NCBI GenBank assembly: GCA_963836075.1
Contig: CAWIIB010000009.1
Location: forward strand, 864,001 to 928,000
DNA from: an uncultured Acidobacteriota bacterium
GTDB lineage: Bacteria > Acidobacteriota > JAQAZP01
DNA: 64,000 nucleotides
Direction of reading: 5' to 3'
The notes below the pieces were generated by a model that was not told the origin of the DNA, searched no databases, and worked only from the letters and a program-made list of their open reading frames with translations. Shown here piece by piece: positions 1 to 64,000 of the stretch (positions are counted from its first letter, which is position 1; every line of letters starts with the position of its first letter). Position numbers and translations under genes: made by a program.

Positions 1-1
1 C

Positions 2-838
2 CGCCTGCTGCCGGGGGACAACGGCAGCGGGCGATTGCTGGCCGAAGCCCTGGGGCGCCGCGGAGTGGTGGTCCTGCGCTACGACAAGCGGGGCACCGGC
101 GACACCGAATTCAGCGGCGAGCTGAGCTGGGATGACTACCTGGCCGAGCAGCGGGCCGGCCTGGCTCTGCTGGCCTCCCGCGACTTCGTGGACCGGAGCA
201 ACATCTATCCTGCCGGGCACAGCGAGGGCGGCATCCATGCCGTCCGGCTGGCCGGGGAGCCGGGTACGCCGCTGGCCGGGCTGATCCTGCTGGCCACGCC
301 GGGCCGGACGATGATGGAGACGGTGATCGATCAGATCCGCGCCCAGATCCGTCTGGGAAACGCCACCCCGGAAAAGGAAGAGCAGCTGATCGACGGGCTG
401 CGCACGGTGCTCGAGCATTGCGCGGCGGGTGAGGAGATGGATCTCTCCCTGCTGGGCGGCGACCTGGGCCTCCTCTCGGTGGCCATGGCCTTCCAGCAGA
501 AGGCGGCCCAGGCCTTTATCAGGGAAATACTGGTCTTCGACCCGGCGGCGGCGCTGGCCGGAAGCGGCCTGCCTTCGCTGATCATCAACGGTGACCGGGA
601 TATGCAGGTGAAGCCGGACCCCGACGCCGACCTGCTGTTGGAGGCGGCTCTCCTGGCAGGGCTGCCGGTGGTCCGGAGGGACATTCCAGAGGCGGACCAC
701 GTGTTCAAGATTGAGCAGACCCCCCTCGAAGAGCTGGGCCCGCAACTGGCGGTCAACTACAACGCCGAGGACCGGGAACTCCACCCGCTGCTGGTGGAAA
801 CCATCGCCAGCTGGCTGCAGCAACGGCCGCGGTCTTGA
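2..838 (+). CDS. Alpha/beta hydrolase, 5'-truncated by the window edge
   Basis: Frame is open to the window start; RYDKRGTG, nucleophile elbow GHSEG, GDRDMQV and ADHVF give a Ser-Asp-His set. Confidence 0.85.
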   Translation, partial: RLLPGDNGSGRLLAEALGRRGVVVLRYDKRGTGDTEFSGELSWDDYLAEQRAGLALLASRDFVDRSNIYPAGHSEGGIHAVRLAGEPGTPLAGLILLATPGRTMMETVIDQIRAQIRLGNATPEKEEQLIDGLRTVLEHCAAGEEMDLSLLGGDLGLLSVAMAFQQKAAQAFIREILVFDPAAALAGSGLPSLIINGDRDMQVKPDPDADLLLEAALLAGLPVVRRDIPEADHVFKIEQTPLEELGPQLAVNYNAEDRELHPLLVETIASWLQQRPRS

Positions 839-941
839 CCTCTCGCCGGCAAAGGACTATTTTCTCGTTCAACAATACTCGCAAGTCCAGTCCGGGCGTG
901 ACCCCGTCCCGACGTCAGGATTTGGAAAGGAGAAGCGGCTG

Positions 942-1796
942 ATGCGCATCGCCATGGTCTGCCCACTGGACCGGGCCGTCTCGCCGACGGCGGAGGGGAA
1001 CCCGTATCACGCCATCGGCGAGCTGGCGGCGGCGTTGGTGACCGACGGTCATCAGGTGACCCTCTATGCCGCCGAGGGCTCCAGCGGAGGCAGTGAACTG
1101 GTGGTCTGTTCCGGACCGCAGGACAAGGACCTGGAGCTGGCGCCCAGGGTGAGGCAGGCCTTTCAACTGGCCAGTGTGCTGGGGGCCGTGGGAAAGTTCG
1201 ACCTGGTTCACAACCATATCGGCCTGGCGGCCGCGGCCCTGTTCTCCCGGTCCGACCTGCCGTTGCTCACAACCATCCACCGCCCCTGCTCCCCCGAGGA
1301 GGAACCAACCTGGCGCAGCCTGGGAGAAGACGCCTGCTTCACCGAAGGCTACCCCGGCGCCGCGCCGGCCGGCCTGCCGCTGATCGGCACGATTTCTTCG
1401 GGCCCTGAACTGGCCGAATCCTGTCTCGCCGTCTACCGCCAGGTCCTCGGCCGCCGGGAAAACTACCGGCCGTGGGGTCACTACGTCGTGCTGGAGGATC
1501 ATCCCGAGCACAAGGTCAAGCGCATCGTGGTCGATCCCGGCCAGCGGCTGAGCCTGCAACTGCACCACCGGCGCACCGAGCACTGGTTGATGATCGAGGG
1601 TGAAGGGCTGGTGACCCTCAATGACGACGAGTTCCTGGTCCGGGCCGGTGAGGCCGTCGACATCCCCCGGGAGGCCCGGCACCGGGTACGCAACCCCGGT
1701 GACATTCCCTGCGTATTTATAGAAGTGCAGACGGGCGACTACTTCGGTGAAGACGACATCGTCCGCTTCGAAGACGATTACGGACGGAGCTGCTGA
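942..1796 (+). CDS. Fusion of a GT4 glycosyltransferase N-terminal domain and a type II mannose-6-phosphate isomerase cupin
   Basis: ATG at 942 after AAGGAG. MRIAMVCP...GHQVTLYA...FDLVHNH...LTTIH is GT4 N-domain-like; RPWG...LSLQLHHRRTEHW...EVQTGDYFGEDDIVRFEDDYGR is the PMI cupin. Confidence 0.8.
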   Translation: MRIAMVCPLDRAVSPTAEGNPYHAIGELAAALVTDGHQVTLYAAEGSSGGSELVVCSGPQDKDLELAPRVRQAFQLASVLGAVGKFDLVHNHIGLAAAALFSRSDLPLLTTIHRPCSPEEEPTWRSLGEDACFTEGYPGAAPAGLPLIGTISSGPELAESCLAVYRQVLGRRENYRPWGHYVVLEDHPEHKVKRIVVDPGQRLSLQLHHRRTEHWLMIEGEGLVTLNDDEFLVRAGEAVDIPREARHRVRNPGDIPCVFIEVQTGDYFGEDDIVRFEDDYGRSC

Positions 1797-1820
1797 GCAG
1801 ACCCGCCTGGAGAACGATCC

Positions 1821-2921
1821 ATGTCCGACACCTTTGACCCGCAAAAAGACCTGGTGGCGGTGATCATGGCCGGGGGCTCGGGCACCCGCTTCTGGCCGCT
1901 GAGCCTGCCGTCGAAGCCCAAGCAGTTCCTCACCCTCTTCGGTGACCGGACCATGCTCCAGCTCACCGTGGACCGGCTCTCCGGCATGGTGCCGCCGGAG
2001 CGCACCCTGGTGCTGACCAACGGCCGTCACGCCGGCCTGGTCCGCCAGCAGCTGCCGCAGATCCCGGCGGCCAACGTCATCGGCGAGCCGGTGGCCCGGG
2101 ACACCGCGGCGGCGGTGGCTCTGGCGGCCGTGCTCTGCGAGGCCCGCTTCGGCGACCCGGTGATGGCCGTGCTCACCGCCGACCATCTGATCCAGCCGGT
2201 GGAACTCTTCCAGAAAACCGTCCTCTCCGCCGCCCGGGCGGCTGCGGAGAGCGGTGCGCTCTACACCTTCGGCATCACCCCGGCATATCCGGCCACCGGA
2301 TACGGCTACCTCGAAGCCGGCGACCCGCTGAAAACCGATGACGACATCGAGCACTTCCGGCTGGCCAAGTTCCGCGAGAAACCCGACCTGCAGACCGCCC
2401 GGGACTTTGTCGCCTCCGGCCGCCACAGCTGGAACAGCGGGATGTTCACCTGGCGCACTTCGGCCATCGGCACCGCCATCCGCACCTTCCTGCCCGGCCA
2501 CGCCCGGCGGCTGGACCCGCTGAAGGCCTCGGACGGCAGCGCCGCCTGGGTCACCGACCTGCAGACCGCCTTCGAGCCGCTGGACAAGATCTCCATCGAT
2601 TTCGGGGTGATGGAGAAGGCCGATGACGTGCGCATGGTGCGGGCGGCCTTCCAGTGGAGCGACGTGGGCGGCTGGCTGGCCCTGGAGCAGTTCCACCAGC
2701 CGGACGGTGCGGGCAACCGCGGCGCCGGCCGCATCCGTGGTCTCGACGCGGAGACCAACGCCGTCTTCTGTGAGGACCCGGAAGAGATGGTGGCCCTGGT
2801 GGGGGTCAGCGACCTGGTGGTGGTCCGCTCCGGCAAACGCACCCTGGTAACCCACCGCTCGGCCACCGAGAAGGTGAAGAAGCTGGTGGAGCGGATGCAG
2901 GACGAGGGGGAGCTGGAGTAG
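1821..2921 (+). CDS. manC: Mannose-1-phosphate guanylyltransferase
   Basis: VIMAGGSGTRFWPLS..PKQFL, TGYGY, FREKP, WNSGMF, SIDFGVMEK, WSDVGGW. Confidence 0.92.
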   Translation: MSDTFDPQKDLVAVIMAGGSGTRFWPLSLPSKPKQFLTLFGDRTMLQLTVDRLSGMVPPERTLVLTNGRHAGLVRQQLPQIPAANVIGEPVARDTAAAVALAAVLCEARFGDPVMAVLTADHLIQPVELFQKTVLSAARAAAESGALYTFGITPAYPATGYGYLEAGDPLKTDDDIEHFRLAKFREKPDLQTARDFVASGRHSWNSGMFTWRTSAIGTAIRTFLPGHARRLDPLKASDGSAAWVTDLQTAFEPLDKISIDFGVMEKADDVRMVRAAFQWSDVGGWLALEQFHQPDGAGNRGAGRIRGLDAETNAVFCEDPEEMVALVGVSDLVVVRSGKRTLVTHRSATEKVKKLVERMQDEGELE

Positions 2922-3075
2922 GGAACCCGCCGCCGTTTTCGTTGAGGCAGGCGGAAAGCCCCGGGTTGCAGGCCGACGGCCAGCTGTGGACCAACGTGCC
3001 GTCAAGATCGACCAGCAGGGTGGTGGAGTCCATCGGCGCCACCAGGGTTTAGCCCTCGAACTGTCGTCATCCAGC

Positions 3076-3921
3076 TCACAGACTGAAGATCAGCACCGCC
3101 AGACCGGCCAGCAGGCAGTACGGCGCAAAGAGATACAGCTTGCCCCGATCCACAATCCTCATCAGGATCCCCAGGGAGAGAAACCCCACCGCAAAGGAAA
3201 CCACTGTGCCGATGACCATCATCCAGGGGTCGAAGTCGGCCATCCCGTCCAGCAACAGGTGAAGTGCCGCGGCACCGGCAATGGCGGGGATGGAGAGAAG
3301 AAAGGAATAGCTGCCGGCCGTCTTGCGGTTCAGCCCGAAGAGCAGCCCGGCGGCAATGGTGGAGCCGGAGCGGGAGATGCCGGGGATGATGGCCAGCCCC
3401 TGGACCACGCCGATGACCAGGGCGATTCCCAGGGTAAAGCCGCTCATCCCCTGCCCTTTCTCCTCCGCCCCCCGGGTCAGCCAGAGCAGCACTCCGGTGG
3501 CCACCAGTATCAGGCCGGTGACCATCAGCATTCCGCCCACCAGGGAGAGCGAGGAGAAGAGCTTGTCCGACCAGGTCTGGAGCAGGATGCCGATGATCGC
3601 GGTGGGAATCGACCCGACGATCAGAAGCATGGCCAGCCGGAAACCGGGATCCTCTTCAAAGAGCCTGGATAAGGACGCCTTCCGCTCGATCACTCTCCGG
3701 AATCCCGACACTGCCGCCGTGTTCACCTCGAGAATCTCCCGCCGGAAGAAAATGACCACCGCGGCCAGGGTTCCCAGGTGAACGCTGATATCAAAAGAGA
3801 TCCCCGGCTCCACCAGCCCGAACAGACGCTGGAAGATAACCAGGTGCCCCGAACTGCTGATGGGCAGAAACTCGGTGAGACCCTGGATCACGCCGAGGAT
3901 GAACGCCTGAATCGAAGTCAT
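3076..3921 (-). CDS. uppP: Undecaprenyl-diphosphate phosphatase
   Basis: QGLTEFLPISSSGHL and PGISRSG motifs; multiple TM helices. Confidence 0.95.
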   Translation of the reverse strand: MTSIQAFILGVIQGLTEFLPISSSGHLVIFQRLFGLVEPGISFDISVHLGTLAAVVIFFRREILEVNTAAVSGFRRVIERKASLSRLFEEDPGFRLAMLLIVGSIPTAIIGILLQTWSDKLFSSLSLVGGMLMVTGLILVATGVLLWLTRGAEEKGQGMSGFTLGIALVIGVVQGLAIIPGISRSGSTIAAGLLFGLNRKTAGSYSFLLSIPAIAGAAALHLLLDGMADFDPWMMVIGTVVSFAVGFLSLGILMRIVDRGKLYLFAPYCLLAGLAVLIFSL

Positions 3922-4118
3922 GTTTTCCTGCCCTCCCCAGCCTGCAGGTAAATAATCAGGCCACCATTGTAACCAATCGGCCCCGCAATCATCTAATAAG
4001 GTGAAGGGGAGGGGACAGCCGAGCGGCAGGACCCGGCCTCTAATGAACAGCGATATTTAATTGACCAATGTTCCCCAACGTGCGGCCGGGCAGTACAGAC
4101 CGCCGGCAGGGGAATGGC

Positions 4119-4166
4119 AGCCCCCGTTTCGGTCCCGGAGGAGAGATCGAAACAGGGGCTTTTTTT
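4119..4166 (+). terminator. Rho-independent terminator-like hairpin in the uppP / ferritin-like intergenic region
   Basis: AGCCCCCGTTTCGGTC...GATCGAAACAGGGGCT stem followed by a T tract. Confidence 0.6.
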
Positions 4167-4277
4167 CGGTCTCACGAGATACCCCCACCGGGGCCTTGTG
4201 CCGGAAGATCGGAAAATATTATATACTGGACGCCAGTGGAGGGCTCCCTCCCCACCCGGACCTGAAGGAGATACAGG

Positions 4278-4937
4278 ATGAAAGGGGTGATCTGCAAGCG
4301 GCACGTGCTGGCCCACCCGGTGACCACCATTCAGAGCTTTGGCTGGACAGTCTTCTTCCGCACCCTCGCCGCCGGGCCGGACCGCACCTTCCTCTCCATC
4401 GTCGCCCCGACCCTGCACCGCACGCCGGTCCCCGCCAATGTAACCTCCTTCATCGAGCAGTGCGTCGCCCTGGAAGTCCGGGCCGGCGAGGTCTATCGCC
4501 GGCTGGGCCGGCAGTTCGAAGCGTCACCCCCGCTGGCCCGCTTCTTCGATTCCCTGGCCCGGCAGGAGCAGGGACACGCCGAGCTGCTGGAACTCTGCCG
4601 CGGGCTGGCCGGTGAGTCGGAGTGGCGGGAGGAGGAGGTCTCGCAGTGGCGCGACAAGGTGCCGGTGCTGGAGAAGCGGATGGCGGAGATCGAGAAGAAC
4701 CTGGTGAACATGGTGGACACCACCGATGTCCTGCACCTGGTGATCGAGATCGAGGGGTCAGAGATCAACCAGATGTTCCGCGGGGTGGTGGCGGCCACCA
4801 ACTGCGAGTTCGTCCAGACGTTCAAAGCCTTCCAGAACGCCGAAAGGGAACACCTCAACTACATCTGCAGGGAAATCCCCCTCCTGGAGGCCGAACTGGC
4901 CGACGCCTGCAGCGCACTGAACACCCAATATCACTGA
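4278..4937 (+). CDS. Ferritin/rubrerythrin-like four-helix bundle protein
   Basis: AAGGAG RBS; LEVRAGEVY...LARQEQGH and IEIE...AEREH give two E/ExxH helix pairs. Confidence 0.6.
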   Translation: MKGVICKRHVLAHPVTTIQSFGWTVFFRTLAAGPDRTFLSIVAPTLHRTPVPANVTSFIEQCVALEVRAGEVYRRLGRQFEASPPLARFFDSLARQEQGHAELLELCRGLAGESEWREEEVSQWRDKVPVLEKRMAEIEKNLVNMVDTTDVLHLVIEIEGSEINQMFRGVVAATNCEFVQTFKAFQNAEREHLNYICREIPLLEAELADACSALNTQYH

Positions 4938-4970
4938 CAGGAAAATCGGGGACAGTCACCAGTTTCCTGA

Positions 4971-6509
4971 TCAGCTGGCCCCGGGGCAATCCCCCCCGCC
5001 CTCGGGCAGCGGCGTCTCCGAGAGCCGGACTGCCGCCGGCACGCGGTAGGTCTCCAGGACCTCCGCCGTGGCCTGGTCCAGAGTGGCCGCATCGAGCACC
5101 ACCAGGTCGCGGCCGGAATCGGGCGCCAGGCGGATCAGGTGAAACCCGTTCTGCGGGTTGGCCAGGCCCTGCACCACGTCCCGGATGTCGCTCACCGGCC
5201 GGCCGTTGACCTCCTCCACCACTGCCTCCCGCAGATCCTGGTACCCGACGTTGTACTCTGTGGGCAGCACCGAGGTGATCAGCACGTACCGCCGGCGCTC
5301 CTTCGACTGGCCGTTGCGGTTCAGGTTGTAGCGGGTGGTCAGGGAGAGCGGCGCGTTCTCGTTCCAGTCCTTGCCCCAGGTGCCGAGATAGGGCAGTTCC
5401 AGCTCCCGGATCACCAGGCCTCCGACCACCATGTAGGACGGCGGACCGTTCCGGCGGGCGGGGATCAGGTCGAGGGCCGCCGGGTAGGTCCGCAAGGTCA
5501 CCGACAGCGTCAGTTCCTCGCCCCCCCGCAGCACCCGCGCATCCACCGTATCGCCGGGCCGGTATTGTTCCACCAGCAGGTGGCTGAACTTCAGTTGACC
5601 CAGCTGCGGGTGGCGGTAGTAGCCTTCCGCGTCGATGGCGTGGCCGCCCAGCTCCAGCAGGATATCCCGCGGCTCCAGCACGCCGCAGGCCGACGCGCCC
5701 CAGGGGACCTGGCGGATCAGCACTCCGCGCGGCTCACCCTGCTGGCCCAGAAAGCGGGCCATGGCCCGGTCCTCGTTGACCTGCCAGCTGATGCCCAGCG
5801 AAGGGAAGCCCACCAGCGGCCCCTCCGCCCGGGCCCGGAGGAGAAAGGCATTGATCACCTCCGCCGGGATGGCCCGGCTGCGCTGCTCCTTCTGGGAGAC
5901 CGTGAGACCCACCAGGGCCCCGTTGGCAAAGACCGGCTCGCCCCAGCCGCCGCTGCCGATATCGGTACGCATGTGCAGAAAGGCGTGGTTCAGCCGGCCG
6001 CCCCAGCTGCGCTCCACCCGGAACCCGCTGACCCGGGAGGCGGCCGCTTCCAGCTGCTGGCCGTTCCAGCGCACGGTGCGCAGAACCCCCGCGGTGGGTG
6101 TGCTTTCGGCCACGGGAACCGGCTGCAGGTCCTCCAGCACCTCCGGGTCATCGATCACCAGCAGCGCCAGGTTGACGTCCGGATCGACCCGCACCACCCG
6201 GGGCTCCACGGGCCGGGTCCGCCCGAAGGTCGCCAGCCGGATAAAGGCCGCCTGGTCCACCATCTGGGCCGTGGTCAGCAGGTGCGTGCCGTCCACCAGC
6301 ACCGCCGCGGCGTTGCGGTGTTGGGGGATCCGCTTGGCCCACGGCCGGTCCTCGTCCCACCCCTGGTAGGTCACCTCGAGGCCCACAACGTTCATCTCGT
6401 GCTGCTCGGCCGCGTCCGCGGCATCATCCCCGCTGTCTGCGGTCACCGGGATGGCCAGAGCCAGCAGGAGGACGATCCACACCATTGCCAGGTTTCCTGT
6501 TCTGCTCAT
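4971..6509 (-). CDS. Secreted Deg/HtrA-like PDZ protein with a degenerate catalytic triad (pseudoprotease)
   Basis: Signal peptide; aligns by eye with the neighbouring protease but has TTAQMV, VNLALL and GGWGEP at the His/Asp/Ser positions; two PDZ-like regions. Confidence 0.75.
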   Translation of the reverse strand: MSRTGNLAMVWIVLLLALAIPVTADSGDDAADAAEQHEMNVVGLEVTYQGWDEDRPWAKRIPQHRNAAAVLVDGTHLLTTAQMVDQAAFIRLATFGRTRPVEPRVVRVDPDVNLALLVIDDPEVLEDLQPVPVAESTPTAGVLRTVRWNGQQLEAAASRVSGFRVERSWGGRLNHAFLHMRTDIGSGGWGEPVFANGALVGLTVSQKEQRSRAIPAEVINAFLLRARAEGPLVGFPSLGISWQVNEDRAMARFLGQQGEPRGVLIRQVPWGASACGVLEPRDILLELGGHAIDAEGYYRHPQLGQLKFSHLLVEQYRPGDTVDARVLRGGEELTLSVTLRTYPAALDLIPARRNGPPSYMVVGGLVIRELELPYLGTWGKDWNENAPLSLTTRYNLNRNGQSKERRRYVLITSVLPTEYNVGYQDLREAVVEEVNGRPVSDIRDVVQGLANPQNGFHLIRLAPDSGRDLVVLDAATLDQATAEVLETYRVPAAVRLSETPLPEGGGDCPGAS

Positions 6510-7978
6510 AGGTTGCGGTCCTCCCCGATGCCATAGCGCTCCAGGATCTCGGTGTGGGCTTCCTCGGCCTCGCGCCGGTCAAGCACGCTGAACCGGCCGC
6601 GGTGGGAGAACTCGATCAGGTGGTAGTCCCCCTCGTGGCTCTCCAGGCTCTCCACCAGGTCGTCCAGGCTGGTGACCTCCCGCCCGTTGATCCGTTTCAC
6701 GACGACGTTGCGAAACCAGGCCATGTCGGCGTTCACCGGATGGTCCAGCCGGCGCAGCAGGACCACCCGCTCCTGCATCATGGCCCCCGGCTCGTGGAGC
6801 GGCCGGAGGAAGAACTCCTGCATCAGGTTCTTGTCCGCCCGGGCAAACCACTCCACCCCGAAGGTCTTGAGCATCTCCCGGTCCAGCGGCACGAAGACCA
6901 GGCCGCCGTAGACGTAATACCGCGGGAACTGGTCGTAGAGGTTGCCCCGGGTGTCCCCGGTGGGGAAGGCCAGCAGCGTCACATCGATATCGAAGCGTTC
7001 CCCGTCCCGCAACAGGCGCAGGGGGAGAATCTCGCCGATCTGTTTCTGGTCGGCCAGCATGCCGAAGGAGACCCGCGAGTCGCCGTCGGGCACCGAACCG
7101 TCATTGGCCACCGGCCGGCCGTCCACCGCCAGGATCACGTCTCCTTCCCTGAGGTAGCCCTCGGCGCTGGAACCGGAGTGGATGTGGTTGACCCGCACCC
7201 CGGTCTCGTCTTCGCCCATGCCGGCCCAGGCCCGGATGGCCGGGTTCTCCATCCCGGAGGTGTCCGCGCCCAGCTCGGGGTAGCCGTCGTAACGGCCGTC
7301 GCCCACGTCGCGGAGGAAACGGTTGATCACGCCGGTGGGGATGAAGTAGCCCACGTTCTCCTGCCGCAGGTCGGCCTGGAAAGCCACGCCCACCACTTGC
7401 CCGTCCTGGACCACCGGCCCGCCGCTGTTGCCGGGATTGATCGCCGCGTCGGTCTGCACCGAGATGTGCAGGTCGACGCCGGAGTGGATGTAGAGCGTCT
7501 CGTCGATTCGTGAGACCACTCCGCGGGTGGACGAGATCTGGGTGCCCCCCGCCGGGTAGCCGAGGGTGTCAACCACACTGCCCAGGGTGGGCAGTTCACC
7601 GATTTTCAGCGGCGTCACATCGCTCAGCACCCCGGGGTCGGCGGGTCGGACCAGAGCCAGATCGCAATCGTGGCCCACGTGGACCACCTCGGCCACATAC
7701 GGCTCGGGGTCGTTGTGAATGAAGATCACCAGCAGCCGTGAGTCGCTGACCACATGGGCATTGGTCATAATCAGGCCGCCGTCGATGACAAAACCCGAGC
7801 CGGACCCCTGGGCCACGTCGGTCACGTCCCAGGGGGAATACCAGTTGCCGCGCTGGGAGAAGTTGACCACGCGCACCACCGATCCCTCGAGGCCTTGCGG
7901 CCCGGCCAGGGCGGGGGGCGCTGCCGCCGGCACGAAAACCAGCAGGGCGATGAAGAGCAGAAGAAAGTGTTTCGACAC
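6506..7978 (-). CDS. Secreted Deg/HtrA-family serine protease with two PDZ-like domains
   Basis: GSGSGF, TNAHVV, CDLAL, DAAINPGNSGGP; signal peptide. Confidence 0.92.
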   Translation of the reverse strand: MSKHFLLLFIALLVFVPAAAPPALAGPQGLEGSVVRVVNFSQRGNWYSPWDVTDVAQGSGSGFVIDGGLIMTNAHVVSDSRLLVIFIHNDPEPYVAEVVHVGHDCDLALVRPADPGVLSDVTPLKIGELPTLGSVVDTLGYPAGGTQISSTRGVVSRIDETLYIHSGVDLHISVQTDAAINPGNSGGPVVQDGQVVGVAFQADLRQENVGYFIPTGVINRFLRDVGDGRYDGYPELGADTSGMENPAIRAWAGMGEDETGVRVNHIHSGSSAEGYLREGDVILAVDGRPVANDGSVPDGDSRVSFGMLADQKQIGEILPLRLLRDGERFDIDVTLLAFPTGDTRGNLYDQFPRYYVYGGLVFVPLDREMLKTFGVEWFARADKNLMQEFFLRPLHEPGAMMQERVVLLRRLDHPVNADMAWFRNVVVKRINGREVTSLDDLVESLESHEGDYHLIEFSHRGRFSVLDRREAEEAHTEILERYGIGEDRNL

Positions 7979-8078
7979 GTATACCTCCGGGAAAGGGCCA
8001 AACCGGCCACGAATTCAGTTCTCAATTAACAATACCAGATACGGGCGCTCGCGTTCAGGTATCTGGTAAAAAAATCAA

Positions 8079-8119
8079 TTGACTCTACACATAATAAGGT
8101 ATTACCTTATTATGTGTAG
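8079..8119 (+). promoter_or_regulatory. Promoter with perfect palindromic operator of the antitoxin-PIN operon
   Basis: TTGACT at 8079-8084, then CTACACATAATAAGGTA-T-TACCTTATTATGTGTAG (8085-8119, 17-bp arms). Confidence 0.75.
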
Positions 8120-8130
8120 GAGGCACCGAG

Positions 8131-8361
8131 ATGAAGAACCTGACCCTCGCCATCGACGAGGATCTGCTGATGACCGCACGAAAACTGGCCCTCGACCGGA
8201 ACACCTCGGTCAACCAGTTGATCCGGGATCATCTGAAGAACCTGGTGGAGGAAGACCGGAAGCGTCGGGACGCTCTGGATCGCCTCAAATCACGCATGGC
8301 CCGCGGGATTCTCGAGGTTGGAGACAAACGCTGGACAAGGGATGAACTCCATGAGCGATGA
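8131..8361 (+). CDS. Antitoxin, ribbon-helix-helix / DUF6364-like
   Basis: MKNLTLAIDEDLL..AR..A....TSVNQLIR...WTRDELHER; overlaps the PIN gene. Confidence 0.8.
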   Translation: MKNLTLAIDEDLLMTARKLALDRNTSVNQLIRDHLKNLVEEDRKRRDALDRLKSRMARGILEVGDKRWTRDELHER

Positions 8362-8776
8362 CCGGCCTGCCTTCGTGGACACCAACATCCTCGTCTACGC
8401 CCTCGACCGCTCGGAGAACCGCCGCCGTCGCCTGGCCGCGCAGCTGATCGAACAGCTCGCTGCGGGTAACCGGCTCCGCCTGAGCACCCAGGTGCTCCAG
8501 GAGTTCTTCGTCACGGTGACGAAGAAGATTCGCCGGCCCATCCCGGCGGTCAAGGCCCTGGAAGTGATGGACGACTTCGCCGTCTGGCCGGTCTTCCTCA
8601 TCGACTACGAAGCGATTCGGGAAGCGGGGGCAATCTGTCGTAGACTGAAGCTCTCCTACTGGGACACACTGATCCTCGTCGCCGCAAGGCGTTCGAACGC
8701 TGAAATCATCTATACGGAGGATCTCAACCACGGCCAGACGATCCACGGCGTGCGGATCCTCAACCCTTTCTTCTAG
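8351..8776 (+). CDS. vapC: PIN-domain (VapC-like) toxin
   Basis: FVDTNILVYA, STQVLQEF, LSYWDTLI, YTEDL. Confidence 0.88.
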   Translation: MSDDRPAFVDTNILVYALDRSENRRRRLAAQLIEQLAAGNRLRLSTQVLQEFFVTVTKKIRRPIPAVKALEVMDDFAVWPVFLIDYEAIREAGAICRRLKLSYWDTLILVAARRSNAEIIYTEDLNHGQTIHGVRILNPFF

Positions 8777-8962
8777 CCATCCATTGCCGATGAACCAATG
8801 CGCTTGCCGGTTGTCAACCGCTGGTTCCGTAATTGCCGCAGGCGTTACACCGCAGCGCAGGTGAGCGGCATCAAGCTCCATTTTTGGCACCTGTTCCGGC
8901 CGGTATGGATATTGCGATACCCGGTTTGTTGATCGGCTGCGAAACAGGAACTCGACTTCAAC

Positions 8963-8991
8963 TTGACATGCGTCACGTGACGCGTTACATT
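8963..8991 (+). promoter_or_regulatory. higBA promoter with operator palindrome, probably leaderless
   Basis: TTGACA (8963)-17 nt-TACATT (8986); GCGTCACGTGACGC palindrome in the spacer; ATG at 8997. Confidence 0.75.
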
Positions 8992-8996
8992 GATCC

Positions 8997-9278
8997 ATGA
9001 TCAAGACGTTTGCGGACAAGCGAACACGGGAGCTTTACCTGGCCGGCAAGGCGAAACGGTTCCCTGCTGATGTGGCGCCCCGGGCCGCGCGCAAACTCGA
9101 GTATGTGGACCTTGCCACAAGCATCGATGACCTCAAGGTGCCACCAGGAAATCGATTGCACCGGCTGGACGGCGATCGCAAGGGTCAATACTCAATCTCG
9201 GTCAACGAGCAATGGCGCATCTGTTTCCGGTTCGTTGACGGAGACGCCTACGACGTCGAAGTCTGTGACTATCATTGA
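8997..9278 (+). CDS. higB: HigB (RelE/ParE superfamily) toxin
   Basis: MIKTFADK...DLKVPPGNRLHRL.GDRKGQYSISVNEQWRICFRF...DYH. Confidence 0.92.
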   Translation: MIKTFADKRTRELYLAGKAKRFPADVAPRAARKLEYVDLATSIDDLKVPPGNRLHRLDGDRKGQYSISVNEQWRICFRFVDGDAYDVEVCDYH

Positions 9279-9291
9279 GACGGGGTGTGAG

Positions 9292-9606
9292 ATGAATCTC
9301 GCCAACACGGGACGAATGAAACGCCGGCCCACCCATCCCGGCGAAATGCTGCGCGAGGACTTTCTGCCGGACTTCGGATTGACGATTTCCGGGCTCGCTC
9401 GCGTGATTTGTGTCTCCCGGCAAACAGTGAACGAGCTGTTGCGGTGTCGTCGCGCCCTGAGTCCTGAAATGGCTCTCCGCCTGGGCAAGCTGTTCGGCAA
9501 CTCGCCGGAGTTCTGGCTCAATGCCCAGCGCGCGGTCGATCTGTGGGATGCGGACCAGGCGATCAAGGATGAAGTCGCCGGCATCAAGACGCTGAGCGTC
9601 GCCTAG
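9292..9606 (+). CDS. higA: HigA antitoxin (Xre-type HTH)
   Basis: PTHPGEMLREDFL...SPEMALRL...SPEFWLNAQ; ATG at 9292. Confidence 0.92.
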   Translation: MNLANTGRMKRRPTHPGEMLREDFLPDFGLTISGLARVICVSRQTVNELLRCRRALSPEMALRLGKLFGNSPEFWLNAQRAVDLWDADQAIKDEVAGIKTLSVA

Positions 9607-9624
9607 TGTGGTGTCCCTCTGCGC

Positions 9625-9795
9625 AAAAAAACGGGGTGCCGGCAGTGGTGTAAACCGCCGGCACCCCTTATATTGCCTTCCAGACATGGTCTGGACATAA
9701 ACACTGCAGGGCTGCAGGCCCAGCAGACCGATACGCGTTCAAGCCGTCTTGGTCAGCTCGAGGGCCGTGTCCATCTCTTCGGGCAGTTCGGTCTT
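9625..9795 (-). repeat. Diverged copy of the atpC 3' end plus atp terminator (direct repeat of ~11099-11268)
   Basis: Reads KTELPEEMDTALELTKTA*TRIGLLG versus AtpC KAEMPEEVDAALDLAKTAETRIGLLGS; the GGGGTGCCGGC...GCCGGCACCCC hairpin and TTATATTGCCTTCCAGAC are also duplicated. Confidence 0.9.
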
Positions 9796-9850
9796 CACAG
9801 CGCGGGCGGTGTTGTCATGCTCCACGCCAAGGATCCTCCGGTCAGGGATA

Positions 9851-9946
9851 CGACATGTCGATGAAATCGAAAAACATCGACACGTAATGTTGACATGTCG
9901 ATGCAGGTGACATATATTCTCGACATGTATTTTCGACATGTCGACA
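9851..9946. promoter_or_regulatory. Cluster of CGACATGTCG-like palindromes upstream of fic
   Basis: Perfect copies at 9851 and 9934; variants at 9878, 9891, 9908 and 9921. Confidence 0.6.
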
Positions 9947-9964
9947 AAACGGGATTTCATCATC

Positions 9965-11080
9965 ATGACAACTCCTGGCTGGTCCCCGAACAACCCGTTC
10001 AATGATCTCCCCCCACTGACCGGCACCAGCGGTATCGAAACAAAACCCGTCTTGCGGGCCTGTATCGCTGCGCGTGCAGCTCTGGCCGAGCTCAAGCAGG
10101 CGGCCGAGCTGATCCCCAATCAAAGCATGCTGATCAACACATTGCCGCTGCTCGAGGCCCAGGCCAGTTCTGAGATCGAAAGCATCGTCACGACCACCGA
10201 CAGACTGTTCAGGAACCTCCATGGCCGCGGCGAAACTGACCCGGCCACCAGGGAAGCGCTTCGCTATCGCCAGGCCCTGATGGAGGGGTATCTCGCGCTT
10301 GAAAAACGTCCCTTGTGCACCGCCACCGCCGAAACCATCTGCAGCCGGATCCGCGGTGCGGAGATGCGGGTGCGACGCGTGCCGGGCACCAGGCTTGCCG
10401 GCGGCCTTTCCGGCGAAACGATTTACACGCCTCCGGAAGGCGAGGCCCTGCTTCGTGAATTGCTCGCGGACTGGGAACGGTTTCTGAACGAGCCGAGTGA
10501 GCTCGATCCCCTCATTCGCATGGCGGCCGGACACTACCAGTTCGAAGCGATCCATCCGTTCACCGACGGCAACGGCCGTACCGGTCGCATATTGAACAGC
10601 CTCTACCTGATTCAGGAGAACCTGCTGACCCTCCCTGTTCTCTACCTGAGCCGCTACATCATCGGTCGGAAGAATGAATACTACGACAAGCTGTTGGCCG
10701 TCACGCGAGATCGGGCCTGGGAGCCATGGCTGCTCTTCATGATCGAGGGTCTACGCGAGACGGCGGTCTGGACGAATGCCAAAATCAGCGCGATCCGGGA
10801 ACTGTCCGTCGCCACGGTCGCCCACGTTCGGAAAAGACTGCCCAAGGTGTATAGCCGTGAGCTGGTCGACCTGCTCTTCACCCAACCCTACTGCCGGATC
10901 TCAAATCTTGTGGAGGCCGGTATCGCCAGGAGACAAGCCGCATCGAAATATCTCAAGCTGTTGGCAGACATCGGTGTGCTCGAGGAACATCGGGTCGGGC
11001 GTGAGAAGATTTTCGTACATCCCCGGCTAATGGAATTGTTGACCACCGACGAGAACGATTACCGCAGCCTCGGAGAGTAG
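9965..11080 (+). CDS. fic: Fic-family adenylyltransferase with N-terminal inhibitory helix and C-terminal winged HTH
   Basis: [12 protein letters not shown] catalytic motif; SSEIES inhibitory-type motif; C-terminal [18 protein letters not shown]. Start codon uncertain (9938 or 9965). Confidence 0.9.
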
Positions 11081-11098
11081 CTGCCGGCCTCGGCACAT

Positions 11099-11140
11099 AA
11101 AAAACGGGGTGCCGGCGAAGGTGTAAATCGCCGGCACCCC
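11099..11140 (-). terminator. atp operon Rho-independent terminator
   Basis: GGGGTGCCGGCGA...TCGCCGGCACCCC stem with an A tract on the + strand (U tract on -). Confidence 0.8.
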
Positions 11141-11184
11141 TTATATTGCCTTCCAGACGGGGTCTGGATATGAACACTGCCGGG

Positions 11185-11589
11185 CTAGCTGCCCAGCAGA
11201 CCGATACGCGTTTCAGCCGTCTTTGCCAGATCGAGAGCCGCGTCCACCTCTTCGGGCATCTCGGCTTTGGCCAGATCTTCTTCCGACTGCTTGAGGTCGG
11301 CCCGGGCCTTGTCCCCGTCGATTTCGTCGGCAGCCTCGGCCTCGTTGGCCATCAGGGTCACCCGGTCGGGGAACACCTGGACAAAGCCGCCGTTGACCAT
11401 GAAGCGTTTCTCCTGGCCGTTGATCTGGACCCGCACTTCGCCGATGCCCAGTTCGGCCACCAGCGGCGTGTGCTCGGGCAGCACGCCCATGTAGCCGTCG
11501 GTTGCCGGGAAGTTGACCTCGGAGGCCTCTTCATCGGCCAGCGGCCGCTCGGGCGTCATGATCTCGACCTTGATCTTGTTGTCGGACAT
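11185..11589 (-). CDS. atpC: ATP synthase F1 epsilon
   Basis: EIMTPER, GYMGVLPEHTPL, GGFVQV; operon position. Confidence 0.95.
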   Translation of the reverse strand: MSDNKIKVEIMTPERPLADEEASEVNFPATDGYMGVLPEHTPLVAELGIGEVRVQINGQEKRFMVNGGFVQVFPDRVTLMANEAEAADEIDGDKARADLKQSEEDLAKAEMPEEVDAALDLAKTAETRIGLLGS

Positions 11590-11595
11590 CGGTGG

Positions 11596-13927
<2,332 letters not shown>

Positions 13928-13929
13928 GG

Positions 13930-15996
<2,067 letters not shown>

Positions 15997-16000
<4 letters not shown>

Positions 16001-16602
16001 TTTTCGCCTCCTACCCGCTCGAGGCTGGCGGTGAGTATCCGCCCGCGGTCCTCGTCGTTGATCGCTTCACGCACCAGCTTCTCCGCCGTCTCGATGGAGA
16101 GCTCGGCAGCGTATTCGCGCAGCTGGCGCCGGGCGCTCTTGCCCATGTTTTCAAGGTCCTTGGCCGTCTGCCGCTCGATGCGCTCGCATTCGGCCTGGGC
16201 CTGGGCCACCATGTTGCGCCCCAGCTCTTCGGCGTCGTTACCGCCCTTGGCCCGCATCTCGGCCAGCTCCTGCTCGAGGTTCGCCACCTTGCTCCGGGCC
16301 TCGGCCAGCTCGGCCTGGGCCTGGTCCCGCGCGTCGCGGGCGTCGTCGAGTTCTTTGGTGATGTTTTCGGAGCGGGAGCGGAGGAAGGAGGCGATGGGCT
16401 TGGCCAGGAAATATCCCAGCGCACCAAAGAAGATGATGAAGTTGACCGTTTTCCAGAACAGGATGCCCCAGTTGATTCCATGGTGCTCGCCGTGCCCTGC
16501 GTCCTCGCCGTGCCCGCCGGTTTCGGCCAGGCCCGTCGCCGGGGCCAGCAGCATCAGCAGCACCACTGCCGCCGCAAGGAATATCAAGGAAGTTCGTTTC
16601 AT
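15997..16602 (-). CDS. atpF: ATP synthase F0 subunit b
   Basis: VNFIIFFGAL...KPIASFLRSR followed by coiled coil; His-rich N-terminal extension. Confidence 0.88.
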
Positions 16603-16640
16603 CAGCGATGTCTCCGATTCGGTGGTTGTCTCGGTCTCGA

Positions 16641-17090
16641 TCAGGCCAGCGGGCGCCCGAGCACCTGCTCCGCTATCTGGCGTGCCATCAGCGGAATCTC
16701 CTGGGCCATCGACTCACGGGCCGTGGCCATCTCCTGCTCGAGCTCGGTCGCTTTCTCTTCCTTGATGTTGTTCAGCCGGGTGGTGGTGGCTTCAAGCTTC
16801 ACCCGGGCCTCCTCCTGGGCCTGCGATCGCGCGGCGTCCTTCATCCTGACCACGTCGGAGCGAACGTTGAGCAGACCCTGCTTTCGTTCGTCCTCCAGGC
16901 GTTCCAGCTCGCCGGAGGAGGAGCCTGCCTCGTGGAGCAGGCTCTCCTTGTCGCTGGCCCGCTTGGAAGCGATGGCCAGCAGCGGCTCGAAGAGGTTCTT
17001 CTTCAGGAGCCAGATCATGATCAGGATGGCCACCGCAACGATAATGCCCTGGGGGTACTGTTCCTTGACCGCGAGAATGATGTCTTCCAT
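16641..17090 (-). CDS. ATP synthase F0 subunit b'
   Basis: Single TM helix, LFEPLL..ASKR, coiled coil ending QVLGR; first gene of the operon. Confidence 0.8.
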   Translation of the reverse strand: MEDIILAVKEQYPQGIIVAVAILIMIWLLKKNLFEPLLAIASKRASDKESLLHEAGSSSGELERLEDERKQGLLNVRSDVVRMKDAARSQAQEEARVKLEATTTRLNNIKEEKATELEQEMATARESMAQEIPLMARQIAEQVLGRPLA

Positions 17091-17415
17091 CTCCGGGGCC
17101 CCCTTCGGTTATTGCGATACCAAAAATTGTGAATAGAAAAAAATAAAAGCCCACCGGGCGCCCATAGCCCCCCGAAGGTGCTCTTCGAATCATCTAAGTC
17201 GTTGTGAAAAAAATCACTTGTCCCCGTCAACCGACACCTCGGGCGTGCCGAAGACGGCAAAAGACTCGAAAATCTAACATAGAACCATAATCGAGTCAAT
17301 GAATTCGGGGGATTTTGGGTCTGTTTTCAACAGGTTGAAGAAAGGGATATTCCCCAGGGGGGAAAACCGGGTCCGCGCCCCCGAAGGAGCCCGGAAAACA
17401 TGGTTGGAATGGGGA

Positions 17416-18936
17416 TTACGGCGCCACCCCGGTCACCGTACAAGCTGCTGTATCCGTGTCCCCTGTCGCCGGGTACGGCGGCTGGTTGTAAGGGGCCGGA
17501 GTTACGTCCTCAGCCACCAGGGTGAAGACGTTGTCACCCGCCAGCGACCCGAGAGCCGGGATGTTCTGGACCCAGGAGGTGAGATAGCTGTCGCTGGCAC
17601 CCACGTTGGTGTAACCGGCACGCCAGTTGTTGTATCCCTGGCCGCCGGCCAGTGTGACATTGATCTTCCCCGCGATCCGTCGTGTTAACCCAGGGTAGAG
17701 ATTTTCCAGTTCAACAAACATGGTGCTCTGAAAGGGGAGTGTGCCGCTGGACGGCACACAGCCGAACGAAGCGGACAAAGTGATCCCTGCCGGTGAGTGG
17801 TAGCCCATGTCCGCCTGCCCCGTGTCACCGAAGCCATCGCTGCGCGTGGCCACGTCATCGAGGCAGACGACACCGGTTGGCGGCGATGCGCAGATACTCG
17901 CCGCCAGGTCGCTGCCCGCATCGACGCAGGGACTGTCCGCGGCCTGGCCCGCGGCAATCTGGGAAAGGTAGTAGTCGCCGCCAGGGCCGCTGACGAAGAG
18001 CGGGTCGAGGTCGATATTCCCTGTGCCGGGATACACGCCCCCAATATCGCAATAGTCGATCGTGCCGTAGTAGGCATAGATATCGCTTGAGAAATTTCCC
18101 CAGATTATCGAGTCGCGCAGCGTGATGATCGACTCTTCGTTGGCGTAGATGCCGGTGGCATAACCGCCGCCCACATTGTCCACGATGGTACAGCCGATGA
18201 TCGTCGCGTGGCACTGGCCGTAGTAAGAGCCGTAGAGGTAGATGGCGCCGCTCTGCCCATACAGCCAATTGTAACTGTTGTTGCCGTAAATCAGGTTGTT
18301 GAAGATCAGCGGCTCGGCGACATCATAGACCATGATGGCGCCGCTGTATTCACCGGTGTTGTAAGAGATCTCGTTGGAGATGATCAGCGGAGATCCAGAC
18401 ACGAACATCGCGCCGCCAAGGTCGAAACCCTCGTTGTTGGTGATCACGTTGCCGATGATGGTAGGCGATGCACCACAATAGATCCCGGCCACCGAATCGC
18501 TGAGAAAATTAGTGATGGTGAAACCACGGAGAACCGAATCGGGGCCCTCCCCGCTCTCGAACCAGAATGCGATGTGCTCTTCGACCCCCCATTCCCCGAG
18601 CCCGTCAAGGATGCAACTGGCCGGCCCGTTGGCCGAAGCGACAGTGATCGCCTTGCCATGGAAGTCGACCTCCCAGTTGCCGTCCCCGCTGTACGTGCCG
18701 TCGGCCACCAGCACCGTGTCGCCGTTCAGTGCGGCATTGATCCCTTCCTGGATGGCATCGTAAGGATGGTCGAGGGACCCATCCTCCAGCGGATCACTGA
18801 CCGTCGGATCGCCCGGGCCAGGGTCGTTCGGTGCGTCGTCGTCCACGTGGATGGTGGTCTGTGCGTGGAGCGTTGCGGTGAAGAGCATCATCGTCAGAGC
18901 GATGACAAGAACTGACACTGGAACACGGGATTTCAT
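17416..18936 (-). CDS. Secreted right-handed beta-helix repeat protein with conserved C-terminal domain (paralog 1)
   Basis: Signal peptide; VDDDAPNDPGPGDP...HPYDAIQEGI; GGA/GAI-Asn repeats; C-terminus DVTPAPYNQPPYPATGDTDTAACTVTGVAP. Confidence 0.85.
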   Translation of the reverse strand: MKSRVPVSVLVIALTMMLFTATLHAQTTIHVDDDAPNDPGPGDPTVSDPLEDGSLDHPYDAIQEGINAALNGDTVLVADGTYSGDGNWEVDFHGKAITVASANGPASCILDGLGEWGVEEHIAFWFESGEGPDSVLRGFTITNFLSDSVAGIYCGASPTIIGNVITNNEGFDLGGAMFVSGSPLIISNEISYNTGEYSGAIMVYDVAEPLIFNNLIYGNNSYNWLYGQSGAIYLYGSYYGQCHATIIGCTIVDNVGGGYATGIYANEESIITLRDSIIWGNFSSDIYAYYGTIDYCDIGGVYPGTGNIDLDPLFVSGPGGDYYLSQIAAGQAADSPCVDAGSDLAASICASPPTGVVCLDDVATRSDGFGDTGQADMGYHSPAGITLSASFGCVPSSGTLPFQSTMFVELENLYPGLTRRIAGKINVTLAGGQGYNNWRAGYTNVGASDSYLTSWVQNIPALGSLAGDNVFTLVAEDVTPAPYNQPPYPATGDTDTAACTVTGVAP

Positions 18937-18955
18937 CAGAATCTCTCCTCATCGT

Positions 18956-20881
18956 TCATGGGTTGACCCCAGTCACCGTACACCATGCCCTGTCAGTGCT
19001 GCCCGACGGCGAGTAGGGCGGCTGGTTGTACGGCGCCGGTGTCACGTCGGCCACCACCAGGGTGAACTTGTTCTCACCGATCACCGACCCGGTGGCCGGG
19101 ATCTGCTGGCTCCAGTTAAAGGCGAATGCCTCGCCCGGATCGAGCACCAGGTAGCCGGCCCGCCAGCTGGGGTAGTAGCTCCCGTTGGCCAGTGCCACAT
19201 TGAGCTTGCCCGAGGCCTGCCGAAACTCGCCGGCCAGCTCGTTCTGCATGCCCACCGAGATGAGCGTGCCAAAGGGGACCGTCCCCTCTGATGGCGTACA
19301 GGAGAGGCTCGCACCGATCCGGCTGAAGACCGGGTGGTGGGCGCCCATGTCGGCCGTGCCCTGGTCGTTGATCTCGTCGGTGCGGGTGGAGCGCTGGCTG
19401 AGGCAGATGGTGCCGTCGAACGGCTTCCAGCAGACTGCATCCGCCGGAGCCGAACCCGTGTCGAGGCAGGGGCTGTCGGTTGCCTGGCCCGCGGCAACCT
19501 GCGAGAGGTAGAAGTCACCATTGGGGCCGCTGACAAAGAGCGGGTCGGTGTCGATATTCCCACCGCCAAGGTGAATCGTGCTGCCGGCCTGCACATGAAT
19601 GGAGGCCTGCCCGCCTTCCACGTCAGTATGGTCGATGCTCAGCGAACTCGGTGCCGTTACGGTGCCCACAAAGCAGGCGGGGGCGCCCAGCAGGGCACTA
19701 TTGCCCCAGAGGATCGAGTCGCGAATGGTGATGTGCGCATCGCGGAACTGGCTGGTCCCGCCACCCCAGGCCTGGGTGCTGTTCTGGTGGAGCGTGCATG
19801 CCCCGACAAAGACCGTTGACATGTAGCAGTGTATGGCACCGCCATAGTCGATTGCCTGGTTGCCGGTGATAAGGGTATCCATTACCTCGCAGGTGAGGTC
19901 CGGGCTGCATTCGGTGAAACAGAGGCCTCCACCCTTGATCTCGGCGCTGTTCCCGTCAAAGATGCACGATGCAAAAAGCAGGGACGAGCGTCCCACGCAA
20001 GCGCCTCCGCCATCCAGGGAGGCCGAGTTGCCGGAGAACCGGCAGTTGAGGATTGATGCTTTCTCGCACTCCCAGACCCGCAGGCCCCCTCCGCTACCGT
20101 CCTCCGTGCTGTTGTCAACAAACACCGTGTCTCTGATCATCACATCCGCCGAAGTGCCGATATTGATCCCTGCTCCGCCCGGTACCCCGACCCCAACAAA
20201 AATCGTGTTGCCCTCGAACCGGCAGCGGTCGATCAACACCGTTCCGCAACCGGAAATGAGCAGCCCCCCGCCATACGCGGTGGTGTTGTTGCCCTCGAAG
20301 CGACAGTCGACAATGGTGGGGTTGCCGTTGGTGCAGCGCATTCCCCCCCCGGCATCATTCGCATGGCAGTCACGAACTACGCAATCCCTGACCACCGGCG
20401 ACGTGCCACGGCAACTGATACCGCCGGACGTCTGGGTGTAGGAGGTGGTGTACCCGTTTTGTACCGTGAACCCTTCCAGCACCGTGTCGGGGCCTTCCCC
20501 CGAAATGATATAGAAGCCGGTGTGCAGGTCGAACTCACTTGCCTCACAGTCCACCACGCAGGTGTCCGGACCGTTGAGTGAACGGACCGTGATCGCCTTG
20601 CCCAGGAAGTCGATGTCACGGTTGCCCTGGCCGGTGTAGAGACCGGGGCCCACGATGACTTCGTCCCCGCCCGCCGCTGCGTCGATCCCCTCCTGGATGG
20701 CATCGTACGGATGGTCGAGGGATCCGTCCTCCAGGGGGTCGCTGACCAGCGGGTCGCCCGGGCCCGGATCGCCCGGTGCGGCGTCGTCCACGTAGATGGT
20801 GGCCTGGGCGTGCAGGGGGGCGGTGAACGGCAGCAGCGCGAGCAAGAGGAGCGCTACCAGAACCGGGATACGGGATTTCAT
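18956..20881 (-). CDS. Secreted right-handed beta-helix repeat protein with conserved C-terminal domain (paralog 2)
   Basis: Same N-cap; Cys-rich CRFEGN/GGG repeats; C-terminus DVTPAPYNQPPYSPSGSTDRAWCTVTGVNP. Confidence 0.85.
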   Translation of the reverse strand: MKSRIPVLVALLLLALLPFTAPLHAQATIYVDDAAPGDPGPGDPLVSDPLEDGSLDHPYDAIQEGIDAAAGGDEVIVGPGLYTGQGNRDIDFLGKAITVRSLNGPDTCVVDCEASEFDLHTGFYIISGEGPDTVLEGFTVQNGYTTSYTQTSGGISCRGTSPVVRDCVVRDCHANDAGGGMRCTNGNPTIVDCRFEGNNTTAYGGGLLISGCGTVLIDRCRFEGNTIFVGVGVPGGAGINIGTSADVMIRDTVFVDNSTEDGSGGGLRVWECEKASILNCRFSGNSASLDGGGACVGRSSLLFASCIFDGNSAEIKGGGLCFTECSPDLTCEVMDTLITGNQAIDYGGAIHCYMSTVFVGACTLHQNSTQAWGGGTSQFRDAHITIRDSILWGNSALLGAPACFVGTVTAPSSLSIDHTDVEGGQASIHVQAGSTIHLGGGNIDTDPLFVSGPNGDFYLSQVAAGQATDSPCLDTGSAPADAVCWKPFDGTICLSQRSTRTDEINDQGTADMGAHHPVFSRIGASLSCTPSEGTVPFGTLISVGMQNELAGEFRQASGKLNVALANGSYYPSWRAGYLVLDPGEAFAFNWSQQIPATGSVIGENKFTLVVADVTPAPYNQPPYSPSGSTDRAWCTVTGVNP

Positions 20882-20928
20882 CAGGATATCCTCACACTGT
20901 TGAAAAGTTCCATCGCATCAAACGTCCA

Positions 20929-22624
20929 TCATGGCGCCACGCCGGTCACGGTGCAGGCGGCAGCGGCGCTGTCCCCGGCCGGGGGATAGGGCGGCTGGTT
21001 GTAAGGCGGCGGGGTCACGTCCGCCACGGTGAACAGGAAGCCGGTCTCACCGACCAGCGTCCTCAGGTTTGGTATGGCCTGCCACCAGCTGGTGGTGCGG
21101 GTCTGGCCGGCCGGGACGTTCTGCCAGCCCCGCCGCCAGGATGAGTCGGTACTGGCCGCCGGCCAGGGTGACATCGATCTTGTGCTGCACGCGCCGTGTC
21201 TGGCCGGCATAGGTGTTGGTCAGCGAGAGCGTGAACTGGCTGGAGAAGGGCAGCGTGCCGGCGGCCGGACTGCAGGCCATGGATGCCGCCACGGTTCCCG
21301 GCGCGGCCGGGTAGTGGTAGCCAAGGTCGGCAATGCCGGTATCGGCCACACCGCTGGTGCGGGTGGTGAGGGTGTCCAGGCAGAGGGTTTCGTCCCCGCC
21401 GCCGGTGCAGATGTTCATGGCCAGGTCGCTTCCCGCGTCGAGGCCGGGGCTGTCCTCGGCCTGGCCGTCCGCGGTCTGGCTCAGGTAGTGCTCTCCATGG
21501 GGACCGGCAATGAACAGCGGGTCGCCGGTGAGCACCGGGCTGGCCTGGATCAGGGTCATGTGGCCCACCCGCACGGTGGAGCTGGCGTCCCTGATCAGAC
21601 AGTGGTCCAGCGTGGCCGTGACCGCGCCGGAGATGCTGGGGCCCTCGCTGCCCAGCCAGAGGTTTGCCCCTTCGCCGGCCAGGTTGTGGGCAACGATGCA
21701 GTCGACGAGATCCACCGTGCAGGTTTCAAGTGAACCGGAGACCGCCAGGCAGATCCCGCCACCGTCGCCGTCAACAGTGCCGGCGCTGTTTCCCGCAATG
21801 GTGCTGTTGCGCAGAGTGGTCACCCCGCTGTCGGTGTCGAGGTCCAGGCCGTAGAGCCCGCCGCCGCTGAGATCGGCATGGTTGCCCGCCAGCAGGTTGT
21901 TGGCCAGGGACGCCGGTTCGGCGGAGATGAGGCAGATCCCGCCGCCATGCTCAGCGGCAAGGTTGCCGGTGATCCGGTTGTGATCGATTCGCGGGCTGCC
22001 CCCCACCGCCAGCAAGCCGCCGCCCTGGGTGGCGCTGTTTCCCGAAAGTGTGTTGCCCGTGATCCGCGCCGCGGAATCGAGGCAGCAGATCCCGGCGCCG
22101 CCGGTACAGCCGGTGACCACGTTGCCGATGATGGTGGGCGAACCGCCGTCGATGTAGATGCCGTGGGGATGGCCGGGCGCCCCCTCGTCATCCGAGGCCC
22201 CGGTGATGGTCAGCCCCTGGAGGACGGAGGCCGCCACCTCGCCGCTGACAAACTCGAACCCGAAACGGTCCAGGCCGGAGACCCCCTCGCAGTCCACCGT
22301 GCAGTTCTGCGGCCCGTTGGCCGACCGCACGGTGATCTTCCTGCCCAGGAAGCTCAGGTCATGGTTGCCGGCGCCGGCATACCGCCCGTCGGCCAGCAGC
22401 ACGACGCTGCCGGTGGCCGCGGCGTCCATCGCCTCCTGGATGGCGTCATAGGGGTGGTCCGGCGAACCGTCCTCCAGCGGGTCGCTGATGGCGGGGTCGC
22501 CCGGGCCGGGGTCGCCGGGCGCATCGTCGTCCACGTGGATGGTGGTCTGGGCCTGGAGCGGGACAGCGAAGAGCAGCAGCGCAAGCACCACGAGTAATGC
22601 TCGTTCGATGGTGCTGAGTTTCAT
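20929..22624 (-). CDS. Secreted beta-helix repeat protein (paralog 3) with a +1 frameshift at ~21148 inside the C-terminal domain
   Basis: ORF 21047..22624 ending DVTLAGGQY joins ORF 20929..21210 DSSWRRGWQNV; removing one base restores alignment to paralog 4 GGQDHSSWRRGWQNV. Confidence 0.8.
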
Positions 22625-22640
22625 TCCGGACCTCGTTTCC

Positions 22641-24839
22641 TCAAGGCATCCAACCGGTCACCGTGCAGGCGGCCGTGTCGGTATCCCCCGACGGCAGGTA
22701 GGGGGGCAGGTTGTAGGGCGGCGGCGTTACGTCGAGCACGGTGAGCAGGAAATCGTTGTCCCCGGCCAGCGGCTCGAGGGCCGGCAGGTTCTGTCCCCAG
22801 AAAAACCCGAACGATTCTCCGGGCTGGACGTTCTGCCACCCGCGCCGCCAGGAGGAATGGTCCTGGCCGCCGGCCAGGGTGACATCCATCTGGTACTGGA
22901 TGCGCCGGGCCAGCTTCCGGTAATCGTTGGCCATCGACACCGTGAACTGGCTGACAAAGGGCAGGGCACCGCCGGCCGGCTGGCAGCTCAGTTCACAGGA
23001 GATCGTTTTCTCGATCGGGTAGTGGTAGCCCATGTCCACCTGCCCCGTATCCCCCACCCGGTCGGTTCTGGTGGTCAGGGTGGAGGCCGGCCATTCGATC
23101 AGGGTCAGCGTGTCCAGGTCGAAATCCACCGGCACCATCACCGTGTCCGCCGGTTCGCTGCCGGTGTCCACACAGGGGCTGTCCACCGGCTGTCCGGCGG
23201 CCGTACTGGCGAGATTGTGCTCACCCACCAGGCCGACGGTGAAGAGCGGATCGGCGTCGATGATGCTCTCCCCGTACGCCCCGCCCTGGACATCGCAGTA
23301 GGACGCTGCCGCCGGGGCATAGGCCAGGTGGTACTGGTTCGGCATATTGCCCCAAATGACCGTGTCGGTGACGGTGGTGCTCCAGTAGACCTCACTGTTC
23401 ACATATATTCCACCACCGTCGGCGGCCTGGTTGCCGGCAATGGTATTGAGCCGGTAGTCGATGTAATCGGCCTCCTGGCCGATCCCGCCGCCCTCTCCGT
23501 CGGCGGAGTTTCCGACGATCAGGTTGTTGACAACCTGCGAGGACCATCCCGACGTATAGATACCGCCACCCCGGCCAGCGGCATGGTTTCGCTCGATCCT
23601 GTTGCCGGCAACGGTCCCGTGATACGAAGAGAAGGCCAGCCCGCCGCCGTTGCCCCCGGCGCTGTTCTCCTCGATGCCGTTGTTCAGAACACTCCAGCTG
23701 GCGCTGCTGATGAAGATGGCGCCGCCGGTAATGGTGGCGTGGTTGCCGGAGAAGAGGTTGTCTTTTATAACCGAGCCGCCCGACGCGCAATTGACTCCGG
23801 CGCCTCTTTCCGCCGCGTTGTCGATGAAGGTGTTGCCGATCACATAGACTTCCGAATTATACGGGGCGCCGGAGTGGTCGTATCTCGAATAGATGCAGCC
23901 TTCCGTATTCCCGGTGAACTGGTTGTCCCGAATAAGGGACGGGCTTTTATCGAACTGCATACAGAGCACACCGTTGTCGGTGAACGTATTGCCGATCACG
24001 TCTGTTTCGGCGTGGACGATGTAGATAACGGCGCTTCCCGAATCATGTCCTGAGAAAATGTTGCCGGTGATGGATGCCCGCTTTTGTTCATCCCACATCC
24101 AGCCATATATGGCACAGCCGGACTCCTGCGTGCCGGTGTAGTCGATGATGTTGGCAATGAATTCATTGTCCACGATCACCACTTGAGCATCCTGATAGTA
24201 GATGGCGCCACCGCCGGTATAGGCATGATTGTCGATGAAAACGTTGCCGATGATCTCGGCCTCCGTATCCTCACGACACTGGATCGCCCCCCCATCCTCG
24301 CCCGGGCCGCACCAGTTGTCGATGAAGATGTTTCCCCTGATGGTGGCCGGGCCCTGAATGACCCTGATGGCTCCGCCGCCGCTCCATGTCCCGCTATCCG
24401 GAGACCAGCCACCGGTGATGGTGAATCCCTCCACCGTACTTCTCGCCCCGTAATTAGCGAAATCGAATGCCCGGTGCGGGTCCGCCTCGCCTCCCTGGCA
24501 ATCGATGATGCAGTTTTCCGGGCCGTTTTCGGATTTGATGGTGACCCGCCTCTCGCGCTGGACGCCAATGTCCCGGTTCCCCTCGCCGGTGTACAGGCCG
24601 TCTCTCACCAGCACCGTGTCGCCGCCCCACCCGATCGCCATGTACCCTTCCATGATGGAATCAAAGGGATGATCCGTCGAACCGTCCTCCAGCGGATCGC
24701 TGATGGCGGGGTCGCCGGGGCCGGGGTCGCCCGGCGCGTCGTCGTCCACATACCAGGTGCTCTGGGCGTGGAGGGGGACAGCGCAGAGCAGAATCGTGAG
24801 CAGAAGCAATACGGCTGTTCCGTCTGTTCGCATGATCAA
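22641..24839 (-). CDS. Secreted right-handed beta-helix repeat protein with conserved C-terminal domain (paralog 4)
   Basis: Same N-cap; GGAI/FxxN Pmp-like repeats; C-terminus DVTPPPYNLPPYLPSGDTDTAACTVTGWMP. Confidence 0.85.
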   Translation of the reverse strand: MIMRTDGTAVLLLLTILLCAVPLHAQSTWYVDDDAPGDPGPGDPAISDPLEDGSTDHPFDSIMEGYMAIGWGGDTVLVRDGLYTGEGNRDIGVQRERRVTIKSENGPENCIIDCQGGEADPHRAFDFANYGARSTVEGFTITGGWSPDSGTWSGGGAIRVIQGPATIRGNIFIDNWCGPGEDGGAIQCREDTEAEIIGNVFIDNHAYTGGGAIYYQDAQVVIVDNEFIANIIDYTGTQESGCAIYGWMWDEQKRASITGNIFSGHDSGSAVIYIVHAETDVIGNTFTDNGVLCMQFDKSPSLIRDNQFTGNTEGCIYSRYDHSGAPYNSEVYVIGNTFIDNAAERGAGVNCASGGSVIKDNLFSGNHATITGGAIFISSASWSVLNNGIEENSAGGNGGGLAFSSYHGTVAGNRIERNHAAGRGGGIYTSGWSSQVVNNLIVGNSADGEGGGIGQEADYIDYRLNTIAGNQAADGGGIYVNSEVYWSTTVTDTVIWGNMPNQYHLAYAPAAASYCDVQGGAYGESIIDADPLFTVGLVGEHNLASTAAGQPVDSPCVDTGSEPADTVMVPVDFDLDTLTLIEWPASTLTTRTDRVGDTGQVDMGYHYPIEKTISCELSCQPAGGALPFVSQFTVSMANDYRKLARRIQYQMDVTLAGGQDHSSWRRGWQNVQPGESFGFFWGQNLPALEPLAGDNDFLLTVLDVTPPPYNLPPYLPSGDTDTAACTVTGWMP

Positions 24840-25036
24840 TTTGTTCTCCCTGGTGTGGAGCGATATCCGACCGAAACCATCGCCGGGGTGGCAAACGAGA
24901 CGACACCCTCACCGGAGAGCATTGTCCATGAACTCCAGCGGGACGGTGCCGGAAACCTGACGTATTAAGGAATTTAGGTCTTTTCGTGGTCTGCTGTCGA
25001 GTCTTTTTTATTAAGGAATGGCTGTCGCGGGGGAAA

Positions 25037-26242
25037 TTACCGGCATGCCAGCTCCCACAAAGCGTCCGCAAGGAGCGGATCGGTCGACTCGGGCCGGCGC
25101 CGGAGCAGGGAGAGGATCAGGGCGTCGTCGTCCAGGGAATCCTCGCCGGTGAAGGCCAGCACCCGGTCGTACAGCCGCTTGGGCAGGTCCATGGAGGTAT
25201 CCATGATCTCCTGGCGCAGCAGCTCGGCCAGTCCGTCCTCGCCGATGGCGCGGTCCGCGGAGCCCCGGGACTCGGTGAGGCCATCGGTGTAGAAAAGCAC
25301 CAGGTCGCCAGGCTCGAGCATTGTCTCCCGCGTCCGGAATTCACCGGCCTCGAGAATCCCCAGCGGCAGGCCTCCCGTCTCCAGCCGGTCCACCGTCCCG
25401 CTGGCGGCACTGTAGTGCAGCAGGGGCGGCTGTCCCGCACTGCAATAGCTCAGTGTCCAGTGGTCGGCATCGAGCACGGCGTAGACCCCGGTGGTGAAGC
25501 TGTCGTCCACCATGTAGCGGGCCAGCTCCAGGTTGAGGCCGGAGATGTAGTCCGCCGGGTCGCCGGCCCTGGCCGAGAGTTTTTCTTCCATGTTTCTCAG
25601 CAGCATGGTGTAGAGCGCCGACGACACGCCCCGCCCCCGCAGGTCGGCGGCCAGGATTCCGTAACGGTTCCCCTCCAGGGGGATCATGCTGTAGTAGTCG
25701 CCGCCCACCAGGCCCCGGGGGTGGCAGTGAACGTCGACGCGGAAGGTGTCGGTGCCCACCAGCAGCTCGGGCAGGATGTCCTGCTGGACCAGCCGGGCAA
25801 ACTCCAGGTCCCGGACGCGGACGGTCTCGTCGCGAAAGGCCGCGATACGTCCAACCACCCGGCCCCCGGCATCGAGGACCGGCGCTGCGTCGATGCTCAC
25901 CGCCACCCGCCGGCCGTCCTTCTTTCTGGCGTACACCAGATCCAGGTCAGCGCTTTCCCCGTTCGGGGTGCCGGACCGCCGGAGCGGGCAGCGCCCGGTG
26001 TCGCAGAGCCGGTTCCCGTCGTGATCCAGGTGTGCCAGGACTTCCTCGTGACACGCCTTGCCCGCCACGTCCTCGCCACGGTATCCGGTGATCTCCTCGG
26101 CCTTGCGGTTCCAGAACAGGATCCGCCGCTGTTCATCGGTGAGGTAGACCCCGATGTTCAGCTGGTCCAGCGCTCGGGACAGTTCGCTGTGGTTCGACCT
26201 GGAAAAGGGAAGCTGTGGAAGACCTTCGATCAAACCGCCCAC
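25037..26242 (-). CDS. PAS domain + SpoIIE/RsbU (PP2C) phosphatase
   Basis: FWNRKAEEITGY PAS; VGGDYY, ADLRGRG, YTDGLTE, DDALI. Confidence 0.88.
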   Translation of the reverse strand: MGGLIEGLPQLPFSRSNHSELSRALDQLNIGVYLTDEQRRILFWNRKAEEITGYRGEDVAGKACHEEVLAHLDHDGNRLCDTGRCPLRRSGTPNGESADLDLVYARKKDGRRVAVSIDAAPVLDAGGRVVGRIAAFRDETVRVRDLEFARLVQQDILPELLVGTDTFRVDVHCHPRGLVGGDYYSMIPLEGNRYGILAADLRGRGVSSALYTMLLRNMEEKLSARAGDPADYISGLNLELARYMVDDSFTTGVYAVLDADHWTLSYCSAGQPPLLHYSAASGTVDRLETGGLPLGILEAGEFRTRETMLEPGDLVLFYTDGLTESRGSADRAIGEDGLAELLRQEIMDTSMDLPKRLYDRVLAFTGEDSLDDDALILSLLRRRPESTDPLLADALWELACR

Positions 26243-26419
26243 CGCCTGGTTCCTCCGCTGCTGGGTCCGTGGAGTACCTCCGGCCGATCACCATGACCGG
26301 CGCTTCACCCTACTTATCGGTGGGATGGGGAAAGGGCTTGAAACCGTTCGGGGGCGGCCTCGGTTCCGCAGGGATCAGCAAGACGGGAATCGCGACCTAT
26401 CTCGTTGATATATATAGAG

Positions 26420-28228
26420 TTACATGTACCCCAGGGCTTCCAGCCGGGCGCGGGTCTCCTCGTCCACTTCCAGGGGCTGGGCGCCCTCCCCGGAATCGGG
26501 TGTGGCGGCCAGTTGGAGTTCCAGCCACCGGCGGAGCGGCTCCGCCACCTCGGGCCGGCTGAGCACCAGGTTGGTGGTTTCGCTGGGATCGGTTTCCAGG
26601 TCGTACAGTTCGCTGCCGCCATCAGAGGAGTGGATATATTTCCAGCGGCCCTGGTATACCGCCTGACGCACCCGGCGAAAGCGAGGGCCGTAGGGCCGCC
26701 TGAGGTCCTTGATCCGGGCGAAGTAGTTCTCGCCCAGGAGCGCCCGTTCCCCGGTGAGCCGGCGCAGGTCGGCGCCTTCGGCCCCGTCCGGAACGTCGAG
26801 GCCCAACGTGGAGAGGACGGTGGGCAACACGTCCACCAGGTGGGCCCGGGCCGTCACTTCACCACGCGGTTCCCCGCCCGGGAAGCGGACCATCAGCGGC
26901 ACGGCCATGGCCGGTTCGTAGACATCCTTGCTGTGCTCGAGGAGGGCGTGCTCGCCGAAATACTCGCCGTGATCGCTGAGCAGCACGATGAGGCTTTTTT
27001 CGTAGAGCCCGCGCCGGCGCAGGTCCTCCAGCAGCAGGCCCAGGTGGTGGTCGAGGTAGCTGATGGAGCCGTCGTACAGGGCGTGGAGGTGGGCCACCTC
27101 CTCCTCGCTCACCGGCTGCTGGCGGGACATGACCCTCAACTCGAAGGAGCCGTCAAAGGAAAAACCGGGGAGGCGGCCGGGGAAGGCGTTGCCGAAAGGG
27201 GGCGGAGCGTGGTGCGGCAGGTGGGCGTCCATGTAGTTTGCGAAAAGGAAGAAGGGGCGGTCCCCGTGGACGTCGAGCCAGCGCCGGATGCGGCGGTTCA
27301 GCTGCCAGGCCGACTGCTGCGGCTTGTCAAAGACCGCACGCCAGCGCTGCTCGAAAAACGTCTTCATCGACCACTGGCAGCGCAGGGGAAGGAGGTAGTT
27401 GCCGTTGGTCTTTGACTGGTAGTGCTTGAACCCCTGATCCAGTCCGGACTGGGGTGAGAGGTAGGGATTGGAGACCAGCCCGGCGGTGAGGTAGCCGTGC
27501 TCCGCCAGCATCCGGGCCAGGGTCGGTGTTCCCTGGCCGAGGGCGTAGACGTTGCTCCAGCTTGCCCTGTTGACATCTTTGGGGAGGAAGCTGCGGGCCC
27601 CGTGAGTGCTGGGATAGAGGCCGGTGAACAGGCTGGCGTGGGAGGGCACCGTCCAGGGGGCGGAACTGATGGCGTTGCGGCAGACCAGAAACTCCGGGGC
27701 CAGCCGCTGCAGGTTTGGCGAGGTGGGCCGGTGGTAGCCGTAGAGCGAGAGGTGGTCGGCCCGCACCGTGTCCAGCACCAGGATGATCACGTTGGGGGAG
27801 TGGCTGGCCGGGAGCGTGTCGCCGGCGGCCGGTTCTGCCGCCGGCGCCGGGATCTCCCGGGCCAGACGGCGCTCTTCGGCATACCCGGTGAGCGGCCCGG
27901 TGAGAGCGAAGAAGAGAAGCAGCAGGGCTGCCGCCACGGCCTCGGCCGCGCGGTTGGGGAAGGGGAGCTGCACCAGCTCGGCGGCAAAGCGGATCAGGCC
28001 GCGTCGCGGGAGAAAACCGAGCAGCAGAAAGAGCAGCAGCCCCGCAACCAGCGCCTGGCCCATGTTGAGGGCCAGCACCAGGTAGTAGACCCCCGCCGGG
28101 GTCAGGTCGCCCCGGGTGAGAATGCGGGCCACGTCGAGACCGCCGAGGATCAGGCCCACTGAGAGCGCCAGCAGCAGAGCCCGCCTGAAGAGCGCGAGAA
28201 GGCCGGGTCTGGATGGTGGTTCGGCCAT
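26420..28228 (-). CDS. Membrane-anchored sulfatase-like hydrolase/transferase (alkaline phosphatase superfamily)
   Basis: Likely start MAEPPS at 28228 overlapping the selD stop (TGATG); N-terminal TM helices; VLDTVRADH, PWTVPSHASLFTG, DAHLP, SDHGE, LEALGY. Confidence 0.85.
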   Translation of the reverse strand: MAEPPSRPGLLALFRRALLLALSVGLILGGLDVARILTRGDLTPAGVYYLVLALNMGQALVAGLLLFLLLGFLPRRGLIRFAAELVQLPFPNRAAEAVAAALLLLFFALTGPLTGYAEERRLAREIPAPAAEPAAGDTLPASHSPNVIILVLDTVRADHLSLYGYHRPTSPNLQRLAPEFLVCRNAISSAPWTVPSHASLFTGLYPSTHGARSFLPKDVNRASWSNVYALGQGTPTLARMLAEHGYLTAGLVSNPYLSPQSGLDQGFKHYQSKTNGNYLLPLRCQWSMKTFFEQRWRAVFDKPQQSAWQLNRRIRRWLDVHGDRPFFLFANYMDAHLPHHAPPPFGNAFPGRLPGFSFDGSFELRVMSRQQPVSEEEVAHLHALYDGSISYLDHHLGLLLEDLRRRGLYEKSLIVLLSDHGEYFGEHALLEHSKDVYEPAMAVPLMVRFPGGEPRGEVTARAHLVDVLPTVLSTLGLDVPDGAEGADLRRLTGERALLGENYFARIKDLRRPYGPRFRRVRQAVYQGRWKYIHSSDGGSELYDLETDPSETTNLVLSRPEVAEPLRRWLELQLAATPDSGEGAQPLEVDEETRARLEALGYM

Positions 28229-29286
28229 CAGTTCACGGAAACGGAGGGGCACTTCCCGGCCGGGACCACGCGGCCCACCACGGCGGCCATTCCGCCCTCC
28301 TCGGTGATCCGCCGGGCCATCTTCCTGGCGCTGTGCCGGTCCACCGCGATCAGCAGGCCGCCGGCGGTTTGCGGGTCGTTGAGCAGGCACTGCAGGGTCT
28401 CGTCCACACTGTCGGCGTAGCTGACGCTGCCCTGGGCGAACTCGCGATTGGTCTTCACCGCCCCGGGCATGCAGCCTTCGCCGGCCACCCGCAGCGCCCC
28501 GGGGAGGATGGGCACCGACGAGGAATCAAGCTCCACGCTCATCCCGCTGCTCCGGGCCATCTCCAGGGCGTGCACCGCCAGACCGAAACCGGTGACGTCG
28601 GTCATGGCGCTGGCCCCGAACTGGCGGGCGGTCCTCGAGGCGTTCATGTTCAGCGATGTCATCTGGAAGATGGCGGCGGCCAGTTCCTCCGCCGATGTCT
28701 TGTCCTGCTTCACGCCGTGGGTCAGCACGCCGATGCCCAGCGGCTTGGTCAGCACCAGCGCGTCCCCCTCCCGGGCGCCACCGTTGCGAATGATGCCTCC
28801 GGGGTGCACTTCGCCGGTCACCGCGTAGCCGAACTTGATCTCCTTGTCGGCGATGGAGTGACCGCCCAGCAGAACGGTGCCGGCCTCGCCCAGCTTGTCC
28901 AGGCCGCCGCGGTGCATCTGCTCCAGCACCTCCATGTCCATGCCGCTGCGGGGGAAGCCCACGAAGGAGAGCGCGGTGAGCGGCCGAGCCCCCATGGCAA
29001 AGACGTCGCTGAGTGCGTTACATGCCGCTATCTGCCCGAAAACAAAGGGGTTATCCACGACGGGAGTGAGGATGTCGATGGTCTGTACCATGGCCAGATC
29101 ATCACGGATCAGGTAGATCCCGCAGTCCTCGCTGGCCTCGTACCCGGCGAGAACTTTTGAGTCGTCCACCCGCGGCAGGCTGCCCAACACACGCTCCAGG
29201 ACCCCCGGAGCAAGCTTGGCCGCTCATCCGCCGCTGGAAACCGCGCGGGTCAGACGGACTTCTTCATTCTTTGGTTCATCGCTCAT
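28228..29286 (-). CDS. selD: Selenide, water dikinase (selenophosphate synthetase), selenocysteine-containing
   Basis: ATG at 29286 after AAGGA gives MSDEPKNEEVRLTRAVSSGG-U(TGA 29226-29224)-AAKLAPGVL, in frame with ORF 28228..29190 (NALSDVFAMG, GGHS, TDVTGFGL, DPQTAGGLL). Confidence 0.93.
29193..29211 (-). promoter_or_regulatory. Putative bacterial SECIS hairpin of selD
   Basis: GCUCCGG-GGGUC-CUGGAGC hairpin begins 12 nt after the in-frame UGA; G-containing loop. Confidence 0.7.
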
Positions 29287-29308
29287 CAAAATATCCTTGT
29301 GGCACCGG

Positions 29309-29662
29309 TTACTCGATTGTGCCGCCGGGGTTCATGTCGCAGTGTCCCTGGAAGACCGCGCCGTCGGCGATCTTCAGGCTGGGCGTCACCAGCGAGCTGG
29401 TGACCACGCCGCCGGTGAAGATCTCCACGCCGTCGGTCACCTTGATGCTGCCCGCCGCCTTGCCGCTGACCGAGACCGAGGTGGCCTCGATCTCGGCGTC
29501 CACCTCGGCGGTGGGCCCCACCACCACTTCGCCGCCGGCAGTGATTTTGCCCTTGACCCTGCCGTCGATACGCAACGACCCCTTGACGGTGATCTCGCCG
29601 TCGAGGACCGTTTCCCCGTCCAGGTATGCGTTGATCTCGCCAGCCGATTTCGTTTTCGCCAT
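29309..29662 (-). CDS. Bactofilin (polymer-forming cytoskeletal protein)
   Basis: LRIDGRVKGKI, V.VSGK..G.I, LKIADGAVFQGHC. Confidence 0.9.
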   Translation of the reverse strand: MAKTKSAGEINAYLDGETVLDGEITVKGSLRIDGRVKGKITAGGEVVVGPTAEVDAEIEATSVSVSGKAAGSIKVTDGVEIFTGGVVTSSLVTPSLKIADGAVFQGHCDMNPGGTIE

Positions 29663-29684
29663 CGCCCCCACCACCCGGGAAGGT

Positions 29685-30545
29685 TTAGCCCTTTGACCGG
29701 ATCAGTATCTGGTAGATTCTATCCAATTCCTCGGCGGAGAAGAAGTGAATTTCGATCTTCCCCCGCTGGCCGCTGCCCACGATGCGCACCTTGGTCCGTA
29801 ACCGCTGGGTCATCTCCTCTTCCGCCGCCCGCACGTTGGGGTCCTTTTTAGGCTGCTCCTTTTGCTGGCGCGGCTTCTTGCGGGCGCCGCCCTGTCCGGC
29901 GGCCTCCTCCACGCTGCGCACCGAGAGCCCCTCGGCGATGATCCGCCTGCAGAGATCGACCCGTGCCCGCTCCCCGGCAACCGCCAGCAGGGCACGGCCA
30001 TGCCCCATACTGATCTCACCGTCGCGCAGGTGCTTCTTCACCGCCTCGGGCAGCTTGAGCAGCCGCAGCATGTTGGCCACCGTGGCCCGCTCCTTGCCCA
30101 CCCGGTTGGCCACCTGCTCCTGGTTGAGACCAAACTTTCTGATCAGCAGCTGGTAGGCCTCGGCTTCCTCCACCGGGTTCAGTTCCTCCCGCTGGATGTT
30201 TTCCACCAGGGCCAGTTCCGCCGCCTTCTCGTCCGTGAGATCCCGGATCATCACCGGCACCTGCTTGAGGCCGGCCTCCCTGGCCGCCTCCAGACGCCGC
30301 TCACCGGCCACCAGCTCCAGCCCGCCGGCAACGCGCCTGACCAGCAGGGGGTTGATGATCCCATCCTGGCGGATCGAATCGGCCAGCTGGGAGATCTTGG
30401 TCTTGTCGATTTTACGGCGTGGCTGGAACCGGCCGGGACGGATGGCATCCACCCTGGCCATCTGGATTTCCTTGCCCGCCGGCGGCGCGGGGGGAGGGTC
30501 GGGAATCAGAGCGGTGAGCCCCTTACCCAGTGCTTTCCGTTTCAT
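29685..30545 (-). CDS. parB: Chromosome partitioning protein ParB
   Basis: KALGKGL, FQPRR, VAGERR, ENIQREELNPVEEA, HTH. Confidence 0.97.
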   Translation of the reverse strand: MKRKALGKGLTALIPDPPPAPPAGKEIQMARVDAIRPGRFQPRRKIDKTKISQLADSIRQDGIINPLLVRRVAGGLELVAGERRLEAAREAGLKQVPVMIRDLTDEKAAELALVENIQREELNPVEEAEAYQLLIRKFGLNQEQVANRVGKERATVANMLRLLKLPEAVKKHLRDGEISMGHGRALLAVAGERARVDLCRRIIAEGLSVRSVEEAAGQGGARKKPRQQKEQPKKDPNVRAAEEEMTQRLRTKVRIVGSGQRGKIEIHFFSAEELDRIYQILIRSKG

Positions 30546-31305
30546 TTTCAATCACTTCCCTGGCCAGGTCCAGGTAGGCCTGGGCCCCCTTGGACCGGAT
30601 GTCGTAGAGCAGGATCGGTTTGCCGAAGCTGGGCGCCTCACCGAGCCTGACGTTACGGGGGATCTCCGTGCGGAAGACCTTTTCACCAAAGTACTCCCTG
30701 ATCTCGCTGGTGACCTGGCGGGTGAGCAGGGTCCGTTCGTCGAGCATGGTGAGCAGGATGCCTTCGGTGTCGAGAGCGGGATTGAGAGAGGCGCGGATGC
30801 GGCCCAGGGTCCGGGTCAGCTCGGTGAGCCCCTCCATGGCGAAATACTCACACTGGATGGGGATCAGCACGCTGTCCGCCGCGGTGAGCGCGTTCACCGT
30901 GAGCAGGCCCAGGGAGGGAGGGCAGTCGATGAAGACATACTGGTAGTCGGCAGCCAGGTCGCGCAACGCCTCGCGCAGCCGGTACTCCCGCTGCTCCATG
31001 TTCACCAGCTCCGGCTCGGCCCCGGCCAGGTCGTTGCCCGAGGGGATCACGTCAAGAAAGCCCAGCTCGGTGGGCAACACCACCTCCCGGGGGTCAAGGC
31101 CCTCGATGAGCACGTGGTAGATGTGCCGGCGGCGGCTCTCCTCGCCGGTCTTGAAGCCGAGACCGCCGGTTGTGTTCCCCTGGGGGTCGAGATCCACCAG
31201 CAACACCCGCCTCTCGGCCACGGCCAGGGAGGCGGCGAGATTGATCCCGGTGGTGGTCTTCCCCACACCGCCCTTTTGATTGGTGATGGCGACGATTTTG
31301 CCCAT
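30523..31305 (-). CDS. parA: Chromosome partitioning ATPase ParA/Soj
   Basis: NQKGGVGKTT, DLDPQGN, DCPPSLG, IPRNVRL.EAPSFG. Confidence 0.97.
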   Translation of the reverse strand: MGKIVAITNQKGGVGKTTTGINLAASLAVAERRVLLVDLDPQGNTTGGLGFKTGEESRRRHIYHVLIEGLDPREVVLPTELGFLDVIPSGNDLAGAEPELVNMEQREYRLREALRDLAADYQYVFIDCPPSLGLLTVNALTAADSVLIPIQCEYFAMEGLTELTRTLGRIRASLNPALDTEGILLTMLDERTLLTRQVTSEIREYFGEKVFRTEIPRNVRLGEAPSFGKPILLYDIRSKGAQAYLDLAREVIENETESTG

Positions 31306-31413
31306 TTGACCCCGAAAAGAAGACGGAAAAGTCCCTGGAAAGGCTGGCCAAGGCTGAATAATAGCATGGAGTTCGATTTGAAGGGAAGAGATTTGGCCGT
31401 GTCCGCCCGAAAA

Positions 31414-31429
31414 CGTTCCACGTGGAACG
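31414..31429. promoter_or_regulatory. parS: parS site 1
   Basis: CGTTCCACGTGGAACG, perfect palindrome matching the TGTTNCACGTGNAACA consensus. Confidence 0.9.
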
Positions 31430-31451
31430 GCAGCCGCGGGGCTGGGCCCAT

Positions 31452-31467
31452 TGTTCCACGTGGAACG
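31452..31467. promoter_or_regulatory. parS: parS site 2
   Basis: TGTTCCACGTGGAACG. Confidence 0.9.
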
Positions 31468-31505
31468 GCGGCGTGAAGCAACAAAAACGGTTGAAAACAG
31501 GCCGG

Positions 31506-32150
31506 TTAGTCGCTTCGTTCAAACCGGGCCACCCGGCTGGCCGGGCGCCAGGGGAGGGAAACCTCCTCTTTCAGCCGAAAGTGGGAACCAGACCCCGCCT
31601 CCCGCACGCCGTCAGCGCTGAGAAAGAGGACCAGCCGGTCGGTCCCGGGCATGGATTTCCCCACCACCTCGGTGATTTTGGCCGGTTTCATGGCCGCGCG
31701 GGAGACCACGGTGGGCCAGGCTTCTGCGTTCGCGGGATCGCGGAGCATCTCCTCCAGTCGAAGGCGCTCCACCCTGGCGTTGGGCAGCTCAAGGGCACGG
31801 ATCGCTTCACCGATAAAGACGCTCTTCCGCCGGTCCGGCTCGAGCATCGAGACCTCCAGCCCCTCCCGGGCCGCAGCCAGGGCGATTCCCGGCGCGCCGG
31901 CGCCGGAGCCCACGTCGAGCAGCGGCTGCCCTGCCGGCAGCTGGAGGAAACGCAGGGCCAGCAACGGTTCGATGGCCATCTTCAGCGTCATCAGCCGGTC
32001 ATCGCGCTCGGCGGTGAGGCCGGCGGCGCGGCGGAAACGCCGCACCATGGCGCAGTAGCTGGCCAGCCGGCCGGCCAGCTCCTGGCTGTGGGGCAGTCCG
32101 GCCAGCGCCAGACCTTCCTCCACCAGTGGGAGAAATTGTGATCCGCTCAT
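31506..32150 (-). CDS. rsmG: 16S rRNA m7G527 methyltransferase (GidB)
   Basis: LDVGSGAGAPGI, VVSRA; located between mnmG and parA. Confidence 0.88.
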   Translation of the reverse strand: MSGSQFLPLVEEGLALAGLPHSQELAGRLASYCAMVRRFRRAAGLTAERDDRLMTLKMAIEPLLALRFLQLPAGQPLLDVGSGAGAPGIALAAAREGLEVSMLEPDRRKSVFIGEAIRALELPNARVERLRLEEMLRDPANAEAWPTVVSRAAMKPAKITEVVGKSMPGTDRLVLFLSADGVREAGSGSHFRLKEEVSLPWRPASRVARFERSD

Positions 32151-34024
32151 TCCCGATCCCCCTGCTTCAGGTGGACCCGGATGGCCACCAGGTCCGCCGG
32201 GGTGACCCCGGGGATCCGGCCGGCCATGCCGTAGGTCTCCGGACGCAGCCGGTCCAGCTTCTCCGCCGCCTCCCGCTTGAGGCTGGGGACCCCGCGGTAA
32301 TCGAGGTCCTCGGGAAGCCGCCGTCCCTCCATCCGGGCCGCCTTCTCGGCTTCGCGGGTTTCCCGCTCGATATAGCCTTCATACTTGATGGCGTAGTAGA
32401 GGCGGCGCCGCTCCCCGCGGTTGAGGCCGTCCAGCGCCTCCACATCCAGCGGCGAGGTCTCTCCGTCGAGGAATGCCCCCGGCCGGCGCAGCAGCTCCTC
32501 GAGACTGGTGGGCCGCGAGGGCCGGAACCCGTAAGCCGCTTCCACCTTACCGGCCATCGGGCTCTCCGGCTTGACCACCAGTGCGCGCAGGCGGATGCGG
32601 GCCCCGTCCACCCGGGCCTCGCTCTCCTCGAATCGCTGCAGCCGCTCTCCGGAAACCAGCCCCAGCCGGGCCCCGTGGCGCAGCAGCCGCTGCTCGGCGG
32701 TATCGATCCCCAGCAGCAGCCGGTGTTCGGCCCGGGAGGTGAACATGCGATACGGCTCGGCGGTGCCCAGGGTCACAAGGTCGTCCACCAGCACCCCGAC
32801 GTATGCCTCGGCACGACCCAGCACCAGCGGTTCCCTTCCTTGCCCCAGCCCCAGCACGGCATTGACCCCGGCCACCAGGCCCTGGGCCGCCGCCTCCTCG
32901 TAGCCCGAGGTGCCGTTGACCTGGCCGGCATGGTAGAGCCCGCGTACCGCACGGGTTTCCAGCGAGGGGCGCAGCTGCTCCGGGGGGACGAAATCATACT
33001 CGATGGCGTAGCCCGGCCGGAGCATCTCGGCCCGCTCCAGCCCGGGAATGGCGCGGACCATCTCCTGCTGGACCTCCTCGGGCATGGAGTTGGAGAGGCC
33101 GTTGAGGTAGATGCTGCGGCTTTCCGGACCTTCGGGTTCCAGCACCAGCTGGTGCTCGTCCTTGTGGGCGAAACGGACCACCTTGTCCTCGATGGAGGGG
33201 CAGTAGCGGGGCCCCACCCCGGTGATGGCCCCGCCGTATAGCGCCGACCGGTCGAGGTTCTGCTGGACGATCTCCTTCAGCCGCGGGCCGGTGAACCCCA
33301 TGTGACAGGAGATGATGTTCGGCCCGGTGTGCGCGGTTTCAAAGGAAAAGGGAACCGCATCGTCCTCCCCGGGCTGCTCGTCAAAGACGGAGAAGTCGAT
33401 GGTGCCGGCGTCCAGACGGGGCGGGGTCCCGGTTTTCAGGCGGCCCAGTCGAAAGCCCAGGCGGCGCAGGGATTGGGAGAGCGCGGCTGCCGGGGGCTCG
33501 CCGTCCCGCCCGGCGGGGAGGGTGCGCCGGCCCATGTGGATCAGGCCGCCCAGAAAGGTGCCCGCGGCCAGGACCACGGCGGCAGCGGCAAACCGGCGGC
33601 CGTCGGCGGTGAGCACCGCGTCCACGCGCCCGTCCCGCGTGCCGATCTCCACTGCCTCGCCCTCGGCCAGGTCGAGCCCCTCCCGGGACTGCAGCCGCTC
33701 CAGCATCAGGCGGGCGTAAAGCGCCTTGTCCTCCTGGGCCCGGGTGGCCTGGACCGCCGGCCCCTTGCTGCTGTTCAGGGTGCGGAAGTGAATCCCGGCC
33801 GCATCGGACAGCTTTGCCATCACACCGCCAAGGGCATCGATTTCGCGAACCAGGTGTCCCTTGGCCAGCCCGCCCACCGAGGGGTTGCAGGGCATGGCGG
33901 CGACCTTGTCCCTGCTCATGCTCAGCAGCAGTGTCCGGGCGCCCATGCCGGCGGCGGCCAGAGCGGCCTCGCAACCGGCGTGCCCACCGCCCACCACCAG
34001 CACGTCATACCGATCAATGCCCAT
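32147..34024 (-). CDS. mnmG: tRNA U34 carboxymethylaminomethyl modification enzyme (GidA)
   Basis: GGGHAGCEAA, GPRYCPSIEDK, TSGYEEAAAQG, SRAEHRL. Confidence 0.98.
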   Translation of the reverse strand: MGIDRYDVLVVGGGHAGCEAALAAAGMGARTLLLSMSRDKVAAMPCNPSVGGLAKGHLVREIDALGGVMAKLSDAAGIHFRTLNSSKGPAVQATRAQEDKALYARLMLERLQSREGLDLAEGEAVEIGTRDGRVDAVLTADGRRFAAAAVVLAAGTFLGGLIHMGRRTLPAGRDGEPPAAALSQSLRRLGFRLGRLKTGTPPRLDAGTIDFSVFDEQPGEDDAVPFSFETAHTGPNIISCHMGFTGPRLKEIVQQNLDRSALYGGAITGVGPRYCPSIEDKVVRFAHKDEHQLVLEPEGPESRSIYLNGLSNSMPEEVQQEMVRAIPGLERAEMLRPGYAIEYDFVPPEQLRPSLETRAVRGLYHAGQVNGTSGYEEAAAQGLVAGVNAVLGLGQGREPLVLGRAEAYVGVLVDDLVTLGTAEPYRMFTSRAEHRLLLGIDTAEQRLLRHGARLGLVSGERLQRFEESEARVDGARIRLRALVVKPESPMAGKVEAAYGFRPSRPTSLEELLRRPGAFLDGETSPLDVEALDGLNRGERRRLYYAIKYEGYIERETREAEKAARMEGRRLPEDLDYRGVPSLKREAAEKLDRLRPETYGMAGRIPGVTPADLVAIRVHLKQGDRE

Positions 34025-34050
34025 CCGCCTTCACACTCTTCTTCCAATCA

Positions 34051-34218
34051 GGTCGGGTCGTGTTGCTCCTGAGCGACGTTGGAGCGCTTCGCGACCGGAG
34101 CGAAGAGCAACATCGCCTGCCCCCTCTTGCTTTCCTCCCCCACTCAGGTCAGGTCGTGTTGCTCCTGAGCGACGTTGGAGCGCTTCGCGACCGGAGCGAA
34201 GAGCAACACGACCTGACC
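34051..34218. repeat. Two tandem copies (96-bp period) of a 72-bp palindromic REP-like unit
   Basis: Copy 2 (34147-34218) has perfect 18-bp arms GGTCAGGTCGTGTTGCTC/GAGCAACACGACCTGACC; copy 1 (34051-34122) has the same core with decayed arms. Confidence 0.9.
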
Positions 34219-34221
34219 CCC

Positions 34222-35619
34222 TTACTTTCCGATACAGAACCGGTCGAAGATTCGCCGCAGCAGCCGGTCGGGGAGCGTGCGCCCGGAAAAGCTGTCCAGG
34301 GCCTCCAGCGCCCGCCGCAGGTGGTGGGCCGCCAGTTCCTCACCCTCACCGCCCTCCAGGCCGCGCCGGGCAAGGGCCAGGTCCTTCCGTGCCGCGTCCA
34401 GCACTTTCCGCTGGCGAAGGTTGATCATGAACCCGCCGCCCTCACCCGCGGTCCGCCCCCAGACCTCGTCCACCCGGGCTGCCAAGCTCCGCTCCAGTTC
34501 CCGGAAACCGCGACCGGTCTTTGCCGAGAGCGGGATGACGTTCTCCAGGCCCAGCTGCCGCAGCCGCTCCCGGTGCGGCTCAGGCGGCGCCAGATCGACC
34601 TTGTTCAGCAACACCAACCCTTCCCGGGCCCGCGGTCCGCGGCAGAGCTCCCGGTCCCGCCGGGTGAACGGCCGCGAGGCGTCCACCACCAACAGCAGGA
34701 CCTCGGCCCGGGCCAGGGCCTGGCGGCTTTTACGCATCCCGGCCCGTTCCGCCTCGCTGCGCGGCGTGGAGAGCCCGGCGGTGTCGAAGAGCCTCACCCG
34801 TATCGGCCCGGCATGGTATTGCGCCTCGAGCAGGTCCCTTGTGGTTCCGGGTGCGGCGGTGACAATGGCCTGGTTTTTTCTCAGCAACCTGTTGAAAACA
34901 CTAGACTTGCCGGCGTTGGCCCGGCCGGCCAGAGTCACCCGGACCCCCTCGCGGAGCAGACGGCCCCGCTGAAACTCCCGGCTCATCCCGGCCAGCTGCT
35001 GTTCAAGGCCGCCCAGGCGATCGGAGGTGGCGGCCCCCGGCTCTTCCGGTCCCAGCTCCTCGGGAAACTCGATGGCCGCCTCCAGCAGGGCCAGCCGTTC
35101 TTCCAGCTGTTCGCGAAGTGTTGCTATGATCCGCGAGGGCTTGCCTTCCAGGGTGGCCATGGCGTTGAGCGCCTCTCCGAGACTGTCGGAGCGGATCAGG
35201 GCATCCACCGCCTCGGCCTGGGCCAGGTCGAGCTTGGAGTTGAGGTGGGCGCGCAGCGAAAACTCGCCGGGGTCGGCGGGCCGCGCACCCAGGGTGGCCG
35301 CCTCCTCGGCCAGCCGGGCCAGAACCGCCGGGCTGCCATGGCAGGTCAGCTCGGCCATCTGCTGGCCGGTGTAGCTCTTCGGGGCCGCAAAAAAGAGCAC
35401 CACCACCTGGTCCAGTTCCAGGGCCCCGCCGTCCAGCACCGCCCGGCCGAAGTATGCACGCCAGGGCTGCGGCCGGAAACGCCGGCCAGCGGGGAAACGG
35501 ACCAGCCGGCGGCAGATGTCCCACGACTCACTGCCGCTGAACCGTACCACCCCCAGGGCGCCGTGGCCCGGCGGCGTGGCCACCGCTACGATAGTGTCCT
35601 GTTCGTCAATCGGCTTCAT
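34222..35619 (-). CDS. mnmE: tRNA modification GTPase
   Basis: DTIVAVATP, GRANAGKSS, GTTRD, DTAG, NKVD, FCIGK. Confidence 0.97.
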   Translation of the reverse strand: MKPIDEQDTIVAVATPPGHGALGVVRFSGSESWDICRRLVRFPAGRRFRPQPWRAYFGRAVLDGGALELDQVVVLFFAAPKSYTGQQMAELTCHGSPAVLARLAEEAATLGARPADPGEFSLRAHLNSKLDLAQAEAVDALIRSDSLGEALNAMATLEGKPSRIIATLREQLEERLALLEAAIEFPEELGPEEPGAATSDRLGGLEQQLAGMSREFQRGRLLREGVRVTLAGRANAGKSSVFNRLLRKNQAIVTAAPGTTRDLLEAQYHAGPIRVRLFDTAGLSTPRSEAERAGMRKSRQALARAEVLLLVVDASRPFTRRDRELCRGPRAREGLVLLNKVDLAPPEPHRERLRQLGLENVIPLSAKTGRGFRELERSLAARVDEVWGRTAGEGGGFMINLRQRKVLDAARKDLALARRGLEGGEGEELAAHHLRRALEALDSFSGRTLPDRLLRRIFDRFCIGK

Positions 35620-35744
35620 GGCGTTAATCTGAACGAATTGCCGGTCGCGGTCAAGCGGAGACCGGCGCCCGCTTAACCCGGCGTACGCAAAAGAGCCGAC
35701 CCCCAGGGGCCGGCTCCCGTGCTCCGATGGGTTGCAGGGCGGTT

Positions 35745-36650
35745 TCAGATCCGGGTGACCCGGATCTTCTTCATGTACCCTTCGCCAAGGCTTACGGTGG
35801 TCACCAGGTCGTCATCCACCAGCGCCAGGTGGACGATGCGCCGCTCGTAGGGATTCATCGGGTTGAGGAACGCGTCATCTCCGTTCTTCTTCACCCGGTC
35901 GGCCGTGCGGTTGGCGATTTCCTTCAGCTCGTTCTCCCGGCGCAGCCGGTAGCCCTGGCAGTCCACCTGGAGCTTGCGGCGGATCAGGCCGCGTTTGTAG
36001 AGCATCTTGCCCAGGATCAACTGCAGCGAGAGCAGGGCGGCCCCCTTCTTCTCCAGCAGGTAGTCCTGGTCCTCGCCGAAGAAGTTGATCTCCAGCCGGT
36101 CGTCGCTGGCGTCGACCTCCATCTCCAGGTTCATGCCCCAGCTGTCGATGAAGTCATCCACCAGGTCCATGATGCGGTCCAGTTCATCATCACCGCTGTC
36201 GACGGGGCGCTCCTCCCGACGGGCGGGCGGCTCCTGGCGCAGCTGTGGTTCCGGGCGCTGCTGCGGCTCCGGGCGTTGCTGCGGTTCCGGGCGTTGCTGC
36301 GGCTCCGGGCGCTGCTGCGGCTCCGGGCGCTGTTGCGGTTCCGGGCGCTGTTGCGGTTCCGGGCGCTGTTGCGGCTCCGGGCGCCGCTGCGGTTCCGGGT
36401 GCCGCTGCTGAGCGGGACGCCTGGCCGGCGATGGCGCTTCGGCCGCGGCTTCCACCGGCGCACCGCCGGCGGCCGGGGTGTACTTGAGCACCCGGATGCG
36501 GTATTCCTTTGAACCGCCCATGAAGAAGAAGCGCTTGGGGGTCTCGAGCAGCTTGTACTCGATGCTCTTTTCGTTGGCTGCCAGCTCCTGGGCAGCCAGC
36601 TCAAGCGCCTCCTCGATGGTCTTCCCGGCAAACTCGTGCTGGTCGGTCAT
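35745..36650 (-). CDS. jag: Jag/EloR/KhpB RNA-binding protein (Jag_N, KH, R3H)
   Basis: GKTIEEAL; PMNPYERRIVH R3H motif; downstream of yidC. Confidence 0.92.
   Translation of the reverse strand: MTDQHEFAGKTIEEALELAAQELAANEKSIEYKLLETPKRFFFMGGSKEYRIRVLKYTPAAGGAPVEAAAEAPSPARRPAQQRHPEPQRRPEPQQRPEPQQRPEPQQRPEPQQRPEPQQRPEPQQRPEPQQRPEPQLRQEPPARREERPVDSGDDELDRIMDLVDDFIDSWGMNLEMEVDASDDRLEINFFGEDQDYLLEKKGAALLSLQLILGKMLYKRGLIRRKLQVDCQGYRLRRENELKEIANRTADRVKKNGDDAFLNPMNPYERRIVHLALVDDDLVTTVSLGEGYMKKIRVTRI
36237..36398 (-). repeat. Nine 18-bp coding tandem repeats (PEPQQR) in the Jag linker
   Basis: PEPQRR + 7x PEPQQR + PEPQLR. Confidence 0.95.
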
Positions 36651-38548
36651 TTTTTCTTCCTCGGCTTGGTCGCCACGGTCTTCGCTGATTTCTCCTTCTT
36701 CCCGGCAAGAGCCGCAGCCGGCTGGTCCTTCTGCCGGTTGATGTACAACTGCTGGAAGATGGACAGCACGTTGTTCACCAGCCAGTAGAGCACCAGTCCG
36801 CTGGGAAGGTTGATGAAGAAAACGGTGAAGATCAGTGGCATCAATGTAAACATCCGTCTCTGGGTGGGATCGACGGATGCCATCGGAGTCAGTTTTTGCT
36901 GGAGGAACATGGTGGCCCCCATGACAATGGGGGTCACGTAGAAGGGATCCTTGAGCGAGAGGTCCTGGATCCAGAAGATGAAGGGGGCCTGGCGCAGCTC
37001 GATGGCCACGGGCAGGAAGCTGTAGAAGGCATAGAGCACCGGCAGCTGCAGCAGGAGCGGGAAGCAGCCGCCCAGCGGGTTGACCCCCTCTTTCTTGTAG
37101 AGGGCCATCACCTCCTCGTTCATTTTCTGCCGGTCCTTCATGTCCCCCTTGGGCTTCTTGTACTTGGCCTGGATCGCCTTCATCTGCGGCTGCACCGACT
37201 GCATCTTCTTCATCGAAGAAAGCTGCTTGTGGGTCAGCGGGAGGAAAAGGATCTTGATGATGATGGTCAGGATGATGATGGCAAAGCCGTAGTTGCCCAG
37301 GACGTCGTAAATGGCGTTGAGCAACCAGAGCAGCGGCCGGCCGATGAATCCGAAGAAACCGAAGTCGATGATCTCGTTCGGGTTCAGTCCGCCGGCACGG
37401 AGGGCATCCTCCTCCTTGGGCCCCACATAGAGGTCGAAGCGCGGGCTCTCCACGCTGACCGTGGTGGAAACGGCGAGCTGGATCTCGGGCTGGGTGGCTT
37501 TTTTCTCCTCGTCCTCCGCCGCCGGCACCTCCACGCTGAAGCGGTGGATGCGGGCCGGGCCCGGCGCGGCTTCGGGGACCATGGCGAAGACGAAGTAGTT
37601 GTCTTCGATGCCGATCCAGCGCACCCGGCTCTCCACCAGCAGCGTGTCGCCCTGGCGGAGGTAGGGCAGCCGCTTGCGGATAAAGCCGAGCAGATACCCC
37701 GATTCGTCCCCGCTCTTGGCCACGTCACGGTCGGCCACCCGCTCAATTTTTGTGGAGCCTCCCGGTGGGGCCGTCTCCAGCAGGACACGGCCGAAGAAGA
37801 GGTACCGGTTCTTCGCTTCTTCCTTCGAAGGGTTGCCCATCCCCGGCCCCAGCAGGATCTCGTATTCCTGAGGGATGCCCTGGTCCTTGACCTGGCAGCT
37901 GAACCCCACGTGGTAGTTGTCGCGGTAGAAGACGAACTCCTTGGCCACCTCGAGGCCGCGGCCGTCGGCGTAGACCAGCCGCAGCGTGTCGGCCACATCG
38001 CCGGCAAAGGTATCGGTGAGCCCCGGGTCCACGGGGGCCGACCGCTCCACCTGCCAGAGAGCCGAGTTGATCCGGGCCGAGGTCTCCGGCCCGCCGTAGG
38101 AGATCTCCAGGGGCAGGTGGCCCAGGGTGTGGGCATTTGCCGACACCAGTTCCAGGGAATCCCCGTTGCCGCCATTAAAAGACTTGAGGGTCCAGCTCTT
38201 GACCCGGCCGCCGGCATTGGTCAGCTCCACCCGATACAGGCCGTCTTCGATCACCACCGCCTGTTCGGCCGCGGCAACCACCTGCGGCCAGGATTGCTGA
38301 TCGGCGACGGCCGCCGGTTCCTGTTCCGCCGTTGCGGGTTCCGCCGCGGGCTCCGCGGCGGGCTCCGCCGCACTCTCGGTCACCGGCGGCATCGCGGCGG
38401 CACGCTCGGCGGCGGCGGCCTCCAGCAGCGCCTGTTCCGCAACGGCCTGCTCGCGCAACAGTTCCTGCTTTGGCGCTACGACGAAGTGGTTCCAGAGGAG
38501 AATGACCAGGATCGAGAGGACGATGACGACGATCGTGCGTTTTTCCAT
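36647..38548 (-). CDS. yidC: Membrane protein insertase
   Basis: GNYGFAIIILTIIIK, GVNPLGGCFP, PSGLVLYW; large periplasmic domain. Confidence 0.97.
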   Translation of the reverse strand: MEKRTIVVIVLSILVILLWNHFVVAPKQELLREQAVAEQALLEAAAAERAAAMPPVTESAAEPAAEPAAEPATAEQEPAAVADQQSWPQVVAAAEQAVVIEDGLYRVELTNAGGRVKSWTLKSFNGGNGDSLELVSANAHTLGHLPLEISYGGPETSARINSALWQVERSAPVDPGLTDTFAGDVADTLRLVYADGRGLEVAKEFVFYRDNYHVGFSCQVKDQGIPQEYEILLGPGMGNPSKEEAKNRYLFFGRVLLETAPPGGSTKIERVADRDVAKSGDESGYLLGFIRKRLPYLRQGDTLLVESRVRWIGIEDNYFVFAMVPEAAPGPARIHRFSVEVPAAEDEEKKATQPEIQLAVSTTVSVESPRFDLYVGPKEEDALRAGGLNPNEIIDFGFFGFIGRPLLWLLNAIYDVLGNYGFAIIILTIIIKILFLPLTHKQLSSMKKMQSVQPQMKAIQAKYKKPKGDMKDRQKMNEEVMALYKKEGVNPLGGCFPLLLQLPVLYAFYSFLPVAIELRQAPFIFWIQDLSLKDPFYVTPIVMGATMFLQQKLTPMASVDPTQRRMFTLMPLIFTVFFINLPSGLVLYWLVNNVLSIFQQLYINRQKDQPAAALAGKKEKSAKTVATKPRKKK

Positions 38549-38573
38549 GGGATGAGCTACCGTAAAATTACCT

Positions 38574-38822
38574 TCACGCGGGCGGGGGATCGAAGCCCCC
38601 GGGATGGAAGGGGTGGCACTTGAGCAGCCGCTTCAGGGCCAGGAGGCCGCCGGCCAGTACACCCTTCCGGTCAATTACCGCCCGGGCATACTCCGAGCAG
38701 GTAGGATGAAAGCGGCAACTTGGGGGAAGAAGGGGTGAGAGCGTCAGCTTGTACAGCTTGAGTAGAGCGCAAACGCCAATCCTCGGAATGAGGATCAGCC
38801 TGAATCTCGTGTTTCGCTGCAC
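38574..38822 (-). CDS. yidD: Membrane protein insertion efficiency factor
   Basis: [27 protein letters not shown]. Confidence 0.95.
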
Positions 38823-39268
38823 TGGTTCCGGGTGTTGCGAGCCGGATCACGATCCGGCTTCTCGTGCCCTTGCCTTCCGTAAAATCTGTTCAGCCGCCTG
38901 ATGACGATACGAAATTCGTCCTCCAGTGTTCTGAGGTCCACATCCCTGATGCTCTTCTTGGCATTGACCACCAGGTCCAGGGGTTGGGCCAGCGCGAGGC
39001 GGTTTTTTCTGAATACCTCGCGCAGCAACCGCTTGGCCCGGTTGCGAACCACGGCATTGCCAATTTTCCTGGAGACGGTCAGGCCGATCCGGGAACGGTC
39101 CCCCTCCGCCACAGCATGATAGACCACCATGGTGCGGGAGAAGAGCGCGTTCTTTTCCCCGTAGATCTGCTTGTAGCGGCGGCCCCTGGTGATCCGGTCT
39201 TCAGGCCGGAATGACTGGATGCCTCTTTTGCTCAAGGGGTTCCCGTCCCGGGGTGTGAAGACCCTCAT
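38795..39268 (-). CDS. rnpA: Ribonuclease P protein component
   Basis: [25 protein letters not shown]; start uncertain. Confidence 0.93.
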
Positions 39269-39323
39269 GGCCGCTGTTCGGAGGGGACCGATGCGAATCG
39301 GAGAGCTCGGGGCCGAGGGCGCC

Positions 39324-39458
39324 CTAAACAGCCAGCCGTTTGCGCTTTTTTGCCCGGCGACGGTTGATGATCGTCCGGCCGCCCTTGGTCCTCATCCGCA
39401 CCAGAAACCCGTGAGTCTTTTTCCGCTTCCGGTTGTTTGGTTGAAAAGTTCTCTTCAT
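39324..39458 (-). CDS. rpmH: 50S ribosomal protein L34 (not in ORF track)
   Basis: Translates [44 protein letters not shown]. Confidence 0.97.
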
Positions 39459-39599
39459 AATCCTTACCTTTCTATCCAATCAAAAATCGAACTTGGTATT
39501 GTAGGGAGGGCACCAGGCCTTGTCAAGAAAACCAGCCCGCTCTTTTAAGGGCCTGTCTTCGCTTTTTTTTCGCTGCCCGCCGTGCGGCAACGGGGCCCG

Positions 39600-39800
39600 G
39601 GAGAGGGTCGATTTAATTGATAAAACGCTTGCCCTGTGCTAGAATGCATCAGTTTTAAGGGCTCAAAAGTTGCAAATTCTACCCTTCTTTCCAAGACCAT
39701 AATTATAAGAACAAGTGTATCATTTAAAAGAATTTGCTCTTTTTTTCCACAGGATATAAACAGTTGTTGACTACTTGTGGAAAAAGAATTCAAGTGGCAT
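39600..39800. other. AT-rich dnaA promoter / oriC upstream part with DnaA boxes
   Basis: TTTTCCACA at 39743-39751 and TGTGGAAAA at 39776-39784; AT-rich. Confidence 0.65.
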
Positions 39801-39882
39801 TCAACCGAACGTGAACCGTGACGGTTCGAGGATCCCCGCCGGAGAGTCCTCGGAACCGCCGACAAAAGGCCGGACCCCCATC

Positions 39883-41208
39883 ATGAACCTCTGGGAAAAT
39901 ATTCTCCTGGCCCTCGAAAAGAGGGTCAACCGGCACAGTCTCGACATGTGGTTCCGGAAAATCGAGGCCGTTCCCGGTGACGATAACACGCTGACCCTCC
40001 GCGTGCCGAACAATTTCTGGCGCGACATCATCTCTTCACAATACCGTCGCAGCCTCGACGAGGCCCTGGAGGAGATGAGCCTCGGTCACCTGAAAATCCT
40101 CTTCGAGGTCACCAACGGCGACGCCGAAAAGTCGGCTGAGCAGAACAGACAGCGCAGCGATGGCGAATATTTCTCCGCCGCCACCAGGCTCTCCGGTTCG
40201 ATCAACCCACGCTACACCTTCGACAGTTTCGTGGTCGGTTCCTGCAACCAGTTCGCCAATGCCGCCGGGCGGGCGGTGGCCGAGACGCCCTCCCGCTGTT
40301 ACAACCCGCTCTTTGTCTATGGCGGGACGGGCCTGGGCAAGACGCACCTTATCCACTCCATCGGCAACACGATCCTCGGCAAGTTTCCCGAACACCGGCT
40401 GATCTACATCTCCGCCGAGAAATTCATGAACGAGATGATCAACGCCATCCGCTTCAAAAAGACCGGTGACTTCCAGCGCAAATACCGCACCATCGATGTG
40501 CTGCTCATCGACGACATCCAGTTCCTGGCCGGAAAGGAAATGACCCAGGTGGAGTTTTTCCACACGTTCAACGACCTCTACAACTCGCAAAAGCAGATCG
40601 TGATGACCAGCGACTCGGCGCCCAAGGAAATCCCCAAACTGGAAGAGCGGCTCCGTTCGCGGTTCGAGTGGGGCCTCATCGCCGACATCCAGCCGCCCGA
40701 CCTGGAAACCAAGGTGGCGATCCTGCGCAAGAAAGCCGAACTGGAGGGCATCGACCTGCCGATGGACGTGGCGCTGTTCATCGCCAGCAAAATCCGTTCG
40801 AACATCCGCGAGCTGGAAGGGTCACTGATCCGGGTCATCGCCTTTGCCTCACTCACCGGCAGCAGAATAGATCTCGACCTGGCCCAGGAGACGTTGAAGA
40901 ATCTCTTCCGCGAAAACCGCAAGGTCGTCTCCATCGAAGTGATTCAGGAGATGGTGGCCGAGTTCTACAATCTCAAGCCGGCCGTGCTGAAGACGAAGAA
41001 CAACTCGCGCTGTGTGTCCTTTCCGCGGCAGATCGCGATGTATTTGAGCAAGCAGTTGACCAGCGCGTCGTTTCCGGAAATCGGGCGCAACTTCGGCGGC
41101 AAGCACCACTCCACCGTGATGCACTCGATCAAGAAAATCGAAAAGATGCGCAAGGACGATCCGGATTTCAACAAGCAGATTAACAGCTTTATTAACGCTC
41201 TGAACTGA
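39883..41208 (+). CDS. dnaA: Chromosomal replication initiator
   Basis: YTFDSFVVG, YNPLFVYGGTGLGKTHL, LLIDDIQFL, GKHHSTV; likely start MNLWE at 39883. Confidence 0.98.
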   Translation: MNLWENILLALEKRVNRHSLDMWFRKIEAVPGDDNTLTLRVPNNFWRDIISSQYRRSLDEALEEMSLGHLKILFEVTNGDAEKSAEQNRQRSDGEYFSAATRLSGSINPRYTFDSFVVGSCNQFANAAGRAVAETPSRCYNPLFVYGGTGLGKTHLIHSIGNTILGKFPEHRLIYISAEKFMNEMINAIRFKKTGDFQRKYRTIDVLLIDDIQFLAGKEMTQVEFFHTFNDLYNSQKQIVMTSDSAPKEIPKLEERLRSRFEWGLIADIQPPDLETKVAILRKKAELEGIDLPMDVALFIASKIRSNIRELEGSLIRVIAFASLTGSRIDLDLAQETLKNLFRENRKVVSIEVIQEMVAEFYNLKPAVLKTKNNSRCVSFPRQIAMYLSKQLTSASFPEIGRNFGGKHHSTVMHSIKKIEKMRKDDPDFNKQINSFINALN

Positions 41209-41214
41209 ACTTGC

Positions 41215-41440
41215 TCGTTTTTTCGACAGCGGCCCTCGAGAAATCCTGCGGAAAACGGACACCGGAAAGGGCCATCCGGTTTTTCAGTGCTTTTTCAGCG
41301 GTTCCGCCCCGGGTCTTCAACAGGGTGTGACCGGTTGCCAAATAATTGAAAAATTATCGTTCTTTTGATATTTTGCACATTACTAACAGCTTCTACGAAA
41401 GCTACTAATAGAGATTTGTTTCTATTGATCCTTATAGTCG
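41215..41440. other. oriC: oriC unwinding region between dnaA and dnaN
   Basis: DnaA-box-like 9-mers (TTTTCGACA 41220, TGCGGAAAA 41247, TTTTGCACA 41371, TTACTAACA 41380) followed by CTA-trinucleotide-rich AT-rich sequence. Confidence 0.65.
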
Positions 41441-41494
41441 AAGAAGAAGACTGCAGGATCAGGGGAAGGTCCTCCGTCGCCAAGGAGTGGTTTC

Positions 41495-42619
41495 ATGGAG
41501 TTTTCAGTCAAAAAGGATGATCTGCAGTTTGAACTCGCGCTGGTCCAGGGAATCGTGGAGAAGAAGCACGCCATGGCGATTCTCTCCAACATTCACCTCA
41601 CCGCCGGAGATGAAGGTCTGACCATCGTCTCCACCGACATGGAGGTGAGCCTGGTCACCACCTGCCCGCTCTCCAGCGTGAAGAAACCGGGGGCGCTCAC
41701 GGTTTCTTCACGAAAGTTGTTCGAGATCGTCCGCGCCCTGCCATCCGGAGCCGATCTGGACTGCCGGCAGATGGATAACAACTGGCTGGAGCTCGATGCC
41801 GGCTCTTCGCATTTCGAAATCGTCGGCCTGGCGGTTGATGACTTTCCCCGGCAGCCCGAGTGCGACATGACCAGCGCCTTTCCGATCCCGGCCTGGATCT
41901 TCAAGTCGTCCCTGCCCAAGATCGTGTTCGCCATCACCCATGACGACGCCCGCTACTCGGTGAGCGGTGCGCAGTTCGTTGCCGACGGAGAATTCATCCG
42001 GCTGGTGGCCACTGACGGTCACCGGTTGTCAATGGTGGAAGTGCCGTTCAAGATCGAGGGCCTTGATCCTGCGGTGGAATTCCTCATCCCGCGCAAAGCC
42101 CTGGTGGAGTTGCGAAAGATGGTGGCCGAGGTGGAAGACGACGCCGAGGTGCTGGTGGGGCAGGAGGGGAATCACATTTTCTTCCGTATCGAACAGCGGA
42201 CGCTGATCACCCGCAAGGTGGAGGGGACCTTCCCCAAGTACGAACGGGTCATGCCCCGCGAGAACAACATCTCCACCGTGTTCGACCGTGAGGCCATCAG
42301 CTCGGTGGTCAAGCGGGTGGCCCTGATGTCCAGTGAACGGTCCCGGGCGGTTCGCTTCGGGTTCAGCAAGAACGGTCTGCTGGTCAGTTCCAGCAATCCC
42401 GACCTCGGGGAGGGGCGTGACCTGATCGAAGTGGACTTCCCGTCCGACGATGATTTGAGCATCGGATTCAATGCCCAGTATATTCTGGAATTTCTGGGCT
42501 GCGTGGATGATGACGAAATCCGGATCGACCTGAAGGACGGCACCACCCAGGGGCTCTTCAGACCGGCCACCGACGGCGACTGTGTCTTCCGTCACGTGAT
42601 CATGCCGATGCGTCTGTGA
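41495..42619 (+). CDS. dnaN: DNA polymerase III beta clamp
   Basis: VATDGHRL, GTFPKYERV, GFNAQY, VIMPMRL. Confidence 0.98.
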   Translation: MEFSVKKDDLQFELALVQGIVEKKHAMAILSNIHLTAGDEGLTIVSTDMEVSLVTTCPLSSVKKPGALTVSSRKLFEIVRALPSGADLDCRQMDNNWLELDAGSSHFEIVGLAVDDFPRQPECDMTSAFPIPAWIFKSSLPKIVFAITHDDARYSVSGAQFVADGEFIRLVATDGHRLSMVEVPFKIEGLDPAVEFLIPRKALVELRKMVAEVEDDAEVLVGQEGNHIFFRIEQRTLITRKVEGTFPKYERVMPRENNISTVFDREAISSVVKRVALMSSERSRAVRFGFSKNGLLVSSSNPDLGEGRDLIEVDFPSDDDLSIGFNAQYILEFLGCVDDDEIRIDLKDGTTQGLFRPATDGDCVFRHVIMPMRL

Positions 42620-42675
42620 TCGGATCGTCCCAGCCATCATCGCACCGGGAAAAGGCGGAGTCGCACCCACCCCCT

Positions 42676-42779
42676 GCCATTGAGAGGAGCCCGAAGGGCG
42701 ACGAAACAATCTCTTCTTCCATGCGGCCAGGAAGAGTGAGATCGCCACGTCGCGGGCTTCGCCCACTTCTCGCGATGAC
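42676..42779. repeat. Imperfect palindromic REP-like element
   Basis: GCCATTGAGAGGAG...GCGACGAAACAATCTC pairs imperfectly with GAGATCGCCACGTCGC...CTTCTCGCGATGAC. Confidence 0.65.
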
Positions 42780-42806
42780 CGGAACGTACCTCTTGGGGCA
42801 CCGCCA

Positions 42807-44003
42807 ATGACGCTTGAATCGCTGCTGCTGTTCAATTTCAGAAACCTGGAAAACTCCACCATCCGGTTTTCCGGCGGCCTGAACATCATCCAGGGGGAGA
42901 ACGGGCAGGGCAAGACAAACCTGATGGAAGCGATCTATCTCCTGGGAACCACCAAATCGTTCCGGCACTGCCGTCTCGGTGATCTGAAGACCGAGGGAAA
43001 CAGCGCCTGTTCGCTCAAGGGCTCCGTCGGGCGGGATGACCGGCAGGTTGAGATTTTCTTTCGGGTGGATGAGCGCGGCGGGAAACTGTTTGGCCGTGCG
43101 GACAGTGCGCAGGACCTCTACGATTACATCGGTCTTCTCGATGTCCTGGCCTTCACCGGCGAGCACCTGTCCATTGTCCGGGGGGGTCCGGAGGAGCGGC
43201 GCAGGTTCATTGACCGCGGGATCGTGGGGCTCAGATCGTCCTATTTGAAGACCGTGATGGAGTATCGGCGGGCGGTCAGACAAAAAAACCGCTTTTTGGC
43301 CGATTCCGCACGGGGATTTGCAGGAAAAAGTGGTGGTTTTCTGATAGAATTGGAAGCCTGGAACGAGCGCATCATCGATCTCGGATCGCGGATTCTGCTG
43401 GAGCGGGCACAACATGTTTCCCGCTTGAATGATCTGCTGCAGGAAATCCATTCCGGGCTTTTCTCCGGCGTCCGCCCGCCAGTGGAAATGGCGATGCGGA
43501 CGTCCATCGGCGACGAGGTTTCCATCGCCGGCGAAAGTCTGGAAGCGGTTGGTGCCAGGTTGAAGCAGAAACTGGAATCCGCGGCAGAGCGGGAGCGCGA
43601 CAGGTCTTTGTCCCTGGTGGGGCCGCACCGCGACGAGATCGAGTTTCGCTACGATGGCCGGCGGCTGCGGCAGTACGGATCGTCGGGTCAGCAGCGAGGA
43701 TATTTGCTGGCCGCCAAACTGGCCCGGGCGGAGATCCACCGTGAAGAGTCGGGCGGCTACCCGCTATTTCTCTTTGATGATTTCGAGAGCGAACTGGACC
43801 GGCGTGGCCGGACAGGTTTTTTGCAGTATTGCCGGGACCGCTTCCAACTCTTCATCGCCGTGTCGGCGGAAGAGTTGGATATGGGAGAGCCCTGGAGCCG
43901 GCAAAAACATTTTCGCGTACAAGGGGGCAGATCAGCGACCTCGGTGGCCGCTGATCCTCCACGGTTTTTTCTGGTCTCCAGGAGACCAGCATTTCCCGGG
44001 TGA
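42807..44003 (+). CDS. recF: DNA replication/repair protein RecF
   Basis: NFRN, GENGQGKTN, GPHRD, GSSGQQR, FDDFESELD; 3' end possibly frameshifted. Confidence 0.93.
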   Translation: MTLESLLLFNFRNLENSTIRFSGGLNIIQGENGQGKTNLMEAIYLLGTTKSFRHCRLGDLKTEGNSACSLKGSVGRDDRQVEIFFRVDERGGKLFGRADSAQDLYDYIGLLDVLAFTGEHLSIVRGGPEERRRFIDRGIVGLRSSYLKTVMEYRRAVRQKNRFLADSARGFAGKSGGFLIELEAWNERIIDLGSRILLERAQHVSRLNDLLQEIHSGLFSGVRPPVEMAMRTSIGDEVSIAGESLEAVGARLKQKLESAAERERDRSLSLVGPHRDEIEFRYDGRRLRQYGSSGQQRGYLLAAKLARAEIHREESGGYPLFLFDDFESELDRRGRTGFLQYCRDRFQLFIAVSAEELDMGEPWSRQKHFRVQGGRSATSVAADPPRFFLVSRRPAFPG

Positions 44004-44010
44004 GATCTGA

Positions 44011-46445
<2,435 letters not shown>

Positions 46446-46446
<1 letters not shown>

Positions 46447-46590
46447 AAGTGGCTCCAGAACCTCAACTGAGGCCCGATAGCAGCGTTGCCGGCCTCCTTG
46501 GAATGCGCAGCCTACTAGAAGAGTATGCTGCGCTTCCTCGTCGGCCGGCGCCTTGCTCTCGAACCTCAGTTGAGGTTCTGAAACCACTTC
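46446..46590. mobile_element. MITE-like 145-bp palindromic element between gyrB and gyrA
   Basis: 27-bp terminal inverted repeats GAAGTGGCTCCAGAACCTCAACTGAGG / CCTCAGTTGAGGTTCTGAAACCACTTC (2 mismatches); interior also self-complementary. Confidence 0.65.
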
Positions 46591-46617
46591 GAACTTTCCT
46601 TTGAGAAGTGAGACGGC

Positions 46618-49119
46618 ATGAACGAGCGGCTCATAGGTGGGATTCGGATCCCGGTCAACATCGAAGACGAGATGAAGCAGTCGTACATGGATTACGCGAT
46701 GAGCGTGATCGTCGGGCGGGCCCTGCCCGACGTGCGTGACGGTCTCAAGCCGGTGCACCGGCGGATCCTCTACACCATGCACGACATGAAAAACGACGCC
46801 AGCCACCCCTACAAGAAATCGGCGAGGATCGTCGGTGAGGTGATGGGTAAGTATCACCCCCACGGCGACCAGGCGATCTACGACGCCATCGTCCGCATGG
46901 CCCAGGACTTCTCGCTTCGCTACACCCTTGTTGACGGTCAGGGCAACTTCGGCTCGGTGGACGGTGATTCGGCGGCGGCCATGCGGTATACCGAGATCCG
47001 CATGGAGAAGCTGGCCGGCGCGCTGCTCAGGGACATTGAAAAAGAGACCGTCGACTTCGTCGAGAACTACGACGGGTCGCTCACCGAACCGGACGTGCTC
47101 CCCTCCCGCCTGCCCAACCTGCTGATCAACGGCTCGTCCGGCATCGCGGTGGGCATGGCCACCAACATCCCGCCGCATAACCTGGGTGAGATCGTCGACG
47201 CCACCATGGCCCTGATCGACGACCCCAGCCTCACTGCCGAAGACCTGATCCAGTACGTCCCCGGCCCCGACTTCCCCACCGGCGGATTTATCTGCGGCAC
47301 CGCCGGCGTCCGCTCGGGCCTGCTTACCGGTCGCGGCTCGGCCAAGATGCGGGCCAGGGCGATCATCGAGAAGCAGCCCAAGGGCGACCGCGAACACATC
47401 GTGGTCACCGAGATCCCCTACCAGGTGAACAAGTCCAAACTGATCGAGGACATCGCCAACCTGGTGCGCCACAAGAAGATCGAGGGGATCAGCGACCTGC
47501 GCGACGAGTCGGACCGCGACGGGATGCGCATCGTCATCGAACTGAAGCGGGCCACCATCCCCGGCGTGGTGCTCAACCTGCTCTACAAGCACACCCAGCT
47601 GGAATCGAACTTCGGCATCAATCTGCTCTCCATCGTCAACAAGCAGCCCAGGCTGCTCAACCTGCGCCAGATGCTCAACGAGTTCATCGGCCACCGCAAG
47701 GTGGTGGTGACCAGGCGCACCCGCTTCGAGCTTCGCAAGGCCGAGGAGCGGGCCCACATCCTCGAAGGGCTGAAGAAGGCGCTGGACAACCTCGACGCGG
47801 TGATCAAGCTGATCCGCGCGTCGAAGGGCCCGGCCGAGGCCAAGGCCGGCCTGATGGAGAAGTTCAATTTCAGCGCGGTCCAGGCCCAGGCCATTCTCGA
47901 CATGCGGCTCCAGCGACTCACCGCCCTGGAGCGCGACAAGATCATCGAGGAGTATCGCGAGCTGCTGAAGCTGATCGCCCGGCTCAACGAGATCCTGGCC
48001 AGCGAGCGGGTGCTGATGACCGTGATCAAGGGCGAGCTGGAAGAAGAACGGAAGCTGTTCGACGACCCCCGCCGCACCGAGATCATCCCCGACGCCGGCG
48101 AGATCAGCATCGAGGACATGATCGCCGAGGAGGACATGGTGATCACCGTGAGCCACTCGGGCTATATCAAGCGCACCTCGGTGAGCAGCTACCGCAAGCA
48201 GCGCCGCGGCGGCAAGGGCGTGATCGGGATGAAGACCAAGGACACCGACTTTGTCGAGCACCTCTTCATCGCCTCGACCCACAGCTACATCCTGATCTTC
48301 ACCAGAAACGGCCGGGTGCACTGGCTCAAGGTGCACGAGATTCCCGAGGTGGGTTCCTCGGGCAAGGGCAAGGCCATCGTCAACCTGCTGCATCTGGCCG
48401 GTGACGAGCAGGTGGCCTCGATCCTGCCGGTGAAAGACCTCACCGAAGAGCAGAACGTGATCATGGCCACCCGCCGGGGCATCGTGAAGAAGACCGAGCT
48501 GCCCGCCTTCCAGCACCCCAGGGTGGGCGGGATCATTGCCATCACCGTGGACGAGGGCGACGAGCTGCTCACCGTCGAGCTCTCCAGCGGCGAGGACCAG
48601 GTCTTCCTCGGCACCCACCTGGGCAAGGCGATCCGCTTCCACGAACGGGACATCAGGGCCATGGGCCGCACCGCCCGCGGCGTGATCGGCATCCGCATGA
48701 AACCGGGTGACTACATCGTCGAGATGGCGGTGACCCGCGAGTTCGGCACCATCCTCTCGGTGACCGAGCACGGCTTCGGCAAGCGCACCGCCATCGACCA
48801 GTACCGCCTGCAGGGCCGCGGCGGCTCGGGGATCATCAACCTCAGGGTCACCGAGCGCAACGGGCCGGTGGTGGGGATGATGCGGGTGGACGAGGATGAC
48901 CAGCTGATCGTGATCACCCAGATGGGGATGATCATCCGCATGAACCTCAAGGACATCAAGGTCATCGGCCGCGCCACCCAGGGGGTGAAGGTGATCAACA
49001 CCAGGGAAGGCGACAAGGTGGTTGCCGTGGCCCGCCTGGTGGAACGAGATCCCGACCTGGCCAGCGAGAACGGCGAAGAGGAAGAGGACCTGCAGGAGAA
49101 CCTGCCGGAGACGGAGTAG
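46618..49119 (+). CDS. gyrA: DNA gyrase subunit A
   Basis: YHPHGD, AAMRYTE, GyrA-box QRRGGKG. Confidence 0.99.
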
Positions 49120-49131
49120 GGGGATTGCCTG

Positions 49132-49704
49132 CTACGCGGGATCCTCAAACAGCCGGCCGCGCTCGGTGAGGGTGACGAGCGGTACGACCTCCACACGATC
49201 GGACAGCGGATAGCGCCTGGTTCCCGGGTAGAGGACGGCGATGCGTTCGAGACCAAGGTCCCCCAGGGCCGATCGCATCGACGGCGTGAGGCGTGGCGCA
49301 TCGGCTCGCTTGCATTCCACCCCCAGCAGACGGTCACCGCGCCGGAGGATCAGATCGATCTCGGCCTGTTGATGGGTGGCCCAGAAAAAGGCCCCGTCAT
49401 GGGGTTCGCCCGCCAGGACTTGCTCGATGGCGAACCCCTCCCAGGACGCTCCAACCTTGGGATGACCGAGCAGCGCCTTCTCTCTCTCCAGGCCTTCGAG
49501 CGCTTACAGCGCCGTCATCGGCTCGTCCAGTCGGGCGAGAGAAGCGGGATCCTCCAGGTCGAAGTAGTTGACCGAGTCTTCGGTTACCAGCTCGCGGGCG
49601 AGCGTGGTCTTGCCGCATTGTCGAGGGCCGGTGAGCACCACGATCGGACTGCGTGAGAGAGCCGTCTCGATCCGGCCGAGATGGGACTGTCGAGGTATAT
49701 GCAT
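49132..49704 (-). pseudogene. AAA_14/DUF4143-type ATP-binding protein pseudogene
   Basis: GPRQCGKTT N-terminus, in-frame TAA at 49504-49506, then a jump to the C-terminal HPKVGASWEGF...EIDLI...VECK; the central part appears missing. Confidence 0.8.
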
Positions 49705-50107
49705 ACCGCAACAATACCATGAAAATCGGCCAAGCCAAGCGGGATATTCATGTAAAAGTCTGGCGGGGAAGCGGTTGAATTTTGACCACTCAGTGGCTCA
49801 TTTCAGGGGGGGGCAGGCCACCTGACAACGAGACCGTCTTTTATAAGCCGCTTATGATATATAAATGAGTGGAATCAATAAACAACTATAGCGTAGCTAC
49901 CTGGCCGAGATCGGCCGGCAACTCGAGTTGTGTTTTGACGAGGAAGCAGCAGCTGTAATTTGCCGTGGATGGCGGGATGACGGTCTGAACCATGGGGAAT
50001 GTCGCCACGGAGCTTCTGCCACAGGCGTGGCTCCCTGGTCTTACTGTAAGATGGAGCTGGAAACTTTGCAGGACAGGGGCCAACCCGTTACAAGGCAAGG
50101 TCGAATC

Positions 50108-50752
50108 ATGACGGACAAAACCAGAATCGATATCATCTCGGATGTCATGTGTCCCTGGTGCCTCATCGGTTACAAACGCCTCGAAAAGGCCATCACTGAG
50201 ATGGGGATAGAGGACCGGATCGAGATTGAATGGCATCCGTTCGAACTCAATCCGGCCATTCCTGCGGGCGGTGAAGATCTTTGCGAGTATCTGGGCAAAA
50301 AATACGGCATAACCATGGCCGACAGCATCCGTTTTCAGGACGAAATGACACGCCTGGGGGCCGAGCTCGGGTTTACCTTCGACTTTTTTGAGGGGATGAA
50401 GATCGTCAATACCCGTGATGCCCATCTCCTTCTGGAATATGCACGCGAGTTCGGCAAACAGACCGAGCTGAAAATGCGTCTGTTCGAAGCGTTCTTCGGC
50501 GAACAAAAGGACGTATCGGACAGAGATATCCTGGCTCATGAAGCACAGCGAGTCGGTTTGAATGTCGATGAGGCGCTGGCAAGGCTGGATGACCCTGCCG
50601 CGCAGGACCGTATCCAGGCCCGGGAATCGTCCTGGCACAGCATGGGTGTATCATCCGTACCGACCATGATCTTCAATCGGTCCAGCGCTTTGATCGGCGC
50701 GCAACCGGTTGATGATTACAAAGCGGCGTTAGCTGAATTGATGGAGCCGTAG
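50108..50752 (+). CDS. DsbA-family (FrnE-like) oxidoreductase
   Basis: SDVMCPWCLIG, PFELNP, GVSSVPT, GAQP; likely start 50108. Confidence 0.9.
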   Translation: MTDKTRIDIISDVMCPWCLIGYKRLEKAITEMGIEDRIEIEWHPFELNPAIPAGGEDLCEYLGKKYGITMADSIRFQDEMTRLGAELGFTFDFFEGMKIVNTRDAHLLLEYAREFGKQTELKMRLFEAFFGEQKDVSDRDILAHEAQRVGLNVDEALARLDDPAAQDRIQARESSWHSMGVSSVPTMIFNRSSALIGAQPVDDYKAALAELMEP

Positions 50753-50924
50753 GCACGTATGGTACGCCAATCACGGTCGGGCTGCTTTAAAAGTATCGGG
50801 GGACGTACTTGCGTTGTTGCGTTTCTGAAGGCCAGGGAAAGGCTACCCCTCTGTCAAACCGCTTTACCCGACTGAAGCCGTCCACTCGGTCCAGTCGCTC
50901 AAGCCTGGCGTAGCCTTTCCCAAG

Positions 50925-50968
50925 TTGACATTTGTGCCTTCTGGCACTATATTTAAGGCCAGATGGCA
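50925..50968 (+). promoter_or_regulatory. Xre-RES promoter with operator repeats
   Basis: TTGACA-17 nt-TATATT; GTGCCttctGGCAC in the spacer and a second GCCagatGGC downstream. Confidence 0.7.
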
Positions 50969-51029
50969 ATAGCCGATTTCAAGACGCCCGGAACGCCCGC
51001 GGTTGAGCAGATGGAGAGGGGACAAAACC

Positions 51030-51464
51030 ATGACCACCGTTGAAGAAGCAATGTCGGTCCTCGGTGGCAGAAAAGTGTTCGGCAAGAGGATCGTCGAGTC
51101 CGCGCACGCCATCCCTCTTATCGAAGAGGGGCTCCCCTACGACTCCCTGATCCGGGTTCTCGAGGCTCTCGACATCTCCCGTGACCGGCTGTCGGTCATC
51201 CTGGGCATACCCAAACGGACTCTGGCCAGGCGAAAACAGCAAAAAAAGCTCGCCTGGGAGGAGTCGGACCGCCTCTATCGCATCGCCCGCCTGGTGGTCA
51301 AGGCCACTGCCGTTCTGGGCACCCAGGAGAAGTCTCGAGCCTGGCTCAAAGAGCCGAACCGGGCACTGGGCAATGCCGTTCCGCTCGAACTGGCCGCCAC
51401 CGATGCGGGAGCAATCGAGATCGAGAAGGTGCTGGACCGGATCCATCACGGGGTATTCAGTTGA
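51030..51464 (+). CDS. Xre/MbcA/ParS-type antitoxin
   Basis: IEEGLP, RTLARRK, ESDRLYRIAR, WLKEPNRALG..PLEL, RIHHGVFS. Confidence 0.9.
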   Translation: MTTVEEAMSVLGGRKVFGKRIVESAHAIPLIEEGLPYDSLIRVLEALDISRDRLSVILGIPKRTLARRKQQKKLAWEESDRLYRIARLVVKATAVLGTQEKSRAWLKEPNRALGNAVPLELAATDAGAIEIEKVLDRIHHGVFS

Positions 51465-51925
51465 TCAGGGCCTTCCGTATCTGCCGGAAAATGGCGAAGA
51501 ATAGAGCCTTTGACGGTGGCGGGGCTCGCATCGCCGGCGGTCGTTGGAATCCCGAGGGCTGCGCGGCGGTGTACACGGCCGAAAGCCGTGCCCTCTGCGC
51601 ACTGGAGATTCTCGTTCACGCCAACCCGTCCGAGCTGGCCGAAAATTATGTCAGCTTTCCGGTGGAGATTCCATCGGGGATCGAGATCGAACGAATCGAG
51701 CCGGACGACCTCCCTTCCGGGTGGAGACGCTATCCATCACCGGCCGGTCTGCAGGAGATGGGCCGGGATTGGATCGACGGTGGCACCAGTGCCGTGCTCT
51801 CGGTGCCCTCGGCCATGGTCCCCCAGGAGAGGAACTATATCCTGAATCCCGGACATGCCGGCTTTCGAAAGATCCGCATCCTCGATTCCGAACGCTTCAT
51901 TTTTGATCCAAGACTGCGATCGTGA
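51461..51925 (+). CDS. RES-domain toxin (NAD+-targeting family)
   Basis: GGRWNP, YTAES, LEILVH, VPSAMVP, NYILNP.H, FDPRL. Confidence 0.92.
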   Translation: MIRAFRICRKMAKNRAFDGGGARIAGGRWNPEGCAAVYTAESRALCALEILVHANPSELAENYVSFPVEIPSGIEIERIEPDDLPSGWRRYPSPAGLQEMGRDWIDGGTSAVLSVPSAMVPQERNYILNPGHAGFRKIRILDSERFIFDPRLRS

Positions 51926-52148
51926 ACAGATCGTACCGGCCACTCCTTCACGTATCCCGGTTCCATCAGTCTGTTTTCCCGGCGGGCCGGCACGAGCTTG
52001 ATGCTGGTGAAGATCTCACCCGGCATATATGAAGAAACGCCCAAGTGTGTTAAAAATAATGACCTGAACATGGGCGGGCCGCAGCCGGCCCGATCAAGCT
52101 GAAACAACCAACGGGAACCTTCCCTCATCCAGCGATGCGGAGGAGCGG

Positions 52149-53699
52149 ATGTCGACGAAGAAGAACCTGGAGACCCTGAGGGAGCGCAACAGGCTGGCCG
52201 AGCTCGGCGGCGGCGAGAAGCGGATCGAGAAGCAGCACGCGGCGGGCAAGCTCACCGCCCGGGAACGGCTGGAGATCCTGCTCGACCCCGGCTCCTTCCA
52301 GGAGATGGACAAGCTGGTGGCTCACCGCTGTATCGACTTCGGCATGGAGAAGCAGCGCATTCCCGGCGACGGTGTGATCACCGGGTTCGGCCGCATCGAC
52401 GGCCGGCCGGTCTATGTCTTCTCCCAGGACTTCACCGTGTTCGGCGGCTCGCTCTCCGAGACCTACGCGATGAAGATCTGCAAGATCATGGACCTGGCGA
52501 TGAAGATGGGCGTGCCGCTGATCGGTCTCAACGACTCGGGCGGCGCGCGGATCCAGGAAGGGGTGGTGAGCCTCGGCGGGTACGCCGACATCTTCCTGCG
52601 CAACACCATCGCCTCGGGCGTGGTGCCCCAGATCTCGGCGATCATGGGCCCCTGCGCCGGCGGCGCGGTCTACTCGCCGGCGATCACCGACTTCATCTTC
52701 ATGGTCAAGAAGTCGAGCTACATGTTCGTCACCGGGCCCGACGTGATCAAGACCGTGACCCACGAAGAGGTGACCAAGGAGAAGCTGGGCGGCGCCATGA
52801 CCCACAACTCGGTGAGCGGCGTGGCCCACTTCGCCGCCGAGGACGACGCCAACTGCCTGCTGCTGATCCGCGAGCTGATGTCGTTCATCCCCCAGAACAA
52901 CATGGAGGACCCGCCGGTCAAACCCACCGCGGACGACCCCAACCGCAAGGAGCCGGCCCTCGACTCGGTGGTGCCGGACAACCCGAACCAGCCGTACGAC
53001 ATCCGGGACATCGTCGGCCCGATCCTCGACGACAAGTACTTCTTCGAGGTGCACGAGCACTACGCCAGGAACATCGTGGTGGGCTTCGGCCGCCTGGCCG
53101 GCATGCCGGTGGGCATCGTGGCCAACCAGCCGGCGGTGCTGGCCGGCTGCCTCGACATCGACGCCTCGCTGAAGGGCGCCCGCTTCGTCCGCTTCTGCGA
53201 CGCCTTCAACGTGCCGCTGGTGGTCTTCGAGGACGTGCCCGGGTTCCTGCCCGGCACCGGCCAGGAGTTCGGCGGGATCATCAAGCACGGGGCCAAGCTG
53301 CTCTACGCTCTGGCCGAGGCCACGGTGCCGAAGATGACGGTGATCACGAGGAAAGCTTACGGCGGCGCTTACTGCGTCATGGCCTCGAAGCACATCCGCA
53401 CCGACATGAACTACGCCTACCCCGGGGCCGAGATCGCGGTGATGGGCTCCAGCGGTGCGGTGAACATCCTGCACCGCCGCGAGATCGCCGAGGCCGAAGA
53501 CCCGGTGAAGATGCACGCGGAACTGAAGGAGGAGTTCGACGAGAAGTTCGCCAACCCCTACATCGCCGCCGAGCGGGGGTTTGTGGACGAGGTGATCGAG
53601 CCCAGCGAGACCCGGGCCAAGCTGGTGGCCGCGCTCTCCATGATCAGGACCAAGCGGGACAAGAACCCGCCGCGGAAGCACGGGAACATCCCCCTCTAG
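52149..53699 (+). CDS. pccB: Acyl-CoA (propionyl-CoA-type) carboxylase carboxyltransferase subunit
   Basis: [33 protein letters not shown]. Confidence 0.93.
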
Positions 53700-53718
53700 G
53701 GAGAGACAGGCGAAACAG

Positions 53719-55248
53719 ATGGACAAGCGACCATTCAAGAAAGTACTCATCGCCAACCGCGGCGAGATCGCCCTGCGCATCATCCGCGCCTGCCGCGAGA
53801 TGCAGATCAAGACCGTGGCGGTCTACTCCGATGCCGACCGCAACGCCCTGCACGTGCGCTACGCCGACCGGGCTTACAACATCGGCCCGCCGGCCTCGGC
53901 CGACAGCTACCTGCGCATCGATAAGATTCTCGACGCGGCAAAGAAGGGCGGCGCCGAGGCGGTGCATCCCGGTTACGGTTTTCTCGCCGAGAACGCCGGT
54001 TTTGCCCGGGCCTGCGCCGAGGCCGGGCTGACCTTCATCGGCCCGCCGCCGGAAGCCATGGAGGTGATGGGCCTGAAGATCGCCGCGCGCAAGGTGATGC
54101 AGGCCGCCGGTGTGCCGGTGGTGCCGGGCACCGAGGGCGGCATCCCGGCCGACGAGGACGAAGCGGCGGCCCTGGCCGACGGGATCGGCTACCCGGTGAT
54201 GATCAAGGCCGATGCCGGCGGCGGCGGCAAGGGCATGCGGCTGGTCCGTTCGGCGGACGAGATCAAGAGCGCCCTCAGGGGCGCGGCGTCGGAAGCCGGC
54301 GCCTCCTTCGGCAACGCCACGGTCTACATGGAAAAGTTTGTCGAGCGGCCGCGGCACATCGAGATCCAGGTGATGGGCGACCGGCAGGGCAACGTGATCC
54401 ACTTCGGTGAGCGCGAGTGCTCGATCCAGCGGCGGCACCAGAAGGTGATCGAGGAGTGCCCCTCGCCGGTGGTCAGCGAGGAGATGCGCGCCGCCATGGG
54501 CGAGGTGGCGGTGAAGGCGGCCAAGGCGGTGAACTACCACAACGCCGGCACAATCGAGTTTCTCGTCGACCCGGAGATGAACTTCTACTTCCTGGAGATG
54601 AACACCCGGCTGCAGGTGGAACACCCGGTGACCGAGCTGGTCACCGGCACCGACCTGGTGAAGATGCAGCTGGAGGTGGCCGCCGGGCGGCCCCTGCCCA
54701 TGACCCAGGAAGAGGTGAAGATGCGCGGTGCGGCCATCGAGTGCCGGATCTACGCCGAAGACCCGGCCATGGGCTTTCTCCCCTCGCCGGGGCCGATTCA
54801 CGGCCTGCGGCAGCCCGGCGGTCCGGGAATCCGCGACGATTCGGCGATCTACCCCGGCGGCGAAGTGACCATCCACTATGACCCGCTGATCTCCAAGCTC
54901 TCCACCTGGGGCCGCACCCGCGCCGAAGCCATCGAGCGGATGATGCGCGCCCTGGAGGAATACAAGATCCTGGGGATCAAGACCAACATCCCGTTTCACG
55001 AGCGGGTGATGCGCGAGCCGCACTTCATCAGCGGCGACTTCGACACGTCCTACATCGACCGGCTGCTGGGCGACGATGCCGGCCGGCCGCTGGAGGCCGA
55101 AGAGGACCGCACCGACGTGGCCCTGGTGGCCGCGGCCCTGGCGGCCTACCGCCGGGACGAGAAGAGTGCCGCCTCGGCGCCGGTGGCCTCGGGTGACGGT
55201 CGCGGCGCCCCGGGCTGGCGATCCCGCGGCTGGAGGAATCAGTCATGA
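53719..55248 (+). CDS. accC: Biotin carboxylase
   Basis: IANRGEIA, HPGYGFLAEN, GGGGKGM, EMNTRLQVEHPVTE. Confidence 0.95.
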   Translation: MDKRPFKKVLIANRGEIALRIIRACREMQIKTVAVYSDADRNALHVRYADRAYNIGPPASADSYLRIDKILDAAKKGGAEAVHPGYGFLAENAGFARACAEAGLTFIGPPPEAMEVMGLKIAARKVMQAAGVPVVPGTEGGIPADEDEAAALADGIGYPVMIKADAGGGGKGMRLVRSADEIKSALRGAASEAGASFGNATVYMEKFVERPRHIEIQVMGDRQGNVIHFGERECSIQRRHQKVIEECPSPVVSEEMRAAMGEVAVKAAKAVNYHNAGTIEFLVDPEMNFYFLEMNTRLQVEHPVTELVTGTDLVKMQLEVAAGRPLPMTQEEVKMRGAAIECRIYAEDPAMGFLPSPGPIHGLRQPGGPGIRDDSAIYPGGEVTIHYDPLISKLSTWGRTRAEAIERMMRALEEYKILGIKTNIPFHERVMREPHFISGDFDTSYIDRLLGDDAGRPLEAEEDRTDVALVAAALAAYRRDEKSAASAPVASGDGRGAPGWRSRGWRNQS

Positions 55249-55748
55249 TCTACGAAATCCAGCTGGACCAGCAGTCCCACCCGGTGGCGGTGAGCGCCGA
55301 TGGAGAGGGACACTACACGGTGAAGGTGGACGACCGCGAATACGTGGTGGATCTCACCGAACCGCAGCCCAACCTCTTTTCCATGATCATCGACGGCACC
55401 TCGTACGAGGTGGGGGTGGACATCGGGGGCGAGGATTGCGGCCTCTACGTCTACGACCAGTTCTTCCAGCTCAAGGTGCTCGACCCGCGGATGATGGCGC
55501 TGCGCGGCAAGGCCGGCGACGACCTGGTGGGCGGCCGGGCCGAGATCCTCTCCCCCATGCCGGGCAAGGTGGTGAAGTTGCTGGTCGGTGCCGGGGATGA
55601 GGTGACCAAGGGCCAGGGTGTGGTGGTGGTGGAGGCGATGAAGATGGAGAACGAGCTGAAATCGCCCAAGGACGGCAAGGTGACCGAAATCCTGGTCGAA
55701 GAGGGCCAGGCGGTTGATGCCAACGCTGTTCTATTGGTTGTGGAGTAA
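55245..55748 (+). CDS. Biotin carboxyl carrier protein
   Basis: SPMPGKVV, EAMKM biotinylation motif. Confidence 0.93.
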   Translation: MIYEIQLDQQSHPVAVSADGEGHYTVKVDDREYVVDLTEPQPNLFSMIIDGTSYEVGVDIGGEDCGLYVYDQFFQLKVLDPRMMALRGKAGDDLVGGRAEILSPMPGKVVKLLVGAGDEVTKGQGVVVVEAMKMENELKSPKDGKVTEILVEEGQAVDANAVLLVVE

Positions 55749-55882
55749 GAGAAGAAAAGCAAAACAGGGGGAGGGGTGGATCATTCCGTTCCCACTCCCC
55801 GGCCTCAATACAGACCACTACCCGATGATCAAAAATCTCGAACCGGCATACACGAGATAACATCCCGCTGATTCAGGTCAGG

Positions 55883-58161
55883 CTACGGCACCGTCACGTC
55901 GATGGTCACCGCGTGGGAGTCTGCCGCGCCGGCGGGCGGAAAGGGCGGCTGGTTGTAGGGCGCCGGTGTAACGTCCTCGGCGTGGAGGGTGAACACGTTC
56001 TCGCCGTCCAGCGAGCTGAACGCCGGAAGGTTTATTTTCACACTGGTCTCGAAGCGGTTGTAGGGCGCCACATTGGTGAAGCCGGCCCGGTGGTTGTACA
56101 GGAAAGTGCCGTTGGCCAACAGGGTGTCCAGGCGGAAGGCCAGCCGGCGGTAGAACGCGCAGTTGTTGGCCATGGTCATGCCGAAGTTGACCGAGAAGGG
56201 GGCCGTGCCGCCGGTTAGGGAGCTGCGCAGCTCGGTCACCACCTGGGGGAAGAGGTCCACGCCCTGGGCCACCGAAGGGCTGTTCGGGTCGAGGTAGTTG
56301 ACCCGAAGCTCGACGGGCAGCGGCTGATAGGCGATGATCTCGGTTTCCAGGGCGATCCGGCTGCCGTCGACGATGTAGTTGGTATTGCCGGTGGCCGGCT
56401 CGTCGTCATACAGCACGCTCCACTGCAGCCAGTCATTGTCCGGGTCCGGGGCACAGCCGTCTCCCGGGCCGCAGTATCCCGCCGCCAGAACCGGGAACGG
56501 GTCCCACCAGGCGACCTCCTCGGCCTCGCTTTCATCGAAGACGCCGGTGCGGTAGACCACGCTCGAGTTGGTGGGGTTGGAGAGCAGAGATCTCCCACCG
56601 TTTGCCGGCCGCGCCGGTGAGGTGGACGATGCCCGGCTCGTTGGCCAGGTTGGGGGTGCCGTCGCCATACACATTTGAGCCCAGGCGGCGGGGCATGGTG
56701 GCGCTGAAGGGCAGCTCCTTGAGAAAAAGTGTTTTCATCGTCGACTGGCCCTGGTCGTCCTCGGGCCGGTGGTTCACCAGGTCGGTGTCCACCAGGTAGT
56801 TCCGTGCCGCCTCACCGGTGCCGTGCTTGTACGGCGACGGCGGTGAGTAGGCCGCCGGGTCGAAGTTCTCTTCCGTCATCACCCGGTAGACGAAGTCGCC
56901 GAAAATCTCGGCGAGGCGATCCTTGGGCGTGGGGCCGTGCCCCCCCTGGATGACGAGGAAGGTGGTGTGATCGATGCCCCGCTCGCTGAGCTTGCGGTCC
57001 ATGGTGATGAAGTTGGTCACCGGGAAGAAACTGTCGTGGGTCCCGGCTGCCAGATAGACGTACTTTCCCTGCAGCTGATTGAGGTTGTCGGTCCCCCCCG
57101 CCTCGCCGCCGTAGTCGGGGCAGAGTTGATCCGCCAGGTCGGGGTCGGAGGTGCCGAAGACCGGCGTCAGTGCCGGTTGGGGCGATGATCCCGGGGGTGA
57201 GGTGTGGCTGTACCTGGTACGCGTCCAGCCCACCGTAGAGCCGGTAGAGGTTGGCCAGGTCGGGGTTGGTGGCGATGGGGATTGAGCTCAGTTTGCCCAT
57301 GGCCAGCGGAGGAGAACTGGCGAACACGCCGATCACGTCGTAATAATCCTGCTCTCCGTGAATCACGTTCTCGGCCATGGTCAGAGCGGCAAAGGCGCCC
57401 CGCGAGGAGCCGCGGACAATGACCTTCTCCGGGTCGCACTGACAGAGGATGCGCAGGGCGCGAAACAGCCAGCCGACGGCCGCCCGCGATCCGCTGTTCG
57501 CCCCGATGCAGCCATACCCGCCGGCGTTCCAAACCACATAGATCACCCCGCGGTCGTTGGGGTCGTTGTGATACGACTGGATTGAGGTGAGAAAACCGAG
57601 GGGCAGGGAGTTGCCGCCCGGGTCGAAAATGAAGTCGTTGAGGCTGGTCGTGGCGTATCCGGTGATCTGGACCACCACCGGGTAGCGCCGCTGCGGGTCG
57701 GGGGAGTAGTTCGGGGGAAAGAAGATACTGAAGGCGCTGTTCAGGATCTGGCCGCTTCTTTTCACCACGTAGTTGGGGACCAGCTGTACCGAGTTGATGT
57801 TCTCCTGCAGGAACCCGATATCCGAAACCACCTCTATTCCGTCGATGCCGAAGCTCTGGGCGTATCCGCCGCAACGGGCGCGAAAGGCGTCCAGCTCGCT
57901 CTGCCGAATGCCCACCGGGTCGGTGATCATCCAGTCGTAGTCATTGTATTGCGGAGTGAAGTCAGCACCCCGGCCCGGGTCGGGGCTCGTGCCCACACGT
58001 TCCCAGACGTATCCCTCGTTTAGCTCTTCGTCGTAGTGATAGTTGGTGATCACCACGTAAGGGTCGGCGCCGCCATCATCCCGGGCCACGGCCGCCGCCG
58101 GGAAAAAGAGGGCCAGAACAAGAACCGAGGCCAGCAATGGGCAGGTATACTTCTTCAACAT
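55883..58161 (-). CDS. Secreted alpha/beta-hydrolase-like protein with the same conserved C-terminal domain, split by two +1 frameshifts
   Basis: Signal peptide from ATG 58161; GSSRG (ORF 56812..58182); AGTHD and GGHG (ORF 56532..57233); C-terminus DVTPAPYNQPPFPPAG...VTVP (ORF 55883..56674). Confidence 0.7.
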
Positions 58162-58463
58162 CAACCACTCCTGAAAGTGCAAACTCCGCGGGGGAGGGCC
58201 TGGTCAATCAGCGGGAGGTTCTGAAGGGGGACGTGAACAACCTCTCTCTGTCAGGCAAACTTCGATACTGCTCCCGGGTGTTCGACCCTCCCGGGGCCTG
58301 AACTCTTTAATCTTCGCGACAGTTTCCGTGCGACCCGTACTCTGCGGGCCACCCGAAGCGGAGGGTGCCCCAGCGACACCCCACCGATCCTATTAATATA
58401 GGTCTATTTGGTGAAAAAATGCAACTAAAGAAATGACGGCAGTTGCGAGGATGGGGGCACCGG

Positions 58464-58961
58464 TCAGAGCTCGTGGAGCGTCCCGTCCACCGAGGGCGGC
58501 AGTTTTTTTCGCAAGCTCTTGAGGCGGGATGAGCCGGTTTCGCCGCCGAAGGGGTCTTCATCGTCCAGCAGCGGGCCCAGCTGTTCCTCGATGGCGTCGG
58601 GGTCCTCGCCGGCCTCCATGCGGCGGATCGCCTCCTCCATCCCGGCCCCCACCGGCATGCCGGCGGCCTCACAGAGCGTGCGCATCATCCGTGCCGCCTG
58701 GCGCGGGTCCTCGCTGTCCATCCCTTCCGCCTCACTGGCCATGGCGGCCATGGCCCGCTCGAGCTTTGCCTCGTCCACTCCGGACAGCGGGTCGTCGGGC
58801 GACTGGGAGCGCCCGGTGGAGATGGCGAAGGACGATGCCTTCCGCTCCAGGCCCGCCCGGCCGCACGTCGGGCAATCGGGACGCTTCTCGGTGTTCACCC
58901 GCCGGGTGAAGAAGTTGAAGATCACGTGGCAGTCGGGACAATAGAATTCATAGATAGGCAT
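58464..58961 (-). CDS. FmdB-family zinc-ribbon regulatory protein
   Basis: MPIYEFYCPDC...CPTCG; start at 58961. Confidence 0.85.
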   Translation of the reverse strand: MPIYEFYCPDCHVIFNFFTRRVNTEKRPDCPTCGRAGLERKASSFAISTGRSQSPDDPLSGVDEAKLERAMAAMASEAEGMDSEDPRQAARMMRTLCEAAGMPVGAGMEEAIRRMEAGEDPDAIEEQLGPLLDDEDPFGGETGSSRLKSLRKKLPPSVDGTLHEL

Positions 58962-59121
58962 GGTGGCCGCTCCGCGTGTTTCGGGAAAACTACCCCATCT
59001 TATCCCAGCTGAACAGCTCAAAACCAGAGCGTGATCGTGACATCCCCGCCCGATTGATGATAGCCTTTGGCCTCCCCCTCGGGGCGCGTCCCCGGGGCAG
59101 TGGTATGTACGGACACGGAGC

Positions 59122-62100
59122 GTGGATATGGTTGTTTTGGACCTGTCTCAGCTGGACCCATTGCAGCGATACCTTCCGCTGGAGCTGGCGGCGCGGCTAA
59201 GGCAACGACTGGCCGGCGAGGGGCCGGCCGCCCCGCCCACGGTGCCCGGCCTGTATGGCAGCAGCCCGGCGTTCTTCTCCGCCCTGCTGGGCAGCCAGTC
59301 CGGAGCGCGGACTGTCCTGCTGGTGGCTCCGGACAACCAGGCGATCGCCGCCCTCGAGCGCGATCTCGCCTTCTACACCGACTGGCTCGACCCGGGCGCC
59401 CGGATCCAGACCTTCCCCATGCCCGAGGTGAGCCCGTATCACGCCCTGCCCCCGCACTTCGGCATCACCCGCGACCGGCTTGCCGCCCTGGCCGCCCTGG
59501 CCGAGGGCGGTGAGGGGCGGACCTACGTGGTGGCCGCGGCAGGGGCCCTGCTGCACCGGACCTATTCACCGAAAGCGTTCGGCGAACAGTACCACCGCAT
59601 CGACGAGGGCCAGGAACTGCCGCCGATGGAGCTGGCGGCCCGGCTGGACAGCATGGGCTACCGCCGGGTGGACATCGTGGTCTCGGTGGGGGATTTTGCC
59701 GTGCGGGGCAATGTCCTCGATTTCTTCCCGGTGACCAGCGAGCAGCCGGTGCGGCTGATCTACTTTGACGACACGGTGGAAGCGATCCGATTCTTCGAGC
59801 CGGAGAGCCAGCGCTCGGTCGGCTCGGTCCCCTCGGTGGGGGTTGTGCCGGCACGGGAGTGGCTGCTCGACGCCGACGGCATCCGGGTCTGGGCCCTGCG
59901 CGCCCGGCGGCGCTGGACCGCAAAGGCGGCCCACCGCGAGCTGGACGAGATGATCGAGACCCTGGAGCAGAGCGGGATCCTCCCCGAGATGGAGGGGCTG
60001 CGGCACCTGCTGGAGGACGGCCCGGGGTGGTCGCTTCTCGACCACCTGAATGACGACACGCCGGTGCTGCTGCTGGAGCCGGAGCTGCTGGACGAAGCGC
60101 TGGCCGCGTACGGGAAGCGGATGGAGGCCGACTATTCCATCGCGCTCCAGGAAGAACGGCTGGCCCTGCCACCGGACGAGATCTTCATCGACACCAACAA
60201 AATCCGGGAGCGCCTCGATGCGGGCCGCTCGCTGCGGCTGGGCGGCAGCGGCGCTCTGATGGAGAGCGCCGGCCAGGGGCCGGGCACCGAGGAGGGGGTG
60301 CGGTTCGGCGGACAGGTCCACCTGGCGGCCGAGGCGGTGCGCAAGGCGCTGAAGAACGGCGACCGGGTCTGTCTGGTGATGCGCACCCGGGGCAAGCGGG
60401 ACCGGCTGACCGGGATCCTCGCCGAGTACGAACTGGCCCCGCGGCGGGAGGAGAACCTCGACCCGGAGACGAGGAATGCCGGGGACTTTCCCGGGGAGAG
60501 GCCCGCGCTCTACCTGCTGGACGGCCACCTCTCCCGGGGCTTCCGCCACAAGGACGCCGGCCTGACCTTCATCACCGACGACGAGATCTTCGGCGCCGCC
60601 GCGGCCGCTGAACGCAAGCGGGAGAAGCGGCGGGGGGCGGCCAGCTTCACCACCGACTTCCGCGACCTCAGCCCCGGCGACCTGATCGTCCACGTGGACC
60701 ACGGCATCGGCCGCTTCGTCGCCCTGCGCACCATGGAGCGAGAGGGCACCCAGGACTTCATGGTGCTGGAATACCGCGGCGGCGACCGGCTGATGGTGCC
60801 ACTGGAGCGGATGGACCTGGTGCAGAAGTACTCCGGCCTCGAGGAGGGGGCGCCGCAGCTGGACCGGCTGGGCGGACAGACCTGGGCCAAGACCAAAGCC
60901 CGGATCAGCAGATCGATGCAGGACATGGCCCGGGAGCTGATCAACCTCTACGCCTCCCGCGACCAGATCCGCGGTTTTGCCTTCAGTCCGGACACCGAGT
61001 GGCAGCGCGAGTTCGAGGAGAGCTTCGAGTACGACGAGACCCCGGACCAGCGCACGGCCATCGACGAGCTGAAGGAGGACATGGAGCGCCCCAAACCCAT
61101 GGACCGCCTGCTCTGCGGCGACGTGGGCTACGGCAAGACCGAAGTGGCCATGCGCTCGGCATTCAAGGCGGTGATGGACGGCAAGCAGGTGGCCATCCTC
61201 TGCCCCACCACCGTGCTGGCCTACCAGCATTTCAAGACCTTCTCCGACCGGCTGGCCCCCTACCCGGTACAGGTGGGCCTGCTCAGCCGCTTCCGCTCCC
61301 CGGCCCAGCAGAAGGAGACGCTCAAGGGCATGGCCGCCGGCGAGCTGGACGTGGTGGTGGGCACCCACCGCCTTTTGTCCGCCGACGTGGAGTTCCGCGA
61401 CCTGGGCCTTTTAGTGGTGGACGAGGAGCAGCGTTTCGGCGTGTCGCACAAGGAGAAGCTGAAGCGGCTCAGGAAGCGGGTGGACGTGCTGACCATGACC
61501 GCCACCCCGATCCCGCGAACCCTGCACATGTCGCTGGTGGGGGTGCGGGACATGAGCGTGATCGAGACTCCGCCGCGGAACCGGCTCTCGATCCACACCA
61601 ACGTGGTGCCCTTCCGCGGCGAGCTGGTGGCCTCGTCGATCCGCAAGGAGCTGGAGCGGGACGGCCAGGTCTACTTCGTGCACAACCGGGTGGCCAGCAT
61701 CCACTCCATGGCCCAGTACGTGCGCCGGCTGGTGCCCGAGGCCAAAGTGGCGGTGGCCCACGGCCAGATGAGCGAGGGGCCGCTGGAAAAGGTGATGCTC
61801 GACTTCATCAACGGTGAGACCAACGTGCTGGTCACCTCGACGATCATCGAGAACGGCCTCGACATCCCGCGGGTCAACACCATCATCGTCAACCGCGCCG
61901 ACCGCTTCGGCCTCTCCCAGCTCTACCAGCTGCGCGGCCGGGTGGGCCGCTCGGACCGCCGGGCATTCGCCTACCTGCTGATCCCCACCAAGCAGGGGCT
62001 GACCCCCATCGCCCGCAAGCGCCTGGCCGCGCTGAAGGAGTTCAGTGACCTGGGCGCCGGGTTCCGCATCGCCGCCCTCGATCTCGAGCTGCGCGGGGCG

Positions 62101-62655
62101 GGCAACCTGCTGGGCCGCGAGCAGCACGGCCAGATCGCGGCCATCGGCTTCGAGCTCTACACCCGGATGCTGCGCCAGGCAGTGGCCCAGCTGAAGGGGG
62201 AGACCCTGCCCGGCGACACCCAGGCCACCATCAGCCTCGGGGTGGACACCCACATCCCCCACGACTTCATCCCCGACGCCACGGTCCGCCTCTCGCTGCA
62301 CAAGCGGCTGGCCTCGGTCTCCGACGAGGTGCAACTGGAGGACCTGCTGGGCGAGATCGAGGACCGCTTCGGCGCCGCCCCCGAGCCGCTGAGGAACCTC
62401 ATCGAGCTGGTCCGTCTCAGGCTGCGCGCCGAGCAGCTGGGCATCGAGAGCGTGGAGAGCGAGGGGCGGACCCTGGCGGTGAAGATCTCGTCGGAGATCT
62501 CTAAGAAACCGGCCATCGACGGCCAGAAGCTGGTCTCGCTGCTCGCCGAGAACGACGACTTCCAGTTCACCGGCGCCGGGGTGCTGACGATGAAGGTCCC
62601 CCCCGGCACGCCCCTGCTCGAGGCCGCGGGCGGCCTCTTGAACCAGCTGGTGTGA
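59122..62655 (+). CDS. mfd: Transcription-repair coupling factor
   Basis: VHVDHGIG, GDVGYGKTEVA, DEEQRFG, QLRGRVGR, TRCF C-terminus. Confidence 0.98.
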   Translation: MDMVVLDLSQLDPLQRYLPLELAARLRQRLAGEGPAAPPTVPGLYGSSPAFFSALLGSQSGARTVLLVAPDNQAIAALERDLAFYTDWLDPGARIQTFPMPEVSPYHALPPHFGITRDRLAALAALAEGGEGRTYVVAAAGALLHRTYSPKAFGEQYHRIDEGQELPPMELAARLDSMGYRRVDIVVSVGDFAVRGNVLDFFPVTSEQPVRLIYFDDTVEAIRFFEPESQRSVGSVPSVGVVPAREWLLDADGIRVWALRARRRWTAKAAHRELDEMIETLEQSGILPEMEGLRHLLEDGPGWSLLDHLNDDTPVLLLEPELLDEALAAYGKRMEADYSIALQEERLALPPDEIFIDTNKIRERLDAGRSLRLGGSGALMESAGQGPGTEEGVRFGGQVHLAAEAVRKALKNGDRVCLVMRTRGKRDRLTGILAEYELAPRREENLDPETRNAGDFPGERPALYLLDGHLSRGFRHKDAGLTFITDDEIFGAAAAAERKREKRRGAASFTTDFRDLSPGDLIVHVDHGIGRFVALRTMEREGTQDFMVLEYRGGDRLMVPLERMDLVQKYSGLEEGAPQLDRLGGQTWAKTKARISRSMQDMARELINLYASRDQIRGFAFSPDTEWQREFEESFEYDETPDQRTAIDELKEDMERPKPMDRLLCGDVGYGKTEVAMRSAFKAVMDGKQVAILCPTTVLAYQHFKTFSDRLAPYPVQVGLLSRFRSPAQQKETLKGMAAGELDVVVGTHRLLSADVEFRDLGLLVVDEEQRFGVSHKEKLKRLRKRVDVLTMTATPIPRTLHMSLVGVRDMSVIETPPRNRLSIHTNVVPFRGELVASSIRKELERDGQVYFVHNRVASIHSMAQYVRRLVPEAKVAVAHGQMSEGPLEKVMLDFINGETNVLVTSTIIENGLDIPRVNTIIVNRADRFGLSQLYQLRGRVGRSDRRAFAYLLIPTKQGLTPIARKRLAALKEFSDLGAGFRIAALDLELRGAGNLLGREQHGQIAAIGFELYTRMLRQAVAQLKGETLPGDTQATISLGVDTHIPHDFIPDATVRLSLHKRLASVSDEVQLEDLLGEIEDRFGAAPEPLRNLIELVRLRLRAEQLGIESVESEGRTLAVKISSEISKKPAIDGQKLVSLLAENDDFQFTGAGVLTMKVPPGTPLLEAAGGLLNQLV

Positions 62656-62727
62656 GCAATCAGGACCTGCTGGCGAGTTCGGTGAAGTGATGGCCCACAG
62701 GTAATGGAGTGGATGGCGACTGACGAA

Positions 62728-62804
62728 TGGCGAGCCCAACGGGATTTGAACCCGTGCTGCAGGCGTGAAGGGCCGGTGGCCTGATCTGCCTGGAAGATGG
62801 GGTC
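62728..62804 (-). pseudogene. Decayed tRNA-Glu(UUC)
   Basis: Minus strand GACCCCA...CCGGC CCTTCAC GCCTG...ACGGGTTCAAATCCCGTTGGGCTCGCCA: intact T arm and CCA, mismatches in acceptor and anticodon stems, poor D arm. Confidence 0.7.
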
Positions 62805-63099
62805 GCAGGTGTTTGTGCCGGTCGGCCGTGGAGGCGACCCATGCAATCCGCCGTGCCAGCCATCGACGGCCAGAAACGGGTCTCGCTGCTCGCCGAGATC
62901 GACGACTTCTATTTCACCAGTGCCGGGGTGACATTCTCGGCCACCGGCACGATTCTGATGCTCCGGGCTTGAATCCCGCTCGCCGGACCGCGGCTTGTCA
63001 CTCGGGAGGTGAGGAGACTACAATATAAGACTATGTTGGTCGGCATGGTAGACATCCGATGACTCCTCTCGAGTGTGAGCGCTCAACGGTGGAGGCCAG

Positions 63100-63405
63100 G
63101 TGAATTTGAAGTGGAAAGCTGTCACATCCGGTGCGTTTCTTATCCTCTCGGCTGTTCTCTTTGGCTTCATGTCCGGGGGATTCCTGGGGTCACGTGTCTT
63201 CGGCGGCAGCGGCATGGGGTGGGACCGGCTGGCCGACGCCCTGGGGGGGATGATGGTCGGGATCCTGGTCTCGACGGTGGCCTCTGTCTTTCTGCTCCTC
63301 CATCTCGACACGCGGAAGAGGTGGATTGCGGGCGCACTGTTTATCGCCGGCGCCCTGCTGGCGTTGATACTTCTCCGCGTCATCCCGCTGGCGCCCATGA
63401 CCTGA
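63100..63405 (+). CDS. Small membrane protein of unknown function (about 3 TM)
   Basis: GGAGG RBS with GTG start; hydrophobic helices around GMGWDRLADALGG. Confidence 0.6.
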   Translation: MNLKWKAVTSGAFLILSAVLFGFMSGGFLGSRVFGGSGMGWDRLADALGGMMVGILVSTVASVFLLLHLDTRKRWIAGALFIAGALLALILLRVIPLAPMT

Positions 63406-63578
63406 AACCACCTCAGGCGCCTCCATTCAACAGAGATGGAACGATCCTCGGCGGCAGCCGGTCGACTGCTTTACATGGCGGCGCCGTCTTGAATAGCCTG
63501 GTATGATATGGTAGCGTCTTTTTCCCGGTTCGGCACCGACCGGCCAGGTGCCGGCGGACCCAGGAGTTGCAAGGCAAA

Positions 63579-64000
63579 ATGACCATCAGACCGTTAATAG
63601 TATCCGTGATCACCGCTCTTTTCGTCCTCGCCCTGGTGTGCCCGGCGCCGCCGGCCATGGCCCAGGAAGCGGAGGGAGAGGAGCAGGACTACGTCGTGCT
63701 CGATGACGTGATCGCCTGGGTGGGCAGCGCCTACATCACCCAGTCGGAATACGATTTCGACAAGATGCGCCAGCGGAAGATGCTCGAGCAGAGCAAGCTC
63801 CCCGACGAGCAGAAGGAGAGGGCGCTGATCGACTTCGATCGCAAGGTGTTCGACAGCCTGGTGGAGCGGCTGTTGATCCTGCAGGCCGGTGAAGAGGCCG
63901 GGTTGCGGGTGCCCGATTACGAGATGGATCTCTTCATCGACAACTTCATCCAGCAGAACGAGGGCATCAACTCCCTGGAGGAGCTGGACGAGGCGCTGAA
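63579..64000 (+). CDS. surA: SurA N-terminal-domain periplasmic chaperone, 3'-truncated by the window edge
   Basis: Signal peptide, then VVLDDVIAWVG...ITQSE...LVERLLILQAG; SurA-like genes commonly follow mfd. Confidence 0.7.
   Translation, partial: MTIRPLIVSVITALFVLALVCPAPPAMAQEAEGEEQDYVVLDDVIAWVGSAYITQSEYDFDKMRQRKMLEQSKLPDEQKERALIDFDRKVFDSLVERLLILQAGEEAGLRVPDYEMDLFIDNFIQQNEGINSLEELDEAL

Follow-up and report, generated by a model that had tools for sequence, protein, structure and literature searches.

A genus-specific C-terminal Ig-like domain is probably a common surface anchor or address label of about 200 exported proteins in an uncultured sediment bacterium

About 200 exported proteins of an uncultured sediment bacterium of the Acidobacteriota end in the same domain of about 121 amino acids, which probably serves as a common anchor or address label at the cell surface. 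Five copies lie in the window, i.e. the whole stretch of 64,000 nucleotides that was analysed. An HMM built from four of these copies matched other genes of the genome with E-values down to about 1e-58, and with a refined model, used for the genome-wide count, 219 distinct loci were found, a recurrence that is far beyond chance. The ORFs with the domain at their end occupy about 6% of the genome, and the domain thus marks much of the organism's secretome.

All five window copies were found at the positions given by the earlier note, on the minus strand and each with a final Pro directly before the stop codon. Gene 1 (17416..18936, 506 aa) encodes a signal peptide, a right-handed beta-helix passenger (PF13229 at residues 137-291) and tail copy 1 (17416..17781, aa 386-506). 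The same order is seen in gene 2 (18956..20881, 641 aa), with a beta-helix/PMP-repeat passenger and tail copy 2 (18956..19321, aa 521-641), in gene 3 (20929..22624), with a beta-helix passenger and tail copy 3 (20929..21295), and in gene 4 (22641..24839, about 730 aa, with a TTG start at 24839 and ATG codons slightly further in), with a PMP-repeat/beta-helix-type passenger and tail copy 4 (22641..23006, aa 612-732). Gene 5 (55883..58161) encodes a signal peptide, a passenger without a Pfam match in which a GSSRG motif resembling a nucleophile elbow was noted by eye, and tail copy 5 (55883..56248). In pairwise comparison, identity among the four in-frame copies is 37-54%. Copies 1-4 have both Cys and copy 5 has neither, as had been noted before. 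The neighbouring genes at 17416-24839 had been described as unrelated; they are paralogous beta-helix proteins with a common N-terminal motif. The diversity of passengers that had been claimed exists across the genome and not within the window, where 4/5 proteins are paralogues.

Two of the five genes are interrupted in this assembly. Tail copy 3 is spread over two frames by a frameshift near 21149, and the called ORF (21047-22624) therefore exits the domain midway. One public contig is identical over 21149-21393, where its match ends with 11 letters unaligned, which suggests that the frameshift is an assembly error. Gene 5 is spread over three frames by two frameshifts, near 57200 and 56575; its orthologues are unbroken and have the domain at their end, as a 769-aa open frame in genome G002 and as 736 aa in genome G001, the latter running off the contig start.

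The domain had been proposed to be strictly terminal with Pro always last, and this is a strong tendency rather than a rule: 189/197 near-complete copies in the genome form the protein C-terminus, Pro is the last residue in 163/189 of these, and genuinely internal copies are rare (2/197). Among 150 representatives, tandem or double copies occurred in eight, and the domain was internal or N-terminal in four. In the relatives, it was terminal in 58/59 complete ORFs, a signal peptide was predicted by a lax rule in 53/59, and a later membrane helix was found in 0/53 proteins, in line with the earlier view that no transmembrane helix is present. Only 3/401 Acidobacteriota genomes contained the domain, all from one genus. 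The HMM search thus returned what had been expected of a lineage-restricted tail, i.e. many terminal matches on varied signal-peptide proteins.

Pfam gave no match on the four isolated window tails, none of 51 members matched a relevant NCBIfam model (three chance-level matches were seen on single members), and no match to the domain was obtained in a PDB sequence search, among viral contigs or in an Rfam search of the window. No RNA holder was listed, the ESM Atlas returned for a window copy only generic or unnamed Ig clusters with scores below 0.9, and no description was found in the literature searched, supplementary tables being outside its scope. Judged by sequence matching, the domain is absent from every family library searched and new to those catalogues, in line with the earlier view that the motif matches none of the known terminal-tail systems, with only a remote likeness to CARDB. 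Two named candidates were rejected: PKD (PF18911) reached an hhalign probability of 1-4%, at or near the shuffle level, and a fold Z of 9.4 only, and the weak match to FlgD_ig sits in an unrelated protein.

The structure of tail copy 1 was modelled as an Ig-like beta-sandwich with a pLDDT of 97, whereas a single-sequence model of a stand-alone copy was too poor to use (pLDDT 40). The best fold match was RbmA of Vibrio cholerae (Z 12.7, rmsd 2.4, 106 residues aligned), a score tied by unrelated Ig folds (e.g. Factor XIII, Z 12.0). The Cys pair co-varies as expected of the disulfide suggested earlier, which is predicted to join the first and last strands (Cys8 and Cys114) in most copies. N27 and D92 may form a metal site. 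An intramolecular ester or isopeptide bond, suggested by Foldseek rows, was rejected, since a conserved Lys is missing and the last strand contains no Gln. Across 345 sequences, the PYNQPPY loop is almost invariant: D92, T94, P97, N99, P101, P102 and G107 of the FG loop (D92-G107) are each 99-100% conserved, and R34, R35, R39, W53 and R54 are conserved as well, whereas the exposed positions of strands A, B, E and F, as assigned from strand alternation rather than model coordinates, are variable. Given that the median pairwise identity of the domain is 48%, seven positions at 99-100% within a 16-residue loop point to a common ligand. A divergent, partly Cys-rich subfamily is without the FG loop, which is therefore dispensable for some copies. 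The net charge is acidic (mean -3.6) and Lys makes up 0.4% of residues. No residue exceeded 21% at any of the 23 positions upstream of the domain, i.e. neither a linker nor a cleavage motif is conserved.

The cargo families of the tail-bearing proteins include C25, PAD_porph, S8, M28, M10, GEVED, SBBP, LVIVD and CotH. Two other tails occur in the genome, a genus-specific six-repeat FG-GAP propeller (139 proteins) and a dockerin (9 proteins), and neither co-occurred with the domain in any of 209 proteins. A propeller-tailed paralogue exists for 72/159 passengers and a dockerin-tailed one for 27, with paralogues that carry swapped tails being up to 76% identical over 645 aa. This cargo is common to T9SS bacteria and Planctomycetes, each host attaching its own tail; for the PPAD-like passenger, 40/120 homologues listed have Por_Secre_tail or FlgD_ig at the place of the tail and 5/120 have Dockerin_1. 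The mutual exclusion of the three tails and their host-specific replacement on shared cargo indicate that they fill one functional slot. The dockerin module is known for docking; the T9SS tail directs export.

For folded proteins, a T2SS operon was the one general route found in the genome, and since secretins were present in 41/41 Acidobacteriota searched, this system would be merely permissive. Genes for polysaccharide export (Wza, Wzc and BBP2) are also present, with a sulfotransferase nearby. The earlier note had looked to a co-occurring translocon or peptidase, and neither of these, nor a binding partner or ligand, was found. A heuristic barrel screen, with Pfam and NCBIfam run on some candidates, returned known families or unassigned barrels (e.g. 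L136 and L137), and a survey of 501 secreted proteins that have no tail showed no scaffold with repeated receptors. No operon was apparent in the neighbourhoods of the internal copies, the most divergent copies or two stand-alone genes that encode a signal peptide plus the domain, one of which is kept in G001 and was not found in G002. Codon bias is nearly flat across the genome and ranking by it was therefore uninformative. An SLH anchor was discarded, the sole SLH match being a TPR lipoprotein.

We consider the chances about even that the domain is a permanent, uncleaved and non-covalent anchor common to these proteins. The protein is predicted to be carried over the inner membrane by Sec, and its tail to fold in the periplasm into the Ig-like sandwich, usually with the disulfide between first and last strand. 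The folded protein would then pass the outer membrane through the type II secretion system, and a patch formed by the DVTPxPYNQPPY loop and the adjoining Arg and Trp residues of strands C and C' may bind a component of the cell's own surface, so that enzymes and adhesins would be retained on the cell or in the matrix. The propeller and dockerin tails would be alternative anchors for the same slot. The likeliest candidate ligand, put forward tentatively, is the cell's own polysaccharide; a surface protein ranks after it and is rather doubtful. The evidence leans towards an uncleaved anchor over a cleaved, T9SS-like signal because a linker is lacking, copies in tandem or inside proteins are tolerated, dockerin and propeller interchange with the domain, and PorV was not found. 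Tandem, double, internal and N-terminal copies are also what a binding module tolerates. According to two published reports, secreted proteins of V. cholerae are held on exopolysaccharide by exactly two folds, the FnIII domains of RbmA and a Velcro-closed propeller (PMC5605196, PMC10102183), a scheme that mirrors the Ig-like and propeller tails and may by analogy count for an anchor. Against it, the likeness to the RbmA fold demonstrates no function, the acidic net charge makes an anionic ligand a poor fit, unless the Arg residues act as a local patch, the terminal bias and final Pro better fit a signal read from the C-terminus, and the T9SS- and FlgD-type tails on listed homologues of one passenger point towards an export signal.

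The main rival reading, which we hold possible with some reserve, is that the tail is a portable secretion determinant read in the periplasm by the T2SS or by a further outer-membrane machine, with the propeller and dockerin tails as further signals or routes. The near-strict terminal position, the conserved final strand with its Pro end and a cargo repertoire that is that of T9SS substrates all favour it, as does a precedent in Pel3/PelI, where one report describes an Fn3-domain loop as a T2SS secretion determinant (PMC7949064); in addition, the secretin of this genome has a C-terminal cohesin and could therefore recruit the dockerin tails. However, the search for a translocon specific to the genus found none, with two TamB-Omp85 fusions as the largest barrels predicted, and the T2SS genes look ordinary, with secretins occurring throughout the phylum sample and the tail not. 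Internal and N-terminal copies, and a slot filled by three unrelated folds, also fit such a signal poorly. A bolder reading, which we regard as rather improbable, is that a deep Acidobacteriota lineage has its own T9SS-independent sorting code for about 340 exported proteins, in which a CARDB-derived Ig tail and the six-repeat FG-GAP propeller, both genus-specific, take the place of the T9SS tail on cargo that is shared horizontally and are either read by dedicated envelope machinery or bind each other into multi-enzyme surface assemblies.

It is quite unlikely, in our judgement, that the tail has no common partner and is a folding or stabilising cap or a periplasmic spacer, spread by recombination and gene conversion. 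Tails have indeed been shuffled between unrelated neighbours, as tails 98% and 93% identical were found on non-homologous passengers and the best-matching tail sat on a homologous passenger in only 47/153 cases, and orthologue pairs differ more in the tail than in the passenger (median identity 77% versus 85%, n = 39); the invariant surface loop nevertheless implies a common ligand, and mutual exclusion with host-specific replacement implies one functional slot. A divergent T9SS-type signal, with a PorV-like shuttle, a C25 protease as sortase and the passenger joined to LPS, is very improbable. The terminal Ig-like domain on T9SS-type cargo and the 20 C25-like ORFs or fragments in the genome would suit it, but PorV (PF19572) was found in 0/3 genomes that are 91-100% complete, with a positive Bacteroides thetaiotaomicron control, and Por_Secre_tail (PF18962) in 0/3, the same search being positive in 4/151 phylum genomes. 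When three of the C25-like ORFs were scanned with the PorU model (cut-off 420), two scored 71 and 84 bits and the third gave no score. SprA/Sov (PF14349) was matched in 0/3 and 0/151 genomes and PorP/SprF (PF11751) in 0/3, with no control genome positive either, and no SprA-sized barrel was seen among the largest ORFs of this frameshift-bearing assembly. The tail also has no linker, and its scarcity of Lys contrasts with the motif-E lysines that type A T9SS tails need according to a published study (PMC10202324).

The attachment of host-specific tails to the same cargo may reflect a general rule, whereby exported proteins need a terminal module specific to the host and T9SS tails are one solution. 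With a profile of the domain, the secretome of this uncultured lineage can be marked at once, and as the domain is small, modelled with high confidence and marked by a single conserved patch, it would be an easy bait for the ligand. Should that ligand prove to be the cell's polysaccharide, the domain would be a new self-anchoring module usable in surface display; should a component of the secretion apparatus be bound instead, the tail would act as a portable signal for the T2SS, with a bearing on how this system selects its substrates.

Among known systems, PEP-CTERM/exosortase is likewise a many-copy, lineage-restricted C-terminal tag, but the tail has neither the membrane helix nor the basic cluster, and exosortase (PF09721) was found in 0/3 genomes with a positive control. 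CARDB (PF07705; PDB 3idu/2kl6) has the same fold (Z 10.8, rmsd 2.1-2.3, 96-100 residues aligned), and hhalign gave a probability of 22-35% with a score of 24-25 versus at most 13 for 20 column shuffles, in an alignment that pairs the conserved Asn closing strand B and the Asp closing strand F; CARDB clusters among the Atlas look-alikes of a loop-less copy (0.89 and 0.87) are leads only. In contrast to the tail, CARDB has an acidic FG loop instead of DVTPxPYNQPPY and is often repeated rather than single and terminal, and PF07705 had no match in this genome (G000) with positive controls. RbmA FnIII is the best fold match (Z 11.9-12.7) but at 8-14% identity; in the V. cholerae reports, the RbmA sandwich and the Velcro propeller of Bap1/RbmC separately bind the cell's own polysaccharide (PMC5605196, PMC10102183), yet RbmA is a single dimeric scaffold protein while the tail occurs on 200 proteins, and the likeness is confined to fold and export genes. 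Dockerin/cohesin and SLH modules resemble the tail, if read as an anchor, in being terminal, uncleaved docking modules on diverse enzymes, and dockerin replaces it on paralogues here and on homologues elsewhere; the dockerin fold (PF00404, paired EF-hand-like repeats) is unrelated to the all-beta tail, the nine dockerin proteins are a separate set, and the search here found no scaffold with repeated receptor domains. From the type A T9SS CTD (PF18962/TIGR04183) and FlgD_ig tails (PF13860) the domain differs in length (about 121 versus about 75 aa), in having no sequence match to them, and in its predicted disulfide, Pro-rich FG loop, near absence of Lys and lack of a linker; PorV and PorU orthologues were not found here (PorU model run on 3/20 C25-like ORFs), and the fold matches listed include no solved T9SS tail. 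Like the domain, those tails are Ig-like sandwiches that end Sec-exported proteins, and they are attached to the same cargo families at the same place on homologous passengers.

All five copies of the tail domain that the earlier note had listed in the window, four ending genes 1-4 (window 17416..24839, minus strand) and one ending gene 5 (55883..58161, minus strand), were located in the sequence, each with a proline followed by the stop codon. Copies 1, 2, 4 and 5 share 37-54% pairwise identity. The note had described the carriers as unrelated proteins, which did not hold in the window: genes 1-4 encode beta-helix proteins that are paralogues of each other and lie in a tandem array, so that only two passenger types are present. 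Gene 3 changes frame near 21149, and since a public contig is identical to the gene 3 region up to that base and then leaves 11 letters unaligned, there are hints that this break may be an assembly error. Gene 5 is spread over three frames in this assembly; its orthologues in the same-genus relatives G001 and G002 are unbroken, with the tail domain at the end. By eye, the array lies directly upstream of genes for ATP synthase b'/b/delta/alpha/gamma/beta/epsilon (window 11185-17090), with the a and c subunit genes elsewhere (G000:C1:2195133-2196235). Also by eye, a cluster of pairs resembling toxin-antitoxin modules (PIN-type, HigBA-type and Fic-type), along with an Xre/RES-type pair, was seen at window 8131-11080 and 51075-51925, and a replication-origin region (rnpA/yidC, dnaA, dnaN, recF, gyrB, gyrA) at 38795-49119, with parAB and mnmG/mnmE nearby.

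In the host genome (6.2 Mb, 64% GC) the refined HMM, run on 104,780 six-frame ORFs, gave 226 matches, which correspond to 219 loci, and ORFs ending in the tail domain make up about 5.9% of the genome. The median pairwise identity of the copies is 48%. A terminal position and a final proline strongly prevail but are not absolute: 189 of 197 near-full copies lie at most 6 residues from the stop and 163 of these 189 end in proline. The other eight copies comprise two truly internal ones, two with 7-8 extra residues, three apparently cut by frameshifts and one loop-less copy whose alignment stops early. Among 186 full domains, both cysteines occur in 125, neither in 28 and one in 33 (odds ratio 17.5, the significance of which is overstated as the sequences are related). 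A lax heuristic assigned signal peptides to 128/164 long carriers of the host genome and to 53/59 complete tail ORFs of the two relatives, with two more having one upstream of a UGA codon; the same rule also passes 1292 of 2899 host genes and these counts therefore show enrichment only. The tail is terminal in 58 of the 59 ORFs, and none of the 53 signal-peptide carriers of the relatives has a later membrane helix. Two small proteins, L049 (G000:C1:1239395-1239847; a 60% orthologue in G001) and L050 (G000:C9:1846327-1846878), consist of a signal peptide, a divergent tail copy and little else. Four carriers (G000:C1:1062004-1062969, plus strand; G000:C9:2705602-2706561, minus strand; L096 and L116) have, after the signal peptide, an in-frame TGA before P-[YN]-C that is kept in relatives; tRNA-Sec is present, and these exported proteins probably bear a UxxC redox motif with selenocysteine.

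Clustering of all C-termini gave two large families, one of 183 proteins bearing this Ig tail and one of 130 bearing an FG-GAP tail; a further eight ends are of the dockerin type. The FG-GAP tail (about 336 aa, on about 130-140 proteins, e.g. L250-L269) has 52-72% identity between unrelated passengers, and its six repeats, split across the tail ends, suggest a Velcro propeller. Of 101 phylum genomes only 3 were found to have it, and it is genus-restricted. Sulfatase-like proteins, at window 26420-28390 and from about 60 genes genome-wide, have a common short R-L-x-A-L-G-Y-x ending and cluster as families of 53 and 9 members. No ORF carries two tail kinds (0 of 209 with the Ig tail, versus 139 with the propeller and 9 with dockerin), and of 159 passengers 72 have a propeller-tailed and 27 a dockerin-tailed paralogue. 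Near-identical tails occur on unrelated neighbours, such as a C25 and a beta-helix protein whose tails are 98% identical, and the closest tail is on the same passenger family in only 47/153 cases. Orthologues retain the tail in 39/43 cases, with the tail less conserved than the passenger.

The 172 passengers fell into 87 clusters. When 40 genes were scanned with Pfam, a set of 38 representatives of the clusters plus two stand-alone copies, 30 had matches, none of them within the tail; the matches included beta-helix, FG-GAP, SBBP, LVIVD, BNR, C25, S8, M10, M23, M28, PAD_porph, ASST, CotH, GEVED, PETase-like and other types, which we take to be the usual T9SS cargo list, as supported by the homologues of one PPAD-like passenger. 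Among the best 120 of 3580 such homologues, with tail types counted by eye, the Ig tail and Dockerin_1 each occurred in 5, FlgD_ig in 31, Por_Secre_tail in 12 and either of the latter two in 40, together with small groups bearing other unnamed tails, one in Planctomycetes. Two of these unnamed tails (about 100-120 aa; P0210, P0213, P0217, P0219 and P0192, P0199, P0200) both end in proline and do not match the Ig-tail profile; one is in proteins labelled Planctomycetes.

AlphaFold2 on 51 sequences gave an all-beta Ig-like sandwich (pLDDT 97.2) with generic fold matches (RbmA Z 12.7, Factor XIII 12.0, CARDB 10.8, PKD 9.4). Profile-profile comparison linked it to CARDB weakly but above shuffles (probability 22-35%) and not to PKD, yet PF07705 (CARDB) had no match in the host genome, and the domain is thus best seen as a putative remote CARDB-like offshoot rather than a member. 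A comparison of 345 sequences shows conservation of the 16-residue FG loop and of R34, R35, A37, R39, W53, R54 and G56, and free variation at alternate positions in strands A, B, E and F; from this strand alternation, rather than from model coordinates, we read the conserved residues as one putative binding patch. Ahead of the first strand no conserved sequence was found. The FG loop and several patch residues are absent from a divergent subfamily; in its members L169-L173 and L032 the PYNQPPY loop is missing and extra cysteines occur (CNG, CNC motifs), L173 and L032 having a different loop instead.

Strong matches were confined to one genus (3/31 and 3/401 phylum genomes, samples that step from genus straight to phylum rank), with marginal ones (E about 0.005) in two other phylum genomes. 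A genome collection listed 73 loci from two assemblies, one labelled Acidobacteriota MAG. A library of 1.84 billion proteins gave 505 clusters with the domain; a terminal copy occurs in 146 of the best 150, and the other 4 have internal or N-terminal copies only; two full copies occur in 8, arranged in tandem in 7 of these. In metagenome loci the domain is terminal in 78/79; at 49 of 74 loci a neighbouring gene shares 70% identity or more with a host-genome gene, and at 11 there is no such match, so the range may be wider than the genus. The viral contigs searched contained no copy, and none of 118 short homologues carried a name for the domain.

The cell is diderm, as judged from Omp85 and TamB-Omp85 proteins; L180 and L181 are two TamB-POTRA-Omp85 fusions of about 2180 aa each. 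PorV and exosortase were not found in profile searches whose controls worked, and Por_Secre_tail was not found in the host by a search that was positive in other Acidobacteriota. SprA and PorP gave no match, but their control searches were silent too, and the three C25-like ORFs tested, out of 20, all scored well short of the cut-off for PorU. The genome has a T2SS operon (G000:C1:2167454-2179630, L124-L134) with a secretin bearing a C-terminal cohesin; secretins occur in 41/41 genomes sampled, one of which is unpublished. The genome has four cohesin matches and nine dockerin proteins, and a lipoprotein (L178) also bears a cohesin; dockerin proteins may be recruited to this secretin. A polysaccharide export pathway is evident from Wza, Wzc and BBP2 barrels, near which lie a glycosyltransferase, a sulfotransferase and a sulfatase. 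Genome searches found no specific partner of the tail domain.

The data show where the tail sits and which proteins carry it, its predicted fold and conserved residues, that it excludes and swaps with other tails, and its confinement to one lineage. Carriers would be exported by Sec, form a disulfide within the tail, pass the outer membrane by the T2SS and be retained through binding by the tail. That the tail is an uncleaved anchor we hold with about even confidence. The grounds are the use of one slot by three unrelated folds, one of them the dockerin, a known docking module, the tolerance of tandem and internal copies, and the lack of a linker and of any trace of a T9SS shuttle. The T9SS features compared are those in PMC10202324 and PMC4804311. 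An export signal, the less likely alternative, would instead suit the bias towards the C-terminus, the cargo of T9SS type and the Fn3-loop secretion determinant of Pel3/PelI described in PMC7949064. For the anchor, a glycan would be the likeliest ligand, by analogy with V. cholerae, where, according to PMC5605196 and PMC10102183, the cell's own polysaccharide is bound by two folds, a Velcro propeller as well as an FnIII sandwich.

The family was absent from all libraries searched and its description was not found in the literature searched. Judging from the homologues, the cargo is common to several phyla and the tail goes with the host; terminal modules that recur in many copies on exported proteins are well known as a kind.
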